Source: an uncultured bacterium (lineage in GTDB: Bacteria; Patescibacteriota; Microgenomatia; UBA1400; PJMF01). From it: 64,000 nt of DNA. The DNA lies in assembly GCA_903842795.1 (NCBI GenBank), contig CAIMNJ010000011.1, positions 3,166 to 67,165 of the forward strand. Direction: 5' to 3'. The position numbers were made by a program, and so were the translations under genes. Below, in pieces: positions 1 through 64,000 of this stretch (positions are counted from its first letter, which is position 1; every line of letters begins with the position of its first letter). Below the pieces are notes generated by a model, which saw only the letters and a program-made list of their open reading frames with translations, did no database searches and was not told the origin of the DNA.

Positions 1-1115
1 TAAGTCATCCGCCAAAATTATTTTCTCAGTGCTGATTTTAGCGACTTCTATTTTTTTTGCGGCTGCGATACTTGCAGTTTGTTCTTCTGTTTCTTTAAGT
101 AAATCTGGCAATGCGGAAGTGGTGGCTACTCTAAAGTTCTTATCTTCTTCTCGATCGTAGACGTAAATTGCTCCTGGTTCTATTTTTCTAGATTCAGGCT
201 GAGTGTTGGTGGCTGGAACTGGAGGTACAATGTTTTCGGCCAAAAAAGAAGACGCTGTTGCAGTGTAAAGCAGTCTTTTTTTGTCAGGAGAGAGATAGAC
301 ATTTTTGGCAGAATTTTTAACAATATCTAAGATTTCTTTTGGAAATTTAGACAGAGATTGTCTTTCTCTTAGATAAATATCTTCTTCCCATTGTGCCAAA
401 ATCTCTTTTTTTTGGAAGCTAATGTCTTTTTGTTCGGCAAGACTAACTTTTTTGTCGGCGGTAATCAAAAACTCTTTTTTATCAGAAAGAATAATAAATT
501 CAGTGCTGTCTGGAGACCAAATAATTTGTGCAGTTATTAAATTTAGATCTTCAATGTCATCAGTGATTTGTTTTGGTCCACTCTGCATAGAAAGGAAATT
601 ACTATTGAGGTCCAAGACATAAAAACCATTTTTTAGTTTGGAGCTAGCTTGATTGGTAAAGAAAAGTATTTTTTGGCCATCGGCTGAAGGATAAATATTA
701 CCAATGCCAGTAAAAGTTAGAGGAGTAATGCTTGGAGCAATAGGAAAAAGTAGGGCATTGGTTTGAGTAACTAACTCTTTTTGGATAACCAATTTTTTGT
801 TCCATGGAGAATAGCCTTCTTTAACAATTTGGACTTGGTAGGTGTCTGGTTCGAGGTAGACAGTGTCATCAGTGGCAGTGACGAGTTTGTCTTCGATAAA
901 AACTTGTGCTCCTGCAGGAAAGGAATTCACGTTTAGCAATCCTGTGTTGGCCACAATTCCTTTATTTGTCATTCTCCAGCTGCCACGAGCATATTGAATA
1001 GCAAAATAACTTCCCAAAGTAATTACTATAATTGAAACGGAAGTGTAGATAATTCTTGAGCCTAAAATATCCAAAACTCTATCAAGTAGGCTTTTTTTCT
1101 TTTTATTTTTTTCCA
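1..1115 (-). CDS. PEGA-domain / beta-propeller (TolB-like) membrane-anchored protein, 3' end truncated by window edge
   Basis: Minus-strand reading frame runs off the window start, with ATG at 1113-1115 (MEKNKKKKSLLDRVL...). There is an N-terminal TM segment, then a 'NVNSFPAGAQVFIEDKLVTATD...YQVQIVKEGY' PEGA-like motif, followed by beta-propeller-like repeats. It is absent from the ORF track only because no stop codon falls in the window. Confidence 0.5.
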
Positions 1116-1137
1116 TCACTGGTATTATAACAAGCAG

Positions 1138-2187
1138 ATGTTCAAAAGTCTTTCAAGTAAAATTGCCATTGATCTTGGTTCATCCAAGATCAAGATTGTT
1201 GCAATCGATGATCTTAAAAATGAAGTTTGGGAGCTTTCACCAATTGATTTTAGAGCTAAAGTTTTAGAAGAAGATGCTTGTTTAGCCATAAAAAAAGAGG
1301 GCGATATTTTATTGGCAATTGGAAAAGAAGCTTTGGCCATGAAAGGTCGTTTGGATGGCGCAGCTGAAGTGTTTTTTCCATTTCATCAAAGTCGTATTCT
1401 TGATGAAAAAGCAGCTAAAATTTTAATAAAAGAATTACTCAAGAGGGTTTTTAAAAAAATGATTTTAAGTCCAATAGTTATGGTTACCACTACGGCAACT
1501 GCAACTAATTTGGACAAAAAAATTCTTAGTCAATTCTTTTATGATCTTGGTTTTTCTAAGGTTAATTTGATTGCTTCGCCTTTGGCTGCAGCGATTGGTG
1601 CCGGTGTTCCGATAATTGATTCTTCAGGAACTCTGTTTTTACAGATGGGGTCTAGTGGAATGACTTGCAGTGCTATTTCAATGGGTTCTTTACTATTTAA
1701 TGAAGAAAGCGATTTTGGGGGAGACAAAATATCAAAAAAAATAATTGAACACCTAGCCAAAACTGAAAATTTTTCCATTTCTTTAGAAAGCGCAGAGTTA
1801 TTAAAAAAACAAGTTTTTTCTTTAGATGATTCCAACAAAACTTTTCCTGTGGTAGGAAAAACAATCAATGGCTTTAGTCCTTTAGAGTTGAAGATAAAAT
1901 CTTCTGATCTAAAACCGGTTGTCGATCTTTTTAAAATCGAATTAAAATCTTTAGTTGAAGCTATCTTAAAAAAGATTCCTCCTGACCTGATCACTGATGT
2001 TTTGCAAAAAGGTTTGTTGTTGTCTGGTGGACTCGCAAAAATCAATGGTTTAGAAGATTTTCTTGTCGCCACATTCAATTTCCCAATTGCTCTGTTAGAT
2101 GAGCCAGATTTGCTAGCAAGTATGGGCAGTGCGGCTATGTTGAAAAATATGAATATGTTTGCCGAGAGCTTATCTTTTGACGCTTAG
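1138..2187 (+). CDS. mreB: Divergent MreB-like actin homologue (rod-shape protein family)
   Basis: 349 aa. 'IASPLAAAIGAGVPI' matches the MreB 'EEPMAAAIGAGLP' signature. The N-terminal 'IAIDLGSSKIKIV' corresponds to the MreB phosphate-1 motif, and 'LLSGGLAKINGLEDFL' to MreB 'LTGGGALLRNLDRLL'. Confidence 0.6.
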   Translation: MFKSLSSKIAIDLGSSKIKIVAIDDLKNEVWELSPIDFRAKVLEEDACLAIKKEGDILLAIGKEALAMKGRLDGAAEVFFPFHQSRILDEKAAKILIKELLKRVFKKMILSPIVMVTTTATATNLDKKILSQFFYDLGFSKVNLIASPLAAAIGAGVPIIDSSGTLFLQMGSSGMTCSAISMGSLLFNEESDFGGDKISKKIIEHLAKTENFSISLESAELLKKQVFSLDDSNKTFPVVGKTINGFSPLELKIKSSDLKPVVDLFKIELKSLVEAILKKIPPDLITDVLQKGLLLSGGLAKINGLEDFLVATFNFPIALLDEPDLLASMGSAAMLKNMNMFAESLSFDA

Positions 2188-3534
2188 CCACCAATTGCTT
2201 TGGCGACAAAGAATTTTGCCTGCATCTTCTTCGTTTAGCATCATTTGTTTAATTGCTTCCTCCAAAAAAATTGTATTTTGCGAGCCTTTAACTAAAATTA
2301 GGTCATTGGCTTTTAGTAGATTGGCAATTTTTTCTCCAGCAATTTTTGAATTTTCAAAAAATATGGTTTGATTTTTATTATTTACCCTCATGATGGGTAG
2401 AGCATACTTTTTCATTTCTTGTCCAACTAGGAAAATTTGATCAAAGCTTTTTGAAGCTAATAGCGCTATTTCTTCATGCATTGCTTGAGTTTCCTCTCCA
2501 AGTTCCCTCATGTCTCCAAGTAAAGCTAATTTTCTGCCCTGGTTATTTACTTTATTCATTAATTCAATCATGTCCTTCATGGAAGAGGCGTTATACGAGC
2601 TATCTATAATAGTTGAGTTATTTTTTCCTTTGATTGCTGAAGCTCTCCCAAGAGGAATGGAGAAGTTATTCTCTAGGGAATTTTTTATTTCTTCTGTACT
2701 AAGTCCTGCTTTTATTCCAATTAAAATAGCCGGTGCCAGGCTGTAAGCGTAATGTTTTGGTAATAAAAAATTATTAATTTTGATTGTTAATTTTTGATTT
2801 TTGATTTTTAGCTTGCCATAGTGGCTTTGAATTTGAAAATTAAAAGTGGTGTTAATTATTTTGTCCAGAATCTGTGGTTGATGCTCAATTATTTGCAAAT
2901 CACAAAAGCTATCGCTTCCAAAAGAATAGCTTTCTGCTTTTGTATTTTTGCAGCTTTCCTTGACATTCAGATCATCAAAGTTCAAAAAAGCTAAACCATT
3001 TTTTGGCAAAGATAAGATCAACTTGGCTTTTTCTTCAGCAATTTTCTTTATAATTTGTTTTTTTCTTTCTTTTGGTTCTTGCTCAGAAACCAATTGATCA
3101 AAAGCAAAGCTGTGATTTACGTTGGCATTGAGAAAAACTGCCATTTTGGGTTCGATAATGCTAAGCAAAAAATCCATATTCTTAGGTGGATTGGGACTAT
3201 CTATGCCCATTTCTACTAAGTAGTAATCAAACTTTTCAAAATTAGTAAGCAATTTAATTGGAGCCATAAATAAGACTCTTAGCCAATCTAGAACAGAATA
3301 ATTCTTCATTTCTAATCCTAGAATATCCAATGGAATTCCTGACTCAGAATTAGCTTTAAAACTTGCTTTTACCTGATACTTGTTTTTTAGAACGCTGTAT
3401 ATAGCATTGCGGGTGCTGCTTTTGCCGGCACTACCGGTGATTCCAACAATGTTGCAATTCTTATTCTTTTTCAGTTGCAGTTTGGCAAAAAACCTTAAGT
3501 AATAAAGGACAAATAATGCTGCTTTTTGCTTCAT
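2170..3534 (-). CDS. murF: UDP-MurNAc-tripeptide--D-Ala-D-Ala ligase
   Basis: Mur ligase P-loop 'GITGSAGKSST'; MurF-type 'DSSYNASSMKDMIELM' (DDSYNANP motif); 454 aa. Confidence 0.85.
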   Translation of the reverse strand: MKQKAALFVLYYLRFFAKLQLKKNKNCNIVGITGSAGKSSTRNAIYSVLKNKYQVKASFKANSESGIPLDILGLEMKNYSVLDWLRVLFMAPIKLLTNFEKFDYYLVEMGIDSPNPPKNMDFLLSIIEPKMAVFLNANVNHSFAFDQLVSEQEPKERKKQIIKKIAEEKAKLILSLPKNGLAFLNFDDLNVKESCKNTKAESYSFGSDSFCDLQIIEHQPQILDKIINTTFNFQIQSHYGKLKIKNQKLTIKINNFLLPKHYAYSLAPAILIGIKAGLSTEEIKNSLENNFSIPLGRASAIKGKNNSTIIDSSYNASSMKDMIELMNKVNNQGRKLALLGDMRELGEETQAMHEEIALLASKSFDQIFLVGQEMKKYALPIMRVNNKNQTIFFENSKIAGEKIANLLKANDLILVKGSQNTIFLEEAIKQMMLNEEDAGKILCRQSNWWLSVKR

Positions 3535-6236
3535 CTTTGACTTTCTTTTTTTTGTTCATCTTCCTTAATCTTTTTTGCTGCTTCGCAAAAAGCTTTACCT
3601 CTTTCTTCGTAATTAGCAAAGCTATTGAAGCTGGCGCTGGCAGGACTTAATAATACAATGTCCCCAGAGTTGGCTTGCTTGTGAGCTGTGTCCACAGCTT
3701 CAGCAATTGTTTCTACCTTTTGAACTAATTGAGCGGGATTGTTTCCTAGTGTAAATTCAATTAATCTGGCTCCAGTAGTTGGTAGAGCGATTAACAACTT
3801 AACTTTATATTCAGCAATAATTTGAGCCAATTCGCTAAAATCTTGATTTCTTTCATAGCCGCCAGCAATCAGAATAACTGAACCCTTTGCAAAACTTCTG
3901 ATAGCCATCATGGCGGAATGGGGATTTGTAGAAATTGAATCATTAAAATATTTAACTCCATTGATTTCTGTTACAAATTCAATGCGATGTGGTAGACCAC
4001 GGAAATTCTTAATAGTTTTCTCAATTGAGTGATTTGTTGCCTCAAATAACTTCCCAACTAAGATTGCAGGCATAACATTGTAGAGATTGTGTTCTCCAAG
4101 AAGAGGAATGTCTTTGATTGCAATAATCTCTTCATTTTGGTAAAAGATTTTGTCATTTTTTTTGTAGACAAGTATTTCCTCATCTTGTTTTAAGTCGTGT
4201 CTGAGTTTTTTTGCAATACTGAGTTTTGCCATTTGATTGCTACCAGATAGCTTTGGGTTATAAATCAGATAATCATTTTCTTTTTGGTAGCGGGCGATAG
4301 CGGTTTTGGCTTCAAAATAACTTGCAAAGTCTTTGTAGTAATCCAAATGCTCTGACTTTATATCAAGAACTACTCCAACATGTGGACTATCGGTAAGTTC
4401 AGCTAATTGGTGACAAGATAATTCATCAACAATAAGTGTGTCTTTAGAAATTTTATCTAGCTGATTTAATGGAGCATCACCAATATTTCCAAGTAATATG
4501 ACTTTTTTTCCAGCGTCGCGCAAAATTTCATAGGTCAATTTACTAGTGGTACTTTTGCCTTTGGTGCCAGTAATACCGATAATTGTGCCCTGACATAAGG
4601 TAAAAAATATTTGTGTGTTTGATAAAATTTCACTTCCTTTGGCAATTGCTTTGGCAATTTCTTTAGTAGTAATTGGAATACCGGCTGTTTTGATAATGAT
4701 TTCGTATTGGTCAATTTTTTCTAGATAATTTTTGCCGAAGTAAGTTTTAATATTTTGGTCTTTGCTAAACGATTTTTCATGCTCATCTGCGATGGCGATT
4801 TGTTTATTTGGAAATTTTTTTCTCAAGAAATCAAGGGTTGATATCCCTTCGCGTCCCATGCCCAAGATAAGAACTGATTTTTTAGAAAGTTTATCCATCA
4901 ATTCTGTTTCTGCAATTTTTTGTTTGATTTGTTTTAAAAACATTGGTGGTGACTTGCTTTTTTTGTAGGCTAATACCAATGCTTGGCGAACTTCTGCAAA
5001 TGTGCCAACGCATTCAAAGGGTTTTTTATTTCCAAAGCCAGCTAAATCTAAAAAAGTTTGTTTTAGTGATTTTTTGGCAAAGAGATTTTCACTAAAAATT
5101 TTATTGCTTACAATTTCTTCTTCCAAGAACGCTGAAAACATGGTGTAGACGAAAGCACATTTTGGACAATCTTGGCACCAAATTCCTTTTTTTTGTCCGA
5201 CATTGCAACTCCTTAGAACTTCAAGAATTTTTTCAAATCTTTTGTCTTTAGTAGCGAATTGGCATAATCTTTGTGCGATTTCCAGTTCTGACAAAGATCT
5301 TAGTAGGGACAAATATTTTGGAAAATCATTTTTTTCTGAGAAAAGTTGTTCTTGACTATATTGGCTGAACTTTTTTTCAAAATCCAAGCTTTTAGAATAT
5401 TGGTGATTAATTTTTTGTCCCAAATAAATAAGATTTTCTTCCTCACTACTGGCTTCATTGCCAAGTAAAATATTTTCTTGACCATAAAGATAAGCAATAG
5501 ATGAGCCGGCAAAGGCAAGATAAGAGCTAAATGGAGTATGACCATTTAAATATCCTTGTTTATTCATTTCCAATAAGGTTGGATCGATGCTGCGCTCAGC
5601 TTCAATAATATTTTTACAATAACCATTTTTTTGTAAAATTAGAGCAATCTCTTTGGCTGCGGCAGAGTGTGGAGCAAGTAAAAATATATCGTAAGGCAAT
5701 TTCCTTTCTTCTATCATGGCTAAAACTGTAGAAGAGTCTTTTCCTCCGCCAACTGGTACAAGAATAGAGGAATTTTTTGGTGGATTAAATTTTGTTGTTA
5801 ATCCTTCTATTTCTGATGTTTTTTCTAATTTTATTTTAATGAAATCTTCTTTTGTAAAGTCAATTTTGTTTTGATAATAGAATTCACCAAGACCCTTAAT
5901 TAGGAGATCATGCCAAAAACTTTTGTTTTTTTCTGTAATTTGTCCTTGATGTTTAACGACTATTTCTTTTGGGCAAGCAACTTTGAAGTAGCTTGGAATT
6001 TCAGCCATTCCAAGATGAAAGAATAATTTGTTTAATTGCGGGTCTAGGGTTTCTTTGGTGGAAATTTGATTAATTATTTCTTGACTTATATTTTTGATTT
6101 TTAATTTTGGGTAAAATTTTATATTTGGTTCGAGTTCAAGGTCAAAAGTCAAAATCAGATCATTGTTTTCTTTTTTAAAATCAAATCCCCAATAAATCAG
6201 TCTAGGATGTTTTTTTCTTAAACTTTTGATGTCCAT
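3531..6236 (-). CDS. murD: UDP-MurNAc-L-Ala--D-Glu ligase (MurD) carrying an N-terminal ~470-aa PP-loop-like domain
   Basis: The C-terminal half has MurD motifs 'GITGTKGKSTT', 'LLGNIGDAPL' and 'ELSCHQLAEL' (ELSSFQL), plus an N-terminal Rossmann 'ILGMGREGIS'. The N-terminal half has 'VPVGGGKDSSTVL' (an SGGxDS-like PP-loop) and a 'CNVGQKKGIWCQDCPKC' Cys cluster. Start is placed at MDIKSLRK (6236) rather than ORF-track 6320, to avoid overlap with the divergent gene starting at 6297. Confidence 0.75.
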   Translation of the reverse strand: MDIKSLRKKHPRLIYWGFDFKKENNDLILTFDLELEPNIKFYPKLKIKNISQEIINQISTKETLDPQLNKLFFHLGMAEIPSYFKVACPKEIVVKHQGQITEKNKSFWHDLLIKGLGEFYYQNKIDFTKEDFIKIKLEKTSEIEGLTTKFNPPKNSSILVPVGGGKDSSTVLAMIEERKLPYDIFLLAPHSAAAKEIALILQKNGYCKNIIEAERSIDPTLLEMNKQGYLNGHTPFSSYLAFAGSSIAYLYGQENILLGNEASSEEENLIYLGQKINHQYSKSLDFEKKFSQYSQEQLFSEKNDFPKYLSLLRSLSELEIAQRLCQFATKDKRFEKILEVLRSCNVGQKKGIWCQDCPKCAFVYTMFSAFLEEEIVSNKIFSENLFAKKSLKQTFLDLAGFGNKKPFECVGTFAEVRQALVLAYKKSKSPPMFLKQIKQKIAETELMDKLSKKSVLILGMGREGISTLDFLRKKFPNKQIAIADEHEKSFSKDQNIKTYFGKNYLEKIDQYEIIIKTAGIPITTKEIAKAIAKGSEILSNTQIFFTLCQGTIIGITGTKGKSTTSKLTYEILRDAGKKVILLGNIGDAPLNQLDKISKDTLIVDELSCHQLAELTDSPHVGVVLDIKSEHLDYYKDFASYFEAKTAIARYQKENDYLIYNPKLSGSNQMAKLSIAKKLRHDLKQDEEILVYKKNDKIFYQNEEIIAIKDIPLLGEHNLYNVMPAILVGKLFEATNHSIEKTIKNFRGLPHRIEFVTEINGVKYFNDSISTNPHSAMMAIRSFAKGSVILIAGGYERNQDFSELAQIIAEYKVKLLIALPTTGARLIEFTLGNNPAQLVQKVETIAEAVDTAHKQANSGDIVLLSPASASFNSFANYEERGKAFCEAAKKIKEDEQKKESQR

Positions 6237-6296
6237 AAACTCATTATAGCTTATATAACTGCGACTGTTGATGAAAAAACCTGATAAAATCAAACT

Positions 6297-7070
6297 ATGA
6301 AAGTTATGCAAACAAGTCAAATTTTTGGTTTTCCAATCCTTAGTGTTAGGAAACAGGAATTCTTTGATTCTTTGGATAGCTTTTTTTTAGAAAATAGACG
6401 AGACAAATCTCTTACCCTAAAGATTTTTACACCAAATCCCGAACAATTGGTTGTTGCTACAAATGATAAAATTTTTTCTTCAAATTTGTCCAAAGCAAAT
6501 TATCTTTTACCAGATGGGATCGGTTTGGTTTATGCCTCAAAAATTTTGAGTTTTTTTGGCAAAACTAAAGAAAAAATCAAAGAACGCATTGCTGGGGTAG
6601 AGGTGGTAGAGCATTTGCTTGACTTGATTAAAGAGCAAAAACTAAAAGCCTTAATTATCGGTGGGAGAGATTACAGTAATGCTGAAGATGTAGAATTTTC
6701 CTCCAATCTCTTCTGGACAGAGGGATATCAGGATAAATTTGAAATTTTATCTACTGAAGAAGCTGTTTTGACAGAAAAAATTAATGAGCTGAAACCAGAT
6801 TTGGTTTTTATTGCCTTTGGAGCTCCAGATCAGGAAAACTGGATTATTAATCACGAAAAATTATTAGAAGAAAACAAAGTTAGAATTGCCATGGCAGTTG
6901 GAGGCTCATTTGATTTTATTTTCAATAGAGTCAAGAGAGCTCCAGTTTTTGTTCAAAAACTTGGCTTTGAATGGCTTTGGCGCCTCATAAAACAGCCATG
7001 GAGAAGACACAGACAATTACGCCTACTCAGTTTCATTTGGCTGGTTATTAAGGAAATTTTTAAGCGTTAG
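6297..7070 (+). CDS. WecB/TagA/CpsF-family glycosyltransferase (N-acetylmannosaminyltransferase-like)
   Basis: 'FTPNPEQLV', 'LPDGIGLVYASKIL', 'IAFGAPDQENW' and a C-terminal 'WLWRL' are typical of the TagA/WecG family; 257 aa. Confidence 0.75.
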   Translation: MKVMQTSQIFGFPILSVRKQEFFDSLDSFFLENRRDKSLTLKIFTPNPEQLVVATNDKIFSSNLSKANYLLPDGIGLVYASKILSFFGKTKEKIKERIAGVEVVEHLLDLIKEQKLKALIIGGRDYSNAEDVEFSSNLFWTEGYQDKFEILSTEEAVLTEKINELKPDLVFIAFGAPDQENWIINHEKLLEENKVRIAMAVGGSFDFIFNRVKRAPVFVQKLGFEWLWRLIKQPWRRHRQLRLLSFIWLVIKEIFKR

Positions 7071-7072
7071 CT

Positions 7073-7345
7073 CTAGCTCTCTTCAGCTCCGTTTGGATTG
7101 ACACCCAAAAGCCAGAGTACAGCTTCTTTTTTGTAGCGTCTATCACCTCTGGAATTAATGCGAATGGCTGGTAATTTACCTCTTTTACCCCAGCGTTTGA
7201 TTGTGAGAGGGGAAACACGTAATAGATCGGCAACTTCACGGACAGTTAAAAGGTCTGGCAGGTTTTTTATATCTAATTTATTAGCATCATCAGCACGACC
7301 TGTTTTTTTGTCGTCCTCGTTGATCATGTTGACATTGTCGTTCAT
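7073..7345 (-). CDS. Small helix-turn-helix DNA-binding protein (excisionase/MerR-like HTH_17 type)
   Basis: 'LLTVREVADLLRVSPLTIKRWGKRGKLPAIRI' is a classic excisionase-family HTH; 90 aa. Confidence 0.55.
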   Translation of the reverse strand: MNDNVNMINEDDKKTGRADDANKLDIKNLPDLLTVREVADLLRVSPLTIKRWGKRGKLPAIRINSRGDRRYKKEAVLWLLGVNPNGAEES

Positions 7346-7673
7346 TTTTCCTTTCGCTTCAGGCTTTTTATCGCCTTAAATTAATTAGATATCCTATAAC
7401 TTAGACTGTGACGGTGAGGAATGAGTCTTTTTAGATCAAAGTATTATCTTGATCTATATCTAACAGTAACAGATTGAGACTCTATGGGTCAAGAGGGAAA
7501 ATTATCTTTTGTTGTCAAAAGTTTTGCATCTTTTTCCACATAAATGTCCTATAATTTTTTTGAGAATTAGAAAAAGGCGAAACTTATATCCTATAATTTT
7601 TTTAATGTTTGAAATGTGTGAAAAACTGTCAAAATTTGCTCTTTATGGAGCAAAATGAAATAATCAAAGCAAT

Positions 7674-8069
7674 ATGAAACAAAAACTAATTGCGGAAAAT
7701 AAACTTTCCTATTCTGTATCTGTTTTAGCCTTGGTTTTCTTGCTACTTGGTGGTTTTTGTGCTGCTAGAACTCTTGTTAATATGCGTTTTTTTGAAAAGT
7801 ACCCAAACAACGGTGTTTTATCTTTTAGCAATAATTACATGCAGAGAGAAGAGGATTGTACCTCATATCCAATGCAATATTTTGACAGTAAGGGAGAAAC
7901 TAGGCCGGCCACAGCAGACGAGAAAAAAATGAGCGAAGATCAAAAACAGATTTGTTTGAGTTCTGTTGCCAAATCTAGGGAAAATGCCAAGATTAATGAC
8001 ATTAGTATTTCTTTGTTTTACTTATTTCTTGGTACAGGAATTTTTGTTGGCAAGAAATTTTTGAAATAA
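7674..8069 (+). CDS. Hypothetical small membrane protein
   Basis: N-terminal TM 'VLALVFLLLGGFCAA' and C-terminal TM 'ISLFYLFLGTGIFVG'. No recognisable family. Confidence 0.4.
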   Translation: MKQKLIAENKLSYSVSVLALVFLLLGGFCAARTLVNMRFFEKYPNNGVLSFSNNYMQREEDCTSYPMQYFDSKGETRPATADEKKMSEDQKQICLSSVAKSRENAKINDISISLFYLFLGTGIFVGKKFLK

Positions 8070-8145
8070 AAAAGGGACATTCTCTCGCAAAGCTCGGTCT
8101 CGTCCTCCGTCTCCACTTCGGACATTCCTTCACGTAGCTCAGTCA

Positions 8146-8180
8146 CAAAAAACCCCGCTGTTGAAAGCGGGGTTTTTACT
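8146..8180. terminator. Bidirectional rho-independent terminator between convergent genes
   Basis: 'AAAAAACCCCGCTgttgaaAGCGGGGTTTTT': 7-bp GC stem flanked by an A-tract and a T-tract. Confidence 0.7.
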
Positions 8181-8206
8181 ATTTCTTGCTTAAAGAATTG
8201 AAATAA

Positions 8207-8593
8207 TTATTTCAATTCAACGACACAACCAGCTTCTTCCAAAGCTTTTTTGGCTGCTTCAGCATCTTCCTTCTTAGCACCTTCTAAGACTGGCTTAGGA
8301 GCTGATTCGACGAAAGTTTTGGCTTCACCTAAACCTAATTCTGGTTTAAGGGTACGCACAGCTTTGATAGCAGCAATTTTGTTGCTACCGGCTTCTTTGA
8401 GGATGACGTCAAATTCGTCTTTTTCCTCAGCAGCAGCGGCTGGAGCGGCGGCCATAGCACCCATCATCATAGGAGCGGCGGCGGTTACACCAAAGGTGTC
8501 TTCTAAAGCGGTTACGAGTTCTGAGACTTCCATTAAGGAGAGTTCTTTGACTGCGTCAACGAGCTTTTGAACTTTTTCTGAGAGTTCTGCCAT
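8207..8593 (-). CDS. rplL: Ribosomal protein L7/L12
   Basis: '[36 protein letters not shown]...' with an Ala-rich hinge and a C-terminal 'EAGCVVELK'. Confidence 0.95.
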
Positions 8594-8642
8594 ATATTTG
8601 TTCCTTTCTTATTACTTTATTATTAACTTCTAACCTAACTAA

Positions 8643-9146
8643 TTATTTTTTGTCGGCAATTGCCTTCATGACATACACCAAGTTACGGGCGTTGGCCTTA
8701 AGAACATTGACCAAACCTTGACCTGGAGACTTAAGTCTTTGAATCAACATGACGATCATTTCGTTCTTACCTGGCAATTTACTTAGAGCTTTGACTTCTT
8801 CAACAGAGAGGACTTTGCCATCCATGTAACCTTGCTTGATGGTTAAGAGTTCTTTGTCATCGTGGAATTGCACCAAAGCTTTGATAGCGGCGACTGGGTC
8901 GTTGTAAGAAAAAATAGCTGCACTCATGCCTTGGAGTGATTCGCTAAGCTTACCTTTGCCGACGGCAATATCGATTAAAGTGTTCTTGGTGACAAACATT
9001 TCACCACCAGCTTCTACTAGAGCAGCACGGAGTTCAGTTAAGTCTTTGACGTTGGTGCCAGCATAGTCAATAACGACCATGGAAGCAGCTCTGTCCAATT
9101 TTTCTTGGACAATTTTGATTTGTTCTTGATTGTGTTGGTTTGGCAT
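8643..9146 (-). CDS. rplJ: Ribosomal protein L10
   Basis: 167 aa; 'VVIDYAGTNVKDLTELRAAL...FVTKNTL'; sits immediately upstream of rplL. Confidence 0.95.
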   Translation of the reverse strand: MPNQHNQEQIKIVQEKLDRAASMVVIDYAGTNVKDLTELRAALVEAGGEMFVTKNTLIDIAVGKGKLSESLQGMSAAIFSYNDPVAAIKALVQFHDDKELLTIKQGYMDGKVLSVEEVKALSKLPGKNEMIVMLIQRLKSPGQGLVNVLKANARNLVYVMKAIADKK

Positions 9147-9360
9147 AAAATGCTTTCAAATACTACTAAAATTACTATTTTCTAGTTTGTTGCAAAATAA
9201 GTGGGGAAATGCAGGGAAGATAAATAACAAAAAGCTATTTTCCTCGGTGCGATTTTTAACTTCTACTTGGCTTTTGCTTATATAGAAGCCACACTGTCTT
9301 TGGAACAAGACTTGCATTATACAACTATTTGTATTTTTTAGAAAGAGGAAGTCTAGAAGA
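9147..9360 (-). promoter_or_regulatory. rplJ 5' leader (candidate L10(L12)4 autoregulatory leader)
   Basis: ~210-nt untranslated region upstream of rplJ. Bacterial rplJ leaders commonly carry an L10-binding structure. No specific structure was verified here. Confidence 0.3.
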
Positions 9361-9549
9361 CTAACTGTCTAAGACTTTTTGCCAAAGTTGCATACCATGA
9401 ATGCTGAGAGCCCATTGCTGGCCAGATTCGCCAAGCTCCATCCAATGCTCAATGCACCATTTCTCATCGTTCATGTTAGCAACTACAGTTTCGTAACTGT
9501 CTCCAGTTTGTACTTCTTCCTCATCTTCTTTTCTTGCTTTTTCTACCAT
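9361..9549 (-). CDS. Hypothetical small acidic protein
   Basis: 62-aa ORF with no recognisable motifs. Confidence 0.3.
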   Translation of the reverse strand: MVEKARKEDEEEVQTGDSYETVVANMNDEKWCIEHWMELGESGQQWALSIHGMQLWQKVLDS

Positions 9550-9633
9550 ATTGACTAATTATAATCTCTTATTTCTATAAAATAAATATTGCTTCTAGTA
9601 GATATATTTAAATGTGTTTATATTGAGTTTTAT

Positions 9634-10032
9634 ATGAATGAACATATTCGTGTTTCCACCGATGTACAAAAGAAGGGTATTAGACTTTCCTTGAAGTTTA
9701 GGGGGGATCTGGGATCAAATATTATGGATGCCTTCCAAGGAGATAATGACGAGGTGGTTAACGAGTGGTTGGCTGAGGAATTTTATGGTTACGAGAGTCA
9801 GGATCGAGAACCAATCACTATAGAAATGATTGAAAGATTTATTGTCAAAGCGCTTGAGAGTCCAAAAATTAGGCCTTTTTCTTCAATTTTTATAAACATT
9901 ATGGGAAGTTTGGATTTTAGTCATCAGCCAAGAGTAATTTATACAGAAACCCTTGCTAAGCAACCACCAAAGAGACCTCATTATCACGACCATGATAAAA
10001 GAGGACAAAAATATGGAGGGAGAAGAGGTTAG
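9634..10032 (+). CDS. Hypothetical protein
   Basis: ORF 9589..10032. The internal start 'MNEHIRV' at 9634 is preferred because it has a better upstream context. The C-terminal tail is basic, 'KRPHYHDHDKRGQKYGGRRG'. Confidence 0.4.
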   Translation: MNEHIRVSTDVQKKGIRLSLKFRGDLGSNIMDAFQGDNDEVVNEWLAEEFYGYESQDREPITIEMIERFIVKALESPKIRPFSSIFINIMGSLDFSHQPRVIYTETLAKQPPKRPHYHDHDKRGQKYGGRRG

Positions 10033-10130
10033 TAGAATTTGTTTTTCAGCTTGCAATCAAGCAGGGCTCGAAATACAATTGCGCCTGTGCTAAATAATTT
10101 TTCAAAAACTACTACTACCACTGCTTAGAA

Positions 10131-10185
10131 GCGGGGTTTTGTTATAGTTTGAAAAATAAAACCCCGCCAAGAGCGGGATTTTTTG
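10131..10185 (+). terminator. Terminator hairpin plus U-tract, with an upstream alternative 10-bp pairing
   Basis: 'CCCGCcaagaGCGGG' at 10163-10177 is followed by TTTTTT at 10179-10184. Upstream 'GCGGGGTTTT' at 10131-10140 is the exact reverse complement of 'AAAACCCCGC' at 10158-10167. Confidence 0.6.
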
Positions 10186-10268
10186 TATTTGGAAAAGTCT
10201 TGCTGAGCAAATTAATAAAAAAACCATTAAAATAACAATACTAAACTAATCAAACAAGGAAGGGCATT

Positions 10269-12311
10269 ATGCCAAATCATAAACAAATAAACCAAGAAGA
10301 TAAGCTTCTGCCAATGCGCCACAGCAGTGAGCATGTTCTCACCATGGTAATGGAGCGCTTGTATGGTAGTGATGAAAAAAATAATCCAGTAATTATCAAG
10401 GCTATGGGTCCAGCTATTGCTGATGGTTTCTATTTTGACTTCGATATCGCTGATAGCGCTAGAGAAAAAGGTTTAAAGATTACCGAAAAAGATTTTCCCA
10501 AATTGGAAAAAGAAATGAAAAAACTAATCCAGCAAGGGTTGTTGATGGAAAGAGTAGAAGTTTCAATGAAAGTAGCCAGACAAATTTTTGCTGACAATAA
10601 ATACAAGCAAGAACTTTTGGATGGCTTGGCCAATGCTGAGGATTTTGAACTCAGCGAATCAGTTAATGATGGCAAATCTCAAATCAAACATCAAATGCTA
10701 GAGAAAGGTCCGGTCAAACTGACTCTTTATTTGACCGGTCGTGCTGATCAAATTGAGGCAGATAAAAAATTGTTGGCGAGCATGGAAATTGCTTCTGGGA
10801 ACGATGCTGGCAGCATTAAATTGAGTTCTTTTGTTGATCTATGCAAAGGTCCTCATGTGGAAAAAATTTCTGAAATCAAAGCAGTTAAGCTGCTTAGTAT
10901 CGCAGGTGCTTATTGGCGTGGTAGTGAGAAAAACAAAATGCTCACTCGTATTTATGGAACGGCTTTTGGTTCGCAAAAAGACTTGGATGATTATTTGGCA
11001 AAAAAGCAAATGGCTGAAGAGCGTAATCATCGTAAAATTGGTAAGGAAATGGAGCTTTTTGCGATTATTCCTGAAATTGGTCAGGGCTTGCCGATTTGGT
11101 TGCCAAATGGTTATGCCATGCGTCGTGTTCTAGAAGACTACATGATGAAAATGGAGCGTCGCTTCGGGTATGTTCATATTTTGACTCCACATATTAATAG
11201 AAAAGAATTATTTGAAAAATCAGGACATTTAGGCTTTTATGATGAAAGTATGTACCCACCTTTGACCTATGAAGAAAAAAATGATTCGGGTGAATTAATT
11301 GAAGATTCTGCTGAGGTTTATTATCCCAAACCAATGAACTGCCCAGCAGGAATGATGGTTTATAAGCTCAAGAGTCATAGCTACCGCGATTTACCAATTA
11401 AGATGGGCGAGTTCGGTACGGTTTATCGTCGCGAAAAGTCAGGTGAATTGCATGGTTTGCAGCGCGTGCGTGGTTTTACGCAAAATGATGCTCATATTTT
11501 TTGTACGCCAGAGCAACTGAAAGATCAGTTTAAAGAAGTAATGAAGATGCTGGACATTTTCTATAAAGACATGGGTTTTGACAACTATCATTTCCGCTTG
11601 TCGCTTTCTGATCCAGAAAAGGCTAAATTTCAATCTTGTGGCAAGCGTAGTGATTGGGACAAGGCTGAAAATATTTTGCGCGAAATCCTTAATGAAGCCG
11701 GTGTTGAATATGTAGAAGCCAAGGGCGAAGCAGCTTTTTATGGTCCAAAACTCGATGTACAAGCAGTTAACGTGTTTGGCAAAGAAGATAGTATTTCCAC
11801 CATCCAGGTAGATTTCAATCTGCCAGAGCGTTTTGACATTACTTATGTTAATGAAAAAGGCGAAAATCAACGACCATTCGTAATTCATCGTGCTTTGATT
11901 GGCTCTTTTGAGCGCTTTTTCTCATTTTTGATCGAGCATCATGGTGGAAATTTCCCTGTTTGGCTTGCTCCTGTGCAAGTTAAAATTTTACCAATTGCTG
12001 ACCGTCATTTGGATTATGCACGCAAAATATTTAATCAGCTTTTGGATCAAAATGTTCGCGTTGAATTAGATGATCGCTCCGAGCGTTTGCAGGCCAAAAT
12101 ACGTGCTAGTGAGGTGGCTAGAGTGCCAGTGATGCTAATCATTGGTGACAGCGAAATTGAAGCGAATAAAGTTGGTGTGCGCGTGCGCGGCAAAGCTCGT
12201 GAAAGAGCAGAAAAACTCATCAAAAATGGGGAGCTTAAGGCAGAAATTAGCGCCAGCGGTGATCTTGGTGGTTTAGATCTTGAAGCTTTGCAACAATTTT
12301 TGGTTAAATAA
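10269..12311 (+). CDS. thrS: Threonyl-tRNA synthetase
   Basis: 680 aa. N-terminal 'RHSSEHVLTMVMERLYG' is the ThrRS second-additional/editing H-x-x-x-H motif. Class II core motifs include 'FRLSLSDPEK' and 'FYGPKLD', and there is a C-terminal anticodon-binding domain. Confidence 0.95.
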   Translation: MPNHKQINQEDKLLPMRHSSEHVLTMVMERLYGSDEKNNPVIIKAMGPAIADGFYFDFDIADSAREKGLKITEKDFPKLEKEMKKLIQQGLLMERVEVSMKVARQIFADNKYKQELLDGLANAEDFELSESVNDGKSQIKHQMLEKGPVKLTLYLTGRADQIEADKKLLASMEIASGNDAGSIKLSSFVDLCKGPHVEKISEIKAVKLLSIAGAYWRGSEKNKMLTRIYGTAFGSQKDLDDYLAKKQMAEERNHRKIGKEMELFAIIPEIGQGLPIWLPNGYAMRRVLEDYMMKMERRFGYVHILTPHINRKELFEKSGHLGFYDESMYPPLTYEEKNDSGELIEDSAEVYYPKPMNCPAGMMVYKLKSHSYRDLPIKMGEFGTVYRREKSGELHGLQRVRGFTQNDAHIFCTPEQLKDQFKEVMKMLDIFYKDMGFDNYHFRLSLSDPEKAKFQSCGKRSDWDKAENILREILNEAGVEYVEAKGEAAFYGPKLDVQAVNVFGKEDSISTIQVDFNLPERFDITYVNEKGENQRPFVIHRALIGSFERFFSFLIEHHGGNFPVWLAPVQVKILPIADRHLDYARKIFNQLLDQNVRVELDDRSERLQAKIRASEVARVPVMLIIGDSEIEANKVGVRVRGKARERAEKLIKNGELKAEISASGDLGGLDLEALQQFLVK

Positions 12312-12329
12312 ATGGACTGATTTAGTTTT

Positions 12330-12725
12330 ATGGAAAATTTTGCTGCCCAAATTGCCAATCTAACTAAAAAAACCATCGAAGGCCAAAAACCCAGCTGGAA
12401 AAATGCTTTGTCGCGTAAATTGATCGCTGCTTTGGAGGGCAAAAACCCAAATAAAATTGCTGAAACAGTTGAGGAAGAGCCTGAACCAACCAAAGAAACA
12501 ATAGTTCAGCACAAGCAATGGACTTCTGTAGAAAATAATTTGAGCTACGAACGTTTTAATCTTCACCCTGAAACAGGAGTGAAGCAATTTTTCATGGAAG
12601 TCATGGGTCCTTATGGCAATCCATTTATTATTCCTGAACCGGATCTAGCTTTCGATGTTCCAAGTGGTTTGCAATATGTAAATATTAAAGGTGAACAAAA
12701 AGATTTAGAAAAATCTGGTTTTTAA
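12330..12725 (+). CDS. Hypothetical protein (first gene of thrS-linked operon)
   Basis: 131 aa; starts 19 nt after thrS; no motifs recognised. Confidence 0.5.
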   Translation: MENFAAQIANLTKKTIEGQKPSWKNALSRKLIAALEGKNPNKIAETVEEEPEPTKETIVQHKQWTSVENNLSYERFNLHPETGVKQFFMEVMGPYGNPFIIPEPDLAFDVPSGLQYVNIKGEQKDLEKSGF

Positions 12726-12734
12726 TATATTGGC

Positions 12735-13013
12735 ATGGATGGGGCAGAGGTTTGGCAGAAAAATAAAATTTCCGGCATTATTTGTCAAGATGGCGGGACC
12801 GATGTTTATCGCTTTAGTTTTTCTAATCCAAAGGCACCAAAATTTGAGGTCAATGAAGAAGGTGTGATTATTAATGGTGAGCAATGGTATCTCAAGGTGC
12901 TTTTTTCCAAAGATGCTCAGAGAATTGGCAATTTTGATGCCTATTATTCTCGCCAAAAACCAGATGTGGTGCGCGTTATTGAGATGGGAGATATAAATTG
13001 GGACAAGATTTAG
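12735..13013 (+). CDS. Hypothetical protein
   Basis: 92 aa, tightly packed between flanking genes. Confidence 0.5.
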   Translation: MDGAEVWQKNKISGIICQDGGTDVYRFSFSNPKAPKFEVNEEGVIINGEQWYLKVLFSKDAQRIGNFDAYYSRQKPDVVRVIEMGDINWDKI

Positions 13014-13026
13014 ATATAATTAACCT

Positions 13027-16000
13027 ATGAATCAAGAAGCCTCCGCAATCGTTGAAGAATTATTACAAAAAGAACGCAGCCTTAGCGCACTAAAGAATGC
13101 TGAACAACAAGCCGGAACAGGTTCTTTTATTTTTTCCGATGAAGCAAATCTGTTTAAAGGAGAACCGTCTGCCGAACTTATGGATGTGGTTGGTAGACTT
13201 AATGCCAGAGGAATAAATGTTGCAATTTTTACTTCAGACAATCCAGATAATTTAGAAACATCAGCCCTAAGAGATCAACTCACCCAAGCTAATGGTTTGG
13301 GTAGTTATTCTGATGGAACGCTGCAAGTCAATACTTTGGCCTGTGTCTGGAACAATAAAACAACCGATGGAAGAAAAGAATTGGATTGTGTTACCGGCGC
13401 TGGTATAGGCAGATATATTGGAGATTCTCAAGTTAATAGTTTAGTTAATCATGTTGTTGATGAGGGTTATTATGTTGACGATTTCAGTGCAGGATTTACT
13501 AATGGTTTGACTGAAATCGATCAAATCTTGGCAGCCAGGGAAGCTCAGGCTACTCAACAAGCAGCTCAACCAACAGCTACTCCTTATGCTGAAACTGACA
13601 CTACTCCAATAGAAATCCAGCCTTCAGAATCTCGTCCAAACTTTATGGAAACTCATGGCAGAGAAGTTTATGGTGGTGTGACAGCAGTAATTTTAATGGC
13701 TTTGGTTGGGGCTGATCAGATGTTTGCCAAACCAAAGCGTCTTTTTGTTAAGGGTATTGAATCAGACAGAAGGTCGGCTTTGAATGAAGCAACTAAGTTG
13801 AATTTAGATTTTGGAAAGGGTCTTTCTCTTTTTGATGCAATTATTTCAGAGTACGGTGAGTCTTATCCTGAAAAAGCAAATCAAGCCAGAGAAGATCGCT
13901 CTGTTTTTTCGGAAAAAGTAGATGAAGTTAAAGCTGCTGCTGAAGAGCTAAAATTAGCAAAAGTTGGTTTTTTCCGTAAAAAAGAAGACATGGAAGACGT
14001 AAGAGTAGCTGCTAAAAAATTGCGCACTAAAGCGATGGAATTATTGCGCTTAATAGGCGATCAAAGCAACAAGGCAGAAGATCTGCAAGAGAGAAAGAAC
14101 TCTGCCCGCACCAATGCTGCTGCCGCCAAAGAGAAGCTGGCTGAAGTTAAAGATGTTTGGTATGTAGAAAAATTCAAAGTTTTTGGAGAGATCTTGCCAC
14201 CAAAAGATAAGGCCATGGTCGGTATTGAATCTTTGGCAAAAGAAGCTTTTGATAATGCCTACTACAATACAGCCCTAGCCCTCAAAGGTAATGATCAGGC
14301 TGTTGAAGTGCTTGGTTTGTTAGATAAGTTTATGTTGGCAGTTGGTGCTTTGACCAGTGGTTATGAAATTGCTGATGGATTATATAGAGATGCTGGTTCG
14401 GACATTGCGAAGTGGCCAAATAAGGCAATTGATCTCAAGCAATTGGCTAATTCTGGAATACAGTTACTGACTACTGCCAAAGCAGGTATATCGATCACTG
14501 AAAAGCTTGATGAGGTGATTAGGTTATCTAAAGCAGCTGAGGTGGAATTTGCAAATGCTAAGGATTTCTCTAGTGCAACTGCTACTATTTTGAAACAGCA
14601 AGATGAAAATGATGCGGCAATTGCCGAAATTGAAGAAAAAGGTTTTGAAGATAAACATATTAAAAAGTTCCGTGACGCTATGGTTGAAGCTCTTAGTAAA
14701 GCTAATGTTTTTGCTTCTCAAGGCAATTGGAAGGAAGCGCATGCTCAACTTGGTGTTTTAAGAGTGAAAACCAATGAATCTCTTATTGAGATGAAGCGCT
14801 TAGAACAATTACAAAAACAAAATATTATTGATTTGGAAAATCTTGCCAAGGAGGTGGAAAAAGACAAAAAACGCTATGCCGGTGAGACCACTAAAGCTTG
14901 GACTGATTTGAGTGAAAATTTTGTGCCAGCTAACTACGATGAAAAGGACAAAATTTGGAAAGAGTTGAGAGAAGGATCTGGGTCTGGTGAAAAAATAGTA
15001 ATTGCCGACCTCAATCCATATTTTGCAGCAATTGCTTTGACTCTCAAAGAACTAACTGATGATAAGTCAGACGAAAACGATATTGCCAGTAAAGCTTCTA
15101 GTAGAAATTCTTTTGAAGAACAAAAGTTTGATGAATCTGCAACTCTAATTCGAAAAATGGAGAAAAGGTTGGCAGAGTCTCGTCAAATGATGGATGCGCT
15201 ATTAGAGCGTCAAAAATTAGCCAACAAATCAAAGTCCGAATATTCTGCAGCAATTGTTAATTCATCTGCCCGTCTGGAAGCAGCTGAGGAATCAATTGAT
15301 ACGAAAGAAGAAAACCGCTTAGTAGATAAAGAGGTTGATGAGCAGATCAAGAATGCCAGAAAATTTATTGATTTGGCAGAAAGAGCCGGCAAAGCTTCTA
15401 TATACGTTGCTGCTTTGGAAGCAGCCAATAGAGCGACAGATTTAGCAATAAGAGCAAGACAAAGCGCTGAAGCACAGATAAAAGCTCTCAAAGAACTTTA
15501 TTCAAAACTAGAAAGTCATAAAAAGAGTAGTAATGCTGCTGCCAACAAGGCTATTCAGGCTGTAATAGATGAATCAGATGAAGTAATTACCTCTGCTACC
15601 ACAAATATTCAGAATGCTTTGCAAAGAAGTTTGGCAGCTTTGGTTACGGCAGAAAGTGCTTTAGCTGCTAAAGAAGACCATGTCTTGTCTAAGGCAATAG
15701 AAGATCTTTTAGGTGATCTTGATCAGGTTGATGAAAAAACAGAAGAGCTTGAGCAGGCTTTCAAATCTGATCGCAATAGCTATCAAGATTTACTTGATGA
15801 TTTAAAGAGAGCTATTGGTGATGCTGATTCAGCTATTAGTAGAGCTAGTTCAAAGTGTAATGACCCTGATGCCGGTTCTGCCGGAGATGGAGCCCTAGGC
15901 TCAGCCAGGTCTTCTAATCCAGACATGGCAAGTTGGGGGGAGTCTAGATCTAGTATTAAATCAAAAATACAAGCTGCTAAGCGTGCTGAAGATTATGCTG

Positions 16001-16173
16001 ACAGCGCTTATAATCAGGCTAGCAGCGCAATTTTAGCTGCTGAGCAAGCAAGACAAAGAGAACTAGAAAGACAAAGAGAGGCGCAGAGAGCTAGGGAGAG
16101 AGCTGCTGAACAAGCGAGAGAAGCTAGCAGAACCGTTAATTCTGTTGGTGGACATGCTAGTAGGAAAATCTAA
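13027..16173 (+). CDS. Large (1048-aa) coiled-coil-rich hypothetical protein
   Basis: An N-terminal ~230-aa globular region and a hydrophobic segment 'GGVTAVILMALVGADQMF'. This is followed by ~800 aa of heptad-like charged helical sequence (E/K/A/L-rich). The C-terminus is 'RQRELERQREAQRARERAAEQAREASR'. Confidence 0.6.
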   Translation: MNQEASAIVEELLQKERSLSALKNAEQQAGTGSFIFSDEANLFKGEPSAELMDVVGRLNARGINVAIFTSDNPDNLETSALRDQLTQANGLGSYSDGTLQVNTLACVWNNKTTDGRKELDCVTGAGIGRYIGDSQVNSLVNHVVDEGYYVDDFSAGFTNGLTEIDQILAAREAQATQQAAQPTATPYAETDTTPIEIQPSESRPNFMETHGREVYGGVTAVILMALVGADQMFAKPKRLFVKGIESDRRSALNEATKLNLDFGKGLSLFDAIISEYGESYPEKANQAREDRSVFSEKVDEVKAAAEELKLAKVGFFRKKEDMEDVRVAAKKLRTKAMELLRLIGDQSNKAEDLQERKNSARTNAAAAKEKLAEVKDVWYVEKFKVFGEILPPKDKAMVGIESLAKEAFDNAYYNTALALKGNDQAVEVLGLLDKFMLAVGALTSGYEIADGLYRDAGSDIAKWPNKAIDLKQLANSGIQLLTTAKAGISITEKLDEVIRLSKAAEVEFANAKDFSSATATILKQQDENDAAIAEIEEKGFEDKHIKKFRDAMVEALSKANVFASQGNWKEAHAQLGVLRVKTNESLIEMKRLEQLQKQNIIDLENLAKEVEKDKKRYAGETTKAWTDLSENFVPANYDEKDKIWKELREGSGSGEKIVIADLNPYFAAIALTLKELTDDKSDENDIASKASSRNSFEEQKFDESATLIRKMEKRLAESRQMMDALLERQKLANKSKSEYSAAIVNSSARLEAAEESIDTKEENRLVDKEVDEQIKNARKFIDLAERAGKASIYVAALEAANRATDLAIRARQSAEAQIKALKELYSKLESHKKSSNAAANKAIQAVIDESDEVITSATTNIQNALQRSLAALVTAESALAAKEDHVLSKAIEDLLGDLDQVDEKTEELEQAFKSDRNSYQDLLDDLKRAIGDADSAISRASSKCNDPDAGSAGDGALGSARSSNPDMASWGESRSSIKSKIQAAKRAEDYADSAYNQASSAILAAEQARQRELERQREAQRARERAAEQAREASRTVNSVGGHASRKI

Positions 16174-16193
16174 GTTATTTTTTTATAAATATT

Positions 16194-16225
16194 AAAAAAC
16201 CCGCCTTTTTTGAGGCGGGTTTTTA
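16194..16225. terminator. Bidirectional rho-independent terminator
   Basis: 'AAAAAACCCGCCttttttgaGGCGGGTTTTT' lies between convergent genes (the 13027 ORF and rplA). Confidence 0.7.
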
Positions 16226-16248
16226 TTTACATTTAGGATGAGAGGAGA

Positions 16249-16980
16249 TTATTCCTCTTCAGTTTCTTCAATGAGGACCTTGATTCCTGGACCCATACTT
16301 GGAGAAAGACTTAATTTAACAATTTTGCCTTTCAAAGCTTTGGTTAGAGCTTCAACGTTCTCAACCAAATCAGCGCCACTCATATCGGTTTTGCCGATAA
16401 CTAAGTGCATTAAAGGAGCTTTCTTTTCAGTTTTGAGATTGAATTTACCAGCTTCCAACTCTTTTTTCTTGAGTTCTGGATTTGGGGTCAAAGTACCATT
16501 TTTTGGATTTGGCATTAAGCCTTTTGGACCAAGAACTTTGGCAAATCTGGCCAATTTTGGCATAAACTCTGGATGAGCAACCAAAATTTCATAATCAATT
16601 TTGCCAGCTTCGATGTCGCTTAAAACTTGAGCATCAACGATGGTAACCTTGACGGTTTTACCGGTAGAGTGTGGCAAAGCTAAACTGACGTTGTCACCAA
16701 TTTCTTTGACGACGACGTGAGCTTCAACTGAACCAACAAATTTGCTGTAAGAAAGCTTTTTAACTAGTTCGACAGCCTCTTTGCTAGAGTAAAATTTACT
16801 CTTATCCAATTGAGAGCGTACAGCCTGATATTTTTTACCGCGGACTTTTTTGGCTTTGGCTGGTTTTTTTTCAGCTTTTACCTCTACATCATCAGTTTGC
16901 ACTGATTCTTTTATTTCTGTTTCGACAGTTTTGACCTCAACTTCATTTGCAGTCATGTCGACATTTTTTTTGCTTCCCAT
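16249..16980 (-). CDS. rplA: Ribosomal protein L1 with ~45-aa N-terminal extension
   Basis: 'KKYQAVRSQLDKSKFYSSKEAVELVKKL...FDETVEAHV'-type L1 core, 'GKTVKV' and 'AKVLGPKGLMPNPKNGTLT'. It is preceded by a charged extension 'MGSKKNVDMTANEVEVKTVETEIKE...'. Confidence 0.9.
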   Translation of the reverse strand: MGSKKNVDMTANEVEVKTVETEIKESVQTDDVEVKAEKKPAKAKKVRGKKYQAVRSQLDKSKFYSSKEAVELVKKLSYSKFVGSVEAHVVVKEIGDNVSLALPHSTGKTVKVTIVDAQVLSDIEAGKIDYEILVAHPEFMPKLARFAKVLGPKGLMPNPKNGTLTPNPELKKKELEAGKFNLKTEKKAPLMHLVIGKTDMSGADLVENVEALTKALKGKIVKLSLSPSMGPGIKVLIEETEEE

Positions 16981-17046
16981 AATTTACTTTCTGGTGGTGC
17001 AAGCGGCTAGGGTAAAGTTTGAGCCTCCCACCTTATTATTTTATAT
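16981..17046 (-). promoter_or_regulatory. rplK-rplA intergenic region; candidate L1-binding (23S-mimic) element
   Basis: The mRNA-sense sequence 'GGUGGGAGGCUCAAACUUUACCCUAGCCGCUUGCACC' can form a closed hairpin (GGUG...CACC). L1 is known to autoregulate through an rRNA-mimic site in the L11-L1 mRNA. Only the stem closure was observed; the mimicry was not verified. Confidence 0.25.
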
Positions 17047-17469
17047 TTATACGATGTCAACGCCCATAGATTTGGCAGAACCAATGACACTATTCATAGC
17101 AGAATCAATGTTGTTGGTGTTCATATCTGGCATTTTCTTTTCTGCAATGGCTCTGACTTGATCCATGGTTAATTTGGCCTTATTATCTTTGCCTGCAGTA
17201 GCACTACCAGCTTTCATTCTGAGAGTTTGTTTGATCAAATCTGAGACTGGAGGCAACTTCAAAACAAAAGTGAAGGAATTGTTCTCAAAAATAGTAATTT
17301 CTGCTGGGATGATTTGACCTTTTTGGTCAGCTGTAGCAGCATTATATTGTTTAAGAAAATCCATCATGTTGATACCAGCTTGACCCAAAATTGGACCGAC
17401 TGGAGGGGCTGGAGTAGCAGTACCAGCTGGAAGATTTAATTTCAAAATTGACTTAACTTTTTTAGCCAT
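17047..17469 (-). CDS. rplK: Ribosomal protein L11
   Basis: 'KLNLPAGTATPAPPVGPILGQAGINMMDF' carries the canonical L11 motif PAPPVGPxLG. Confidence 0.95.
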   Translation of the reverse strand: MAKKVKSILKLNLPAGTATPAPPVGPILGQAGINMMDFLKQYNAATADQKGQIIPAEITIFENNSFTFVLKLPPVSDLIKQTLRMKAGSATAGKDNKAKLTMDQVRAIAEKKMPDMNTNNIDSAMNSVIGSAKSMGVDIV

Positions 17470-17564
17470 ATTATTTTCTTTCGATTGTTATTTTTTTATT
17501 TAACCATTTTTTGTGGAGAAGCTCGGCATCCCTAATGTCGACCACAAGTGGTTTGTGTCTATTT

Positions 17565-18185
17565 TTATACTTTTTTGACTTGCAAGAAGTCTAATTCCAC
17601 TGGAGTTTCTCTTCCAAAAATATTGAGAAGTACAGTGACTTTACCTTTTTCTTCATCAATTTTATCGACTGTTCCCAAGAAATCATTAAATGGACCGTCA
17701 ACAACTTTGACAGCTTCACCATCAACGAAATCGGCTTTGTAAGAAGCTTCACCAGATTGCTCGGTGTATTTCATGATAGCTTCAACCTCACTTTTTGGTA
17801 GTGGAGTGGGTTTGCTGCTCATACCGACAAAACCAGTAACGCCATCAGTGGTACGAATTGCCAACCAGGCGTCATCGGTCATTTCCAATTTGACCAACAT
17901 GTAACCTGGGAAAATTTTCTCACTAACGGTTTTTCTTTGACCTCTGCGAATTTGAATTTTGTCTTGAGTTGGAATCAAAACTTGAATTATTTTGTCAGTT
18001 AAATGGAGGGTTTGAGCACGTTGGCGCAAAGCCTCAGCAATTTTCTTTTCATGACCAGAATAAACGTGAACAACATACCAACGAGCTTTTTTGTTGTCGA
18101 CATCAGAAATGTTAACCAAGTTGGGAGAAGAGACTCTCACTTCTTGAACTTCTGGGATTTCTGGCACTTGCATTTGATCGGTCAT
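17565..18185 (-). CDS. nusG: Transcription termination/antitermination factor NusG
   Basis: NGN domain 'WYVVHVYSGHEKKIAEAL' and a KOW domain 'GEAVKVVDGPFNDFLGTVDKIDEEKGKVTVLLNIFGRETPVELDF'. Confidence 0.9.
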   Translation of the reverse strand: MTDQMQVPEIPEVQEVRVSSPNLVNISDVDNKKARWYVVHVYSGHEKKIAEALRQRAQTLHLTDKIIQVLIPTQDKIQIRRGQRKTVSEKIFPGYMLVKLEMTDDAWLAIRTTDGVTGFVGMSSKPTPLPKSEVEAIMKYTEQSGEASYKADFVDGEAVKVVDGPFNDFLGTVDKIDEEKGKVTVLLNIFGRETPVELDFLQVKKV

Positions 18186-18224
18186 AATTCCTTTTTTTGG
18201 TGATTCCTTTTACAAAGGAGAATA

Positions 18225-18407
18225 TTATATCAGAATTCCCATGATTTTTTGTAGGAGAAAATCAATGCCTCCAAGATAAGCGGAGAGTAGGGCTGCTACC
18301 AAGACAACTAGCAAGGTCATGTTTTGAGTATTTTTCTTGCTTGGCCAAGTAGTTTGCTTTAGTTCAGTTGTGACTTCTCTAAAGTAGTTTCTGATTTTTG
18401 CTAACAT
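18225..18407 (-). CDS. secE: Preprotein translocase subunit SecE
   Basis: 60 aa with a single C-terminal TM segment; 'REVTTELKQTTWPSKK'; sits directly upstream of nusG. Confidence 0.75.
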   Translation of the reverse strand: MLAKIRNYFREVTTELKQTTWPSKKNTQNMTLLVVLVAALLSAYLGGIDFLLQKIMGILI

Positions 18408-18471
18408 AAAATTATCCGGTTTTCTCTTGGATTTTATCTTTAAACCCTGCTTTTTTCAAGTTAGCTTTAAT

Positions 18472-20439
18472 TTATAACTTTAGTGGTTTGTCTTCAGGAA
18501 TTTTGACTTCTTCTGTTGGTTTTTCCTCGTGACCATTTTGATCGTTATTGCGACCATCATAAGGTACACTCCATGGATCTTTTTTAGCTTTGGCGATGGA
18601 AGAAATGATCAAAGCGATAGCAATGAGTAAGATTAATCCAGCAATTGCTAGCCATTGCCATGAGAAGTTGGCCAACATTTGACCTAAGCTAGTTTGAAAT
18701 GGAGAAGTTTTTTTCTCGACTATAGTTGGTGCGCTAGTTGGCTCTGTCTTGGCACTATTGCTGGCAGATTGTTCTTTGTTGGTGGTAGAGCCAGTCACAC
18801 AAGAAATATCTTCTGGATCATCTGCTAAGCGGCATTTTCCTTTATAGCAGCGCATATCTGCTTCACAATCACGGTTGTTGTTGCAACCTTGGTTACAACT
18901 ATTAGTGGTCAGGTCAGTGGCTTCGCTTGGCAAAAGAATAGTTCTGCCAGAACTGTCTGTGTAGGAATTTATATTGCTGCCACCTTTATTTGAAGACAGT
19001 GAGGAAGATGAATTTATAGCAACCTTCTTCACATCACAGGTGGTGCTTTCCAGATTTTTTGGATCTCTGCAACGATTCCAGAAACAAGTTAGGCCAACTC
19101 CACAGTCATTGTTGCTGGCACAATATTCATTGCAACTACGATCGGAAGTTTGAATTCCTGGAGTAGCAAGACAAGCATTGTTACTTGGATTGGTTGCGTT
19201 TCTACATAAACCTTCAGCAGTACAGACTAGTCCAGGAGCACAGCTCTTGCTTTGATCACTGGTTGGACCACACTGATCATTACAATTCTTATATTTGCTC
19301 TGGTCGCCACTGCAATAGGTGATGTAATAGCGCACTGAGGAGATGTGTTGTCCGCCATTATCAGTGCTAAAAAGACGGAAGAAATATTCTTTATTTGGCT
19401 CAAAACTAATTGGACCCTTGGTGCCAGTGGCATGGGTAAATCCTTTAGCTGTCACCATAATCCAGTTGCCATTTGTTTGGTCAATGTTGCCGGCAACTTT
19501 TTTGTGATAAAAATCTCCAAAGTTTGGACTGGTGCTCACATCAATGTAAGTTACATTTGGATATTTTTTGTTGTCCCAGATTACGTATAGAGAATCTCCC
19601 TCAGTTGGTTGATTGAGACATTTATCGTTTGAAGAAAGGTAGAAGAAGCTACTGTTGGCATTAACAACACTATTGTCGGTACACTTCTGACTCAATTCTT
19701 TTAAGGTTTCGTCCTCATACCATTGACATCTTTCTGGTTGTGTTGAGTATTGTCTAGTTTGCCAGCCATTTTTACATTCTCCCCAAGAGGTATATTCGTA
19801 ATGACATTGAGAACGGTCAATACCATTGGTGGTTACGTAATATTGGAAATCTAAGACAGTTGGTTTTTGCAAAATATCTTCTGAAGTTTCATGTTCAATA
19901 ACGGTACTGTCTTGGCTGATTTTAATTTTGACACTACCTTCTTTTTTTGGAGTGAATTTTAGTTGAGAGATGGTTCTCATCTGGTTGTGGGTAGAAAAGG
20001 TAACGGCAGGATCTTTGGTGTTTAGAAGCAAAGTGACTGTGTAGCAATCTTTTTCACAAATACTTTCGACTACTTCTTGTTTGCTAATCTCTAATTCTGC
20101 TGGATAAGTTTCAGTAAAACTAATTTTGCTTTTATCTAAGAGACCTTTATCGACAATAATCTCAAAAATCAATTCTATTGCGTCTACTGACTTGTCTTTT
20201 GTGTTTAATTGCAAATTGATTTTTTGTTCTTCATCAACTTTGAGAGTACTCTGATCAAAAGGATAAGTATTGAGCTCTGCTAATCCAGAATCAACCATAG
20301 CAGCTTTTCTAGTGTCTAAGCTTAATTCGGAAGCTGGTTTTTTGAGGAACATGACTGCTAGTAGGGCAATCGACATAACTAGGACAATAAAAAATAAGCC
20401 GAAAACGGCCAGACGATTGCTTTTTTTAGTTTGCAGCAT
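18472..20439 (-). CDS. Cys-rich modular cell-surface protein (signal-anchor, FN3-like region, three 6-Cys modules, C-terminal TM)
   Basis: N-terminal TM 'LAVFGLFFIVLVMSIALLAVMFL'. Three tandem modules with spacing near C-x3-C-x5-C-x5-C-x4-C-x10-C: 'NCNDQCGPTSDQSKSCAPGLVCTAEGLCRN...AC', 'SCNEYCASNNDCGVGLTCFWNRCRD...TC' and 'SCNQGCNNNRDCEADMRCYKGKCRL...SC'. C-terminal TM 'WLAIAGLILLIAIALIISSIA' followed by a charged tail. Confidence 0.6.
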   Translation of the reverse strand: MLQTKKSNRLAVFGLFFIVLVMSIALLAVMFLKKPASELSLDTRKAAMVDSGLAELNTYPFDQSTLKVDEEQKINLQLNTKDKSVDAIELIFEIIVDKGLLDKSKISFTETYPAELEISKQEVVESICEKDCYTVTLLLNTKDPAVTFSTHNQMRTISQLKFTPKKEGSVKIKISQDSTVIEHETSEDILQKPTVLDFQYYVTTNGIDRSQCHYEYTSWGECKNGWQTRQYSTQPERCQWYEDETLKELSQKCTDNSVVNANSSFFYLSSNDKCLNQPTEGDSLYVIWDNKKYPNVTYIDVSTSPNFGDFYHKKVAGNIDQTNGNWIMVTAKGFTHATGTKGPISFEPNKEYFFRLFSTDNGGQHISSVRYYITYCSGDQSKYKNCNDQCGPTSDQSKSCAPGLVCTAEGLCRNATNPSNNACLATPGIQTSDRSCNEYCASNNDCGVGLTCFWNRCRDPKNLESTTCDVKKVAINSSSSLSSNKGGSNINSYTDSSGRTILLPSEATDLTTNSCNQGCNNNRDCEADMRCYKGKCRLADDPEDISCVTGSTTNKEQSASNSAKTEPTSAPTIVEKKTSPFQTSLGQMLANFSWQWLAIAGLILLIAIALIISSIAKAKKDPWSVPYDGRNNDQNGHEEKPTEEVKIPEDKPLKL

Positions 20440-20815
20440 TGGTTTCTTTCTCTTTTAAGTTGTTTAGATTGACTATTTTGTTAAATAAAGAGTAATCTTT
20501 GGCATCAATTTTGCCATCTTGATTAAGATCGGCTTTTAATGATTCGCTGTCACTCTTAAAAAATGCTTCTTTTATCAGTTTAGCATCTTTTTCATCAATT
20601 TTGCCATCTTGATTGAGGTCGGCATTCTTCAACAGGGAGGTGTCTGTCTTTTGGTAAACTCTTGAATCTTGAAATTTATTTCTTTTATATCCAATATGCC
20701 AAAAAGTAATAACAGCCATAATCAGAACTAAGGTCAAACCAAAAAGAATTAAATTAGATTCAATTTCTTCTTTTTTGACTCTAGAAATCTTTTTTGATGA
20801 CATCAGATAAAGCAT
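20426..20815 (-). CDS. Membrane-anchored protein with two dockerin-type (EF-hand-like) calcium-binding repeats
   Basis: TM 'LILFGLTLVLIMAVITFW', then 'ADLNQDGKIDEKDAKLI' and 'ADLNQDGKIDAKDYSLF'. These resemble dockerin type I repeats (DxNxDGKVNxxD). Overlaps the upstream gene by 14 nt. Confidence 0.55.
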   Translation of the reverse strand: MLYLMSSKKISRVKKEEIESNLILFGLTLVLIMAVITFWHIGYKRNKFQDSRVYQKTDTSLLKNADLNQDGKIDEKDAKLIKEAFFKSDSESLKADLNQDGKIDAKDYSLFNKIVNLNNLKEKETNAAN

Positions 20816-20897
20816 AGCTGATTTATGACTATTGGGTCAAGGATTAGTCTTCTTATGCTATACTTTTAGAACCTTATATTTAGAAAGGCCAACTTTT

Positions 20898-21785
20898 ATG
20901 TCAGAGAAATTAGTTCGTAAGGCAATTATCACTGATGCAGGTTTTGCAAGTCGTTATTTGCCAATTACTAAAACTATTCCTAAAGCCATGTTGCCAATGG
21001 GCAATCGCCCAATTATGCAGTTTGTGATCGAAGAATGCGTTGAGGCAGGTATAGAAGAAATTATTATTGTAGCTACCCCAGAGGGTAAGCCAATTTACGA
21101 AGATTACTTTAACAATGGTGTTAATCGAATTCGCAAACAGTTGGCAGCTCAGGGCAAAGAAGATCGTTATGAACCAGTTCAACAGGTTCTAGACTATCCA
21201 AAAATTACAGTAATTACTCAAGACCCTAGTTTGCCATATGGCAATGGTTCTCCAGTTGTTTCTGCCAAAGCTTTTGTGGAGGGGGAGAAGGCATTTTTGG
21301 TTATTTATAGTGATGACGTGGTTTTTGGTAATCCTGGTGATGCCAAAATGATGGTTGATGCCTATGAGGCAGATCCTACGGTAGATGGCATTATTATGTC
21401 TCAAGAGGTAGAACCAGAAGTAGTCAATAAATACGGTATCATCTCTTTTAGAACAGGCAGCAACGAATTGCTGGATAATATTATTGAAAAACCAGAAATT
21501 GGTGAAGCTCCATCAAATTTAGCTTCTTATGGTAGATACCTTTTGACTCCAAAAATTTTTGAACATCTTATTCCAAGTAACTCTGGCAAAGATGGTGAGC
21601 TTTGGACGGTTGATGCTATCACCAAAATAGCTAACTTGGGTAGAGTATTGGTAGAAAAAACCAAGGGTCAATGGATGACCACTGGTGATCCAGAAAATTA
21701 CTTCAAAGCTCATCTGAAATTTGTAATCGAAAACGAAAAATATGGCAACAAAATAAAAAATTGGGTGGAGGAACTTTCTAAATAA
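20898..21785 (+). CDS. galU: UTP--glucose-1-phosphate uridylyltransferase-like sugar nucleotidyltransferase
   Basis: 'KAIITDAGFASRYLPITKTIPKAMLPMGNRPIMQFVIEE' matches the GalU '[25 protein letters not shown]...PLIQYVVEE' motif. Start is taken at MSEKLV (20898). Confidence 0.75.
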   Translation: MSEKLVRKAIITDAGFASRYLPITKTIPKAMLPMGNRPIMQFVIEECVEAGIEEIIIVATPEGKPIYEDYFNNGVNRIRKQLAAQGKEDRYEPVQQVLDYPKITVITQDPSLPYGNGSPVVSAKAFVEGEKAFLVIYSDDVVFGNPGDAKMMVDAYEADPTVDGIIMSQEVEPEVVNKYGIISFRTGSNELLDNIIEKPEIGEAPSNLASYGRYLLTPKIFEHLIPSNSGKDGELWTVDAITKIANLGRVLVEKTKGQWMTTGDPENYFKAHLKFVIENEKYGNKIKNWVEELSK

Positions 21786-22203
21786 AAGTAATGTTCTCCA
21801 TTGTAGCAATTTTCTATTTATAACAAAAGATTGTTTTTTGGCTTTGTGGTTTTAAAATTATTATTTAGCACCTTAACTCCACTTTCTTTTGCAGGAAAGT
21901 AAAGCAATGTTTTTCCTCAACAGCTCTTTATAGGGCTTATAGGAGTATTTTGCTTCCGTGGAAGTAAAATCTTCTTGCCCACCTGGTTTTTTCCGGGGAA
22001 AGAGGCTTACTTTCCTGCAAAGGGAGGTGGAGATTGTTTTTTCAAGATGTCCAAAATTCGCTAAAGCATCTTTTGTACCATTTTTACTGCATTGGTCCAA
22101 AATTCGCTAAAGCATCTTTTGTACCAGCTGCTTTTTGCAATGCTGTCTGCATTGCAAAAAGACAGGGTCCAAAATATAATACTCAATGTCTTTCGTCTTA
22201 TTT
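21786..22203 (+). other. Structured noncoding region upstream of the tRNA cluster (candidate ncRNA or leader)
   Basis: Long-range inverted repeat 21887-21905 / 22005-22021 (17/18 bp). Tandem 32-nt direct repeats. Mutually exclusive hairpins at 22132-22165. No convincing ORF. Confidence 0.3.
22049..22126 (+). repeat. Two exact 32-nt direct repeats 'GTCCAAAATTCGCTAAAGCATCTTTTGTACCA' (22049-22080 and 22095-22126), with a partial third copy at 22167-22178
   Basis: Found by direct reading. The spacer between full copies is 14 nt. The third copy matches only 9 nt, and no cas genes are present. Confidence 0.8.
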
Positions 22204-22276
22204 GCCTTTGTAGCTCAGTCGGTAGAGCGCAGTCTTGGTAAGACTGAGGTCTCGGGTCCGATCCCCGACAAAGGCT
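22204..22276 (+). tRNA. tRNA-Thr (anticodon GGU)
   Basis: Cloverleaf by eye: acceptor GCCTTTG/CAAAGGC, D-arm GCTC-AGTCGGTA-GAGC, anticodon stem CAGTC/GACTG with loop TTGGTAA, T-arm TCGGG-TCCGATC-CCCGA. CCA is not encoded. Confidence 0.85.
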
Positions 22277-22313
22277 CACTTGCAAAGGCGCGCTGCGCGC
22301 GCCATCTGCAAAA

Positions 22314-22395
22314 GCCAAGGTACTCAAGCGGTCAACGAGGGCAGTCTGTAAAACTGCTGGCCTAGCCTACGTAGGTTCGAATCCTTCCCTTGGCA
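22314..22395 (+). tRNA. tRNA-Tyr (anticodon GUA), class II with long variable arm
   Basis: Acceptor GCCAAGG/CCTTGGC, anticodon stem GCAGT/ACTGC with loop CTGTAAA, long variable arm, T-loop TTCGAAT. Confidence 0.8.
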
Positions 22396-22424
22396 CAGAT
22401 CTCTAGCTTACAAAGGGAGAATTT

Positions 22425-22498
22425 GCCCCCCTAGCTCAATTGGTTAGAGCACCTGTTTTGTAAACAGGAGGTTCCGGGTTCGATTCCCGGGGGTGGCT
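22425..22498 (+). tRNA. tRNA-Thr (anticodon UGU)
   Basis: D-arm GCTC-AATTGGTTA-GAGC, anticodon stem CCTGT/ACAGG with loop TTTGTAA, T-arm CCGGG-TTCGATT-CCCGG. The acceptor stem has one C:U mismatch. Confidence 0.8.
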
Positions 22499-22548
22499 CA
22501 AGAGATGACTCTTAAAATATAAAAAAGTTGTGATAAAATATCAAATCT

Positions 22549-22752
22549 ATGGCAAGCAAGAAAAAAGGTCCAAGACAATCAATCGGTTTACAATGTAGTG
22601 TTTGTAATGCTTTCGGTTACGTAAGCGAATACAACAAAAACAATGAGATTCTCAAGAAACAAACCTCAGGTGAGGGTAGTTTTCCTCTGAACAAATACTG
22701 TAGCGTTTGTCGCAAGCATACTGCTCACAAATTGATGAAAAAATTAAAATAA
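22549..22752 (+). CDS. rpmG: Ribosomal protein L33 (zinc-ribbon type)
   Basis: 67 aa with 'CSVCN...KYCSVCRKHTAHKLMKK', a CxxC...CxxC ribbon matching the Bacillus-type L33 'KYCSxCxxHTxH'. Confidence 0.9.
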   Translation: MASKKKGPRQSIGLQCSVCNAFGYVSEYNKNNEILKKQTSGEGSFPLNKYCSVCRKHTAHKLMKKLK

Positions 22753-22756
22753 GTTT

Positions 22757-22782
22757 AATCAATCCATTTTTTTTGGATTGAT
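22757..22782. terminator. Hairpin terminator between convergent rpmG and the glycosyltransferase gene
   Basis: 8-bp stem 'ATCAATCC' (22758-22765) pairs with 'GGATTGAT' (22775-22782), with a T-rich loop between them. Confidence 0.5.
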
Positions 22783-22787
22783 GTTGC

Positions 22788-24260
22788 TTAGTTTAGTTTT
22801 ACTATTTTCAGAATATTTTCCGCTCCGTGATAGAAGTCATGATCAAGCTGTCTACTGTTTTTCATGGCTTGTCCAATCCAGGATCGCTGTTCATTTGCTT
22901 TTAATTTAGGTACAGGCCTGGTCCCGCCAGCTGGAATTGCGCTTTCGGAAGTATGCTCATTGGTCTGAGCGAGTTCAGTTAATTGTTTAGCAATATTGTT
23001 TGTTTGAGCTTGTATTGCTGTGCCATTTTTTTCAAAAACTGCACGTACGTTATATTCCCACTCACCCCATTCCTTGAGAGTGAGTAGAGCAGCTCCAGAA
23101 GCGACTGCGTCGTAGGCCATGTCTCCAGAAGGCTTGCTGATAAAAACATCGGCCCAAGAAAAGCCTTTTTGAATCAATAATTCATTAGCATCAACAATTT
23201 GTGGATGATAGATAATTCTAAAGCGATGCTTATTTTCTTCGTTTTTACTGGTTTTGATCTTGTTATTAATGCCAAAATTGGCAGGGTCATTTGGGCTAAT
23301 GATTTGATAAGCAAGGTCATTAGCTTGAGCAATTTCAATGGCCATATTTTTATGATCTTCATGGGTGCCGGCATAAAAAACCAATTGGGTCTCGACTAAA
23401 TCAGTTTTTTGTCCCAAGGCTTGTTGCTTTAGTATTGGCAACATTTGCTCCAAAATGCTTTTTATTTCTGGTTTATTAGTGCCAAGGCCACCGGTAGTTA
23501 AGCAAATTCTAAGTGGTCTTTCGTCTGTCCAAATTGTTTTTTCTTTGTGGCAATCGACTATTCTTGGGTCAATTGGTGGGCCAGTGACAATGACTTTGTC
23601 TTTTATTTGGTCCTTTGGTATTTTTTTGCCAATTTGTTTGGCAACTTCAAAAAATGATTCTTTGGTGGCTTCATCAAAGACCAAAAATTTCATATTTGGC
23701 AAATGTGCATTTTGCAAATAATCGCTACGCACGTGTGGATCTGTGATCATTTGCACAACTTTTTTACCCTCTGCAGCTAGAATATTGCCCGTCACAATGT
23801 GAAAGGAAAGAATGGTTTTTTTGATTCCAGAACCAAGATAAAGAGTGGGAGGAGTGACATTATCTAAAATTGGCATTTTGGAACGGCCGAATTTATCGAC
23901 GATATCTTTTAACATTTTTAAAATTGGCCAGCGAGCAATAGTTCTGCCAATTAAATCTGTTATTTGTACGCTTTTAAAAGCGGCGTTGCTGACGTAATTA
24001 GTGCTATCTACAAGCCAAGCTTTTTTAGGATCAATGCTATTTCCCCAGGCTTGTATTGCTATGCCGAGAGCCATGGAGTAGTGAGCGCGTGAAAGCACAA
24101 TGTCGGTACTATTGTCTTTTTCTTTTTGATGATGAAGACCCTTGAGGTCTTCTCGAAAGGAAGCGGAAACAGTGATAATGGGAATTTTGGTTTGTTCGAG
24201 GAGTTTTTTGTCTGCTTGGTAAATCTTTTTTAATTCTTTGGCGATTTCATTATCTTGCAT
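22788..24260 (-). CDS. GT-B glycosyltransferase, family-28-like (MGDG synthase/UgtP/MurG-like C-terminal domain)
   Basis: 'WADVFISKPSGDMAYDAVASGAALLTL' resembles the GT28 C-terminal donor-binding motif. The ORF-track start at 24401 would read through tRNA-Trp, so the start is moved to MQDNEIAK at 24260. Confidence 0.6.
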   Translation of the reverse strand: MQDNEIAKELKKIYQADKKLLEQTKIPIITVSASFREDLKGLHHQKEKDNSTDIVLSRAHYSMALGIAIQAWGNSIDPKKAWLVDSTNYVSNAAFKSVQITDLIGRTIARWPILKMLKDIVDKFGRSKMPILDNVTPPTLYLGSGIKKTILSFHIVTGNILAAEGKKVVQMITDPHVRSDYLQNAHLPNMKFLVFDEATKESFFEVAKQIGKKIPKDQIKDKVIVTGPPIDPRIVDCHKEKTIWTDERPLRICLTTGGLGTNKPEIKSILEQMLPILKQQALGQKTDLVETQLVFYAGTHEDHKNMAIEIAQANDLAYQIISPNDPANFGINNKIKTSKNEENKHRFRIIYHPQIVDANELLIQKGFSWADVFISKPSGDMAYDAVASGAALLTLKEWGEWEYNVRAVFEKNGTAIQAQTNNIAKQLTELAQTNEHTSESAIPAGGTRPVPKLKANEQRSWIGQAMKNSRQLDHDFYHGAENILKIVKLN

Positions 24261-24365
24261 GCTTTTTAGTGTAGCAGTTTTTTGGTGGTGGAGGAAATGA
24301 TGATGCGTTAGCTCTGGCTTTATTGAGCAATGATTATTATAATTGGGCTCTAAGAAATTTAACAA

Positions 24366-24436
24366 AGGGCGGTATTTCAATGGCAGAATAGGGGTCTCCA
24401 AAACCTTTGATGAGGGTTCGATTCCTTCCCGCCCTG
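24366..24436 (+). tRNA. tRNA-Trp (anticodon CCA)
   Basis: Acceptor AGGGCGG/CCGCCCT, anticodon stem GGGGT/ACCTT (two G:U pairs) with loop CTCCAAA, T-arm GAGGG-TTCGATT-CCTTC. Confidence 0.75.
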
Positions 24437-24462
24437 CAAAAAAATATTCAAATTGTAAAACG

Positions 24463-24762
24463 ATGGAAAATAATCCCGAAAACTCTTTTCCTTTTAATCC
24501 AGCTTCTTATGATGGTGTGGATATTTCTACTTTGCCTTTGGAAGAATTAAAGATGATTGTTAATTCCTACAAAGAGATTCAAAAATTGCCAGATCAAAAA
24601 TCAAAAGCAATTTTGGAAGGTCTTATTCAAGCCGTCAGCCACTACCTTTCTTTTGCTAGCAGTTCAGAAGAAAGAAAAAAAACCTTACTCTCAATGTATT
24701 CTCCTGATTTTGTTTTTCATGCTAGTGAATACTCAGCCAGAGAATACAAGGCTTACAAATAA
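24463..24762 (+). CDS. Hypothetical protein (~99 aa)
   Basis: Start is moved to MENNPENSF (24463), because ORF-track 24343 overlaps tRNA-Trp. Confidence 0.4.
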   Translation: MENNPENSFPFNPASYDGVDISTLPLEELKMIVNSYKEIQKLPDQKSKAILEGLIQAVSHYLSFASSSEERKKTLLSMYSPDFVFHASEYSAREYKAYK

Positions 24763-24838
24763 CTTGTCTTTTCAGCTTAATCTCAGTTGCTTGTTTTAGA
24801 CTTCCAGCTATTAATAGTTAAAGGAAAGGTTTTTACTG

Positions 24839-25345
24839 ATGAAAGTCAATAAAAAAATCATTATCCCTTTGTTAACAATTACAGTGGCTGGAGCAGCAGC
24901 TTATTCTGGATCGAAAGTTTTTGCAGCTACTACGCAGACAAATTATCCACCAATGGTAGAAAGGTTTGCGGAGCATTTTGGCTTAAAAGTTGATGATGTT
25001 AAGACTTTTTTTGATGAAGAAAGACAGCAACGTCAGCAAGATATGCTGAGTGATTATGCTGACTTCTTAGAAGAAGCTGTCAACTCTGGAGATCTCACTG
25101 AGAATCAAAAAGATCTGCTGATTTCTAAGAAGGAAGAGCAACAAAAAGAGATGGCTAATTTTCAACCAGGAAGTGAAAATAGGGAAGACAGATTTGAAAA
25201 AAAGCAGGCTAGAAGAGATGAACTTATTCAATGGGCCAAAGATAATAATATAGATCAAAAATACCTTTTCTTTCACGGTGGTGAGAGAGGAGAAGGTGGT
25301 GAGGGAGGTAGAGGCTTTGGTATGGGTAGAATGATGAGGGAATAA
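24839..25345 (+). CDS. Secreted hypothetical protein with a Gly/Glu-rich C-terminus
   Basis: Signal peptide 'IIIPLLTITVAGAAAYSGSKVFAATT'; C-terminal 'GGERGEGGEGGRGFGMGRMMRE'. Confidence 0.5.
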   Translation: MKVNKKIIIPLLTITVAGAAAYSGSKVFAATTQTNYPPMVERFAEHFGLKVDDVKTFFDEERQQRQQDMLSDYADFLEEAVNSGDLTENQKDLLISKKEEQQKEMANFQPGSENREDRFEKKQARRDELIQWAKDNNIDQKYLFFHGGERGEGGEGGRGFGMGRMMRE

Positions 25346-25381
25346 TTGAGAGTCAATCTTTGAAATAGCACTTTTTCCTGC

Positions 25382-25416
25382 AAAAAATCCTAGCTTAAAA
25401 ACTAGGATTTTTTTGT
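25382..25416. terminator. Bidirectional rho-independent terminator
   Basis: 'AAAAAATCCTAGcttaaaaaCTAGGATTTTTTT'. Confidence 0.7.
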
Positions 25417-25432
25417 TTTTTTAGTCAAAATT

Positions 25433-26050
25433 TTAGATAAAAATTCTCATCATGAGGTTGATGATTGGACTAAGTAGAGCACTGACAGCAGACTGTCCGC
25501 CAACCCATGGAAAAATCATCATGATCAAAATCATGGTTCCATAACGATCCATAATGTCTTCATATTCCAAGCTTGCTTGATAGGGAAGTACAGCACGCAT
25601 GATTTTGCCACCATCAAGAGGATAAACGGGAATTAGATTAAAGAGGGCTAACGAAAGGTTGATAAAGATTAACTGGCCAGCAAATAAGGCCAAAAAATCT
25701 CCACCAATTCCTAATTTAATAAGTGCTGATAGGATAGTTGCAATTAATATGTTACTGGCTGGTCCTGCAACTGTAATGAGAGCAGCATCTCTGGTAGGCT
25801 CTTTGAGATTATATGGATCGTATGGAGCAGCTTTGCCCCAGCCAAAACCAGTTAAAACAATTGCTAGAGTGCCAATTGGATCGAGATGGGCTAGTGGGTT
25901 TAGAGTGAGGCGGCCCTTGATGCGAGGAGTTGGGTCTCCCAATCTATCTGTTACGAAACAATGAGCATATTCATGGATTGCGATAGAAAGTAGTAAGCCA
26001 GCTAAAAAAATAATAAAAGCGAGAGGATTCTGGAGTAAAAGAGTTAGCAT
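25433..26050 (-). CDS. M50 / site-2 protease family zinc metalloprotease
   Basis: 'HEYAHCF' (HExxH within a TM segment) and 'NLIPVYPLDGG', the LDG motif of S2P/SpoIVFB-like proteases. Confidence 0.8.
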   Translation of the reverse strand: MLTLLLQNPLAFIIFLAGLLLSIAIHEYAHCFVTDRLGDPTPRIKGRLTLNPLAHLDPIGTLAIVLTGFGWGKAAPYDPYNLKEPTRDAALITVAGPASNILIATILSALIKLGIGGDFLALFAGQLIFINLSLALFNLIPVYPLDGGKIMRAVLPYQASLEYEDIMDRYGTMILIMMIFPWVGGQSAVSALLSPIINLMMRIFI

Positions 26051-26059
26051 GATTAAAGA

Positions 26060-28060
26060 TTATAATGCCCTTTCTTCCATTTTTTTCTTCAATTCTCTAA
26101 TTTTATCACCAAAGAAGCTTCTCATGTACCAAATAGATTGTTTTGGATGTTTTAAACAATACTCAATATTTCTTTTACAGTCTGGAGCGAAATAAATATT
26201 CAGATTTTCTTCCCAACCATCTTTTTCAATCCTAATCTTGCTAGAAATTGGTTTGCTACTAATAAAGTCTAAAAAAACCATTCCGTTCTGGCCACTTTGT
26301 GTTTTAATTTCAACCTTTTCAACTTCAGGTTCACTGGATATGTTTGGTTTAGAATTAATGCTTATGGGGTACCCATATTCATCTTTTGGAAACAAAACAA
26401 GTCTCACTGGGTTGCGGTTAGCTACAGCATAAACATTATTTTTGTATATATATGTTTTTTCTAAGCTTATTTTATGCTCGCTTAATTCTGGAAATAATAT
26501 TGGATAGTGTCTAATTCTTGCATTTTCAATTAAATTTTCTTGATTTTTTTTACTAAAAATATATTTTTTTAAATCATTTTTTTCATCAACTTCCTTTATT
26601 TCCCACAAATTGTCTTTTTTAATATTTTCTAATAATTTGTTTTGAGTCTGATCTATAAAATTTTTAGTTATTGAAAAGCTTTCACGATCAAGTTTCGCGA
26701 TAATTGAATTTTTTAATGAAAAAACAATTTCATTATTAATTTCATTAACCAACAGGTCATCTGAATTGATGTTTTTTGTCAAAAGTATTCTTGTTGGTTC
26801 TAAAGTTGTATTTTTTGTTTTTACTAAGGAGTCATTGAATAAAAAATCAAAGTTTTGACTTTGATCATTAAAGCCATAACGTGATCCATCAATGATAAAT
26901 GGCACTATCCACCATCCCATTTTTTTTGCCGAGCTATTGTTGTATGGGTCAGTAAAATCTTCATCATAAAATCTCAAATCACTAATGAATAATTCTTTTC
27001 CACTCAATCTAATTCTTATTTGGTATTTTGGAGTGGTTATCCACCATGCTTTTTCATTTGGATTTTCTTGATCTTGGCCGCTATATACTAAAACATCTTT
27101 ATTTTTTGGATTTTTTGATTTAAAACTTTCCGCAAATTCAGATGCTGTTAATACTTGATGCTCAGTTTTTTCACTTTGCCATTTTTTAACAAATTTTAGT
27201 TGATTTAAAAACTCATCTTGAATTTCCGTAGGCATTGAGTTTTCTAATCCAATGAGAGAAAAAGTATCCTGATTATTTATTTGCGAATGGGCTTGTAAAA
27301 AAAGATGCTGAAAATAATCAAATTTAGCTTTTCTACGAATGTAGTCATTCGGTTGAGAAGTAAATGAGCTTGTTTTATCTCCATAGTTGTAAACTGGGTC
27401 AGTTATTGTTTGTCTGACAATAATGAGGGAGTCGTTGTCATTACTGGGAATCATTGCCCATTGTTTGCTTGGATAATATGGATAATGCACAGGTCCACCA
27501 TAAAGCGTATAAGAGTCTACGCCCATTTGTTCTCTTGTAATTTGTTGCACGTTAATATGATATTTTGTTTTAAGTAGGTTTAATGATGCTGAGTCAATCA
27601 TCCACGCAGTATTTGTTTTAGGAAAAAAATCAAATGTTTTTTTAAAAAGTTCCATGTAAGTGTCTATAATTTTTTCTCTTTCTTCTTGATCATATCCGAT
27701 TAGGTAGACATATTGAGCTTCATACCAATTAGAAGTGCTACCACTGTAAATTACTCCAGCGTCTTTTGCTAATTCTGGAGTAATTTCCAAAAATGAACCA
27801 ATTTCTATTAATTTGTTGTTTTGGTATTTTTTAATTAAATTAGTAAAATCTTTATTTTTTAGTACGTCATATCTTAAAGAGAATGTGGTTGGTAGTTGAA
27901 GTTTTATCGCTGACTCTATTTGTAGTTTTAAACTTTTTATATTTCCAACATCACAGCATTCGGTTCCACGTACTTGATTAATAATAATTGTTGAATTTGT
28001 TTGAGCAGATATAATCTCTTTAGAGCTAAAGAACAATAATATAAAAAATAGAAAGAGCAT
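26060..28060 (-). CDS. Large secreted hypothetical protein (666 aa)
   Basis: N-terminal signal peptide 'MLFLFFILLFFSSKEIISAQT'. Rich in Asn/Lys/Tyr, with no recognisable catalytic motif. Confidence 0.5.
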   Translation of the reverse strand: MLFLFFILLFFSSKEIISAQTNSTIIINQVRGTECCDVGNIKSLKLQIESAIKLQLPTTFSLRYDVLKNKDFTNLIKKYQNNKLIEIGSFLEITPELAKDAGVIYSGSTSNWYEAQYVYLIGYDQEEREKIIDTYMELFKKTFDFFPKTNTAWMIDSASLNLLKTKYHINVQQITREQMGVDSYTLYGGPVHYPYYPSKQWAMIPSNDNDSLIIVRQTITDPVYNYGDKTSSFTSQPNDYIRRKAKFDYFQHLFLQAHSQINNQDTFSLIGLENSMPTEIQDEFLNQLKFVKKWQSEKTEHQVLTASEFAESFKSKNPKNKDVLVYSGQDQENPNEKAWWITTPKYQIRIRLSGKELFISDLRFYDEDFTDPYNNSSAKKMGWWIVPFIIDGSRYGFNDQSQNFDFLFNDSLVKTKNTTLEPTRILLTKNINSDDLLVNEINNEIVFSLKNSIIAKLDRESFSITKNFIDQTQNKLLENIKKDNLWEIKEVDEKNDLKKYIFSKKNQENLIENARIRHYPILFPELSEHKISLEKTYIYKNNVYAVANRNPVRLVLFPKDEYGYPISINSKPNISSEPEVEKVEIKTQSGQNGMVFLDFISSKPISSKIRIEKDGWEENLNIYFAPDCKRNIEYCLKHPKQSIWYMRSFFGDKIRELKKKMEERAL

Positions 28061-28165
28061 AATTAATTGCTTTTTATTTTATCAAATTGATTTTTCTTTA
28101 CGAGTTTATTTTTTTAAATCCCACTCTCCACACTTTTTAGTTTTATGGTAAAATAACCCTCTGTT

Positions 28166-28378
28166 ATGAAAATCAATTTGCACAACTATTCTAAAATTGC
28201 CAGTTTTGGCCACAATGTTTCTCATGCCAAAAACCGTACCAGAAGAGGTTTCAAGTATAACTTGCATTCAGTAACCATTTTGGTCAATGGTCTTAAGAAA
28301 AAAGTTCAGGTTCCAACTAGAGTTCTCAAGCAACTCAAAAAATTGGGCATAACCACCCACTTCAAGAAAGCTGCTTAA
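28166..28378 (+). CDS. rpmB: Ribosomal protein L28
   Basis: 'SFGHNVSHAKNRTRRGFKYNLHSVTILVNG...KVQVPTRVLKQL' matches the L28 'GNNVSHSNRRTKRRF.PNLQ.V...G' pattern. Confidence 0.85.
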   Translation: MKINLHNYSKIASFGHNVSHAKNRTRRGFKYNLHSVTILVNGLKKKVQVPTRVLKQLKKLGITTHFKKAA

Positions 28379-28389
28379 TAGCTTTCTCT

Positions 28390-29385
28390 TTAGGATTTAA
28401 GGATATTTTTGCACTCGTTCCAAGTGCATAGGTTTTTGCCTTCTATTTGCACTTGGTCCAAAATCAAAACCTCATTTTCTTTGTGGCAGGCCAAAATTTT
28501 CATTCTTTTTTCGCCATTTGTAGTTGGGATGATGGTCCACAAATTTGGCCAAGGAGAAAAGGCAAGACTAGCATTTTTGATAAGAGTAATTTGCTTTGAT
28601 TTGTTTTCGCAAATGTTTTGATTATTTAGTAAATCAGTTAGAAGTCCGGGATTGTTTTCTTCAGTCTCTTCAATTTTGGTCTTTTGTTGCTCATTCATTA
28701 GTCTGAGTAGATTGGTCCAAGAAACGAAACTATCTTCTTTGCTTAGACGACGCGCGACCATAGTTGGGCTATTGTCTGGTTGAATAATTGGTTGGATTTT
28801 TTTGTTGGCAAAGTCATTGATTAAGTCAGCCAGTTTTTCTTTTATCAAAGCAAAGGCTGCCTGGTAATATTCGTTTTGAGTCCAATTCTGTTTTAAAGTA
28901 AATGGCAATTGTGTCAAAATTGGTCCCTGATCCAGAGAAGAATTCATTATCATTAGGGTAATTGCTGACTCTAGACTATTTTGATCTAAATCCTGAAAAA
29001 GAATGCAAAACTGACCAGGAGAACTGCCTCGCCATTTGGGTAGAAGAGAAGGATGAATATTAAGTGGAGCAATTTTTGGTAATTTTAATAGCCAATTTGG
29101 AATAAAATAACCAAAATCAACCACTAATAAGAAGTCAATTTCTCCATTTTGCTCAAATTCTTTGAGTAAACTACGATTAATTTTTTGTTCCACCAAAAAT
29201 GTTTTAATCTTGTTTTCTTGTGACCAGACATGTAAAGGATTTTGAATCAACTCTTTTTTTCTACCGACTGTTTTTGGTGTGGGCGAGAGAGTCCAAGTAA
29301 TTTCAAAACGGTCATCTTTTGCCAAAGCTTTGGCCATTGAGACGGTATTGTTGGTTGAGCCGGCAATAGCGATTCTGTATTTCAT
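28390..29385 (-). CDS. fmt: Methionyl-tRNA formyltransferase
   Basis: 'NIHPSLLPKWRGSSP' matches the Fmt 'HASLLPRWRGAAPI' signature; immediately downstream of def. Confidence 0.9.
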   Translation of the reverse strand: MKYRIAIAGSTNNTVSMAKALAKDDRFEITWTLSPTPKTVGRKKELIQNPLHVWSQENKIKTFLVEQKINRSLLKEFEQNGEIDFLLVVDFGYFIPNWLLKLPKIAPLNIHPSLLPKWRGSSPGQFCILFQDLDQNSLESAITLMIMNSSLDQGPILTQLPFTLKQNWTQNEYYQAAFALIKEKLADLINDFANKKIQPIIQPDNSPTMVARRLSKEDSFVSWTNLLRLMNEQQKTKIEETEENNPGLLTDLLNNQNICENKSKQITLIKNASLAFSPWPNLWTIIPTTNGEKRMKILACHKENEVLILDQVQIEGKNLCTWNECKNILKS

Positions 29386-29389
29386 TGGA

Positions 29390-29983
29390 TTAAAGTAGAC
29401 TCAAAATTTCTTTTTTGTTTTTTATTTCCACCCATTGTCCATCCTCATCAATATAAACTGGCAATTTATTTTTCAAAATCAAATCAGTAAAGAGAATTCC
29501 ATTGAGGTGGTCATATTCGTGTTGAATAACTCTAGCATCAAAATCTTTGAAAAGTGCTTTTTTAAGACTTGGTTGAGTTTGCTTTTTTAAGTCTAAAGTA
29601 TTGAGACTTAGATATTCAATTTCCACCCATTCATAACGTGGAACTGGTCCGTAGAGTAAAGGAATTGACAGACATCCTTCGAATCTTTCTGAGCCATCAG
29701 CTGCTCCAAGAATTTTATTGGTGCTATTTTTGGTGATTTTTGGATTAATAAAAAATTCCACGACTGGTTTTTTACTATCTTGGTTTTTTTCACCTAAAAT
29801 AGCAGCAAAAACTCGCACAGATTTATTGACTTGAGGTGCAGCTAAACCAACACCTTTTGGATGTTCTTTTTTGATCAGAGTTTGTGCTAAATCTTCAAGA
29901 AATTTAAAGAATTTTTTATCAAAAACAGTTACCTCTTTGGCAATTTGACGCAGTGTTGGATGTGGAGCAGTAATAATTTTCAT
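29390..29983 (-). CDS. def: Peptide deformylase
   Basis: 'GVGLAAPQV' (motif II), 'EGCLSIP' (motif I) and 'QHEYDHLNG' (HExxH motif III). Confidence 0.9.
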   Translation of the reverse strand: MKIITAPHPTLRQIAKEVTVFDKKFFKFLEDLAQTLIKKEHPKGVGLAAPQVNKSVRVFAAILGEKNQDSKKPVVEFFINPKITKNSTNKILGAADGSERFEGCLSIPLLYGPVPRYEWVEIEYLSLNTLDLKKQTQPSLKKALFKDFDARVIQHEYDHLNGILFTDLILKNKLPVYIDEDGQWVEIKNKKEILSLL

Positions 29984-30039
29984 TTCTTATAAGCCTATTA
30001 TATAACAAGATGTGTTTTGAGTGACGGTTGGGTATGATT

Positions 30040-30864
30040 TTAAAGAAAATTTTGTGATAAATTTTCTTCAATTAACTTAATCAGCTCTGGATTGCTATTG
30101 AGCACAAGCAGGTGATTGGCTTGCTTAATTGTCTCTAGCCTTGAATTTTTTAGGTTTTTTTGCAATTCTTTGGCTATTTTAATAGGGAAGACATTATCTT
30201 TTTCTCCATGAATCAATAAAACTGGTTGTTTGATTGTTGGAATTTGTTTAGAAAAGTTGATACTAACTACTTCTCTAGAAATATACAGATAACTTTTTGG
30301 TGAAGTGTGAAAAACATCAGAGCAAATTCTTATTGGGTTGAAATCTCCAGATTTTTTGTATTTAGCATAAGATGGGTATTTTTTTAGATAAAAATGAGGA
30401 AGAAAATCCACGATTTTTAAAATAAAAGCTTTGAAAGGGAAGTATTTGTAAAATATGCGAGATAAATTTGGAGCTTTATATGAAACGCTCATTAATACCA
30501 AGGATTTTATTAGTTTTTGGTGTTCGGTAGCGAGTTTAAGAGAAATAATGCCACCAAAACAATGACCGAGGAGAGTCACATTCTTGGCTTTTTCTTTTTC
30601 AATAACTGCCACAATATCTTCTATAAAAACATTCAAATCGTGTTGGAAGGCTTTTTTTGGTCTAGTTGATTTGCCATGAGCTCGGAGATCAATGTTGATT
30701 ATTTTAAAATTTTTCTTTTGAAAATGGGCGACTAGAGGATCGAAAGCACGCAAGCAACCGCCAAAGCCATGTACAAAAACAAATGTTCTTGTTGGCTTAT
30801 TCCCCTCAAAAACTTCATAATGAATTTTGACACCGTCTTTACTTTGAATATCTTTTTGGATCAT
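30040..30864 (-). CDS. Alpha/beta-hydrolase fold protein (Cys at the nucleophile-elbow position)
   Basis: 'FVFVHGFGG' oxyanion region; nucleophile elbow 'LLGHCFGG' (G-H-C-F-G); a downstream 'IHGEKD' is typical of this fold. Confidence 0.7.
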   Translation of the reverse strand: MIQKDIQSKDGVKIHYEVFEGNKPTRTFVFVHGFGGCLRAFDPLVAHFQKKNFKIINIDLRAHGKSTRPKKAFQHDLNVFIEDIVAVIEKEKAKNVTLLGHCFGGIISLKLATEHQKLIKSLVLMSVSYKAPNLSRIFYKYFPFKAFILKIVDFLPHFYLKKYPSYAKYKKSGDFNPIRICSDVFHTSPKSYLYISREVVSINFSKQIPTIKQPVLLIHGEKDNVFPIKIAKELQKNLKNSRLETIKQANHLLVLNSNPELIKLIEENLSQNFL

Positions 30865-30878
30865 TACTCAGTATTTTA

Positions 30879-33068
30879 CTACTTTGTCTTAGAGCTGATG
30901 CTTGCTTCAACAATTTTTAATTTTTCTTTGACAAGCTCATCGTTTGGCGCAATTTTTTCTAGGCTGTAAACATATTGTTCTTTGGCTTTAGTAAGTTCAC
31001 CAAGATTAAAATACATACGTGCCAATTCACCTCTAGCTTGCAAATAATTGCTCTTAATCGCCACAGCATATTCCATTTTTTGTAAAGCTTTTTGTTTTTC
31101 TCCCATGATTTCTAAAACCAGAGCAAGATTGTAATAAAGCTTGGCATCTGTAGGCGAAAGACTAATGGCTTTTTCTAGAGATTGCTCTGCATAGGAGTAG
31201 AGTCTGGGATCTAGCTGTCCAAGTCTAATGTATATGCGAGCTTGGCTTTTATAAAAATTTAAGTGCACAGGATTTAGTTCAATGGCAATGCGATTGCTCT
31301 CAATTGCGCTTTGTGCTAGTTGAGTGCTAACGGTTGCTTGTTTTTCATTGGCAAAAGCAACGCTGAGTTGAGAGTAATCTCCGCCCAATTCATCGTAAAA
31401 AAAAGCTTCTTTGGGTGCTTTTTGAATAGCTTTTTGAATGGCTGGCAAACCACTTTGATAATTTCCTTTTTCAAACGCATTTTGGCCCAAAGTAAATAAA
31501 TAATCAGCTTGCCAAATTAACCAAACTTTGTTGATTAAAATAAGAGCAAAAAGCAAAACTCCTGCATAAATATAGTATTCGTTGTTTGGTAATTTTTCCT
31601 GTAATTCAATTTTTTTACTTTCATTTATATCCGCATCTTTATTTGTTTTTTCTTCCAAAATTATGATTCCAAAAAAGCCGAATAAGAGTAAATTGGTAAC
31701 TACCGTAGAAAAACCAAAAAAATTAGAAACAAACATTGCTAAAATGCCACCCAACATTGCAATTAGTTCACTCTGATCTTTTTTGTTAAAAAAATGTTTT
31801 ATGCCGAGATAAAAGGTGGCTACAAATAATGATAAGTAGGTCAAAAGTCCAAAAGCTCCAGAGTTAGCTAAAAAATTTAATAATTCATTGTGTGCTTTGT
31901 TGTATAAAAAATCCCATTCAGAAACTAAATTATGTTCTACTGGGCGGTCTAGATAGTAACTATAGGCAAAAGTTTCCACTCCAGAACCAAAGATTGGGTA
32001 ACGCTGCCAAACTTTAATAGCTCCACTCCATACTATTTTTCTAATCTCTTCTGATGGGGTACCTCCCACTTGAATCTCCTGTTTGCTTTCTTGAACATTG
32101 ACTGTTGGATGATTTTTATTAAATAAGTCAGCGATTTTTGGAGTATATGGAGTGCCAAAAATCGCAGTTAAGACCAACATAATCAAGCCAATGCTGCCAA
32201 TTTTAATTAGATTGGCAGCGCGATCTTTTTGGTTGGCGAAGATTTTAAGTAAGACATAAAAACCAAAACCAATTCCAAGTCCTAGTAAGCCTGATCTAGA
32301 CTTAGTGAACAAGAGAACAGTGACGCTAACAATTAGAACTAGAAACAAGTAAAATTTGCTCCACGTTTTTTTCTCTTTTAGAATTTTGTCGACATTAAGT
32401 GGAATGATGGTGATCAAAAAAGCAGCAAGCCAATTTGGTTGGCCAAAAGTGGCAAAAACCCTGTTTTGCACATCTTGAACCCAGCAACTCACATCAGTTT
32501 TTTTGGCTACAAGATAGCAGCTAGGTGAGTGACCAAAATGCTCTGGAATAGCATAGAGTCCAACCATTAGAGCGGATAGAAACAAGCTATTATAGATAGC
32601 TCCAACTTGTTTTTTCTTAATATTAGAGACAAAGGCATAGTATAAGGTGATGTAAGTAATAGTTGAGAGTAATCCGCCATTAAATCTAGTGTAATAACCA
32701 AACCAAGAGGTGCGAGTGTGCAAAGAAAAAACAGTAGAAATGACTTGTGAGGCCAAAAAGGCCAATAAAAAATAATCAAATTTGCTTCTTTTGAAAATAA
32801 TCCTTTTTTCTACAATCATTCTAATAATCCACAAGCTTCCCAGAATGATGGTTATCAAGTAAACGAAAAGCATTTTGCTAAATTCAAATAACTCTTGGTT
32901 CATCCAGGTGAAGATAAAAGGAGTTAGAAAGAAAAGTAGATTAAAATTTACCAGAATCAATCTTTGTAGGATTTGGGAGAACTTTTGACGATTAACTTGC
33001 ATAATTAATTGTGCTAAATTGAGATTGTACAGTATTTTTGTTTTTTGTGTCTTTATTTTATTAGTCAA
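30879..33068 (-). CDS. O-antigen-ligase-like polytopic membrane protein with C-terminal TPR repeats
   Basis: ~12 predicted TM segments, including a Wzy_C-like 'KSRSGLLGLGIGFGFYVL'. The C-terminal ~200 aa hold TPR-like helical repeats such as 'YYNLALVLEIMGEKQKALQKMEYAVAIKSNYLQARGELARMYFNLGE'. Confidence 0.65.
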   Translation of the reverse strand: MTNKIKTQKTKILYNLNLAQLIMQVNRQKFSQILQRLILVNFNLLFFLTPFIFTWMNQELFEFSKMLFVYLITIILGSLWIIRMIVEKRIIFKRSKFDYFLLAFLASQVISTVFSLHTRTSWFGYYTRFNGGLLSTITYITLYYAFVSNIKKKQVGAIYNSLFLSALMVGLYAIPEHFGHSPSCYLVAKKTDVSCWVQDVQNRVFATFGQPNWLAAFLITIIPLNVDKILKEKKTWSKFYLFLVLIVSVTVLLFTKSRSGLLGLGIGFGFYVLLKIFANQKDRAANLIKIGSIGLIMLVLTAIFGTPYTPKIADLFNKNHPTVNVQESKQEIQVGGTPSEEIRKIVWSGAIKVWQRYPIFGSGVETFAYSYYLDRPVEHNLVSEWDFLYNKAHNELLNFLANSGAFGLLTYLSLFVATFYLGIKHFFNKKDQSELIAMLGGILAMFVSNFFGFSTVVTNLLLFGFFGIIILEEKTNKDADINESKKIELQEKLPNNEYYIYAGVLLFALILINKVWLIWQADYLFTLGQNAFEKGNYQSGLPAIQKAIQKAPKEAFFYDELGGDYSQLSVAFANEKQATVSTQLAQSAIESNRIAIELNPVHLNFYKSQARIYIRLGQLDPRLYSYAEQSLEKAISLSPTDAKLYYNLALVLEIMGEKQKALQKMEYAVAIKSNYLQARGELARMYFNLGELTKAKEQYVYSLEKIAPNDELVKEKLKIVEASISSKTK

Positions 33069-33087
33069 AAATACATGGAGCCTGCCT

Positions 33088-34056
33088 ATGATCCAAATTC
33101 AAGACGATTCCGTCAATCAAACTGTTGCATCAGCACCAACTGATCCTGTTGTTCCCAGTGTTCAGCCTGTTCAATCAACTCAATCAACTCAGCCAACTGA
33201 AACAGTGGATTCTTCTGTCAAAGATCAAAGAACTGCAGAGATAGATCAGCTTTTAGCTGAATTGGACAAGCTCTCAAAGAATTTGGAGGACAAGCCAAAG
33301 TCATCTGAGCCAGTTAGACAAGAAGTTTCAGCTGAATCAAAAACTGAAGTGGTGGAGAAAGCAGCTCCGGTTGTTGATGCGGCTTCATCCGACACTTCTT
33401 CTGGTGAAGAAGAGAAATTTGATTTTGACTCTTTCCTTACAGATCTTGAGAAAAAAATTGATGCTGAAAGTAAGAAAAACCAATCCAATGCACAGGAATC
33501 TCAAATAGAAGACTTTAGGAAGAATCGTCCAGTTCCAGAAATTCAAAATGATGATAAGCCTGAAGAGCTTGTTTTCAAAAAAGCTGAGACTGTGGATTTA
33601 AATGCTAAAGATGATGAATTTGAGACTTCAGAAGAACTAAAAGCTCAAAATGTTTTTGATATGCTTGGTTTGATGAGTATTAGTGACGCAGACAAAAATC
33701 AATTCTTAGATGAGCTTGAAGACATGATTTGGGATGATTTTATTTTGCATGATTTAGAGCTTTTGCTTACAAGTGAAGAGTACGTCAAGGCGCGCCAAAT
33801 TTTAGACGATTCCGCTAAAGATGAAGCAGCCAAAAAAGAAGCCCTTATTGTTTATTTGGAAGGTTTTGTTCCAGATTTAGATGAGGTTTTATATGAAAAA
33901 GCCTTGGAACTAAAATCAGAGATGATGGGAGAGCGTCTCAATAAGATGAAAGAGGGTGCCAGCGAAGAAGTCTTGGCCAAGATTAAAGAAGCTGAGGAGT
34001 TGATAAGTCAAAATCTTTGGAGATCTGCTTCAGCTTTGTTAAATAAATTGTCTTAG
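33088..34056 (+). CDS. Acidic hypothetical protein
   Basis: Start is taken at MIQIQDD to avoid overlap with the convergent gene. Highly D/E-rich, with no motifs recognised. Confidence 0.45.
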   Translation: MIQIQDDSVNQTVASAPTDPVVPSVQPVQSTQSTQPTETVDSSVKDQRTAEIDQLLAELDKLSKNLEDKPKSSEPVRQEVSAESKTEVVEKAAPVVDAASSDTSSGEEEKFDFDSFLTDLEKKIDAESKKNQSNAQESQIEDFRKNRPVPEIQNDDKPEELVFKKAETVDLNAKDDEFETSEELKAQNVFDMLGLMSISDADKNQFLDELEDMIWDDFILHDLELLLTSEEYVKARQILDDSAKDEAAKKEALIVYLEGFVPDLDEVLYEKALELKSEMMGERLNKMKEGASEEVLAKIKEAEELISQNLWRSASALLNKLS

Positions 34057-34095
34057 TCTTTAAGTTTGCTATCAAAAATGTAGTAGAATCTATTC

Positions 34096-34767
34096 TTGAT
34101 GAGCCTATTTTCTGTTCCAAAAAAACTGAGTTTTCTTGATTTTAAACACCTATTATTAGTTGATTTAAATAGTAGTGGACTATTTTTTTATTTAGCCAAA
34201 GATGTAAAAGACTTGGCTTCAATTGATTTCTCCAATTTAACTTTATTAAAAGCTGTCTCAACAAATGAAGCTTGTAAATCAAATTTATTGGCAGATGATA
34301 AGGTTTTTGCCAAATTATTGGATGTTAATTTAAAGTCTTTTGATTTAGATCATTATGCTATGGTTTTTTTAGTTGCTCATGATTTTAGCCAATTAGAAAA
34401 GAAATTTATTAAAGAAGCAGTCCCTTTTTTGGTGAAAAATCTTTTTGTTGGTCGTCACTTTTTTTATAATTTTTATCTCATGCAAAAAAGAAACTTTTCC
34501 AAAGTCAAGTTTATTATTAGTTTATTTGACGATTGCGCTGAACTCAGTCTTTTTGATCAAGATAAATTACTGGCTAGCGATAGAGTTTTTTTGCGTAATT
34601 TGGCACTGGAGAGCAAAGATTTCTACAACAGTGCAAAAGAGAAGTTTGCTTTTGATAATCCAGATTGTTTTTACTTTTTTACCAACAACTTGGCAAAAAA
34701 ACCAAAAGCAGGGGATTTAGCCAAGTACTTAAAACTTGAAGCAGTAGAAGTTAAAGAATTATGTTAA
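34096..34767 (+). CDS. Hypothetical protein upstream of mreC
   Basis: 223 aa, no motifs; overlaps the mreC start by 7 nt, which suggests an operon. Confidence 0.45.
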   Translation: MMSLFSVPKKLSFLDFKHLLLVDLNSSGLFFYLAKDVKDLASIDFSNLTLLKAVSTNEACKSNLLADDKVFAKLLDVNLKSFDLDHYAMVFLVAHDFSQLEKKFIKEAVPFLVKNLFVGRHFFYNFYLMQKRNFSKVKFIISLFDDCAELSLFDQDKLLASDRVFLRNLALESKDFYNSAKEKFAFDNPDCFYFFTNNLAKKPKAGDLAKYLKLEAVEVKELC

Positions 34768-35522
34768 ATGAAAAAAATAAACAGTACTTTATTGCTGTCT
34801 TATTTGTGTTTTTCTTATTTTTTTTACAATTTTTAAATTTTCTCAATTTGTCATTTTTCGATAATCTTGCCAATTTGTGGAAGGAAAAAAATTTTGTTTT
34901 TTTACAGAAGATTGCCTATCCATTTAATCGATTTGCCAAGCTTTGGAAGTTAACTGCCAAGTTGGAAGATTTGCAATATAGGTACAGTGAGGCTGCTGCT
35001 CAGGCAATTAGAGTCAAAGAGTTGGAAAAAGAAAATCAGGAACTACACAAAATTTTAGAAAACAGTGATCGAACTTATAGTCAAGTTGTAATTGCTGCGC
35101 CAGTTATTTCTTTTGCTCAAAGTTTTGTAGCGACTGGCTCGCAATCAGGAATTAAGTCCGGATCCGCTGTTTTATATAAAGGAACATTGCTTGGTTTAAT
35201 TGATGAGGTAGAAGAGAGGCAGGCTTCTGTCATTTTGCTTTCACAAATGTTTGATAGGAGTTTGCTAGCAGAAACAAACACAGGAATAAAAGGTCTGGTC
35301 AAGGGAAATGGTAGGGAAGTGATCCTCACAGAGATTGCTAATGATGCTAATTTAGAAGTTGGTCAATTGGTTTTTACTTCTGCTCAAATTGGATTAGAAA
35401 ATGGCTTGTTGATTGGTAGGGTTAGCAAAATAAACAGCGTCAATCCTGCTTTGGCTACCAAAACTGCCACTATTGAACAAATGATTAATTTTTATGAAGT
35501 TAATTTGGTGGAAATCAAATGA
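34761..35522 (+). CDS. mreC: Rod-shape-determining protein MreC
   Basis: N-terminal TM, coiled coil 'LEDLQYRYSEAAAQAIRVKELEKENQELHKIL', then beta-rich repeats 'GLVKGNG...VGQLVFTS...GLLIGRV'. Confidence 0.75.
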   Translation: MLNEKNKQYFIAVLFVFFLFFLQFLNFLNLSFFDNLANLWKEKNFVFLQKIAYPFNRFAKLWKLTAKLEDLQYRYSEAAAQAIRVKELEKENQELHKILENSDRTYSQVVIAAPVISFAQSFVATGSQSGIKSGSAVLYKGTLLGLIDEVEERQASVILLSQMFDRSLLAETNTGIKGLVKGNGREVILTEIANDANLEVGQLVFTSAQIGLENGLLIGRVSKINSVNPALATKTATIEQMINFYEVNLVEIK

Positions 35523-35902
35523 AAGCTAAATTATTTTTATTACTACTAATTCTTGGCTTAGAGTCTAGTTTTGGTTTGCCTTTATTTTTTCTTTATTTGA
35601 GTTATTCTTTTATACATAAATATAGTGAAAAATATTTGCTGCTTTCTGTTTTTGTAACTTCTTTTCTTTTGGCAATTTTTTATTCTTTATCTTGGCCTAT
35701 ATTAGCCGCTTTGCTGCTTTTTTGTTTTTTTATTCACAAAAAAATAAAAGAAAAAATTGTCTGGCAGCTAATCTTATTTGTTTTAATCAATGCAGTAATT
35801 TTTATTTTGGCTGAGTTGAGGTTTAACTATTTTTATTTGTTCCATTTGCCAGTTTTTATGTTTTATCTGTATAAAGCCAACTTTAAAAAATATGCGGCTT
35901 AA
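35519..35902 (+). CDS. mreD: Rod-shape-determining protein MreD (small polytopic membrane protein)
   Basis: 127 aa, 4-5 TM segments; positioned between mreC and PBP2 and overlapping both. Confidence 0.5.
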   Translation: MKAKLFLLLLILGLESSFGLPLFFLYLSYSFIHKYSEKYLLLSVFVTSFLLAIFYSLSWPILAALLLFCFFIHKKIKEKIVWQLILFVLINAVIFILAELRFNYFYLFHLPVFMFYLYKANFKKYAA

Positions 35903-37673
35903 ATTTTTGTTACTTTTCGTGCTTTTTTTATCTATTTTTAGTTTTCTTTTGGCGCGTTTGATTGATGTGGAAATTATTAAAGGAAATTATTTCTTTGACT
36001 TGGCAGAAAATAATCGTTATTTTACAAAAAAAAGTCCCACAGAAAGAGCAGTTTTTTTGGATCGATATGGACAAGCTTTGGTCAAAAATCAAAAACAATA
36101 CTTCAAATATTTAAAAAAAGACCAGCTATATAGTGAAAAAGAATTCTTAAATCAAGAAGAAGCTTTGAATTTATTGGCCACTGATAGTGCTAGCGTTGGT
36201 TATGAATTTAGTAGGACTTATCCTTATAAAGAAGCCCTTTCTTCAGTTCTCGGCTATTTATCTCCAGTTACAGAAGATGATTTAATCAAGGATTCTAGCT
36301 TGGTTGTTTTTTCTAGAATTGGCAGGATGGGACTAGAACAATTTTTTGACAAAAATTTACAATCCAAAAGTTCTATAGCCAAATTTGAAATTAATGCTCT
36401 TGGCCAAACTCAACGTTTGGTATCAACAAATGAATCAGTTTATGGAGAGAATATTAGAACGACCATTGATCCTTATCTAAGTGAACTTGCTTATAAGGCA
36501 ATGGGTGAGAAAAAAGGTGCAGTGATTATTATGGATGCTTCCAATGGGGAGATTCTCACTTTGCTTAGTACTCCCAGCTTTGATGCTAATGTTTTTGAAG
36601 ATAGTTTTTTGAATAATTTATACAAAAGAAATGCCAAAGATAGTTTGGATAAAATAAAAAGCTATTTAAGTGATGAGGGGCAGGTGTTCTTTAATAGAAG
36701 CACTAGCGGAGTTTATCCTCCAGGATCAGTTTTTAAATTGGTGACAGCATTAGCTGCTTTGCAGGAAGGTGTTTTAGATGAAGACACAGTTGTTGATGAT
36801 CAAGGAATTCTTAAGGTTGGTGATTTTGAATATGCTAATTGGTATTTTACTCAATATGGAAGAGTTGAAGGAGCTGTTGATGTAAAAAAAGCTCTAATTC
36901 GTAGCAATGATATTTTTTTCTACAAAGCAGCAGAATGGCTTGGACCAGAAAAACTTGCCAAATATGCTCGTCTATTTGGTTTTGGCAAAACAACTGGTCT
37001 ACAAGCCAAAGAATCACTCGGTTTGGTGCCTGATCCAGAATGGAAGGAGGTGGAAAGGGGAGAAAATTGGTATCTTGGAAACACTTATCATTTTGGCATT
37101 GGTCAGGGTGACTTGTTGGTGACTCCAATCCAAGTTGCAGCTATGACTCAAGCAATTGCTAATCATGGACATCTCTGTCAGAGCTCTTTTTTACCAGCAT
37201 TGACTCAAAACTGTCGAGATTTAGTGATTGATGAAAAAAATTTAGAGTTAGTTTTGTCTGGGATGATAGGAGCTTGTAGTCAGGGTGGAACCGCTTATCC
37301 ACTTTTTCCCTATAATCAGAATTTAGCCAGCACCATTAATGAGCAAGATCTTTTATCTAGTGAGAAAATAAATCGTGGTATGGTTGCTTGCAAAACTGGT
37401 ACTGCTGAGTTTGGTGCTGCTGATGAAAAAGGTTATAGAAAAACACATGCTTGGACTACAGCTATAGTTGGCGTTGATCAGGCTAGAATGAAAAATCATG
37501 ATAACGTTGAATATCCAGATAAAAATGAATGGCTGAAGTTGATTAAAACTAACAATTTTCCAAACAAATTAGTAATTACTGTTTTGGTTGAGAGTGATGC
37601 TAATAAGATTTATAGCGAAGGATCTCAAGATGCAGCTCCAGTGATTGCTGAAATTTTAAATTGGATTTTTTGA
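35892..37673 (+). CDS. mrdA: Penicillin-binding protein 2 (class B transpeptidase)
   Basis: 'PPGSVFKLVTALAAL' (SxxK), 'IRSNDIFFY' (SxN) and 'CKTGTAEF' (KTG), with an N-terminal TM anchor. Confidence 0.85.
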   Translation: MRLKFLLLFVLFLSIFSFLLARLIDVEIIKGNYFFDLAENNRYFTKKSPTERAVFLDRYGQALVKNQKQYFKYLKKDQLYSEKEFLNQEEALNLLATDSASVGYEFSRTYPYKEALSSVLGYLSPVTEDDLIKDSSLVVFSRIGRMGLEQFFDKNLQSKSSIAKFEINALGQTQRLVSTNESVYGENIRTTIDPYLSELAYKAMGEKKGAVIIMDASNGEILTLLSTPSFDANVFEDSFLNNLYKRNAKDSLDKIKSYLSDEGQVFFNRSTSGVYPPGSVFKLVTALAALQEGVLDEDTVVDDQGILKVGDFEYANWYFTQYGRVEGAVDVKKALIRSNDIFFYKAAEWLGPEKLAKYARLFGFGKTTGLQAKESLGLVPDPEWKEVERGENWYLGNTYHFGIGQGDLLVTPIQVAAMTQAIANHGHLCQSSFLPALTQNCRDLVIDEKNLELVLSGMIGACSQGGTAYPLFPYNQNLASTINEQDLLSSEKINRGMVACKTGTAEFGAADEKGYRKTHAWTTAIVGVDQARMKNHDNVEYPDKNEWLKLIKTNNFPNKLVITVLVESDANKIYSEGSQDAAPVIAEILNWIF

Positions 37674-37747
37674 TTTTTTGTAATTTCCCAATCAGTTCCT
37701 TAGTTATTACGCTTTTTGCAACCTTGCTAATAGATACTTATTAATAA

Positions 37748-38905
37748 ATGCAAAACTTAAGCAAAAAATTGACTAGTGAACAGATTGCACATAAAGCTTT
37801 TTTAGTTACTTTAAATGCGATTAATGGTTTTGGCCAAAAAACTATTTTAAAAATTCTAAATTATTGCCAAGAAAGACATTTAGAACCAAAGGAATTTTTG
37901 GATAATAAATATAATGTTTGGAATGAAATTTCTTTATCAGAAAGATCTGTGGAATCAATCAAAAATTTCAAAAAAGCACACAATTTTATAGACTACTTGT
38001 CTAGCCTAGAGGATTCGGGTATTCAGGTGCTCACTTTTGAAGAAAAATCATACCCAAAATTACTTTTAGAAACTAATGATTTTCCACCAGTTTTACTTGT
38101 CAAAAGTTTGGTCAAGGTGGGGAGTTCAGCTTGGAAAATTGCTTTTGCAAACACAATTTCTGTAGTTGGAGCTAGAAAAATGACTTCTTATGGGCAATTG
38201 GTTCTTAAAAAAATGGTTCCTCCATTAGTTGCAGCCGGCAAAGTGGTTGTTTCTGGATTTATGTATGGCATCGATTTAACTGCTGCCAGAGTTGCTTTGG
38301 AAAATCATGGTCAAACGGTTGCGGTACTTGGATTTGGATTCAATCACTGCTTTCCATCAAGTCAGAAAAAAGTTATGGCTGATTTTCTTGAAAGAGGAGC
38401 AATTTTCCTGAGCGAATTTTCTCCAGAAGTTGTTGCTAAGGCCGCTAATTTTGTTATTCGCAACCGCATTGTGGCAGGTTTATCCAAAGCAACCCTGGTA
38501 GTTGAGGCAGCCAGACGTAGTGGTTCGCATATTACTGCAGGTTATGCCAATGATTACGGACGCTTAGTTATGGCTGTTCCAGGTCCAATTACCAATCCTT
38601 TTAGTGATGGTACAAAGGCTTTAATTACTCAGGGGGCAGTGTTGGTCAATAGCGCAATGGATATTCTGGATGAAATTAAGGAGGACTATCATTTAAATTT
38701 TTTCAACTCTAGTGAAGATAATATGGATGGAAATCAGCAGGTTAAGGTTTTGCTGGAGAACTTAAGTTTTTTTCCAGAAATCAGTTTCGATGACCTTTTA
38801 AAGAGCACTAAATTAACTTCTGAGCAGTTAAATCAACTCTTATTTGATTTGGAATTACAAGGTAAAATTATCAAAAAATGGGGTAAGTATTGCTTAGTGA
38901 GCTAG
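37748..38905 (+). CDS. dprA: DNA-processing protein DprA (Smf)
   Basis: Rossmann-like DprA core 'VVSGFMYGIDLTAARVALENHGQTVAVLGFGFNHCFP...SEFSPEVVAKAANFVIRNRIVAGLSKATLVVEAARRSGSHITA...GRLVMAVPGPI'. Confidence 0.85.
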   Translation: MQNLSKKLTSEQIAHKAFLVTLNAINGFGQKTILKILNYCQERHLEPKEFLDNKYNVWNEISLSERSVESIKNFKKAHNFIDYLSSLEDSGIQVLTFEEKSYPKLLLETNDFPPVLLVKSLVKVGSSAWKIAFANTISVVGARKMTSYGQLVLKKMVPPLVAAGKVVVSGFMYGIDLTAARVALENHGQTVAVLGFGFNHCFPSSQKKVMADFLERGAIFLSEFSPEVVAKAANFVIRNRIVAGLSKATLVVEAARRSGSHITAGYANDYGRLVMAVPGPITNPFSDGTKALITQGAVLVNSAMDILDEIKEDYHLNFFNSSEDNMDGNQQVKVLLENLSFFPEISFDDLLKSTKLTSEQLNQLLFDLELQGKIIKKWGKYCLVS

Positions 38906-38990
38906 AATACAGCTAGAATGGGCAACTGTTGCATCTTTTTGATAAGAGGGTTTGCTTAGAACTACTAAACAAACCAAGAAAGTTTTTATT

Positions 38991-41228
38991 ATGGACTTAG
39001 TTGTAGTCGAATCACCTACAAAAGCAAGAAAACTCAAAGATTATTTGGGTGGTAAATATGCTATAGAAGCTTCTGTTGGTCACGTGAGAGATTTACCAAA
39101 AAAAACTTTAGGAATTGATTTAGAAAAAAACTATCAGCCAGTCTATGAGGTTAGTGCAGATAAAAAGAAAGTAGTTTCCAATCTTCGTAAATTAGCTAAG
39201 AGTGCAGATAAAATTTATTTAGCAACTGACCCTGATCGCGAAGGGGAAGCAATTGCCTGGCATATAAAATTTCTTTTGCAGGATGCCAAAAATGAAGATA
39301 AGTTTTATCGTTCCACTTTTCATGAAATTACCAAAGAAGCCGTCAAAAAAGCAATAGATAAGCCAAGTAAGCTTAATTTGGACTTGGTTAATGCACAGCA
39401 AGCCCGTCGTGTTTTAGATAGATTAGTTGGATATCAAGTTTCTCCTGTTCTTTGGAAAAAAATTCGTCGCGGTTTATCTGCGGGTCGTGTGCAGTCAGTC
39501 GCTCTGCGCTTAATTGTTGAGAGGGAAAAAGAAATCACCGCTTTTAAACCAGAAGAATTCTGGGAATTGTCGGTGGCTTTATCAAAAGCTGGAATATTGG
39601 AGGAACAGAAAGTTTTCGATCAAGATGGCAAACCAAAAACAGATCTAGATCAAAATATTTTTGTAGCGGTTTTAGATAAAATAAATGATAAAAAAGCCAA
39701 AATTGACAATGGAGAGATGGCCAAAATGGTTTCTCAAGATTTACTTATTGGCAGCTATACTGTTGATAAGGTTGAGAAAACAGAACGTAGTCGTCAGAGT
39801 TTGCCTCCGTTTACAACTTCATTAATTCAACAGGCAGCGGCCACCAGTTTTGGTTTTTCTGCCAAGCAAACCATGAGTTTGGCCCAAAGACTTTATGAAG
39901 AAGGTTTAATTACTTACCATCGTACCGATTCTTTTAATTTGGCTTCTTCGGCAATTGAAAAAGCAAGAGAATATATTAGTGCTCAGTTTGGTAAGGAATA
40001 TTTGCCAGCTAAAGCAAGAGTTTTTGCTAAAAAATCTAAGAATGCTCAGGAGGCTCATGAAGCAATCCGTGTCACTGATTTAACAATTGATAAAAATAAT
40101 ATTTTACAAAAAGCACCATCTTTGACTGATCAACATATTAAGTTATATGACTTGGTATGGAGAAGATTTTTAGCTTCTCAGATGAATGCTGCCATTTATG
40201 ATCAAACCACCATTCTGGTGCAAGCTGTTGCTAAGGAAAAAAAGAATAAATATTTGTTGCGAAGCAGTGGTTCAGTCGTTAGATTTGATGGCTGGAGAAG
40301 GTTGTTCACTGTGGCGGAAGATCAAATTCTTCCAGAACTCAAAGATGGCGAAGCTCTTACTTATCTTGACTTATCTTCCATCCAAAAATTTACTCAAGCT
40401 CCACCCAGATATAATGACGCTTCTTTGGTCAAAGAACTGGAAAAAAGAGGGATTGGAAGACCAAGTACCTATGCATCTATAATTTCTGTAATTGTTGACC
40501 GAGCCTATGTAGAAAGAACCCAAAAGAAGTTTTTTGCTACACCAATTGGCATAACAGTGTGTGACTTCTTAATTCAACATTTCGCCAACTTCATGGATTA
40601 TGATTTTACCGCTTCAATGGAAGAGGATTTAGACTTAATTGCTCTTGGTCAAAAAGATTGGGTCAACGTTATAGATTTGTTTTATAAACCACTTTCTGCA
40701 AAAATTAGCGACGTAACCAAAGAAGCTGATCGTGTGCAAGTTCCAGTAGAGCAAACAGGAGAAAAGTGTCCAGAGTGCGGTGAAGGCGAAGTAGTTATTC
40801 GTACTGGTCGATTTGGAAAATTTAGAAGTTGCAGTCGCTTTCCTGATTGCAAATATACAAAAAATATTGTCGAAACATTGCCTGATCAACATTGTCCTCT
40901 TTGCGGTGAAGGAGAAGTAGTTGTCAAGAATACCAGATGGGGAAAACCATTTTATGGTTGTTCTCTTTACCCAAAGTGCGATTTTGCTTCTTGGAAAAAG
41001 CCAGATCCAAACTATAAATTAACTCAAGAAGAATGGGCAGATCTGAAAAGAAAAAGAGAAGAGTGGAAAGAAAGAATGGGCAAAAACAAGAAAACAGCTT
41101 CAGGTGAAAAACCCCAAGCCGCAGTTAAGAAAAAATCAGCAATCAAAAAAACTGCAAAAAATACTGTAAAAAAAACATCCAAAAAGTCCACTAAGAAATC
41201 TGCTCCAAAAACCAAATCTAAATCTTAA
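38991..41228 (+). CDS. topA: DNA topoisomerase I
   Basis: Toprim 'LVVVESPTKARKLKDYLG...ASVGHVRDLP'. C-terminal zinc ribbons 'CPECGEGEVVIRTGRFGKFRSCSRFPDC' and 'CPLCGEGEVVVKNTRWGKPFYGC', followed by a Lys-rich tail. Start is taken at MDLVVV (38991). Confidence 0.95.
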   Translation: MDLVVVESPTKARKLKDYLGGKYAIEASVGHVRDLPKKTLGIDLEKNYQPVYEVSADKKKVVSNLRKLAKSADKIYLATDPDREGEAIAWHIKFLLQDAKNEDKFYRSTFHEITKEAVKKAIDKPSKLNLDLVNAQQARRVLDRLVGYQVSPVLWKKIRRGLSAGRVQSVALRLIVEREKEITAFKPEEFWELSVALSKAGILEEQKVFDQDGKPKTDLDQNIFVAVLDKINDKKAKIDNGEMAKMVSQDLLIGSYTVDKVEKTERSRQSLPPFTTSLIQQAAATSFGFSAKQTMSLAQRLYEEGLITYHRTDSFNLASSAIEKAREYISAQFGKEYLPAKARVFAKKSKNAQEAHEAIRVTDLTIDKNNILQKAPSLTDQHIKLYDLVWRRFLASQMNAAIYDQTTILVQAVAKEKKNKYLLRSSGSVVRFDGWRRLFTVAEDQILPELKDGEALTYLDLSSIQKFTQAPPRYNDASLVKELEKRGIGRPSTYASIISVIVDRAYVERTQKKFFATPIGITVCDFLIQHFANFMDYDFTASMEEDLDLIALGQKDWVNVIDLFYKPLSAKISDVTKEADRVQVPVEQTGEKCPECGEGEVVIRTGRFGKFRSCSRFPDCKYTKNIVETLPDQHCPLCGEGEVVVKNTRWGKPFYGCSLYPKCDFASWKKPDPNYKLTQEEWADLKRKREEWKERMGKNKKTASGEKPQAAVKKKSAIKKTAKNTVKKTSKKSTKKSAPKTKSKS

Positions 41229-41232
41229 ATCT

Positions 41233-41841
41233 ATGAAAATTCTTGTTTTTGGAGGGACTTTTAATCCACCGCATTTGGGACACCAATTGATGGTCGAACA
41301 GGTTTTGCTCAATTCGCTAAATGATGGAACAGTTTTTGATCAAGTTTGGTTGTTGCCAGTTGGAAAACATAGCTTTCTAAAGAATTTTATTGATAAAAAT
41401 CATCGTTTAGCAATGCTGCAATTAATGATAGAAAGCATTTGTGAAAAACATGAGGAATTAAGGGGAAAAATTCGTATTGAAACATATGAGCTAGAGCACA
41501 GTGAAGAAAGCCAGACATTTAACACTTTGGAAGCTCTTGCACAAAAGTATCCAGAAAATAAGTTTTCTTTTTTGATTGGTTCGGATAATTTGTCCAAATT
41601 TAGCCTTTGGCATAATTATCTGCTAATGCTAGAAAAGTTTAAATTTTATGTTTATCCTAGAGTTTCCTTTCCTTTTTCACCAATGTTGCAAGGGATGGTC
41701 GCTCTAAATGATTTTCCACAGATGGAAGTATCATCTAGCAAAGTAAGATTGGCTTTGGCAAATAATACTAGTCTAAAAGATCTTTTAAACATTAAAATAA
41801 TTAACTATATAAAAGAAAAAAAATTATATGGCAAAAACTAA
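41233..41841 (+). CDS. nadD: Nicotinate-nucleotide adenylyltransferase
   Basis: 'ILVFGGTFNPPHLGHQLM' (the (H/T)xGH motif) and 'FLIGSDNLSKFSLW'. Confidence 0.85.
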   Translation: MKILVFGGTFNPPHLGHQLMVEQVLLNSLNDGTVFDQVWLLPVGKHSFLKNFIDKNHRLAMLQLMIESICEKHEELRGKIRIETYELEHSEESQTFNTLEALAQKYPENKFSFLIGSDNLSKFSLWHNYLLMLEKFKFYVYPRVSFPFSPMLQGMVALNDFPQMEVSSSKVRLALANNTSLKDLLNIKIINYIKEKKLYGKN

Positions 41842-42136
41842 ATACCAAGAATATTACCAAAAAATGGTTACAGAGAATCGTCAACTTTTTGATGAATTTT
41901 TAAAGATTAATGATCTTTTTAAGGCAGATCCACAATCAAATGCAGAGCAATTTCATTTGGTTGGACAAAAGGTTCTAGACAAAGTCAGAGATTTTGATCG
42001 TCGTCTTTGCAGTGCTATGGGTAGAGGTGTTTTTAGCACTTATTCACAAAAACTTTCAGAGAAGTTCTGGGATTTAGTTAGAAAAGATTTTGATCAAATT
42101 GATATGGTGGGAGTCAAGGTTAAAACCATTAAATAA
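41828..42136 (+). CDS. Hypothetical protein
   Basis: 102 aa; overlaps the nadD 3' end by 14 nt. Confidence 0.4.
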   Translation: MAKTKYQEYYQKMVTENRQLFDEFLKINDLFKADPQSNAEQFHLVGQKVLDKVRDFDRRLCSAMGRGVFSTYSQKLSEKFWDLVRKDFDQIDMVGVKVKTIK

Positions 42137-42176
42137 AATTTGTGCGAACATTTTTATAGTGTGCTAGAATGGAATT

Positions 42177-42452
42177 ATGTTTAGAAATCCTTACGCCCCA
42201 GACTTTTTTCCATTTTTTTCTTGTTTCATGGTTTTTATGATTATTGTTTTTGTTGCGGACGCTATTCTTAGGGGTATTGCTCTTTGGCGCGCTGCGCGCG
42301 CCAACCAAGTGCCTTGGTTTATTGCTCTAATGGTTCTAAATACGATGGGTATTTTGCCAATTATTTACTTGAGTTTCTTTGCAGAAAAACCACTATACAA
42401 AACCAATTCAAAACAAACTACCAAAAAGCCTGCCAGGCGTAAATCACGCTAA
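42177..42452 (+). CDS. Small hypothetical membrane protein
   Basis: Two TM segments and a C-terminal basic tail 'TTKKPARRKSR'. Confidence 0.4.
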   Translation: MFRNPYAPDFFPFFSCFMVFMIIVFVADAILRGIALWRAARANQVPWFIALMVLNTMGILPIIYLSFFAEKPLYKTNSKQTTKKPARRKSR

Positions 42453-42463
42453 AGAAAATTTCT

Positions 42464-43240
42464 ATGAATGAGATAGCGTTTGATGCTTCAGAGCAAATTA
42501 AAACGATTGTTTCTTTTTTACAAAAAACTTTTGCCGCAACTGAAAAAAAACAGGCAGTAATTGCTGTTTCTGGAGGAATTGATAGTGCTTTGTCTTTATC
42601 TCTATTAGTTAAGGCGTTGCCAAAAGAACAAATTTGGCCAATTCTCTTGCCATATGATCGCCAGGATATGAGTGATGCTCAAAAGATTTTGGATTTTTGG
42701 CAGATTCCGGCGGAAAACAGAAAAATTCTCAACATTGCCTCTATGGTGGATGCTGCTTGTAAATCTTTACAAATAGAACCTTCAGATAAGCTTAGAAAAG
42801 GCAATGTCATGGCTAGAGTTCGTATGATTGCCATTTTTGATTATGCTAAGTTTAAGAATGCTTTGGTGGTGGGAACAGAAAATAAGTCTGAGTACTATTT
42901 GGGTTATTTTACAAGATTTGGTGATGAAGCTTCCGATCTTGAGCCTTTATCAACTTTATACAAGACGCAAGTGCGAGAGTTGGTTATTGAATTGGGTTTG
43001 CCAGCAGTTTTTTTAAACAAAGCTCCTTCAGCTGATTTATGGAAAGATCAAAGTGATGAGATTGAATTTGGTTTTGATTATGCTTTGGCAGATCAAGTTT
43101 TAAATTATTTATTTGATCAAAAAAAAGAAGCAGCTGAAATTCCGTTAATGTTTCCTGAACAACAGCGACTTTTAGCAAAAAAAGTTTTAGAAAGAGTGGA
43201 GCAAATGGCATTCAAGCATCTGGTGCCTTATCATCTATAA
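42464..43240 (+). CDS. nadE: NH3-dependent NAD+ synthetase
   Basis: PP-loop 'AVIAVSGGIDSALS', 'MARVRMIAIFDYA' and 'GTENKSEYYLGYFTRFGD'. Confidence 0.9.
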   Translation: MNEIAFDASEQIKTIVSFLQKTFAATEKKQAVIAVSGGIDSALSLSLLVKALPKEQIWPILLPYDRQDMSDAQKILDFWQIPAENRKILNIASMVDAACKSLQIEPSDKLRKGNVMARVRMIAIFDYAKFKNALVVGTENKSEYYLGYFTRFGDEASDLEPLSTLYKTQVRELVIELGLPAVFLNKAPSADLWKDQSDEIEFGFDYALADQVLNYLFDQKKEAAEIPLMFPEQQRLLAKKVLERVEQMAFKHLVPYHL

Positions 43241-43248
43241 AATAAACT

Positions 43249-43812
43249 ATGAACAATTGCAGCGCACGCATCATTTTAAAAGCATCAGACATTGAGCCAG
43301 TAGTCAAAAAACTCCATCAAGAGAATAAAAAGATTGTTTTGACACAGGGTTCTTTTGATTTGGTTCATATTGGTCATGCTCGTTATTGTGATGCTGCTCG
43401 TGATTTTGGTGATGTTCTAATTGTTGGTGTAGATAGTGATGAAAAAGTGCGTCAACGCAAAGGCCCAAATCGTCCTATTGTTCCTGAAGATGAGCGTATG
43501 GAGATGCTAACTCACCTTCGTAGTGTTGATTATGTCATTCTCAAAGAAGCCGGTGAGGAAAAATTTAATTTGATTAAGTTGATTAAACCAGATGTATTAA
43601 TTGCTACAGCTGCCACTTACGATGCTAGAACAATCAAAAAGTTAGAAAAAATTTGCGGCAAAGTAGTCGTGTTGGATCCTATGGCTACAACCTCTACAAC
43701 CGCAAAAATTCGTTTGATGCAAATGAGTACGGCTCGTAAGATTGAAGATCGTATGAAAACCAAAATTATCAAGAGCATTGAGGAAGTTTTGGAAGAGTTG
43801 CGTACTTCTTAA
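43249..43812 (+). CDS. Cytidylyltransferase-like nucleotidyltransferase (HldE/RfaE domain-II-like)
   Basis: 'TQGSFDLVHIGHARY...LIVGVDSDEKVRQRKGPNRPIVPEDERMEMLTHLRSVDYVI' closely parallels the heptose-1-P adenylyltransferase 'NGCFDILHAGH...LIVAVNSD.S..RLKG..RP.NP..QRM.VL.AL..VDWVV'. Confidence 0.7.
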   Translation: MNNCSARIILKASDIEPVVKKLHQENKKIVLTQGSFDLVHIGHARYCDAARDFGDVLIVGVDSDEKVRQRKGPNRPIVPEDERMEMLTHLRSVDYVILKEAGEEKFNLIKLIKPDVLIATAATYDARTIKKLEKICGKVVVLDPMATTSTTAKIRLMQMSTARKIEDRMKTKIIKSIEEVLEELRTS

Positions 43813-43817
43813 AGTTT

Positions 43818-44741
43818 ATGAAACAAATCATTATTGCTTACATTCCAGTTTTACATCGTGGCTATCAGGAATTTTTGACTAAGTATCCTGGGGCTGATCT
43901 TTATTTGTTGGACAAAGAAGAGTTATTGGATTTTGAAGAATTAGAATATTTAAAGAAAGATATTCGGGTTTTGGACTTATCTTTGGCTGTAAGATCAATT
44001 GATTCATGGGAGATATTTAAGATTGTAAAATCAATTAAATTAAAGGAATTAGAGAAAATTAATTACCCAAGTGATAAAACCAAATTTATTTTTACCAATG
44101 ATGATATTGGACAATTTGTTGCTGCTAAATTCTTTTCTAAAAACAAGAATAAATTATTTGAACCAATTTTTTTACGTTGGGACAAAAATTTAATCAATTC
44201 ACAAAATGAAGTGCCTAATGATATTGTGATAAGTAGGGAAGAATTTGAACAGCAACATATGAAACAAGCTTTTATGGAAGCTGGCAAAAGTAGCGATTGG
44301 TGGAGACATGTGGGAAGTTTAATTGTTAAGGATGGAGAAGTTGTTTTGGCTGGCTACAATCATCATTTGCCAAATAATGATCAGCAATACAAGAATGGTG
44401 ATCCGCGTACCTCTTTTATTTCTGGCATTGGAACTGATTTTACAAGTTCCATTCATGCTGAAGCGAATTTAATTGCTTTGGCTGCTAAAAAAGGCGTTTC
44501 TCTTGAGGGAGCAGCGATTTTTGCCACCACTTTTCCTTGTCCGGTTTGTGCCAAGCAAATTGCTATTTCAGGAATAAAAAAAGTTTACTATGCCAAGGGC
44601 TATGCTGTGTTAGATGGTATGGAAATTTTTAAGAGTTTTGGAGTTGAGGTGATTTTAGTTAAATTCTCTAAGGAAGAATTTTTGGAAATTGAAAAATTAG
44701 AACAAGAAAGATCAATTGTTAAAGATTGTTATAGTCTTTAG
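43818..44741 (+). CDS. dCMP/cytidine deaminase-family protein with an N-terminal ~150-aa extra domain
   Basis: Zinc-binding 'HAEANLI' and 'PCPVCAKQI' (H-A-E / PCxxC of CDA-fold deaminases); the N-terminal domain is unassigned. Confidence 0.7.
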   Translation: MKQIIIAYIPVLHRGYQEFLTKYPGADLYLLDKEELLDFEELEYLKKDIRVLDLSLAVRSIDSWEIFKIVKSIKLKELEKINYPSDKTKFIFTNDDIGQFVAAKFFSKNKNKLFEPIFLRWDKNLINSQNEVPNDIVISREEFEQQHMKQAFMEAGKSSDWWRHVGSLIVKDGEVVLAGYNHHLPNNDQQYKNGDPRTSFISGIGTDFTSSIHAEANLIALAAKKGVSLEGAAIFATTFPCPVCAKQIAISGIKKVYYAKGYAVLDGMEIFKSFGVEVILVKFSKEEFLEIEKLEQERSIVKDCYSL

Positions 44742-45212
44742 CTAAACTCTTTTTTCCCACTGTAATCCGAGCTTAATTTTGACTGGTTCAAAGTCTTCTG
44801 ACATGGCATCAGGAACGACCAGCTGAACATGGAGGTGATTTACAGTGCCGGCAGAAAAGTCGGTATCACCAAAACGCATGGCAAATCCACCTCCTTCAAA
44901 AGCAAAATTTTGCTCCAATTCTTTAATTAAATCAAACATTTCAGTGCCAGCAGCAGAATCCAATTCAGTTAATTTGACGGCATGTTGTTTGTAGATTAAG
45001 AGTAAATGATGTTTTGTATGTTTATATGGCCACTGATTTTTGGTAACTAGCCAATATTTGCCTTCTCTTAAGATGGGATTTTTATGATAAAGACGCAGAT
45101 TTTTTTCGCAAAATGGGCAATGAGCTCTGTCGGCGATTTTTTTCATCACTTCAATTTGATCGTCTTCTCTAGAATTATTGATATTGATGAAACTGTTTTT
45201 ATTTTTAGTCAT
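44742..45212 (-). CDS. HIT-family (histidine triad) hydrolase/transferase
   Basis: 'VNHLHVQLVVP' (HxHxHxx) and 'CPFC' at the N-terminus. Confidence 0.8.
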   Translation of the reverse strand: MTKNKNSFININNSREDDQIEVMKKIADRAHCPFCEKNLRLYHKNPILREGKYWLVTKNQWPYKHTKHHLLLIYKQHAVKLTELDSAAGTEMFDLIKELEQNFAFEGGGFAMRFGDTDFSAGTVNHLHVQLVVPDAMSEDFEPVKIKLGLQWEKRV

Positions 45213-45239
45213 GTGGCTTTCGCAGATGTGTAAAGATTT

Positions 45240-46112
45240 TTAGACAGCAACGGGGATATCCCACATACCTTTATGTGGATTGTAATCGACCAGTTCAAAA
45301 TCTTCGACTCTATAGTCGAAAAGATTTTTCTTTTTGTTTTTCAAAATCATTTTTGGTAGAGGACGAGTCTCTCTTTTAATCAATTCTTTGACATGGTCAA
45401 TTTGATCCACAAAGATGTGAGCATCTGAAAAACTGTGTATATATTCATAAGCTTCATAGCCAGTTACTTCAGCCAACATCATGGTTAGGGCAGCGTATTG
45501 AGCGAGATTGGCAGGAAGTCCAATTGGAACATCACTTGATCTTTGAAACATATGTAAAGTGAGCTTGTTGTCGATGACGCGGATATGAATCCATCCGTGA
45601 CATGGGCAGACCACCACTTTTTGCGTTTTACCTTTACCGCGAATAGTGTATTGAGGGATCCATGGACTAATAAAATGTGTTTTAAGATGAGGTAGCTCTT
45701 TGATTTGTTCGATAATTTCTTTAAACTGATTAAAAGTTCCGCCTTCAGCTGTTGGAAAATCATGAAATGCTGCTCCATAAGATCCTGGACCCAAATCTCC
45801 AGTTTCTAGACCACGTTTTTTGCATTTTTCTTCCGTAACCCATGATTTCCACCAATTACAACCATATTTTTCTAGTTCTGTTTGTGTGCGTGCTCCATTG
45901 ATAAATCCAATTATTTCTCCAATTGCGCCTTTCCACATTTTTTCACTGATTTTTCTCTCAGTAATAATGGGAAATCCTTCACTTAATTTGAAATGTAATG
46001 GAGCGGGAGCAATTTTGCTGATTGTGTCAACTTCTTGTTGTGTTTTTCCCTGAGTTCCTTCGTCTAAAATTTCTTTAAGCAGGCGTTGGTAAGGAGAAAG
46101 TTGCTTTGACAT
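45240..46112 (-). CDS. thyA: Thymidylate synthase (ThyA family)
   Basis: 'VVCPCHGWIHIRV' (catalytic Cys, cf. LPPCH..QFYV) and 'FQRSSDVPIGLPANLAQYAALT' (cf. QRS.D..LG.PFNIASYALLT). Confidence 0.85.
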   Translation of the reverse strand: MSKQLSPYQRLLKEILDEGTQGKTQQEVDTISKIAPAPLHFKLSEGFPIITERKISEKMWKGAIGEIIGFINGARTQTELEKYGCNWWKSWVTEEKCKKRGLETGDLGPGSYGAAFHDFPTAEGGTFNQFKEIIEQIKELPHLKTHFISPWIPQYTIRGKGKTQKVVVCPCHGWIHIRVIDNKLTLHMFQRSSDVPIGLPANLAQYAALTMMLAEVTGYEAYEYIHSFSDAHIFVDQIDHVKELIKRETRPLPKMILKNKKKNLFDYRVEDFELVDYNPHKGMWDIPVAV

Positions 46113-46196
46113 GATAAAAACAATATATGGCAGTTTGCCTTATGACGCAATAGGGCGGTAGTCAATGTGGTCAACATGGTATAAGCTATATCAGAT

Positions 46197-47006
46197 ATGC
46201 AAGCTACACCACTAAAATCCCGTATTGTTCGACCAAATGATGACTTATTGATGGTTATTGATGAAACGATTGCTAATGAGTTGGGTGGTAGTTTGCCGGA
46301 AAACTCTGTTTTAGCAATTAGTACTAAAATTATTAGTTATTGCCAGGGCAGATTAGTCCCAAAAACTATAAATCAAGAAAATGGTAATAAAGAAGAATTG
46401 AGAGAGGAAAAACATAATTTGGTCAAAAAAGAAACCGAATTATATATTGACCCTCACTCTTCTAAATATGACATGATGCTTACCATTAGAAATTCAACGC
46501 TCGCTGTTAATGCGGGGATTGATGAATCAAATGCCTCTTTAGATGGTAAAGAGTGCTTTGTGCTTTGGCCAGAAAAAATTCAAGAAACAATCAATCAAGT
46601 TTGGCAATACTTGCGCCATAAACACGGCTTAAAAAATTTTGGAGTAATTACGACTGACAGCCGTTCTTTTCCTTTACGTTGGGGTGTAGTAGGTACGACT
46701 ATCGCTAGTTGTGGATTTAAGGCACTTAATAATCGAATTGGTGAAACAGATATTTTTGGCCGCACTATTCATATGGTGCAGGTTAATGTGGCTGAGGCTT
46801 TGGGAGTAGCAGCAACATTTGAAATGGGTGAGGTTGCTGAAGTTACGCCACTTGCCTTATTAACCGATCTAAAAAAAGTACAGTTCGTAGACCATGAACC
46901 AACAGAACAAGAATTGGAAGATAATAAGATTGAAATAGAAGATGATGCTTATGCGCCTTTATTAACCAACGCTAATTGGCAAAAAGGAGAAAAATATCAT
47001 GAGTAA
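46197..47006 (+). CDS. CofE-like (F420-0:gamma-glutamyl ligase family) protein
   Basis: 'IVRPNDDLL...VLAISTKIISYCQGRLV' and 'NAGIDESNASLDG...VITTDSRSFPLRWG' parallel CofE motifs ('I.PGDDL...IVSKAEGR', 'GIDASN...VIISDT'). Confidence 0.55.
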   Translation: MQATPLKSRIVRPNDDLLMVIDETIANELGGSLPENSVLAISTKIISYCQGRLVPKTINQENGNKEELREEKHNLVKKETELYIDPHSSKYDMMLTIRNSTLAVNAGIDESNASLDGKECFVLWPEKIQETINQVWQYLRHKHGLKNFGVITTDSRSFPLRWGVVGTTIASCGFKALNNRIGETDIFGRTIHMVQVNVAEALGVAATFEMGEVAEVTPLALLTDLKKVQFVDHEPTEQELEDNKIEIEDDAYAPLLTNANWQKGEKYHE

Positions 47007-47526
47007 ACCAGAAGTAATTTTAATTGCAGCCATGAGCATTGATGGCTTTATTGCTCCAAAAGATCAGGAAAAATTGCCTTCAACTGTTTGGACGAGTAAA
47101 GAGGATTGGCGTTTTTTTACCAAAAAAAGTAAAGAAATTGGCACCATGATCATGGGTTCCAAAACTTTTGAAACAATCAAAAGAGCTTTGCCGGATAGAC
47201 GTACAATTGTTATGACCAGCAAACCAGAAAAATATAATAAGTATATTGATTCAAATTTGGAATTCACAACTTCTAATCCAGAAGATATTCTGAATAACTT
47301 AGCTCAGCAGGGTTTGGAAAAGGTAGCACTTTGTGGTGGGGCTCATATTTATAGTTTGTTTTTACAAAAAGGTTTAATTGATCGTATGTTTTTGACAGTT
47401 GAGCCATATGTTTTCGGTGAGGGAGTTAAGCTTTTTTCTATATCAGCAGAAGAAAAATTCATTTTGATTGGACAAGAAAGATTAAATGAGCAGGGGACAC
47501 TGCTCTTGGAATTTCAAAGGAAATAA
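46999..47526 (+). CDS. Dihydrofolate reductase-like (RibD C-terminal/DHFR family) protein
   Basis: 'VILIAAMSIDGFIA' and 'VALCGGAHIYSLFLQKGLIDRMFLTVEPYVFGEG', typical of the DHFR/RibD_C fold; 8-nt overlap with the upstream CofE-like gene. Confidence 0.65.
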   Translation: MSKPEVILIAAMSIDGFIAPKDQEKLPSTVWTSKEDWRFFTKKSKEIGTMIMGSKTFETIKRALPDRRTIVMTSKPEKYNKYIDSNLEFTTSNPEDILNNLAQQGLEKVALCGGAHIYSLFLQKGLIDRMFLTVEPYVFGEGVKLFSISAEEKFILIGQERLNEQGTLLLEFQRK

Positions 47527-48128
47527 CTTTCTCCATGTCCAGGATAAACTTGACCGTAGTAGCCTTGCTGGTTTAATTCCTTGAGTTTCTCTAAACTCTT
47601 ACTCATTTTTTTACCATCAGAGTAGGCAAAATCAGTGCGGCCAATATTGCCATTGGCAAAAATAGTGTCGCCACTAAACAAAATTTTTTCTTTTTTGTTT
47701 AGTAAGCAAATACTGCCAGGAGTGTGCCCTGGAGTTTGAATAATTTCGATCTCTTCACCTAAGATGTCTAGATTCTTTGTTTTGGCTAGATCAAAATCAG
47801 CCGGAGGAATTGGGTCGCTTTTTGTGCCTAGCCAATGAGCGGCGCTAGCTTGGGCTTTTTCTAATAAAAATTGATCAGCAAAATTCATCATTATTGGTGT
47901 TCCCCAAGCACTTTTGAGACTCAGTAATCCAAGGCAGTGGTCAAAATGGCCATGAGTGAGAATGATGTTCTGTAATTTTAATCCACGATGGAGTAGTTCA
48001 TCGTTGAGAAAGTCGCCGTCGTCAGCTGGATCAATAATAATAGCGCTATTTTCAAACCCAGCTGCATTGCTGGTAAGAAGATAACAGTTGGTTTGTAAAT
48101 CACCCAAAACAAAAGTTTCTATTTGCAT
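47514..48128 (-). CDS. Metallo-beta-lactamase-fold hydrolase (glyoxalase II-like)
   Basis: 'ILTHGHFDHC' (HxHxDH) and 'TPGHTPGS'; 204 aa. Confidence 0.8.
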   Translation of the reverse strand: MQIETFVLGDLQTNCYLLTSNAAGFENSAIIIDPADDGDFLNDELLHRGLKLQNIILTHGHFDHCLGLLSLKSAWGTPIMMNFADQFLLEKAQASAAHWLGTKSDPIPPADFDLAKTKNLDILGEEIEIIQTPGHTPGSICLLNKKEKILFSGDTIFANGNIGRTDFAYSDGKKMSKSLEKLKELNQQGYYGQVYPGHGESYFL

Positions 48129-48150
48129 TGGCTTATGTTAGCATCAAAAC

Positions 48151-48582
48151 ATGCAAGTGAAAATTAAGCTTTTTGATCAGACTTTACCGCTTCCAGAATA
48201 CAAAAGTAGTGGGGCCGCAGCGCTAGATCTTTATAGCCGCATAGAGATGGAAATTAAACCTGGAGAAGTGGCTTACGTGCCTCTTAATATCGCTTTGCAG
48301 GTGCCAGAAGATTACTTCGTTTTATTGTCTGCTCGCAGTTCATTACATAAAAAAGGTTTGATGATGGCCAATGGAATTGGTGTTGGTGATTATGACTATC
48401 GTGGGGATGGAGATGAATATAAGGCTGCTCTTTATAATTTTGGTAAAGAAGTAGCCAAAATTGAAAAAAGCGAACGTCTGGTGCAAATGATTGTCTTAAA
48501 AAGAGAAAAGGTAGCTTTAGAGCAACTGGAAGTTTTTGAAACACAAGATCGCGGTGGCTTTGGGAGTACTGGTAAAAAATAA
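48151..48582 (+). CDS. dut: dUTP diphosphatase
   Basis: 'LPEYKSSGAAALDLY' (motif I-II), 'GVGDYDYRG' and a C-terminal 'RGGFGSTG'. Confidence 0.9.
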   Translation: MQVKIKLFDQTLPLPEYKSSGAAALDLYSRIEMEIKPGEVAYVPLNIALQVPEDYFVLLSARSSLHKKGLMMANGIGVGDYDYRGDGDEYKAALYNFGKEVAKIEKSERLVQMIVLKREKVALEQLEVFETQDRGGFGSTGKK

Positions 48583-48586
48583 AACT

Positions 48587-49486
48587 ATGCGCGACCAAAT
48601 GGCTATACTTTTTGATCGAGCTGGTTATACAAGAGATAGTCATCCTGCCATCATTGCTGCCAACGATGTCTCATCATTGGAGTCTTTACTGATTTATACA
48701 CTTGGCGAGTTAATCGAGTTGAGTGCTGAGCATGAATGTTTATTGATTGCCAGCGATGCGGCTGGTGAAAAATTACAGCCGTCTAAACAATGGTGGTTGG
48801 AGTTTGCTGACTTCATTGTGATGCTCAAGATTATTAACGACAGGACCGGCTCAAAATTTTCTGTAGAAGAAACAAGTTTCTCTGTAAATGGTCAATTTAA
48901 GGGAAGTTTTGATTCTCTAGCTGAGCAAACAGTTAATCTTGCTGAAGGAGATGTTGGAAGGAATTTTGATTTTCTTTTTACAGAATTAATGTCTTTGGTT
49001 AGGCATTTGAATGTGGATTTACAAGGTGAACTTTATGCTAGGTTAATTAATGCTAAATTGTTTTTAAATCGTGAAATGCGTTTTTTTAAAATTGAAAAAG
49101 GCATGAATGAACTAGATGTAATCAATAAAAACAATCATGTTTTTAAAGCACTTCGTCTATTAAGAAGTTTTTTGTTGGAAGCAACTGGAGAGGAAATGAC
49201 TTTGCAGCCGTGGATTACTGATTTTTTTCAGGATGAAATTTCTGATTGGCGAAATAGTGATTTTGCTCTTGAAAGCCTAAGGAAAAAAATTGCTATTTTT
49301 AAAATAAAAATTAAGGATGAGCTGGCATGGAGTTTGACTGGTCGCAATACTGGAGATGAGTTTTTGGAAATGAAAATGATGATTGCTGGAGCAAAATTGA
49401 TTGCAGTAAATACAAGTGATGAGCAATCGACTTTACAAAGCAGGTCCGCTAATGCTACTCTGGGGACAACTGTTTTTTGGACTTAA
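48587..49486 (+). CDS. Hypothetical protein (~299 aa)
   Basis: Start is moved to MRDQMAI (48587) to remove the overlap with dut; no motifs recognised. Confidence 0.45.
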   Translation: MRDQMAILFDRAGYTRDSHPAIIAANDVSSLESLLIYTLGELIELSAEHECLLIASDAAGEKLQPSKQWWLEFADFIVMLKIINDRTGSKFSVEETSFSVNGQFKGSFDSLAEQTVNLAEGDVGRNFDFLFTELMSLVRHLNVDLQGELYARLINAKLFLNREMRFFKIEKGMNELDVINKNNHVFKALRLLRSFLLEATGEEMTLQPWITDFFQDEISDWRNSDFALESLRKKIAIFKIKIKDELAWSLTGRNTGDEFLEMKMMIAGAKLIAVNTSDEQSTLQSRSANATLGTTVFWT

Positions 49487-49520
49487 TTTTTAGAATTTGC
49501 AAAAAAATAGCAAAGGAAAA

Positions 49521-50228
49521 ATGAAAAAAAAGGGCTTATTGATTACGTTAGAAGGTGGAGAAGGTGTTGGTAAAACAACTCAAGTGGTTAGACTCAAAGA
49601 AAGGCTAATTCAAGAAGGCAAAGATGTGGTTGTTTTACGTGAGCCAGGTGGCACAGCCATAAGTGAGCAAATTCGTGAAGTTGTTTTGTCCAATAAGAAT
49701 GTTGGTATGGCTTACACGACTGAGGTGTTGCTTTTTCAAGCTGCCAGAGCACAAATTTATCGCGAAATTGTTTTGCCATCTCTAGAGTTAGGCAAAGTGG
49801 TAGTTATGGATCGTTCTCGTGATAGCAGTGTGGTTTATCAGGGCATGGTGCGTGGTTTTGGAGTAGAAATCATTGAGCAGTTAAACGATATTTCTACCAA
49901 AAAAATTTATCCAGATATTACTTTTTTGCTTGACGCTCCTGTTGAAATTGGCTTAGGCAGACGTATGGCTGTAGAAGGTGCTAATCGTATTGATTATGAA
50001 GCCAAAGATTTCCATGAAAAAGTTCGTCAAGCCTATTTGCAGGTCGCCAAAGCAGATTTGAAGAAATTAGGTACACATTCTCGTTGGCAAATTATTGATG
50101 CTAGTGCAGACGCAGAGGTGGTGGAAAGACAAATGTGGGATTTGACCAAAAGCTTTTTAGATAAGAACAAAACCAAAGATTGGGAGAATCAATTGGAGGA
50201 TGCTTCCGTTGACTATGTTGAGGAGTAA
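49521..50228 (+). CDS. tmk: Thymidylate kinase
   Basis: P-loop 'ITLEGGEGVGKTTQ'; 'DRSRDSSVVYQG' (DRY-like); LID 'GRRMAVEGANRIDYE'. Confidence 0.9.
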   Translation: MKKKGLLITLEGGEGVGKTTQVVRLKERLIQEGKDVVVLREPGGTAISEQIREVVLSNKNVGMAYTTEVLLFQAARAQIYREIVLPSLELGKVVVMDRSRDSSVVYQGMVRGFGVEIIEQLNDISTKKIYPDITFLLDAPVEIGLGRRMAVEGANRIDYEAKDFHEKVRQAYLQVAKADLKKLGTHSRWQIIDASADAEVVERQMWDLTKSFLDKNKTKDWENQLEDASVDYVEE

Positions 50229-50231
50229 ATA

Positions 50232-50843
50232 ATGCAGAAATTACCAAAAGCAGTTCGTCAGCTGGTGGAAAAATTTGAGCGCTTGCCTGGCATTGGTCCA
50301 AGATCGGCCCAACGCTTGGTTTTTTATTTACTGCATAATCCAGCCAGTGAGCTAGAAGATTTTGCTGATAAATTGTTAGCTCTCAAAAAAGAGACGGTAA
50401 TGTGTGCTAGTTGTCACAATATAGCTGAAAGCAATCCTTGCTCAATTTGTAGTGACCAAAATCGAAACTCTTCTTTTTTATGTGTAGTTGAACAGCCACT
50501 AGATTTGTTGGCTTTGGAAAAATCTGAAAAGTATCATGGTCTTTACCATGTTTTGCATGGTTGTATTGCGCCACTTAATAATATTGGTCCAGATCAATTG
50601 TATTTACGTGATTTACTCAAGCGTTTAGATGGTGTGACTGAGTTGATTTTGGCCACCAATCCAACCATGGAAGGTGAAGCCACTGCTCTCTATATAAATG
50701 AAATGATTGCTACTTCCAGCTTAAAAAATAAAGATCAAATCACCATTACTAGAATTGGTCATGGTTTACCAATTGGGGCAGACATCGAATATGCTGATGG
50801 CGTCACTTTAGCGCGCGCACTAGAGGGAAGAAGAAAGATTTAG
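50232..50843 (+). CDS. recR: Recombination protein RecR
   Basis: HhH 'LPGIGPRSAQRLVFYLL'; C4 zinc finger 'CASCHNIAESNPCSICSD'; Toprim 'LCVVEQPLDLLALEKS'. Confidence 0.95.
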   Translation: MQKLPKAVRQLVEKFERLPGIGPRSAQRLVFYLLHNPASELEDFADKLLALKKETVMCASCHNIAESNPCSICSDQNRNSSFLCVVEQPLDLLALEKSEKYHGLYHVLHGCIAPLNNIGPDQLYLRDLLKRLDGVTELILATNPTMEGEATALYINEMIATSSLKNKDQITITRIGHGLPIGADIEYADGVTLARALEGRRKI

Positions 50844-50944
50844 TCTTTTTAAATTTGTGCTTGTTTATTTTTTTCTAAAAATATAGAATAGCCTTTTGGT
50901 GTCAAACAAAAAACAACCAAAAATTCCAGTTATAGAATTTTCTT

Positions 50945-50976
50945 AAAAGCGAGGTCGAGACCTCGCTTTTTTTTTG
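50945..50976 (+). terminator. Rho-independent terminator after recR
   Basis: 'AAAAGCGAGGTCGAGACCTCGCTTTTTTTTT'. Confidence 0.75.
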
Positions 50977-51037
50977 CTTGCTACCAAAAAATATATTAGC
51001 TAGGCAAGAACTGCCCAAAACAGAAGGATTTCCGGTC

Positions 51038-52672
51038 ATGCAACAAGATTCCACTTACACAAAAGTGTCTTCTTACGAGGGAAGAAAAGGCACAGTCAAG
51101 AAAGTAGTACTGCTTTATTCTGGTGGTTTGGATACTTCAGTGATGCTGAAGTGGATTCAAGAAACCTATGAAGCACAAGTGATTGCTTTAACTATTGATA
51201 TTGGACAACAAGCTGATGATTTGGACGAAATTAAAAAGAAAGCTCTCAAAATGGGGGCAATTAAGGCAATTGTGGTAGATGCCAAAAATGAATTTGCTTA
51301 TCACTACTTAGCTAAAGGCATCAAAGCCAACGCTAGTTATCAGGGAAAATATCACATGAGCACACCAATGGGTCGTCCACTTTTGGCTAAAATTGCTGTT
51401 GATGTTGCTAGAGAATATGGTGCAGACACTATTGCTCATGGTTGCACTGGAAAAGGCAATGATCAAGTCAGAATTGAAGGCTCAATTTTGACTTTAGCAC
51501 CAGAAATGAAAATTATTGCTCCAGTACGCGAGTGGAGTATGGGCCGTGATGAGGAAATTGTTTACGCCAAAAAACATGGTATTCCAGTTAAGCAAACTGT
51601 AGCTTCGCCATATTCTTATGATGACAATATGTGGGGTGTAACTGGCGAGAGTGGAGAGATTGAAAATCCAGCTCTTATTCCACCACTAGATAAAATTTTG
51701 CAAGTTTGCAACATCGTCGAAAAAACTCCAGCTAAACCTCAGTATGTAAAATTACGTTTTATTAAAGGTTTGCCAGTAGAAGTGGACGGTAAGCCCATGC
51801 GCTTAGCAGAACTAATTATGCATCTTAATCATGTTGGAGCTAAGCATGGAGTTGGTGTAACTCATCACATTGAGGATCGTTTAGTGGGTTTAAAAGTTCG
51901 CGGATTATATGAAGCTCCAGCTGCGGAAATTATTATCAGTGCGCACTTTAATCTGGAAAAATATGTTTCTACTCGTCAGGAGAATGAATTCAAATCGATC
52001 ATTGATACTAAATGGGCATACATGTGTTACGGTGCTCTTTGGTATGAGCCATTAATGGATGATCTCAATGCTTATTTGGACAAAGTCAATCAAAAAGTGA
52101 CTGGCTTGGTGACGGTTAAATTATTCAAAGGTCAGGCTGAAGTGGTGGCTGTTGAGACGGCTAACAGTATTTTCGATGAGAAGCTGGCTACTTTTATGAA
52201 GAACGACACCTTTAATCAAAATGCTTCGGCTGGTTTTATTGAGATTTACACTTTGCAAATGCGTTTAGCTCAAGACACGGAACACTTTGCCTTATTGACT
52301 ATAGGTGAAGAAAAAAATAAGAAAAAGTTTTTGCCAATTGCTCATAAGCTCAAAGATTTGGGTTTCCAATTTTATGCCACGGAAAACACTCATCTTTTCT
52401 TAAAGAAAAATGACATTAATTCAATTATGGTGCACAAAATGTACAATAAAACTTTCCCAAGTTTGGAAGATGTTTTGCGCCAAGATGTTTTTGATTTAAT
52501 CATCAATGTTCCTCAGGATGAGCCAAGCAAAGAGGCCAAAGTTGATGAAAAGGTAATTAAGACCTGGGCCATCAAGAACGGCATTACTTTGATTAAAGAT
52601 TTTGAAACTGCTGATGGTTTTGTTAAGAAATTAGAAAAGAGATTGATTATCAGAAAGCGTAAAGAGAAATAA
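51038..52672 (+). CDS. argG: Argininosuccinate synthase fused to a C-terminal MGS-like domain
   Basis: N-terminal ArgG motifs: 'KVVLLYSGGLDTSVMLKWIQE', 'AHGCTGKGNDQVRIE' and 'IAPVREW'. The C-terminal ~135 aa are 'ALLTIGEEKNKKKFLPIAHKLKDLGFQFYATENTHLFLKKNDINSIMVHKM...DLIINVPQD'. These resemble the MGS-like domain of CPSase large subunit and PurH. Start is taken at MQQDST (51038). Confidence 0.85.
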   Translation: MQQDSTYTKVSSYEGRKGTVKKVVLLYSGGLDTSVMLKWIQETYEAQVIALTIDIGQQADDLDEIKKKALKMGAIKAIVVDAKNEFAYHYLAKGIKANASYQGKYHMSTPMGRPLLAKIAVDVAREYGADTIAHGCTGKGNDQVRIEGSILTLAPEMKIIAPVREWSMGRDEEIVYAKKHGIPVKQTVASPYSYDDNMWGVTGESGEIENPALIPPLDKILQVCNIVEKTPAKPQYVKLRFIKGLPVEVDGKPMRLAELIMHLNHVGAKHGVGVTHHIEDRLVGLKVRGLYEAPAAEIIISAHFNLEKYVSTRQENEFKSIIDTKWAYMCYGALWYEPLMDDLNAYLDKVNQKVTGLVTVKLFKGQAEVVAVETANSIFDEKLATFMKNDTFNQNASAGFIEIYTLQMRLAQDTEHFALLTIGEEKNKKKFLPIAHKLKDLGFQFYATENTHLFLKKNDINSIMVHKMYNKTFPSLEDVLRQDVFDLIINVPQDEPSKEAKVDEKVIKTWAIKNGITLIKDFETADGFVKKLEKRLIIRKRKEK

Positions 52673-52673
52673 A

Positions 52674-53645
52674 ATGAATAAAGACTGGGATTTGAAGTCA
52701 TATTTATTAAAAAAAATTAAAAAACAAGGTGGTTGGGTGAGCGCACACAACCACCTTGACAAGGCCTATCTTGTAAAACCTGGAGATTTATCTTTGGCTT
52801 ATTTATCTTTGCAAAAAAAATGGGATTTAATTGATGAGCTCAAAAAAACTCAAACTGTCCAGCAAATCTATGATCGCATGGCTTATGGGCTTGAACAGCA
52901 ACTCGCTCAAGGTGTGACTGCTCTTGGCACTTTTATTGATGTTGATCCATTGATAAAAGATAAGGCAATGAAAGCTGCTGATAAGGTAAGAGAACGATAC
53001 AAATCTCAAATTGATTTGGTTTTTATTAACCAGACTGTCAAAGGGGTTATGGATCAAGAAGCGCGTAAATGGTTTGATGAGGCTGCGCAATTTGTTGACA
53101 TTATTGGTGGTTTACCTGGCAAAGATAAAGGCAGAGAAGCAGAACATTTGGATATTTTATTAAGTACTGCCAAAAGGCGTCAGCAAATGATTCATGTTCA
53201 TGTTGATCAGTTTAATGATCCAAATGAAGAGGAAACAGCTCTTTTGGTGCGCAAAACTATCGAGCACAATATGCAAGGTAAGGTAGTGGGAGTACATGGC
53301 ATTTCTATTGCAGCGCATTCACTTGAGTACCGCCAAAAACTTTATAAAGATATGGTGGAAGCCAAAGTTATGATGGTGGCTTGTCCAACAGCTTGGATTG
53401 ATCATAGACGTCGTGAAGATTTGGTTCCATCTCACAATGCTGTGACTCCGGTGGATGAGATGGTGCCAGCAGGAATAACGGTGGCCATCGGTCCAGATAA
53501 TATTGCCGATTATTACAAGCCTTTTACTGATGGAGATATGTGGACAGAATTACGCTTTTTGTTGGAAGCTTGTCATTATTACGATTTGGAAGAATTAGTA
53601 AAAATAGCTACGATTAATGGTAGAAAGGTTTTAGGTTTAATTTAA
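52674..53645 (+). CDS. Amidohydrolase-superfamily protein, dihydroorotase-like (candidate PyrC)
   Basis: 'VSAHNHLD' (HxH metal site), 'IHVHVDQFND' and 'AIGPDNIADYY' parallel E. coli PyrC 'WHLHLRDG', 'VHGEV...D.F' and 'GTDSAPH'. Its position directly upstream of pyrD-pyrE-pyrF supports this. Confidence 0.5.
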   Translation: MNKDWDLKSYLLKKIKKQGGWVSAHNHLDKAYLVKPGDLSLAYLSLQKKWDLIDELKKTQTVQQIYDRMAYGLEQQLAQGVTALGTFIDVDPLIKDKAMKAADKVRERYKSQIDLVFINQTVKGVMDQEARKWFDEAAQFVDIIGGLPGKDKGREAEHLDILLSTAKRRQQMIHVHVDQFNDPNEEETALLVRKTIEHNMQGKVVGVHGISIAAHSLEYRQKLYKDMVEAKVMMVACPTAWIDHRRREDLVPSHNAVTPVDEMVPAGITVAIGPDNIADYYKPFTDGDMWTELRFLLEACHYYDLEELVKIATINGRKVLGLI

Positions 53646-53658
53646 CAAGGCCAAATAT

Positions 53659-54732
53659 ATGTTGCAAACTCCTTTTTACGATCCGAGCAAAAGTTACGAA
53701 GAAAATTTTGATCAAGGGCCATTTGGTGATTTTGCAGATGACAAATTGATCATGCGCGATGCAGAACCAACAAAAACTTTTTTAGGTCAATCAATTTATC
53801 TGCCTTTTGGGATTCCAGCTGGTCCATTATTGAATAGTAAATTTACAACCGCAGCTTTTAAAAAAGGTTTTGATTTATGTGTTTATAAGACTGTTCGTAC
53901 GAGAGCTTATCCTTGTCATCCGTGGCCAAATGTTTTGGGGGTCAAGGTTGCTGGAGATTTAACCTTGCAAAAGGCCGAATTGCCTTTGCGAGCTGAGACA
54001 AATTACAGCGAACCACTTTCCATCACCAATTCTTTTGGCGTGCCATCAATGAATCCTGATTTTTGGCAAATTGATATGGCCAAGGCAGTTGAGAATACAG
54101 GAATTGGACAAGTAATGATTGGCAGTTTTCAGGGGACCAAAAAACCTGGAGGGACCGCCCAGGATCTAATTGATGATTATGTTTTGGCCGCCAAACTGGT
54201 CAAAGAAACTGGTGCCAAAATTCTGGAGGCCAATCTAAGTTGTCCAAATGAAGGAACTGCAGATTTACTTTGTTTTGATACAGATAGAGTGTATTTAATT
54301 GCAGAAAAAATCAAAAATGAAATTGGTAATACGCCACTAATTCTTAAGCTGGCTTATTTTAAAGATCAGGCTCACTTGCAAGCTTATGTTCAAAAAATTG
54401 GTTCTATTGTCGATGGCTTAAGTGTAATTAATACCATCGCTGCTCCTATTATCAATCAAGCTGGAGAGCAAGCTTTACCTGGAGAAGGTAGACTGCGTAG
54501 CGGTGTTTGTGGAGCTGCCATCAAATGGGCTGGTTTAGAAATGGTTGATCGTTTAGTGAAATTGCGTCAAGAAAATCAACAAAAATTTGCAATTATCGGT
54601 GTGGGTGGCGTCACTGTGGCAGATGATTATTTGGCTTATGTTAAATCTGGCGCCGATGCGGTAATGAGTGCAACTGGCGCCATGTGGAATCCAAACTTGG
54701 CCAAAGAAATTTTAGCGAAAGTAAATAAATAA
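53659..54732 (+). CDS. pyrD: Dihydroorotate dehydrogenase family protein
   Basis: 'YLPFGIPAGPL', 'LEANLSCPNE' and 'FAIIGVGGV' are DHODH hallmarks. Confidence 0.8.
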   Translation: MLQTPFYDPSKSYEENFDQGPFGDFADDKLIMRDAEPTKTFLGQSIYLPFGIPAGPLLNSKFTTAAFKKGFDLCVYKTVRTRAYPCHPWPNVLGVKVAGDLTLQKAELPLRAETNYSEPLSITNSFGVPSMNPDFWQIDMAKAVENTGIGQVMIGSFQGTKKPGGTAQDLIDDYVLAAKLVKETGAKILEANLSCPNEGTADLLCFDTDRVYLIAEKIKNEIGNTPLILKLAYFKDQAHLQAYVQKIGSIVDGLSVINTIAAPIINQAGEQALPGEGRLRSGVCGAAIKWAGLEMVDRLVKLRQENQQKFAIIGVGGVTVADDYLAYVKSGADAVMSATGAMWNPNLAKEILAKVNK

Positions 54733-54743
54733 AAGGAGAAAAC

Positions 54744-55409
54744 ATGTCAGTTTCAAAAACTAACTTAGAAACAAGGATTGCTCAAGCCTTAATTAGAATT
54801 GGGGCAGTGGGTTTCAAGCCAGAAAATCCCATTACTTTTAAGTCTGGAATTATTTCTCCAGTATATGTTGATAATCGTCGCTTCCCATTTTATTCTGCTG
54901 AATGGAAATTAGTGGTGGAAGGCTTTAGAGAATTAATTATAAAAGATGAGATTGATTTTGATGTTTTGGCAGGAATTGAAACTGCTGGCATTCCTCACAG
55001 CGCTGCTCTTGGGTATGCCATGGACAAGCCATCCGTTTTTGTGCGCAAAAAAGTCAAAGATCATGGTACCAAAAGTCGTATTGAAGGCGGACAAGTCAAA
55101 GATAAAAAAGTGTTGTTGATTGAGGATCTGGTGACGACTGGTGGGAGTAGTTTGGCTGGAGTTGAAGCCTTGCGTGCTGATGGGGCAATCGTTAATGATT
55201 GCTTAATTATTGTGGGTTATGGTTTTGAAGAAGCAACTAGTGCTTTTGCTGCTGCTAAAGTTAAGCTTCACGCTTTGACAAATTTTTCGATAATTCTAGA
55301 AGAAGCCCTCAAACAAAAATTATTTACTGCTGAGCAAAAGTTAATTTTAGAAAACTGGTTTCAAGATCCTTGGGGCTGGGGAAAGCGCTATGGCCATGAC
55401 GTTTCTTGA
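54744..55409 (+). CDS. pyrE: Orotate phosphoribosyltransferase
   Basis: PRPP-binding 'VLLIEDLVTTGGS'; 221 aa. Confidence 0.85.
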   Translation: MSVSKTNLETRIAQALIRIGAVGFKPENPITFKSGIISPVYVDNRRFPFYSAEWKLVVEGFRELIIKDEIDFDVLAGIETAGIPHSAALGYAMDKPSVFVRKKVKDHGTKSRIEGGQVKDKKVLLIEDLVTTGGSSLAGVEALRADGAIVNDCLIIVGYGFEEATSAFAAAKVKLHALTNFSIILEEALKQKLFTAEQKLILENWFQDPWGWGKRYGHDVS

Positions 55410-56199
55410 AAAATATAACGAACGCGTCGATAAAGTTAATTCGCTATTGTGTGTTGGATTGGATGCTGATTTTTCACAAATTCCAGCTCGTTTTCAAAAA
55501 TTAGAGCATCCTCAATTCACCTTTAATAAGTGGGTTATCGAGCAAACTCATCAACATGTGAGTGCCTATAAACCGAACTCGGCTTTCTATGAAGCTAGGG
55601 GAGAAAATGGTTGGCAAGATTTATCATTAACAGTGCAGTATTTAAGAGAAAATCACCCAGAAATTGCAATTATTCTCGATGCTAAGCGTGCCGACATCGG
55701 CAACACTAATCAGGGGTATGTTGGTGCTTTTTTTGATCAGCTTGGAGTAGATGCTGTGACGCTACATCCATATTTAGGTCAGCAAGCCCTGCAGCCTTTT
55801 TTGGACAGAGTAGATAAAGGTTTGATTATCTTATGTAAAACTTCCAATCCTAACTCTGGCGAATTTCAAGATCTTGAAACCACTGCTGGCAAAAAACTTT
55901 GGCAAATAATAGCAACGCAGGTTGCAGAGAAATGGAACATTAATAATAATTGTTTATTGGTGGTTGGAGCCACCTATCCAGAAGAGATTAAAGAAGTTAG
56001 GAAGCTTGTTGGTGAAATGACCCTGTTGGTGCCGGGAATTGGTGCTCAGGGTGGAGAAGTCAAAGACACTGTTCAGGCTGGTCTCAATTCTGACCAAAAA
56101 GGCTTGATTATTAATTCGGCGCGAGGAATTATTTTTGCAGAAAATCCGTCCTTAGAAGCGCAAAAACTACGAGACGAAATTAATCTATACAGGAAATGA
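55390..56199 (+). CDS. pyrF: Orotidine-5'-phosphate decarboxylase (type 2)
   Basis: 'ILDAKRADIGNT' (cf. DxKRGDIGNT); overlaps the pyrE 3' end by 20 nt. Confidence 0.85.
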   Translation: MAMTFLEKYNERVDKVNSLLCVGLDADFSQIPARFQKLEHPQFTFNKWVIEQTHQHVSAYKPNSAFYEARGENGWQDLSLTVQYLRENHPEIAIILDAKRADIGNTNQGYVGAFFDQLGVDAVTLHPYLGQQALQPFLDRVDKGLIILCKTSNPNSGEFQDLETTAGKKLWQIIATQVAEKWNINNNCLLVVGATYPEEIKEVRKLVGEMTLLVPGIGAQGGEVKDTVQAGLNSDQKGLIINSARGIIFAENPSLEAQKLRDEINLYRK

Positions 56200-56208
56200 T
56201 TTTTTGAT

Positions 56209-56415
56209 CTAAGCAGCTTTTTTCTCTGGCTGGTGAATGTAAAAAGTTTGATCTGCATCCACATCAGGTATGATGACTTTTATAGCATCTGAACCAGTGT
56301 GTTCTACGACGATTGCCTCCAATGGTTTTTGAGCGATCATGGCGTCATCATCTTCATGGCGACTAGTATTAATCATTGTCCCTGGTTCAATGGTGATTTT
56401 TGGTGCTTCTACCAT
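56209..56415 (-). CDS. Hypothetical small acidic protein
   Basis: 68-aa ORF convergent with pyrF; no motifs. Confidence 0.3.
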   Translation of the reverse strand: MVEAPKITIEPGTMINTSRHEDDDAMIAQKPLEAIVVEHTGSDAIKVIIPDVDADQTFYIHQPEKKAA

Positions 56416-56599
56416 AATAAGATGTATTATACTCTTTTTGACTTTTAGCTACTTTTTTGCTAAGCTATTTCGTAGATGAGATTAACGATCACACAATTAG
56501 ACATAAGCTAATTGAGGGTCGTTTTTTTTGTATCTAGCTCTTTCTAACTAATATTAATTACGGCTTTCATGCTAAGCATGGGAGTTGAAAGGAGAAATT

Positions 56600-56947
56600 A
56601 TGACAAATGTCATCGTTCAAGCCAAAAGTCTCAAGGTGACCAGGGCTCTTCGCGAATTTATCCAAAGACAAAGCCGAAAACTTAATAAATTGAAAGATCT
56701 TAAAGTTACTAAAGTGACTGTTTATTTAGAGCAGGACACTAAAAAATCCACCAACAGTAAAAAAGTCAGTGTCAAATATAGCATTGAAGTGCCAGGCAAG
56801 GCTCTGTGGGTGGAAATCAATGGTTACGACTTTTACGATGCTATTGTTGATGCTACCAATGCGGCTTTGCGCAAAATGCGTCAAACCAAAGAAAAAAAAA
56901 CTGACCACAGACATTTTGTTAGGCATCAAGAGCTAGGTTTGGCTTAA
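56600..56947 (+). CDS. hpf: Ribosome hibernation-promoting factor (short HPF/RaiA, S30AE family)
   Basis: 'MTNVIVQAKSLKVTRALREFIQRQSRKLNKL' matches HPF 'MNIQITGKNIEITDAIREYVEEKLSKL'. RBS GGAG at 56591; start moved to 56600. Confidence 0.8.
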   Translation: MTNVIVQAKSLKVTRALREFIQRQSRKLNKLKDLKVTKVTVYLEQDTKKSTNSKKVSVKYSIEVPGKALWVEINGYDFYDAIVDATNAALRKMRQTKEKKTDHRHFVRHQELGLA

Positions 56948-57008
56948 TTTAGCTTTGGGCAATTGTAAAGTCTTGCGCTTGTAGAGTTTTTTCTGTTACC
57001 ATGACTAC

Positions 57009-57392
57009 ATGGCAGATAATCAAGATCCATTAGCAGCATTGCAACAGTTGCTTGATGATCAAAAGAAACAGGGTGGGTTGGCTGATTTGCCAGCTGTTGG
57101 TGCGGATGGAGTTGCCTCAAGCAGCTCTGGTGAAGCGCCAGTTGCTCCTGCGGATCCTCCAGTGCCAGCTGGTCCTACAGCAGAAGAAATTGCTGCTTTG
57201 CAAAAAGAAAAAGAAGCTGAAGATCAACTCAAGATTGAGGAACAGCTTGGTAGAATGAATACTGAACTAAAGGATACACCTCAATATCAAGCGCGAATGA
57301 CTCAAAAAGCGGCTAATGACTCTTTAAATGAACAAAAACAGCTGGAAGAAAGAAGCAGACGTATTTTTCAAATAAAGCATCTCGATCCATAA
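57009..57392 (+). CDS. Hypothetical low-complexity protein (Ala/Pro/Gln-rich)
   Basis: 127 aa with 'APVAPADPPVPAGPT'; predicted disordered. Confidence 0.45.
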   Translation: MADNQDPLAALQQLLDDQKKQGGLADLPAVGADGVASSSSGEAPVAPADPPVPAGPTAEEIAALQKEKEAEDQLKIEEQLGRMNTELKDTPQYQARMTQKAANDSLNEQKQLEERSRRIFQIKHLDP

Positions 57393-57409
57393 GTTAGATA
57401 AGGATTTTT

Positions 57410-58075
57410 ATGTCAGGTTTCGGTAGTTTCGGTGGAGGAGCTAAGTCTCAAGCTAGACCAGGGGGAGGTTTTCGTCAAACTTTTGGTTCTTTTACTGATG
57501 AGCATGAAAATGCTAATGCTAATTCATCTGCAGCTGCGCAAAAGCAGTTGTCACAGCAGGCTTCAGTGTTAGGTCAGCAGGGTTTGGCCAAACAACAAGC
57601 AGCTTCAGCTGGAGCAAATCAAACTCCTCTAGCTTCACATGATTCTTCCAATCAAGTTTCAGAACCAAGGACAGTTTCCAATCTAAGTGAAGAGTTGATA
57701 GCTAGACCAGCTAAGGATATTTTTAATACTTTTAAGTCATTCTTTGACCTCAATGCTTTATTGGGCATAAATCCAGGAGATACTCCTGAAAAAAAAGCCA
57801 AAAAACAAAAAATTGCGCAGAATTGGCAAAAATTGACTGGCGAAGAACAAACTTACGTGCAACAAAAGTACCAAGAAGAAATGCAGAAAAAGCAAAGAGA
57901 GCAACAGGAAGAGCAACAGAAAAAAGAGGAAGAGGCTCGTCAGGCAGAGGAGCAGAGTATTGCACCACCAAGCAGTCCCAAAAAAGGCCCAGCAGACCCA
58001 AGCGGTAGTAAAAAAGCTCAAACTACCCAACTAATGCAAAATAAGCGTACACAAATGAGCCAAGCCGATGGCTAA
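57410..58075 (+). CDS. Hypothetical low-complexity protein (Gly/Gln/Ala/Ser-rich, with an EQQKKEEE helical C-terminus)
   Basis: 221 aa, starting 'MSGFGSFGGGAKSQARPGGGFRQTFGSF...'. Confidence 0.45.
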   Translation: MSGFGSFGGGAKSQARPGGGFRQTFGSFTDEHENANANSSAAAQKQLSQQASVLGQQGLAKQQAASAGANQTPLASHDSSNQVSEPRTVSNLSEELIARPAKDIFNTFKSFFDLNALLGINPGDTPEKKAKKQKIAQNWQKLTGEEQTYVQQKYQEEMQKKQREQQEEQQKKEEEARQAEEQSIAPPSSPKKGPADPSGSKKAQTTQLMQNKRTQMSQADG

Positions 58076-58118
58076 ATTGGCTAGCTAAACCCAGTTTCTC
58101 AAGTTACAATAAGGCAAG

Positions 58119-59591
58119 ATGAAACTTTATAACACGCTCTCCAAAAAAGTCGAAGATTTTAAGCCAATTCATGCTGATTCCAATCAAGTTAATATGTATG
58201 CCTGCGGTGTGACTGTTTACGATTACACGCACATTGGTCATTTACGAAAATACGTAATGGATGACATTTTAGTGCGTGTTTTGCGTCATGCTGGTTATGA
58301 CGTGAGGCATGTGCAAAATGTAACTGATGTGGGACATTTGGTTTCTGATGATGATGAGGGCGAAGACAAGATGGAAAAGGGTGCGCGTAAATATGGCCAG
58401 AGTGCCTGGGATGTGGCAAAAAAGTTTGAAGATTATTTTTTCTACAGCATGGATTTAATGGGAGTTTTACGTCCCACCTTGAGCTGCAGAGCTACTGAGC
58501 ACATTCAAAGCCAATTGGAGATGGTCTTAGATTTAGAGAAAAAAGGTTATACATATGTGATAGAGGGCGATGGTGTTTATTTCGATACCTCCAAGTTGGA
58601 AACTTATGGCGAATTAAGCGGTCATGATCCTCGTAAAGCTCATCGTGAAACTCGCCTCGGTGAAATTGAAGGGAAGAAAAATCCGAGTGATTTCGCCTTG
58701 TGGAAATTTGAAAAACCAGGTGAGAGTCGTCAGATGGTTTGGCCAAGTCCTTGGCATCCACGTAGTTTTCCGGGTTGGCACATTGAATGTAGTGCTATGA
58801 GTATTGAGCATCTTAGCCCACAATTAGACATCCACACAGGAGGAATTGATCATGTAGCAGTGCATCATGCTAATGAAATTGCTCAATCAGAAGCATTTAC
58901 TGGCAAAAAACCATTTGCAAAATTCTGGGTGCACCATAATTTTTTGCGAGTTGATGGTGAAAAAATGAGCAAATCTCTTGGTAATTTCTATACCATTGAT
59001 GACATTTTGCAGAAAGGTTTTAAGCCAGCTGCCTTGCGCTTGTTGTTTTTGAGTAGTCATTATCGTAGTGAACAGAATTTCACCATACAAAGTTTAGAGG
59101 CGAGCCAAATTGCTTGGTACAAGTTATTGCAATCTTATTTAATTATCAAGCAAAAACACGAAAATGAATCAAAAAATAGTTCATCATCTCAGCTAGCAGA
59201 GCAAGATGACAGCGAAATGAAAAAGCTTGATCGTGAATTTTTCTCCTTGGTTGAAAATGACCTTAATACTCCAGAAGCTTTGGCAGTTTTATGGAAAGTT
59301 CTCAAAAGCGATTTGAGTGATACGCAGAAATATCGCTTGTTGCTGGAATTTGATCGTGTGCTTGGCTTAGGTCTGGTTTCTATGACAGAAAATGATTTGC
59401 CAGCTGTTGCTGCAAAAGAATTGGCTGTAGTAAATTTACCAATTGATTTGCAGACACTTTTTGCAGAAAGAGAAACCGCTCGCTCAAATAAAGATTTTGC
59501 TAAATCTGATGAAATTCGTTTAATTTTTGAAAAAGCTGGTTATCAGCTGGTTGATAAAGCGAATCAGACTGTTATTAAACAGTTAAATTAG
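58119..59591 (+). CDS. cysS: Cysteinyl-tRNA synthetase
   Basis: 'MYACGVTVYDYTHIGHLRKY' (HIGH), 'KMSKSLGN' (KMSKS) and zinc-site residues; 490 aa. Confidence 0.95.
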   Translation: MKLYNTLSKKVEDFKPIHADSNQVNMYACGVTVYDYTHIGHLRKYVMDDILVRVLRHAGYDVRHVQNVTDVGHLVSDDDEGEDKMEKGARKYGQSAWDVAKKFEDYFFYSMDLMGVLRPTLSCRATEHIQSQLEMVLDLEKKGYTYVIEGDGVYFDTSKLETYGELSGHDPRKAHRETRLGEIEGKKNPSDFALWKFEKPGESRQMVWPSPWHPRSFPGWHIECSAMSIEHLSPQLDIHTGGIDHVAVHHANEIAQSEAFTGKKPFAKFWVHHNFLRVDGEKMSKSLGNFYTIDDILQKGFKPAALRLLFLSSHYRSEQNFTIQSLEASQIAWYKLLQSYLIIKQKHENESKNSSSSQLAEQDDSEMKKLDREFFSLVENDLNTPEALAVLWKVLKSDLSDTQKYRLLLEFDRVLGLGLVSMTENDLPAVAAKELAVVNLPIDLQTLFAERETARSNKDFAKSDEIRLIFEKAGYQLVDKANQTVIKQLN

Positions 59592-60257
59592 TAATTCAGC
59601 GAAATGTTCTTTGATGGAGAAGAAACCATTTTTGGTGATGATGATGTGATCCAACAATTTAACTCCCAATAAATCAGAGATTTTGGCAATTTTTTCTGTT
59701 AGGGCGAGATCCTCATTTGATGGATGGCAATTTCCAGATGGATGATTATGTACCAAGATGAAACTGCCAGCTCCTAAAGAAAAAGCAGGCTCAAAAATAT
59801 CTCTCGGTTCCAAATAATTATAATTTAAACCGCCAATGGCAATAGTTTTCTTGCTCAGGAGCTCCTGCCGACCATTGAGGTAGAAGGCCAAACAATACTC
59901 CTGTTTTTTGTGCATAAGTTCCCTTGAGAGCTGAAATATTTTGACAGGTTGATCAATTTGAGTTTGTTTGTTTTGAGCGGCTAAGCGCTTGCCAAATTCT
60001 AAACTAGCCAGAATTCTTATGGCCAAAATTTCACCAATACCACTGATCTTTACAAGATCCTTAATGGAATTGGTTTTTTTCTCAATTTCTTTACCAGCTT
60101 TTTTGGCTAATTCCAAAGCATTGCAATTTTTTTGGCCGCTACCAATAATCAGAGCCAGTAATTCATTATTGTTTAAAAATTGAAATCCGTGTTTTTTTGC
60201 TTTTTCTCTTGGTCTGTAACGAGTAGCCAAGCATTTAATTGCGCGCTTTTCATTCAT
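59583..60257 (-). CDS. radC: RadC-family JAB/MPN-domain protein
   Basis: 'FILVHNHPSGNCHPSNED' (JAMM-like H-x-H-P-S-G) and an N-terminal HhH 'ISGIGEILAIRIL'. Confidence 0.85.
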   Translation of the reverse strand: MNEKRAIKCLATRYRPREKAKKHGFQFLNNNELLALIIGSGQKNCNALELAKKAGKEIEKKTNSIKDLVKISGIGEILAIRILASLEFGKRLAAQNKQTQIDQPVKIFQLSRELMHKKQEYCLAFYLNGRQELLSKKTIAIGGLNYNYLEPRDIFEPAFSLGAGSFILVHNHPSGNCHPSNEDLALTEKIAKISDLLGVKLLDHIIITKNGFFSIKEHFAELLI

Positions 60258-60275
60258 TCAAAATAATCTTAGCAA

Positions 60276-60300
60276 TGCAAGTTTGCAACAAGGTTGCAAA
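60276..60300. promoter_or_regulatory. Perfect 11-3-11 inverted repeat 'AAGTTTGCAAC aag GTTGCAAACTT' (operator-like, or a tgt terminator stem)
   Basis: Seen directly. It lies between the tgt stop (60309) and the radC start (60257), both on the minus strand. Confidence 0.4.
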
Positions 60301-60308
60301 CTTATAAC

Positions 60309-61466
60309 TTATTGCTGATCTTCAGATTTTCTAAGTGCTTCAATTACTTGAACGTAGGTACGTAAATTGTGCAAGCTTGCCAAACGAAAAGCACTACCAT
60401 CTCCAATTTTGAAAAGATGATGTAGATAAGCTTTACTTACTTGAGGAATATTTGCAGTTTTCTTGCAGATTGGACAATCACAAAAATCACTTACTGCTGT
60501 TTTATCGGTGGCAAATTTTCCTTTACCAATATAAATATAATCAAAAATTTCTCCAAGTTTGTTTTCTTTAACTAACTCATGAAGCTTTTTGCGATCTAAA
60601 GTTTTTGGATTTACTTTAAAAGTATATAGTCTTTGATGTCTAGCATCTCTTGTTGGCAAAACGCAGTCAAAAAACTGGTAACCCATAAAGAAAAGCTTGA
60701 CAATGTTTTCAGGAGTGCCAACGCCAAGAGCAAAGCGATAGCTGTCTTTTGCTGTTAATTCAGCATTTTTTTCACAAAAAGAGTAATCAAATTTGCCATC
60801 TTTTTGGAATGGCCACCCACCCAAACCATAGAGATCGAAACCAATTTTTTGTAGCTCCACAGCGCAAAAATTGCGCCATTCTACACTGTCATGACCTTGA
60901 ATGGGAGCAAGTAATAATGGGCGATTATCTGCTGTAAAACCATGTTTTTTGAGCAATCGATTGAATTCTGCTTTAGCTCTTTTGGCCCAAGCAATTGTTC
61001 TTTTCACGCTTTCTTCAGTACGTTTTTCATTGGCTTCAGGTGGAGTGAAGTCATCTAGACAAATCATCACATCACTGCCAAGAGCAAATTGCATGCGAAT
61101 GGAATCTTCTGGAGTAAAAAGCGTTTTTTTCTGCTTTTTGGCTCCATTGTAAAGAACAATTCCTTCATCAGTAATCTTGCCAAGATTTGGATTTTTACGA
61201 ATCAAAGAAAATAATTGAAAACCGCCAGAATCTGAAGATACAAATCCTGTCCAATTCATCATTTTTTTAATGCCACCCACACTTTTAAGAATTTCTTCTC
61301 CTGGTTTTTGAATTAGGTGATAGGTGTTCACCATCACACCCTCTAGACCAACATTTGCTAGATCTAGGCTATCTAAATTTCGAGCTACTCCAAGAGTGGC
61401 GTCTGGCAAATAGATGGGTAGACGATATGTTTTATTTTTGATCTTAATATCTTTAATTTCTTGCAC
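60309..61466 (-). CDS. tgt: Queuine/archaeosine tRNA-ribosyltransferase family protein
   Basis: 'SSDSGGFQLFSL' (DSGGFQ), 'LGVGTPENIVKLFFMGYQFFDCVLPTRDARH' and the zinc site 'CDCPICKK...H'. Confidence 0.85.
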   Translation of the reverse strand: MQEIKDIKIKNKTYRLPIYLPDATLGVARNLDSLDLANVGLEGVMVNTYHLIQKPGEEILKSVGGIKKMMNWTGFVSSDSGGFQLFSLIRKNPNLGKITDEGIVLYNGAKKQKKTLFTPEDSIRMQFALGSDVMICLDDFTPPEANEKRTEESVKRTIAWAKRAKAEFNRLLKKHGFTADNRPLLLAPIQGHDSVEWRNFCAVELQKIGFDLYGLGGWPFQKDGKFDYSFCEKNAELTAKDSYRFALGVGTPENIVKLFFMGYQFFDCVLPTRDARHQRLYTFKVNPKTLDRKKLHELVKENKLGEIFDYIYIGKGKFATDKTAVSDFCDCPICKKTANIPQVSKAYLHHLFKIGDGSAFRLASLHNLRTYVQVIEALRKSEDQQ

Positions 61467-61500
61467 ACTAGTATTATACCTTGAGTATTAGCGCTATAAT

Positions 61501-62103
61501 TTGGCAGTTATGTTGCAAAAAATTGATGAAAATAATGAAGTCTTAATTGTTCAAAGAGCTAAGCCTAAATTACAAAGAGGTGGGCAAGCAAAAGAAGTTT
61601 TTGTGGGCAAATTATTCCATGTTTGGCAGTGGCCACAAAAACTCTATGATGGCAGTGAAACAATTTTTGAAGGTCTTTCTAGAGTTGATACTGTAACTGC
61701 TTTAGCTACCACTCCAGATGGTCAAGTTATTATCACTAAACAAAGTCAGCCTGGCTTAGACGAATTTTGGAGCATGCCTGGAGGCCTAATGGATGAAGGG
61801 GAAACTGTTTTGACTGCAGCCAAAAGAGAACTTTTAGAAGAAACTGGCTATTCGAGTCAAGATTGGTATTTTTTGTTTAGCAGTCAGATGAGTGGCAAAA
61901 TTGATTGGGCCAATTTTTATCTGGTGGCCAAAAATTGCTTGCCAACTGCCGTAAGAAAACCAGATCCAGGGGAGAAAATCGAACTTGAATTATTGAGTTT
62001 GGAGCAATTTGAACAATTAACCAAAAGAGAAGATTTCAGGCAAAACGACTTTGCTTTATGGATGTTCAGAAACGAAGTGAATTTGGATGAATTGCTTAGA
62101 TAA
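61501..62103 (+). CDS. NUDIX hydrolase
   Basis: Nudix box 'GGLMDEGETVLTAAKRELLEETG'. Confidence 0.85.
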   Translation: MAVMLQKIDENNEVLIVQRAKPKLQRGGQAKEVFVGKLFHVWQWPQKLYDGSETIFEGLSRVDTVTALATTPDGQVIITKQSQPGLDEFWSMPGGLMDEGETVLTAAKRELLEETGYSSQDWYFLFSSQMSGKIDWANFYLVAKNCLPTAVRKPDPGEKIELELLSLEQFEQLTKREDFRQNDFALWMFRNEVNLDELLR

Positions 62104-62123
62104 TTAGGCAAAAGGCTATTTCA

Positions 62124-62420
62124 CTATCTCCACATGGATGTATCTTCCATCAGATCTTGGCCAATTTCTCTTAGCTCTTGTTCATCTGGCTTGTAGGCTT
62201 TTATGGCATGTTCTAGAACCAAACAAGCAATGGTGGCAGTTTCTGCTCCAGCTTGACCGCGGTATTTGGAGGCCTCTGCAAAGATTTTTTGCATATCTTT
62301 TTTTGTGTCTTTTCCATTAAAGCCATCTTCATCCATAAGTAAATATGCTATAACCTTATCTACATCGAGATTGTATGGTTCCTTTAGAAAGTTGCGTAAT
62401 TTTTGAGAAATTTTTGCCAT
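62124..62420 (-). CDS. Hypothetical protein (~99 aa)
   Basis: Start is taken at MAKISQKL (62420). The ORF-track N-terminal extension would overlap the divergent pspC-like gene. Confidence 0.4.
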   Translation of the reverse strand: MAKISQKLRNFLKEPYNLDVDKVIAYLLMDEDGFNGKDTKKDMQKIFAEASKYRGQAGAETATIACLVLEHAIKAYKPDEQELREIGQDLMEDTSMWR

Positions 62421-62451
62421 ATACTTTCGATTATTGTAAGATAGAGTTATT

Positions 62452-62682
62452 ATGTCAAGTTCAAGCAAAAAATCTGCTCCAAAAGCAAAAAAAACCATCA
62501 AAAAATTAATTAGACCACTTGAAGGACGTAAAGTTGCTGGTGTAGCCGTTGGTTTGGCCAATTACTTTGAAGTTGATGTGACTTTAATCAGAGTACTGAT
62601 GGTTCTAACTTTTATTCCTGGAGGAGCTCCTGGATTATTTATTTATCTACTTTGTTGGCTCTTAATTCCAACAGAAGAATAA
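62452..62682 (+). CDS. PspC-domain membrane protein
   Basis: 'RKVAGVAVGLANYFEVDVTLIRVLMVL' matches the PspC domain '[27 protein letters not shown]', followed by a TM segment. Confidence 0.7.
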   Translation: MSSSSKKSAPKAKKTIKKLIRPLEGRKVAGVAVGLANYFEVDVTLIRVLMVLTFIPGGAPGLFIYLLCWLLIPTEE

Positions 62683-62708
62683 TTTTTTAGTAAAACTTCT
62701 GTAAAAAG

Positions 62709-62742
62709 AAAAACTCCTGCCTTTTTTAGGCAGGAGTTTTGT
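62709..62742 (+). terminator. Rho-independent terminator
   Basis: 'AAAAACTCCTGCCttttttaGGCAGGAGTTTTG'. Confidence 0.75.
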
Positions 62743-62760
62743 AGTGGAGGGAAGATCCTC

Positions 62761-63048
62761 CTATGGTGTAACAGTCGAAGTGGAAGTGGGAACGGGAGTT
62801 GGCGTAACCTGCAAAGAGGCTTCGTAGTCCGCCTTTGCAGAGATCGCTGTTTCTTGAGCGTTTTTCAGGTTGACCATTGCGTTGAAGTACACGCAGGCCG
62901 CCTGATTGCCCAAAAGACATTTTTCTGCCACCACCTGTTGTTCCGTTGGTCCTTGAGTGCCGCCGCCGCCACATGACGTCAGCAAGAGAGCAAGGATCAC
63001 GACCAAAAAAACTGTTATTACCGGTGCGAAAGCGAATTTCTTTTTCAT
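62761..63048 (-). CDS. Putative lipoprotein (in a GC-rich segment)
   Basis: Signal peptide plus lipobox 'LALLLTSC', followed by GGGG; codon usage is GC-rich, unlike the rest of the window. Confidence 0.5.
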   Translation of the reverse strand: MKKKFAFAPVITVFLVVILALLLTSCGGGGTQGPTEQQVVAEKCLLGNQAACVYFNAMVNLKNAQETAISAKADYEASLQVTPTPVPTSTSTVTP

Positions 63049-63368
63049 CGCTTCCTCCTTCAGCTATCTTTACCGTTGGATTACTGCAATCGCAATGACC
63101 GCAGCGAGGTAAAGCCTCACTACATCATATTATATCACTAGAGGTAAAAATTATTTAAAAAAGACCGCCAATTCTGGACAAAATAGACTAAATATGATAT
63201 ATTATAGGATAGTTTTGTCCTGTTGCGATGTGGCCGTTGCGGCTGCATTTGGGGACCCACTTGGGTCGTCCTAGCAACGTGGACGATCTTTAACAACCTT
63301 AATTAGACGAAAGCTTCAATGCCTGACAGGACATTGAAGAGATTAGAAAACTATGAGAGGAGACCAAC

Positions 63369-64000
63369 ATGACAACTGGTCTAAAAATCATAGGGGGAGC
63401 CGTCATTCTTTTGGCGGTTTCGATCGGAATCTCGATATACTTTCACTGGAAGTTTGTCGAGTTTATGGCAATGTTGGCGGTTCTAGTTATGATCGCTACT
63501 GCCGCTCTGGTTGCTTACGCGAGGAAACCAGACAACAAAATGAGCGTGGGCTGGATCTTTATGGGTACTTTCGTGGCTGGTTTTTTGATGTATGTAGGCT
63601 GGAGCATGAACTTTGCTCCCAAGCAGTACACCTACCAAAGCTGTGCGCAGTTTTACCAAATCGTACAGTTGCCACAACCGTCGGAAGGCGGTTGTACCAA
63701 AGAAGATATGTCAAGCGTTCTAAATGCTCGTCAATATATCGTTGCAGGGGAGAACTTCTCTCCTGAGATGAATAAAGGTCTCACCAGTGATTTTGAAGAG
63801 ACTTGGCGCGCAGAGCGAGAAGGCAATATTGTAAGCCCTGCTTTCCCACGCTTCCAACAGGCTTGGGGTAGATATCAGGCGGCTCTGGCTAATGAGGCTA
63901 GTGACCGCTTGACTCTTAACCCAGCACAACAGAAAACTTCCTGGGCATTTTTATACGGGATTATTTTGTTGGGTTTCTTGATCAATGGAGCGGCAAGCTA
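63369..64000 (+). CDS. Hypothetical membrane protein, 3' end truncated by window edge
   Basis: My own translation from the ATG at 63369 gives 'MTTGLKIIGGAVILLAVSIGISIYFHWKFVEFMAMLAVLVMIATAALVAYA...'. This has 3-4 TM segments and no stop codon before the window ends. An RBS-like 'GAGAGGAGA' lies upstream. It is not in the ORF track, which lists a different frame. Confidence 0.45.
   Translation, partial: MTTGLKIIGGAVILLAVSIGISIYFHWKFVEFMAMLAVLVMIATAALVAYARKPDNKMSVGWIFMGTFVAGFLMYVGWSMNFAPKQYTYQSCAQFYQIVQLPQPSEGGCTKEDMSSVLNARQYIVAGENFSPEMNKGLTSDFEETWRAEREGNIVSPAFPRFQQAWGRYQAALANEASDRLTLNPAQQKTSWAFLYGIILLGFLINGAAS

Follow-up and report, generated by a model that had tools for sequence, protein, structure and literature searches.

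A candidate divergent 6S-like RNA gene between galU and a tRNA-Thr/Tyr operon in Patescibacteria

The window analysed here is a stretch of 64,000 nt of DNA from an uncultured bacterium. Our subject is the spacer that follows a galU-like nucleotidyl-transferase gene (20832-21785, + strand; Pfam NTP_transferase) and precedes the genes for tRNA-Thr(GGT), tRNA-Tyr(GTA) and tRNA-Thr(TGT) (22204-22499, + strand), with rpmG (22549-22752) lying downstream of this tRNA-Thr/Tyr/Thr cluster. The short open reading frames in the spacer lie inside or overlap the structured RNA or the tRNA genes, and its conservation takes the form of compensatory base-pair changes. A preliminary description had treated these roughly 420 nt as one structured unit. 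The spacer is instead composed of two independent features, namely an RNA gene at approximately 21865-22042 (+ strand) and the promoter of the tRNA operon at 22049-22180, with a terminator-like end between them.

Four observations concern the flanking genes. The galU reading frame is listed from a TTG at 20832, and since the alignment with its relatives begins only at residue 22-28, the true start is probably further downstream. Right after the galU stop codon, the motif ATTGTAGCAATTTT (21800-21813; ATTRTAGCAATTTT in relatives) is kept in close relatives and may be a remnant of the galU terminator. Upstream of galU and divergent from it, a 129-aa protein (20426-20815, - strand) contains dockerin type I and EF-hand-like calcium-binding repeats. 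Between rpmG and tRNA-Trp lies a 537-aa reading frame (22788-24401, - strand) with a weak match to DUF6938 (26.4 bits, against a cut-off of 27); because its listed 5′ end overlaps the tRNA-Trp gene (24366-24437), its start is probably internal.

For comparison, 80 loci were sampled through a GalU protein search. Nearly all derive from metagenome-assembled genomes of Patescibacteria/CPR, under the labels Pacebacteria, Paceibacterota, Woesebacteria, Microgenomates and Saccharibacteria, and several carry record titles reading "uncultured Pseudomonadales". The order galU, spacer, tRNA-Thr/Tyr/Thr is widely retained among the related loci. One relative, L056 (CP011212.1, a complete genome labelled "candidate division TM6"), encodes a GalU 76% identical to that of the window and has a spacer 77% identical, including the 6S-like RNA and the promoter repeats described below; since all other relatives are Patescibacteria, this label looks inconsistent.

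Immediately upstream of the tRNA genes, a promoter scan detected a sigma-70-type promoter for the tRNA-Thr/Tyr/Thr-rpmG operon (22152-22180, + strand; 10/12 matches), in which a predicted -35 hexamer TTGCAA (22152-22157) is separated by 17 nt from a predicted -10 hexamer TATAAT (22175-22180), and from which transcription is predicted to start near 22187. A TATAAT is found 15-28 nt upstream of tRNA-Thr in 11/11 close relatives. The DNA leading up to the promoter is repetitive. As the preliminary description reported, two identical 32-nt direct repeats, each made up of GTCCAAAAT and TCGCTAAAGCATCTTTTGTACCA, occupy 22049-22080 and 22095-22126; none was expected in 100 shuffles, and the 64-kb window holds no other copy. 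The partial third copy, GGTCCAAAAT, is also present, although it measures 10 nt rather than 9 and lies at 22166-22175, inside the 17-nt promoter spacer. Similarly, the palindrome termed stem A exists but extends to a perfect 13 bp (22131-22143 with 22149-22161) instead of 12, its 3′ arm carrying the -35 hexamer, and stem B is formed by exact 6-bp reverse complements (CTGTCT, 22143-22148; AGACAG, 22160-22165), the two stems excluding each other as had been proposed. GGTCCRAAAT, here GGTCCAAAAT, occurs once more at 28455-28464, where 0.24 matches are expected by chance in the window, and this copy is probably a coincidence; among the related loci it is found in the tRNA promoters of the six closest relatives and in one other place, in L033. 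Two further possibilities for the palindrome were considered and rejected: a minus-strand promoter built on its other TTGCAA, for which inspection by eye revealed no acceptable, correctly spaced -10, and a terminator of the RNA gene, as no U-tract follows the palindrome on either strand.

Comparison with the relatives shows that the DNA ahead of the -10 is put together from modules, namely the elements S (GTCCRAAAT), U (TCGC...GCATCTTTYGTACC) and H (CTTTTTG-N-CAAAAAG, with the -35). Element U is absent from L002, L004, L058, L074 and L075, present once in L001, twice in the window, L040, L045 and L056, and four times in L007, and the palindromic element H varies from 0 to 2 copies among close relatives. 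In the relatives the palindrome is also shorter, at 7-8 bp (CTTTTTG-N-CAAAAAG), the 13-bp form of the window representing an expansion; stem B is found in no relative, and it exists only because of that expansion, both it and the extended stem A being specific to the window. Repeat copies that are identical within a genome and different between genomes are a signature of recent slippage or duplication. On this evidence, promoter-proximal DNA has recently been duplicated in tandem to give the 32-nt repeats, the GGTCCAAAAT copy and the palindrome. These sequences could be neutral products of slippage, and their role is probably at most modulatory, for example as factor or UP-like sites, and not that of an RNA switch. 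The promoters of stable RNAs (tRNA and rRNA) may have upstream activating sequences such as UP elements and Fis sites. The present locus resembles them: a strong, consensus-like promoter immediately precedes the tRNA operon, and A/T-rich repeats extend upstream of the -35 and over it. A difference is that the repeats are exact and recent, and that their number ranges from 0 to 4 among close relatives. They provide a small example of copy-number-variable promoter architecture, the significance of which is unproven.

These results bear on the suggestion that the spacer is a riboswitch, attenuator or regulatory leader controlling the tRNA-Thr/Tyr/Thr-rpmG transcript through the exclusive hairpins A and B. 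Such an element would indeed sit upstream of the operon, and both stems are real. Yet they occupy 22131-22165, upstream of the conserved predicted -10 or over the -35, and hence fall outside the predicted tRNA transcript. No U-tract follows stem A, and a terminator-like U-tract separates the RNA from the tRNAs; the tRNAs own a conserved TATAAT, and in seven loci they are encoded on the other strand. Relatives have 0-4 repeat copies and 0-2 palindromes, and stem B and the extended stem A are confined to the window. Furthermore, no cis-regulatory family of Rfam reached its gathering score, the only such listing at E <= 10 being the Bacteroid-trp leader, whose match at 21722-21835 lies upstream of the RNA and, at 22.3 bits (E = 6.3), is below its gathering score of 49. 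The riboswitch or attenuator is therefore largely refuted, and we consider it highly improbable.

The first half of the spacer is of a different nature. The long inverted repeat noted there is real and longer than first claimed, with 26-nt arms (21877-21902 and 22007-22032) that are 88% Watson-Crick complementary and enclose 104 nt, and its mismatches become G·U pairs when read on the + strand. On that strand, 21870-22045 folds with -75.4 kcal/mol (z = -7.6; 0/200 shuffles as good), compared to -53.6 kcal/mol (z = -3.8) on the - strand. A covariance model, R1, was built from a trimmed 22-sequence MAFFT alignment, and a broader family model, R2, was used alongside it; R1 scores the window at 158.5 bits on the + strand versus 26.3 bits on the - strand. 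Both the fold and the model scores thus favour the + strand, from which the RNA is read.

Alignment of the orthologous intergenic regions revealed abundant compensatory changes, the paired segments being conserved in the relatives. RNAalifold, applied to a 25-sequence MAFFT alignment, returned 46 pairs, of which 37 show compensatory changes. The trimmed 22-sequence alignment has 91.8% of its cells paired, a share that drops to 47-56% once the 3′ partners are slid by 1-3 columns; double changes occur in 37/48 pairs, and the covariation score is 0.674 compared to 0.15-0.22 after sliding, with 0/500 shuffles reaching any of the observed measures. A 55-sequence alignment gave similar values (92.3% of cells paired versus 44-50% slid; double changes in 44/48 pairs), but since it was fitted to the model, the MAFFT alignment, being independent, provides the cleaner control. 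The rod-shaped fold, in which a closing stem is formed from the 5′ and 3′ ends and is followed by an apical stem, is backed by covariation in both alignments. The proposal of a non-coding RNA gene in this region is thereby borne out, in the form of a conserved, covarying RNA at approximately 21865-22042 on the + strand.

The ends of this RNA can be placed by prediction. The covariance-model core spans 21874-22032, and a predicted -10 box, TAAAAT (21853-21858, + strand), lies 15 nt before the model start, implying transcription from approximately 21863-21868. TAAAAT, TAGAAT or TACAAT stands 14-17 nt 5′ of the model start in 11/11 close relatives, and TATAGT, TATACT or TATAAT occupies the equivalent place in distant members, such that nearly every member of the family has a -10-like box. 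At the other end, a T6 tract (22037-22042, + strand) directly follows the closing stem and was matched in a terminator scan, and a T-run is found at the same place in most family members; closing stem and T6 together form a predicted terminator-like 3′ end, which precedes the first tRNA by 160 nt. The predicted transcript (21865-22042, + strand) is accordingly about 178 nt long, the rod itself measuring approximately 160-178 nt. With its predicted promoter and ends, the RNA would be a stand-alone gene.

In most related loci, blastn and nhmmer place the conserved segment around 21874-22032 just 3′ of galU. With R1, + strand matches at E <= 3e-5 are obtained in 57 related loci as well as in the window, and L048 is matched at E = 0.036. 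Of the 80 Patescibacteria loci anchored on galU, 58 contain the RNA, in every case on the galU strand. In 21 galU loci without it, mostly with Saccharibacteria labels, R2 finds nothing within 3 kb of galU. This constant orientation, a start that usually falls 60-150 nt past the galU stop codon, and the resemblance of the closing stem and U-tract to a terminator are what might be expected of a galU 3′ untranslated region, that is, no separate gene but a complex transcription stop or the processed tail of an mRNA. However, nearly all members have a -10-like box ahead of the RNA, and in eight loci (L008, L011, L022, L023, L043, L044, L048 and L068) the RNA is found 0.4-2 kb beyond galU. A terminator, moreover, has no need of the invariant single-stranded blocks, the fixed 15/14-nt bubble or the covarying inner hairpin described below, and an origin as galU mRNA tail is accordingly very unlikely.

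The conserved linkage of the RNA is with the tRNA-Thr/Tyr cluster more than with galU. It remains adjacent to these genes when the tRNAs are inverted and when as much as 2 kb separates it from galU; in seven loci (L022, L023, L025, L043, L048, L054 and L068) the RNA is on the + strand and the neighbouring tRNA-Thr/Tyr genes are on the - strand, in convergent arrangement. In L051 (3921-4149), position 4074 is the last of the RNA and 4077 the first of tRNA-Thr(GGT). As this 2-nt gap leaves no room for a terminator or promoter, the two are presumably co-transcribed there, and the 3′ end of the RNA would then presumably come from RNase P cleavage. As a separate observation, RF00557, the ribosomal protein L10 leader, was matched over its full length in L025 (120-256, - strand) and L043 (495-640, - strand); with approximately 36 bits, these matches fall below the gathering score of 44, and the leader may be a further RNA family that tends to be under-called in this clade.

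The predicted anatomy of the RNA in the window, all on the + strand, is as follows. The closing stem comprises 26 bp (21877-21902 with 22007-22032), and all 22 pairs of helices 1 and 2 show compensatory changes in the 55 sequences. An asymmetric internal loop separates it from a P2-like helix, UUCCU (21913-21917) with GGGGA (21995-21999), which closes a central bubble. This helix is near-invariant, with 98% of cells paired, and such variation as occurs is mostly one-sided, from U-A to U-G. The 5′ strand of the bubble, CAACAGCUCUUUAUA (21918-21932), is 15 nt long and is the proposed template and start of a product RNA, and the 3′ strand, ACCUGGUUUUUUCC (21981-21994), is 14 nt long; these are also the modal lengths in the family, found in 39/59 and 34/59 members, respectively. 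On one side the bubble is flanked by the CC/GG of the UUCCU/GGGGA helix, and on the other by invariant GGG/CCC pairs, with which the apical stem (21933-21980) begins. The latter stem runs from GGGC (21933-21936) with GCCC (21977-21980), through internal loops, to a terminal CGUG loop (21957-21960), and 15/15 pairs of helices 6 and 7 covary, the GGG/CCC pairs being invariant. The most conserved block of the family is UUCCUCAACA in the 5′ bubble strand; conservation is highest on the 5′ side, at UUUUCCUCAACA, and next highest on the 3′ side, at GCCCACCUGG...GGGGAA.

A further hairpin is predicted within the 3′ strand of the bubble, pairing CCUGG (21982-21986) with CCGGG (21993-21997). It is predicted in 46/55 distinct members, and its pairs 4 and 5 covary among GC, CG, AU, UG and GU. 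Its 3′ arm takes three G's of the P2 3′ strand, and since these are the G's that pair with UUCCU, the hairpin and the P2-like helix are mutually exclusive.

At gathering thresholds, Rfam reports only tRNAs, both in the window and in 20 related loci. Among all Rfam families, however, the 6S family RF00013 is the only one that aligns to the RNA over its full length. In the window it was found at 21876-22034 (+ strand) with 19.7 bits and E = 0.082 in a permissive Rfam scan of 601 nt. In the relatives, full-length matches (model 1-187) on the + strand at the family coordinates score 26.8 bits for L074, 30.2 bits for L023 and 33.6 bits for L048, the last of these with E = 0.0045 in a 69-kb search with 4227 families and 1.7e-5 in a 261-nt search. 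The bubble, the GGG/CCC pairs and CCCACCUGG align without gaps to upper-case positions of the RF00013 consensus, in which the bubble measures 16/13 nt. L023 and L048 are also confident members of the present family (R1 E = 3e-6 and R2 E = 8e-8), and as they are both family members and 6S matches, they form a chain of similarity from the RNA of the window to the 6S model.

The scores nonetheless define the limits of this similarity. With a range of 19.7-33.6 bits, every member falls short of the RF00013 gathering score of 46.4 bits, and the permissive Rfam scan of ten mid-distance family members yielded no 6S match at E <= 10. In the reciprocal direction, R1 gave no match to ssrS at the E. coli locus, and R2 aligned over its full length to 1482-1665, where ssrS is annotated at 1484-1666, with 5.4 bits and a non-significant E = 1.2; in these searches of the E. 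coli locus the top matches of the two models were trivial hairpins. The sub-gathering scores and the failed detection of ssrS are the reasons for which the RNA is filed as a divergent 6S-like RNA. Of the other candidates, SRP RNA, tmRNA, RNase P and leaders of the ribosomal-protein or T-box type gave no Rfam match in the region even at E <= 10, and ARAGORN found no tmRNA. Matches of miRNA and snoRNA families to 22131-22161 were dismissed as generic hairpin matches.

6S RNAs are rod-shaped, with a central bubble between closing and apical stems and little sequence identity (PMC8876501). The RNA described here shares with E. coli-type 6S/SsrS (RF00013) a rod of approximately 160-180 nt with a closing stem, an internal loop, a short P2 helix and an apical stem, as well as a bubble, here of 15/14 nt, that is flanked by G-C pairs and has CCCACCUGG on its 3′ strand. 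In the release of 6S RNA, product-RNA synthesis unwinds P2, and in the E. coli type a 3′-bubble hairpin forms with the freed 3′ strand of P2 (PMC8876501). The predicted 3′-bubble hairpin likewise borrows bases of the P2 3′ strand and would be completed only once P2 is opened, as in E. coli-type 6S (PMC8876501), although it has 5-6 bp compared to 9 bp in the E. coli RNA. There are other differences: the RNA is shorter, with a near-perfect, A/U-rich closing stem that is better paired than those of textbook 6S RNAs, and whereas E. coli ssrS adjoins the gene for 5-formyl-THF cyclo-ligase, it lies between galU and a tRNA cluster.

The RNA can also be compared with 6S-1 of Bacillus subtilis, in which a small 3′-bubble hairpin of 5-7 bp is predicted already for the free RNA (PMC8876501). 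The minimum-energy fold of the present RNA likewise contains its small 3′-bubble hairpin. A G-initiated product RNA is plausible here. A further comparison is with the 6S-related Ms1 of Actinobacteria, a rod-like, RNA polymerase-associated small RNA from a phylum in which the standard 6S model fails (PMC4191392, PMC9130861). Ms1 has approximately 300 nt, binds the core enzyme and is without the canonical bubble, the dimensions of which are kept in the present RNA.

The alternative that has to be weighed most directly against a 6S assignment is that this structured small RNA is specific to its lineage and functions differently, for instance in connection with the adjacent tRNA-Thr/Tyr cluster or in RNA processing; its likeness to 6S would then be convergent or coincidental. 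The sub-gathering scores of all Rfam 6S matches and the failure to detect E. coli ssrS reciprocally are what such an RNA would give, and its persistence beside tRNA-Thr/Tyr, even at loci with galU at a distance of 0.4-2 kb or with inverted tRNAs, would also find an explanation, as would the 2-nt gap to tRNA-Thr in L051. Conversely, four members match RF00013 over its full length and on the same strand with no competing family, and the bubble size, its G-C flanks, CCCACCUGG and the competing 3′-bubble hairpin are specific traits of 6S RNA. We therefore regard a function unrelated to 6S as unlikely. It is similarly doubtful that the RNA represents an undescribed rod-shaped class of the Microgenomates/Paceibacteria branch of the CPR, in which the link to tRNA genes would reflect a role in tRNA biology or translation instead of polymerase sequestration. 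Taken together, the RNA at approximately 21865-22042 is probably a divergent, unannotated 6S-like RNA (ssrS) of a Patescibacteria lineage, its function being read from its structure.

By analogy with characterised 6S RNAs, the following cycle can be envisaged. Under nutrient scarcity, the bubble would mimic an open promoter and trap the sigma-70 holoenzyme. On outgrowth, the invariant UUUUCCUCAAC block would serve the polymerase as template for a short product RNA such as 5′-GUUGAGGAAAAAC, the synthesis of which would unwind P2 and free its G's. The covarying 3′-bubble hairpin, CCUGG/CCGGG, could then lock in, and the RNA would be released.

The genomes of the ultra-small Patescibacteria (CPR) are tiny, and little is understood of how these bacteria are regulated. 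In our literature search, no paper connected 6S RNA with Patescibacteria, the candidate phyla radiation, Saccharibacteria or Parcubacteria, and threshold-based Rfam annotation misses the RNA in every locus tested (the window and 20 related loci). The 55-sequence covarying alignment can now be used to extend the 6S model and to annotate the gene across the clade. Judged from sequence, the unannotated RNA gene itself appears to be new, while 6S RNA as a class is already known; as 6S RNA is widespread in bacteria, its occurrence in Patescibacteria would strike a specialist as useful and tidy and not as startling. If the RNA is indeed the 6S RNA of these organisms, then even bacteria so reduced would retain a global brake on RNA polymerase, through which growth phase would be coupled to transcription.

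Follow-up and report, generated by a model that had tools for sequence, protein, structure and literature searches.

The window, that is the whole 64-kb stretch of DNA analysed here, comes from a small bacterium of the candidate phyla radiation (CPR) and encodes a CofE-fold glutamyl ligase (46197-47006) that is probably a member of the FolC2 lineage acting in folate glutamylation, coupled to a dihydrofolate reductase (DHFR) beside thyA. A preliminary description of this DNA had proposed a CofE-family enzyme repurposed for folate glutamylation, with the DHFR serving ThyA, and this reading was supported by the profile, the tree, the pocket residues and the genomic context of the ligase. Both of the genes on which it was built, one CofE-like and one DHFR-like, were present as described (Table 1).

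Table 1. Positions in the window of the ligase-DHFR pair, the surrounding thymidylate cluster and a formyltransferase-like gene.
Feature	Coordinates	Strand	Details
methionyl-tRNA formyltransferase-like gene	28390..29385	-	Pfam Formyl_trans_N; TIGR00460 fmt 122.7 bits, under cut-off 201
dCMP deaminase	43818..44741	+	307 aa; Pfam dCMP_cyt_deam_1 on residues 143-259 only; supplies dUMP
HIT-like protein	44742..45212	-	156 aa; weak Pfam HIT match, E 1.5e-4; syntenic with thyA
thymidylate synthase ThyA	45240..46112	-	290 aa; Thymidylat_synt 224 bits; TIGR03284 189 bits (cut-off 108)
thyA/ligase divergent intergenic region	46113..46196	.	84 bp; presumed shared promoter region
FolC2-like gamma-glutamyl ligase (CofE-fold, COG1478)	46197..47006	+	269 aa; predicted folylpolyglutamate synthase, possibly dihydrofolate synthase too
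ligase/DHFR overlap ATGAGTAA	46999..47006	+	8 nt
dihydrofolate reductase, Thermotoga maritima type	46999..47526	+	175 aa; Pfam DHFR_1 and RibD_C
MBL-fold hydrolase, glyoxalase-II/YcbL-like	47514..48128	-	204 aa; Pfam Lactamase_B 87 bits
dUTPase (Dut)	48151..48582	+	143 aa; TIGR00576 106 bits (cut-off 102.6), Pfam dUTPase
hypothetical protein	48554..49486	+	310 aa as called on public contigs
thymidylate kinase (Tmk)	49521..50228 (ORF 49497-50228)	+	235 aa as called; TIGR00041 157.6 bits (cut-off 83)

Residues 6-222 of the ligase matched the Pfam family F420_ligase (PF01996; E 8.6e-29, 101 bits). The top NCBIfam profile was TIGR04132 ('putative folate metabolism gamma-glutamate ligase') with 202.6 bits, a score under the curated cut-off of 350 and still the best of any profile by >110 bits. 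The profile search thus went in favour of the preliminary description, which had named grouping with a different family as the outcome that would count against it. The ligase fell under the cut-offs of all three CofE/FbiB models (TIGR01916, 90.6 vs 180.65 bits; NF009809, 84.4 vs 274; NF009810, 69.3 vs 304). For calibration, CT611 of Chlamydia trachomatis (P0121) scored 430.6 bits on TIGR04132 and 120 on the CofE model, and the CofE of A. fulgidus (Af-CofE) scored 73 and 369 bits, respectively. The CPR homologues tested on TIGR04132 scored 223-301 bits, all under 350, and by NCBI's rule they are therefore not certified members; the cut-off appears to be tuned to the Chlamydia-type clade. The family is large, with 1076 CPR representatives at E <= 1e-3 and 109 at E <= 1e-30. 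Public records (NCBI, JGI) call several close homologues 'coenzyme F420-0:L-glutamate ligase', a label from which F420 metabolism in Patescibacteria would be wrongly deduced.

Over its full length the ligase is 37% identical to CT611; its identity to Af-CofE is 25%. A neighbour-joining tree, in which Archaeoglobi CofE was the only outgroup (methanogen CofE and actinobacterial FbiB being covered solely by the NCBIfam profiles), contained a CofE versus FolC2-like bipartition with 100/100 bootstrap support. The phylogeny against characterised CofE thus placed the ligase with FolC2/CT611 and apart from CofE. P0121 was taken to be CT611, its MKITPIKT start and WSQEKK end agreeing with the cloning primers printed in PMC1971073; the Chlamydia proteins were retrieved with an approximate CT611 sequence as bait and all analyses used database sequences only. 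A 19-mer from the published CT611 cloning primer, searched against the genome contigs, hit two unrelated contigs only.

The AlphaFold (AF2) model of the ligase had a pLDDT of 94.3 and its top match in Foldseek was Af-CofE 7uld (TM 0.73-0.78 to 7uld/2phn; E 6.6e-18). Significant PDB matches were to Af-CofE entries only, with no FolC2 structure among them. The two motifs quoted in the preliminary description were recovered, 'STKIISYCQGR' (residues 42-52) and 'GIDESN' (residues 107-112). We compared residues across three sets of 120 sequences (CofE, CPR FolC2-like and Chlamydia-type FolC2-like groups), and D109, S111, N112, D154, R161, G163, G211, E212 and D250 (window numbering) were 89-100% conserved across all groups. 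Af-CofE contacts the F420 chromophore through F92, G153-R154-C155 and R234 (PMC10861534). The CofE set keeps these contacts, with F92 in 84% of sequences and G153-R154-C155 and R234 in 97-100%. Both FolC2-like groups instead carry D/G at position 92, S-F-P/T-T-P at 153-155 and Ile at 234 (95-97%), with D92, S157-F158-P159 and I245 in the window ligase, and the replacing residues are themselves conserved. A further 12 positions were common to the CPR and Chlamydia-type groups and unlike CofE; K44, E110, P159, F174, N197, I245, Y252 and W261 belong to these. At substrate-pocket positions, the residues conserved at >=80% in both FolC2-like groups and unlike the CofE consensus were K44, E110, S155, P159, F174, N197, F230, I245, Y252, P254 and W261. 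As judged from these residues, the ligase has kept the catalytic core and lost the F420 chromophore contacts.

The partner of the ligase is, by its sequence, a real DHFR. Its product matched DHFR_1 (E 2.7e-18; 66.6 bits, cut-off 25) and RibD_C (E 6.8e-18), and the nearest solved relative was the DHFR of T. maritima (1cz3/1d1g; E 2.3e-30 over residues 6-172, 167 residues). The protein scored under the NCBIfam equivalog cut-offs, with Dfr families as top matches (36-46 bits). CPR folA genes are known to complement an E. coli delta-folA strain (PMC11974145). The 8-nt overlap between the CofE-like and DHFR-like genes that had been described earlier was seen in the junction sequence (...AAAGGAGAAAAATATCATGAGTAAACC...), where the DHFR ATG lies at 46999 and the ligase TAA at 47004-47006, and a GGAG is located nine bases 5' of the DHFR ATG. 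Together, the overlap and the GGAG before the ATG imply translational coupling of the ligase and DHFR. In relatives the junction ranged from a 1-nt gap (L006) through a called 32-nt overlap (L010) to a full in-frame fusion (L005/P0051). An apparently split or extended DHFR in the population variants L003 and L004 was traced to scaffold gaps (N runs) at a homopolymer-rich site; it was set aside as an artefact, and these genes are not pseudogenes.

The pair is located in a cluster for which nine genes of dTMP synthesis had been claimed. Six of these have a demonstrable role, while the HIT-like protein, the MBL-fold hydrolase and the 310-aa hypothetical protein are connected to it by conserved synteny only. 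The dCMP deaminase has an N-terminal extension of ~140 aa that matched no family, and homologues of similar length were found in 16 related loci. The HIT-like gene is kept beside thyA in 12 loci; a PDB sequence search with its product returned nothing. The thyA gene is divergent from the ligase-DHFR pair, and the MBL-fold hydrolase gene is convergent with DHFR, overlapping it by 13 nt. This hydrolase has PDB relatives in 7ev5, 2xf4 and 2zwr and its gene is kept 3' of DHFR in 10 loci. No match to the 310-aa hypothetical protein was found in Pfam, NCBIfam or PDB, but tblastn located it in L006, L012 and L014. A scan for consensus promoters and terminators over 43-51 kb gave sites no commoner than in shuffled sequence, so no promoter or transcription units could be inferred for the cluster.

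The order thyA/ligase/DHFR was found in 11 distinct related loci (L005, L006, L010, L011, L013, L014, L015, L018, L020, L040, L069), across which identity to the ligase fell from 72% to 47%. DHFR follows the ligase by 0-38 nt in the 11 loci, and the distance from ligase to thyA is 40-71 nt in L005, L006, L010, L014, L015, L018 and L020. As the same order recurs in 11 related loci, the arrangement of the cluster is not due to chance. Two proteins are fusions of the ligase with DHFR, P0051 (one ORF in L005) and P0381, and in a third (P0480) the ligase is fused to FolK/HPPK (TIGR01498, 126 bits vs cut-off 54). For most CPR homologues at 41-51% identity, neither thyA nor DHFR lay within 6 kb, so that the folate link covers the clade of the window ligase and some other clades rather than the family at large. 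RimK-type ATP-grasp ligases were adjacent or fused to FolC2-like proteins in another sub-clade, P0363 being a RimK-fused variant. The commonest neighbour across loci was an RfaE-type CTP_transf_like protein (20 loci), fused to the ligase in P0387. A phage origin of the ligase was rejected, since a search of viral contigs gave no relative.

Among all ORFs of >=110 aa in the 64 kb of the window, no F420-biosynthesis, folC, folP or folK gene was found. Two Mur-ligase ORFs (2170-3534 and 3531-6320) were considered as canonical FolC and discarded, being MurF-like and MurD, with a folC score of 28 bits (cut-off 163). Outside the cluster, def (29390-29983) is located with the formyltransferase-like gene, which gives the window a second folate-dependent enzyme.

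By analogy to CofE, the ligase would first convert a terminal carboxylate to an acyl phosphate, using an NTP and a divalent metal, and would then ligate L-glutamate to it. The nucleotide used by CofE is GTP. As an FPGS, the ligase would extend the glutamate tail of folate, dihydrofolate or tetrahydrofolate; dihydropteroate is a possible acceptor too (DHFS activity). ThyA would convert 5,10-methylene-THF to DHF while making dTMP, the DHFR would re-reduce the DHF, and the ligase would maintain the polyglutamylation of a small folate pool. Folate in this reduced-genome bacterium is probably scavenged, and polyglutamylation may serve to keep it in the cell and in a form well suited to ThyA, to DHFR and to the formyltransferase encoded elsewhere in the window. 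For the window ligase we infer the substrate, the nucleotide, the number of glutamates and the choice between folate salvage and de novo synthesis. The ligase data fit the report that CPR bacteria retain folate-cycling enzymes without most of the biosynthesis (PMC11974145). That study of CPR folate mentions no glutamylation step, and its supplementary files contain no folC, K11754 or F420.

In three diverged CPR lineages, canonical folC (TIGR01499, 318 bits) and a FolC2-like gene are neighbours, folC lying one gene 5'. The intervening orfX (172-174 aa in L046 and L065) had no Pfam match. This adjacency suggests that FolC and the FolC2-like proteins are perhaps not simple substitutes for each other, and the ligase could, instead of replacing FolC, act in chain extension only or in some other specialised way beside a canonical FolC whose gene lies elsewhere in the genome, with FolC for example adding the first glutamates and the ligase extending or remodelling the tail. 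Besides the folC - orfX - FolC2-like operon, such a role is favoured by the RimK-type ATP-grasp neighbours and fusions, which suggest that several enzymes tailor a glutamate tail, as CofE and CofF do. It is nevertheless rather unlikely for the window ligase, since no folC was found in the 64-kb window nor within 6 kb in the thyA-linked loci examined, and the Chlamydia enzyme works without FolC. A partnership with FolC refines the reading as a folate-glutamylating FolC2-type ligase rather than contradicting it.

Given their scores under the TIGR04132 cut-off and the fusion of some of them to DHFR, FolK or a RimK-type ligase, the CPR FolC2-like proteins are perhaps not plain FolC substitutes. 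A more speculative and decidedly unlikely extension places them at the centre of a minimal 'folate capture and tailoring' module of episymbionts, in which the window clade would trap host-derived folate in a ligase-DHFR complex acting on the product of ThyA, and sister clades would build mixed gamma/alpha tails with a RimK-like ligase, as CofE and CofF do for F420. Such a module, if real, would provide candidate genes for alpha-linked folylpolyglutamates. The fusions to DHFR, FolK and RimK and the folC-adjacent variants are testable leads on the role of FolC2-type proteins when FolC is present.

It appears quite improbable that the ligase acts on a non-folate acceptor (another pterin, a pABA-glutamate-like compound or a nucleotide-linked molecule from the cytidylyltransferase-like or HIT-like neighbours), with the cluster reflecting co-regulation only. 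The TIGR04132 score under the cut-off, the lack of folate neighbours around most distant homologues, the RfaE-type protein as commonest and once-fused neighbour, and the co-occurrence with canonical folC, which argues against redundancy, are all in keeping with a non-folate acceptor. The DHFR and FolK fusions and the folC adjacency, however, point to folate, the translational coupling to DHFR is conserved, and the residues at the specificity positions are common with CT611, which replaces FolC in E. coli. A genuine CofE that glutamylates coenzyme F420-0, in an organism that makes or scavenges F420, would agree with the Pfam placement, the public names and the CofE fold, but is hardly credible given that the three CofE/FbiB models scored at about half their cut-off or less, that F92, G153-C155 and R234 (84-100% in CofE) are all replaced, that the ligase is on the FolC2 side of the 100/100 split, and that the window has no F420 gene and the neighbours are thymidylate and folate genes.

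The FolC2 type of enzyme, to which the window ligase probably belongs, is already known, having been published in 2007 and encoded in NCBIfam. Recruitment of the CofE fold to folate glutamylation was published under the name FolC2 (PMC1971073; also PMC4161248), and as it has been known since that year no new category is opened here. What is extended is the range of FolC2, known from Chlamydia, to a large and diverse CPR family, one clade of which is tied to thyA and DHFR.

[quoted passage not shown] CT611 and the window ligase share the CofE fold, are of about equal length with 37% identity, have TIGR04132 as the best profile and carry the same FolC2-specific residues unlike CofE. Both are encoded adjacent to folA in an operon, and both hosts are host-dependent bacteria with reduced genomes. 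In Chlamydia, however, folC2 is located in a de novo folate operon (folB-folKP-folA-folC2-ct610), whereas the window ligase is located in a thymidylate cluster where neither pterin nor pABA genes are seen. In the window the ligase precedes DHFR, the reverse of the Chlamydia order, with an 8-nt overlap, and the two are fused in relatives. The CPR proteins also make up a separate sub-clade, marked by an insertion of 20 residues (~residues 55-75) that is missing from CT611.

[quoted passage not shown] It differs in being 25% identical, in the changes of F92 to D, G153-R154-C155 to S-F-P and R234 to I, in a Y at K45 of the CofE SKAEGR motif and in having no F420 context.

Canonical FolC (Mur-ligase family DHFS/FPGS, TIGR01499) catalyses the reaction proposed for the window ligase. 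It adds gamma-linked glutamates onto dihydropteroate or folates in an ATP-dependent manner. Its fold (Mur_ligase_M, Mur_ligase_C) is unrelated to that of the ligase, and no gene for it was seen in the window. Enzymes of the thymidylate-folate cycle are also coupled in the bifunctional DHFR-TS of protozoa and plants and in the frd-td clusters of phage T4. The window clade resembles these systems in the physical or genetic coupling of cycle enzymes, including fusion to DHFR, and differs from them in that the DHFR partner is a glutamyl ligase and thyA is a separate, divergent gene.

The CofE-like protein of the thymidylate cluster (269 aa) is probably a folate-glutamylating enzyme, a reading that takes in the variant in which it acts beside a FolC. 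The preliminary description had proposed a CofE-family enzyme for folate glutamylation paired with DHFR, a proposal supported by the match to TIGR04132, the tree split, the pocket residues, fusions and synteny. The cluster at 43.8-50.2 kb was compact, the window being low in GC (about 35-38%), and its genes were assigned by profile searches (table). Nine genes had been linked to dTMP synthesis; six have a demonstrable role in it and the other three do not. These three (HIT-like protein, glyoxalase-II-like MBL hydrolase, 310-aa protein lacking any family match) are retained in the thymidylate cluster of the window's clade, and none has an obvious part in dTMP synthesis or folate metabolism. The junction sequence bore out the 8-nt overlap of the CofE-like and DHFR-like genes (ATGAGTAA, where the end of the ligase gene and the beginning of the DHFR gene coincide), with GGAG 9 bases 5' of the DHFR ATG, and both motifs earlier quoted for the CofE-like protein were found in it. 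Among solved structures the DHFR ORF is best matched by DHFR of T. maritima (E 2.3e-30, 167 residues), and on sequence grounds it is a genuine DHFR. CPR folA genes complement an E. coli delta-folA strain (PMC11974145).

Coordinates of features in the window and in homologous loci on related contigs (L numbers)
Contig	Feature	Position	Strand	Basis
Window	MurF-like ligase	2170-3534		
Window	929-aa MurL-like/MurD protein	3531-6320	-	MurD 345 bits
Window	537-aa protein	22788-24401	-	DUF6938, sub-threshold
Window	CTP_transf_like protein (187 aa)	43249-43812	+	
Window	dCMP deaminase	43818-44741	+	profile
Window	HIT-family protein, weak	44742-45212	-	profile
Window	ThyA	45240-46112	-	profile, 224 bits
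Window	CofE-like ligase (F420_ligase, PF01996)	46197-47006	+	profile
Window	DHFR_1/RibD_C protein	46999-47526	+	profile
Window	MBL-fold hydrolase	47514-48128	-	profile
Window	Dut	48151-48582	+	profile
Window	310-aa ORF, no family assignment	48554-49486	+	profile searches
Window	Tmk	49497-50228	+	profile
Window	Argininosuccinate synthase	50978-52672	+	NF001770, 500 bits
Window	PRK06886-type amidohydrolase	52674-53645		487 bits
Window	PyrD-like, weak	53659-54732		
Window	PyrE	54744-55409		
Window	PyrF	55390-56199		
L003	DHFR gene, lengthened or split	2214-2759		
L004	DHFR gene, lengthened or split	1669-2213		
L008	Vut_1 (PF02592)	5343-5993		
L046	folC and FolC2-like gene	4135-6750		
L051	folC and FolC2-like gene	4135-6747		
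L065	folC and FolC2-like gene	4141-6753		
L047, L048, L052	folC and FolC2-like gene			
L031	RimK-type ligase	6777-7529		
L033	RimK-type ligase	1966-2721		
L056	RimK-type ligase	3984-4718		
L071	RimK-type ligase	6771-7502		
L032	RimK-type ligase	3293-3502		

In the dCMP deaminase the first 140 or so residues (1-140) are an N-terminal extension that matches no family, and 16 related loci held homologues about as long (median 307 aa). The RfaE-domain-II-like cytidylyl/adenylyltransferase (CTP_transf_like) preceding it is the commonest neighbour of FolC2-like genes, with homologues in 20 related loci, and is fused to the ligase in one representative (P0387). The altered DHFR genes of L003 and L004, public contigs of the same organism, were rejected as pseudogenes; a scaffold gap of 10 Ns, placed where T/A homopolymers abound, marks an assembly artefact.

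Synteny was examined on six homologue contigs by gene look-up and at 80 metagenome loci by tblastn with the cluster proteins. The window cluster was near-identical in synteny on CPR contigs; this and the names given to its homologues point to a Patescibacteria/CPR organism of the Pacebacteria type as the source of the window. The order thyA-ligase-DHFR recurred in 11 loci (L005, L006, L010, L011, L013, L014, L015, L018, L020, L040, L069), with DHFR starting 0-38 nt after a ligase of 72% down to 47% identity to that of the window. DHFR lay 1.6-5 kb from the ligase in L008, L009/L017, L038, L056 and L071. Fusions were found of ligase and DHFR as one ORF adjoining thyA (P0051, 453 aa), of DHFR and ligase (P0381), and of ligase and FolK (P0480; TIGR01498 126 bits, cut-off 54). 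The window also encodes an fmt-like formyltransferase with def, another folate user. It is unlikely that the protein acts on a different, non-folate acceptor. A caution against the folate reading is that most CPR homologues at 41-51% identity had unrelated neighbours (e.g., uvrA/uvrB/lexA, a PduO-type adenosyltransferase).

In three diverged CPR lineages a canonical folC (TIGR01499 318 bits, cut-off 163) lay one small gene 5' of the FolC2-like gene. The intervening conserved ORF (172-174 aa, no Pfam match) is overlapped by 4 nt by the FolC2-like gene, so that both kinds of ligase share an apparent operon; this speaks against redundancy of the two, at least in lineages having both. Directly 5' of the FolC2-like gene of L008, near DHFR, was a putative vitamin uptake transporter (Vut_1, YhhQ family), a possible folate or pterin importer, and a Vut_1 fragment was joined to the ligase in one representative (P0421).

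Among NCBIfam models the window ligase scored highest, 202.6 bits, with TIGR04132 ("putative folate metabolism gamma-glutamate ligase"), a score below the curated cut-off and thus outside strict membership. Both reference enzymes were used for calibration: Chlamydia trachomatis CT611 (P0121, 243 aa, with ends MKITPIKT...WSQEKK matching the CT611 cloning primers in PMC1971073) scored 430.6 bits with TIGR04132 and 120 bits with the CofE model TIGR01916, and Archaeoglobus fulgidus CofE (Af-CofE, P0241) scored 73 and 369 bits. Five other CPR homologues scored 223-301 and 95-119 bits. The window ligase has a 37% identity over its whole length to CT611, whose single complementation experiment is the experimental basis of the FolC2 family (PMC1971073), and 25% to Af-CofE. 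In a bootstrapped neighbour-joining tree of 56 sequences, CofE and all FolC2-like proteins were split at 100/100, with the window ligase on the FolC2-like side; a tree against characterised CofE had been suggested as a check. Its sub-clade (at least 67% identity) also received 100/100, and monophyly of the wider CPR group only 62/100. The AlphaFold model (pLDDT 94.3, built from 99 homologues) had Af-CofE structures as its sole PDB matches (E 6.6e-18, TM 0.73-0.78), indicating that the fold as modelled is that of CofE; no FolC2-type structure was among these matches. A true F420 ligase, for all this likeness of fold, is highly improbable, as the three CofE/FbiB models gave 90.6 (TIGR01916), 84.4 and 69.3 bits, each at most half its cut-off, and a scan of all window ORFs of at least 110 aa (64 kb only) found no F420 genes. 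The same scan found no folC or folP/folK; the two Mur-ligase proteins of the window were rejected as folC, being MurF-like and MurD.

Residues were compared in three aligned sets of 120 sequences each (CPR, Chlamydia-type and CofE matches). The catalytic/metal/glutamate core (window numbering A106-G107-I108-D109, S111-N112, D154, R161, G163, M210-G211-E212, D250) was 89-100% conserved in all three. In the 2024 Af-CofE structures, which carry F420-1 and F420-2, F92 lies behind the chromophore and G153-C155 and the partner-subunit R234 in front (PMC10861534). G153-R154-C155 was 97-100% conserved in the CofE set and was S-F-P in CPR (P 96%) and T-T-P in Chlamydia-type proteins (P 90%). In the same order, R234 (R 100% in CofE) was Ile (97%, 95%), F92 (F 84%) was D and G, K45 of the SKAEGR motif (K 100%) was Y and L, and T41 adjoining that motif position (T 99%) was Lys (100% in both). 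A further 12 positions were common to the CPR and Chlamydia-type sets, unlike CofE. This pattern is that expected if the ligation chemistry was kept and the head-group pocket rebuilt once, in an ancestor shared by the CPR and the Chlamydia-type proteins.

The window ligase is a predicted FolC2-type folate gamma-glutamyl ligase, co-translated with DHFR and divergent from thyA, and the three would together make up that side of the thymidylate cycle which handles the cofactor. dUMP would be supplied by dCMP deaminase and Dut, dTMP and DHF made by ThyA, THF regenerated by DHFR and dTMP carried onward by Tmk, with the ligase keeping the folate pool polyglutamylated for retention and efficient use. 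Dihydropteroate and folate monoglutamate are the candidate acceptors. Because no pterin or pABA genes were seen in the window and cofactor biosynthesis is generally missing in CPR bacteria (PMC11974145), salvage of exogenous folate followed by trapping of the folylpolyglutamate synthase (FPGS) type is the more likely setting.

Elsewhere in the window, a full argininosuccinate synthase has a C-terminal MGS-like domain resembling the carbamoyl-phosphate synthase allosteric domain, and four genes follow it, the first coding for an amidohydrolase that is not a classical dihydroorotase. No carAB or pyrB was in view around this set, which may therefore represent an unusual entry into pyrimidine synthesis. 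The 929-aa protein combines a complete MurD with an N-terminal MurL-like region (UDP-MurNAc-L-Ala-L-Glu epimerase similarity, 187 bits, under cut-off) and is followed by the MurF-like ligase. ThyA, like the 537-aa protein, weakly touches DUF6938.

The CofE-fold folate ligase was predicted and validated for CT611 in 2007 (PMC1971073), reviewed in 2014 and 2016 (PMC4161248, PMC5041015), noted as captured in KEGG (PMC12506659) and is already encoded in NCBIfam; several CPR homologues carry the public automatic names "putative folate metabolism gamma-glutamate ligase" or "dihydrofolate synthase / folylpolyglutamate synthase". In the literature searched, only Chlamydia and Lactobacillus papers placed COG1478 in a folate context and none tied it to CPR, and the 2025 CPR folate paper makes no mention of glutamylation (PMC11974145). 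The enzyme type is known; new are its occurrence in this group of hosts and, to some extent, its setting, namely the thymidylate cluster, the reversed and overlapping gene order and the occasional fusion. The main value lies in annotation correction and enzymology leads.

CofE uses GTP, and GTP or ATP are the candidates for the window ligase. In one sub-clade the FolC2-like gene is followed, after about 33 nt, by that of a RimK-type ATP-grasp ligase weakly similar to MptN, RimK and CofF, and the two are fused in P0363 (510 aa). This pair parallels CofE/CofF of F420 biosynthesis, an analogy that hints at alpha-linked glutamate capping of the folate tail. In the Chlamydia operon, folB-folKP-folA-folC2-ct610, folA likewise adjoins folC2.
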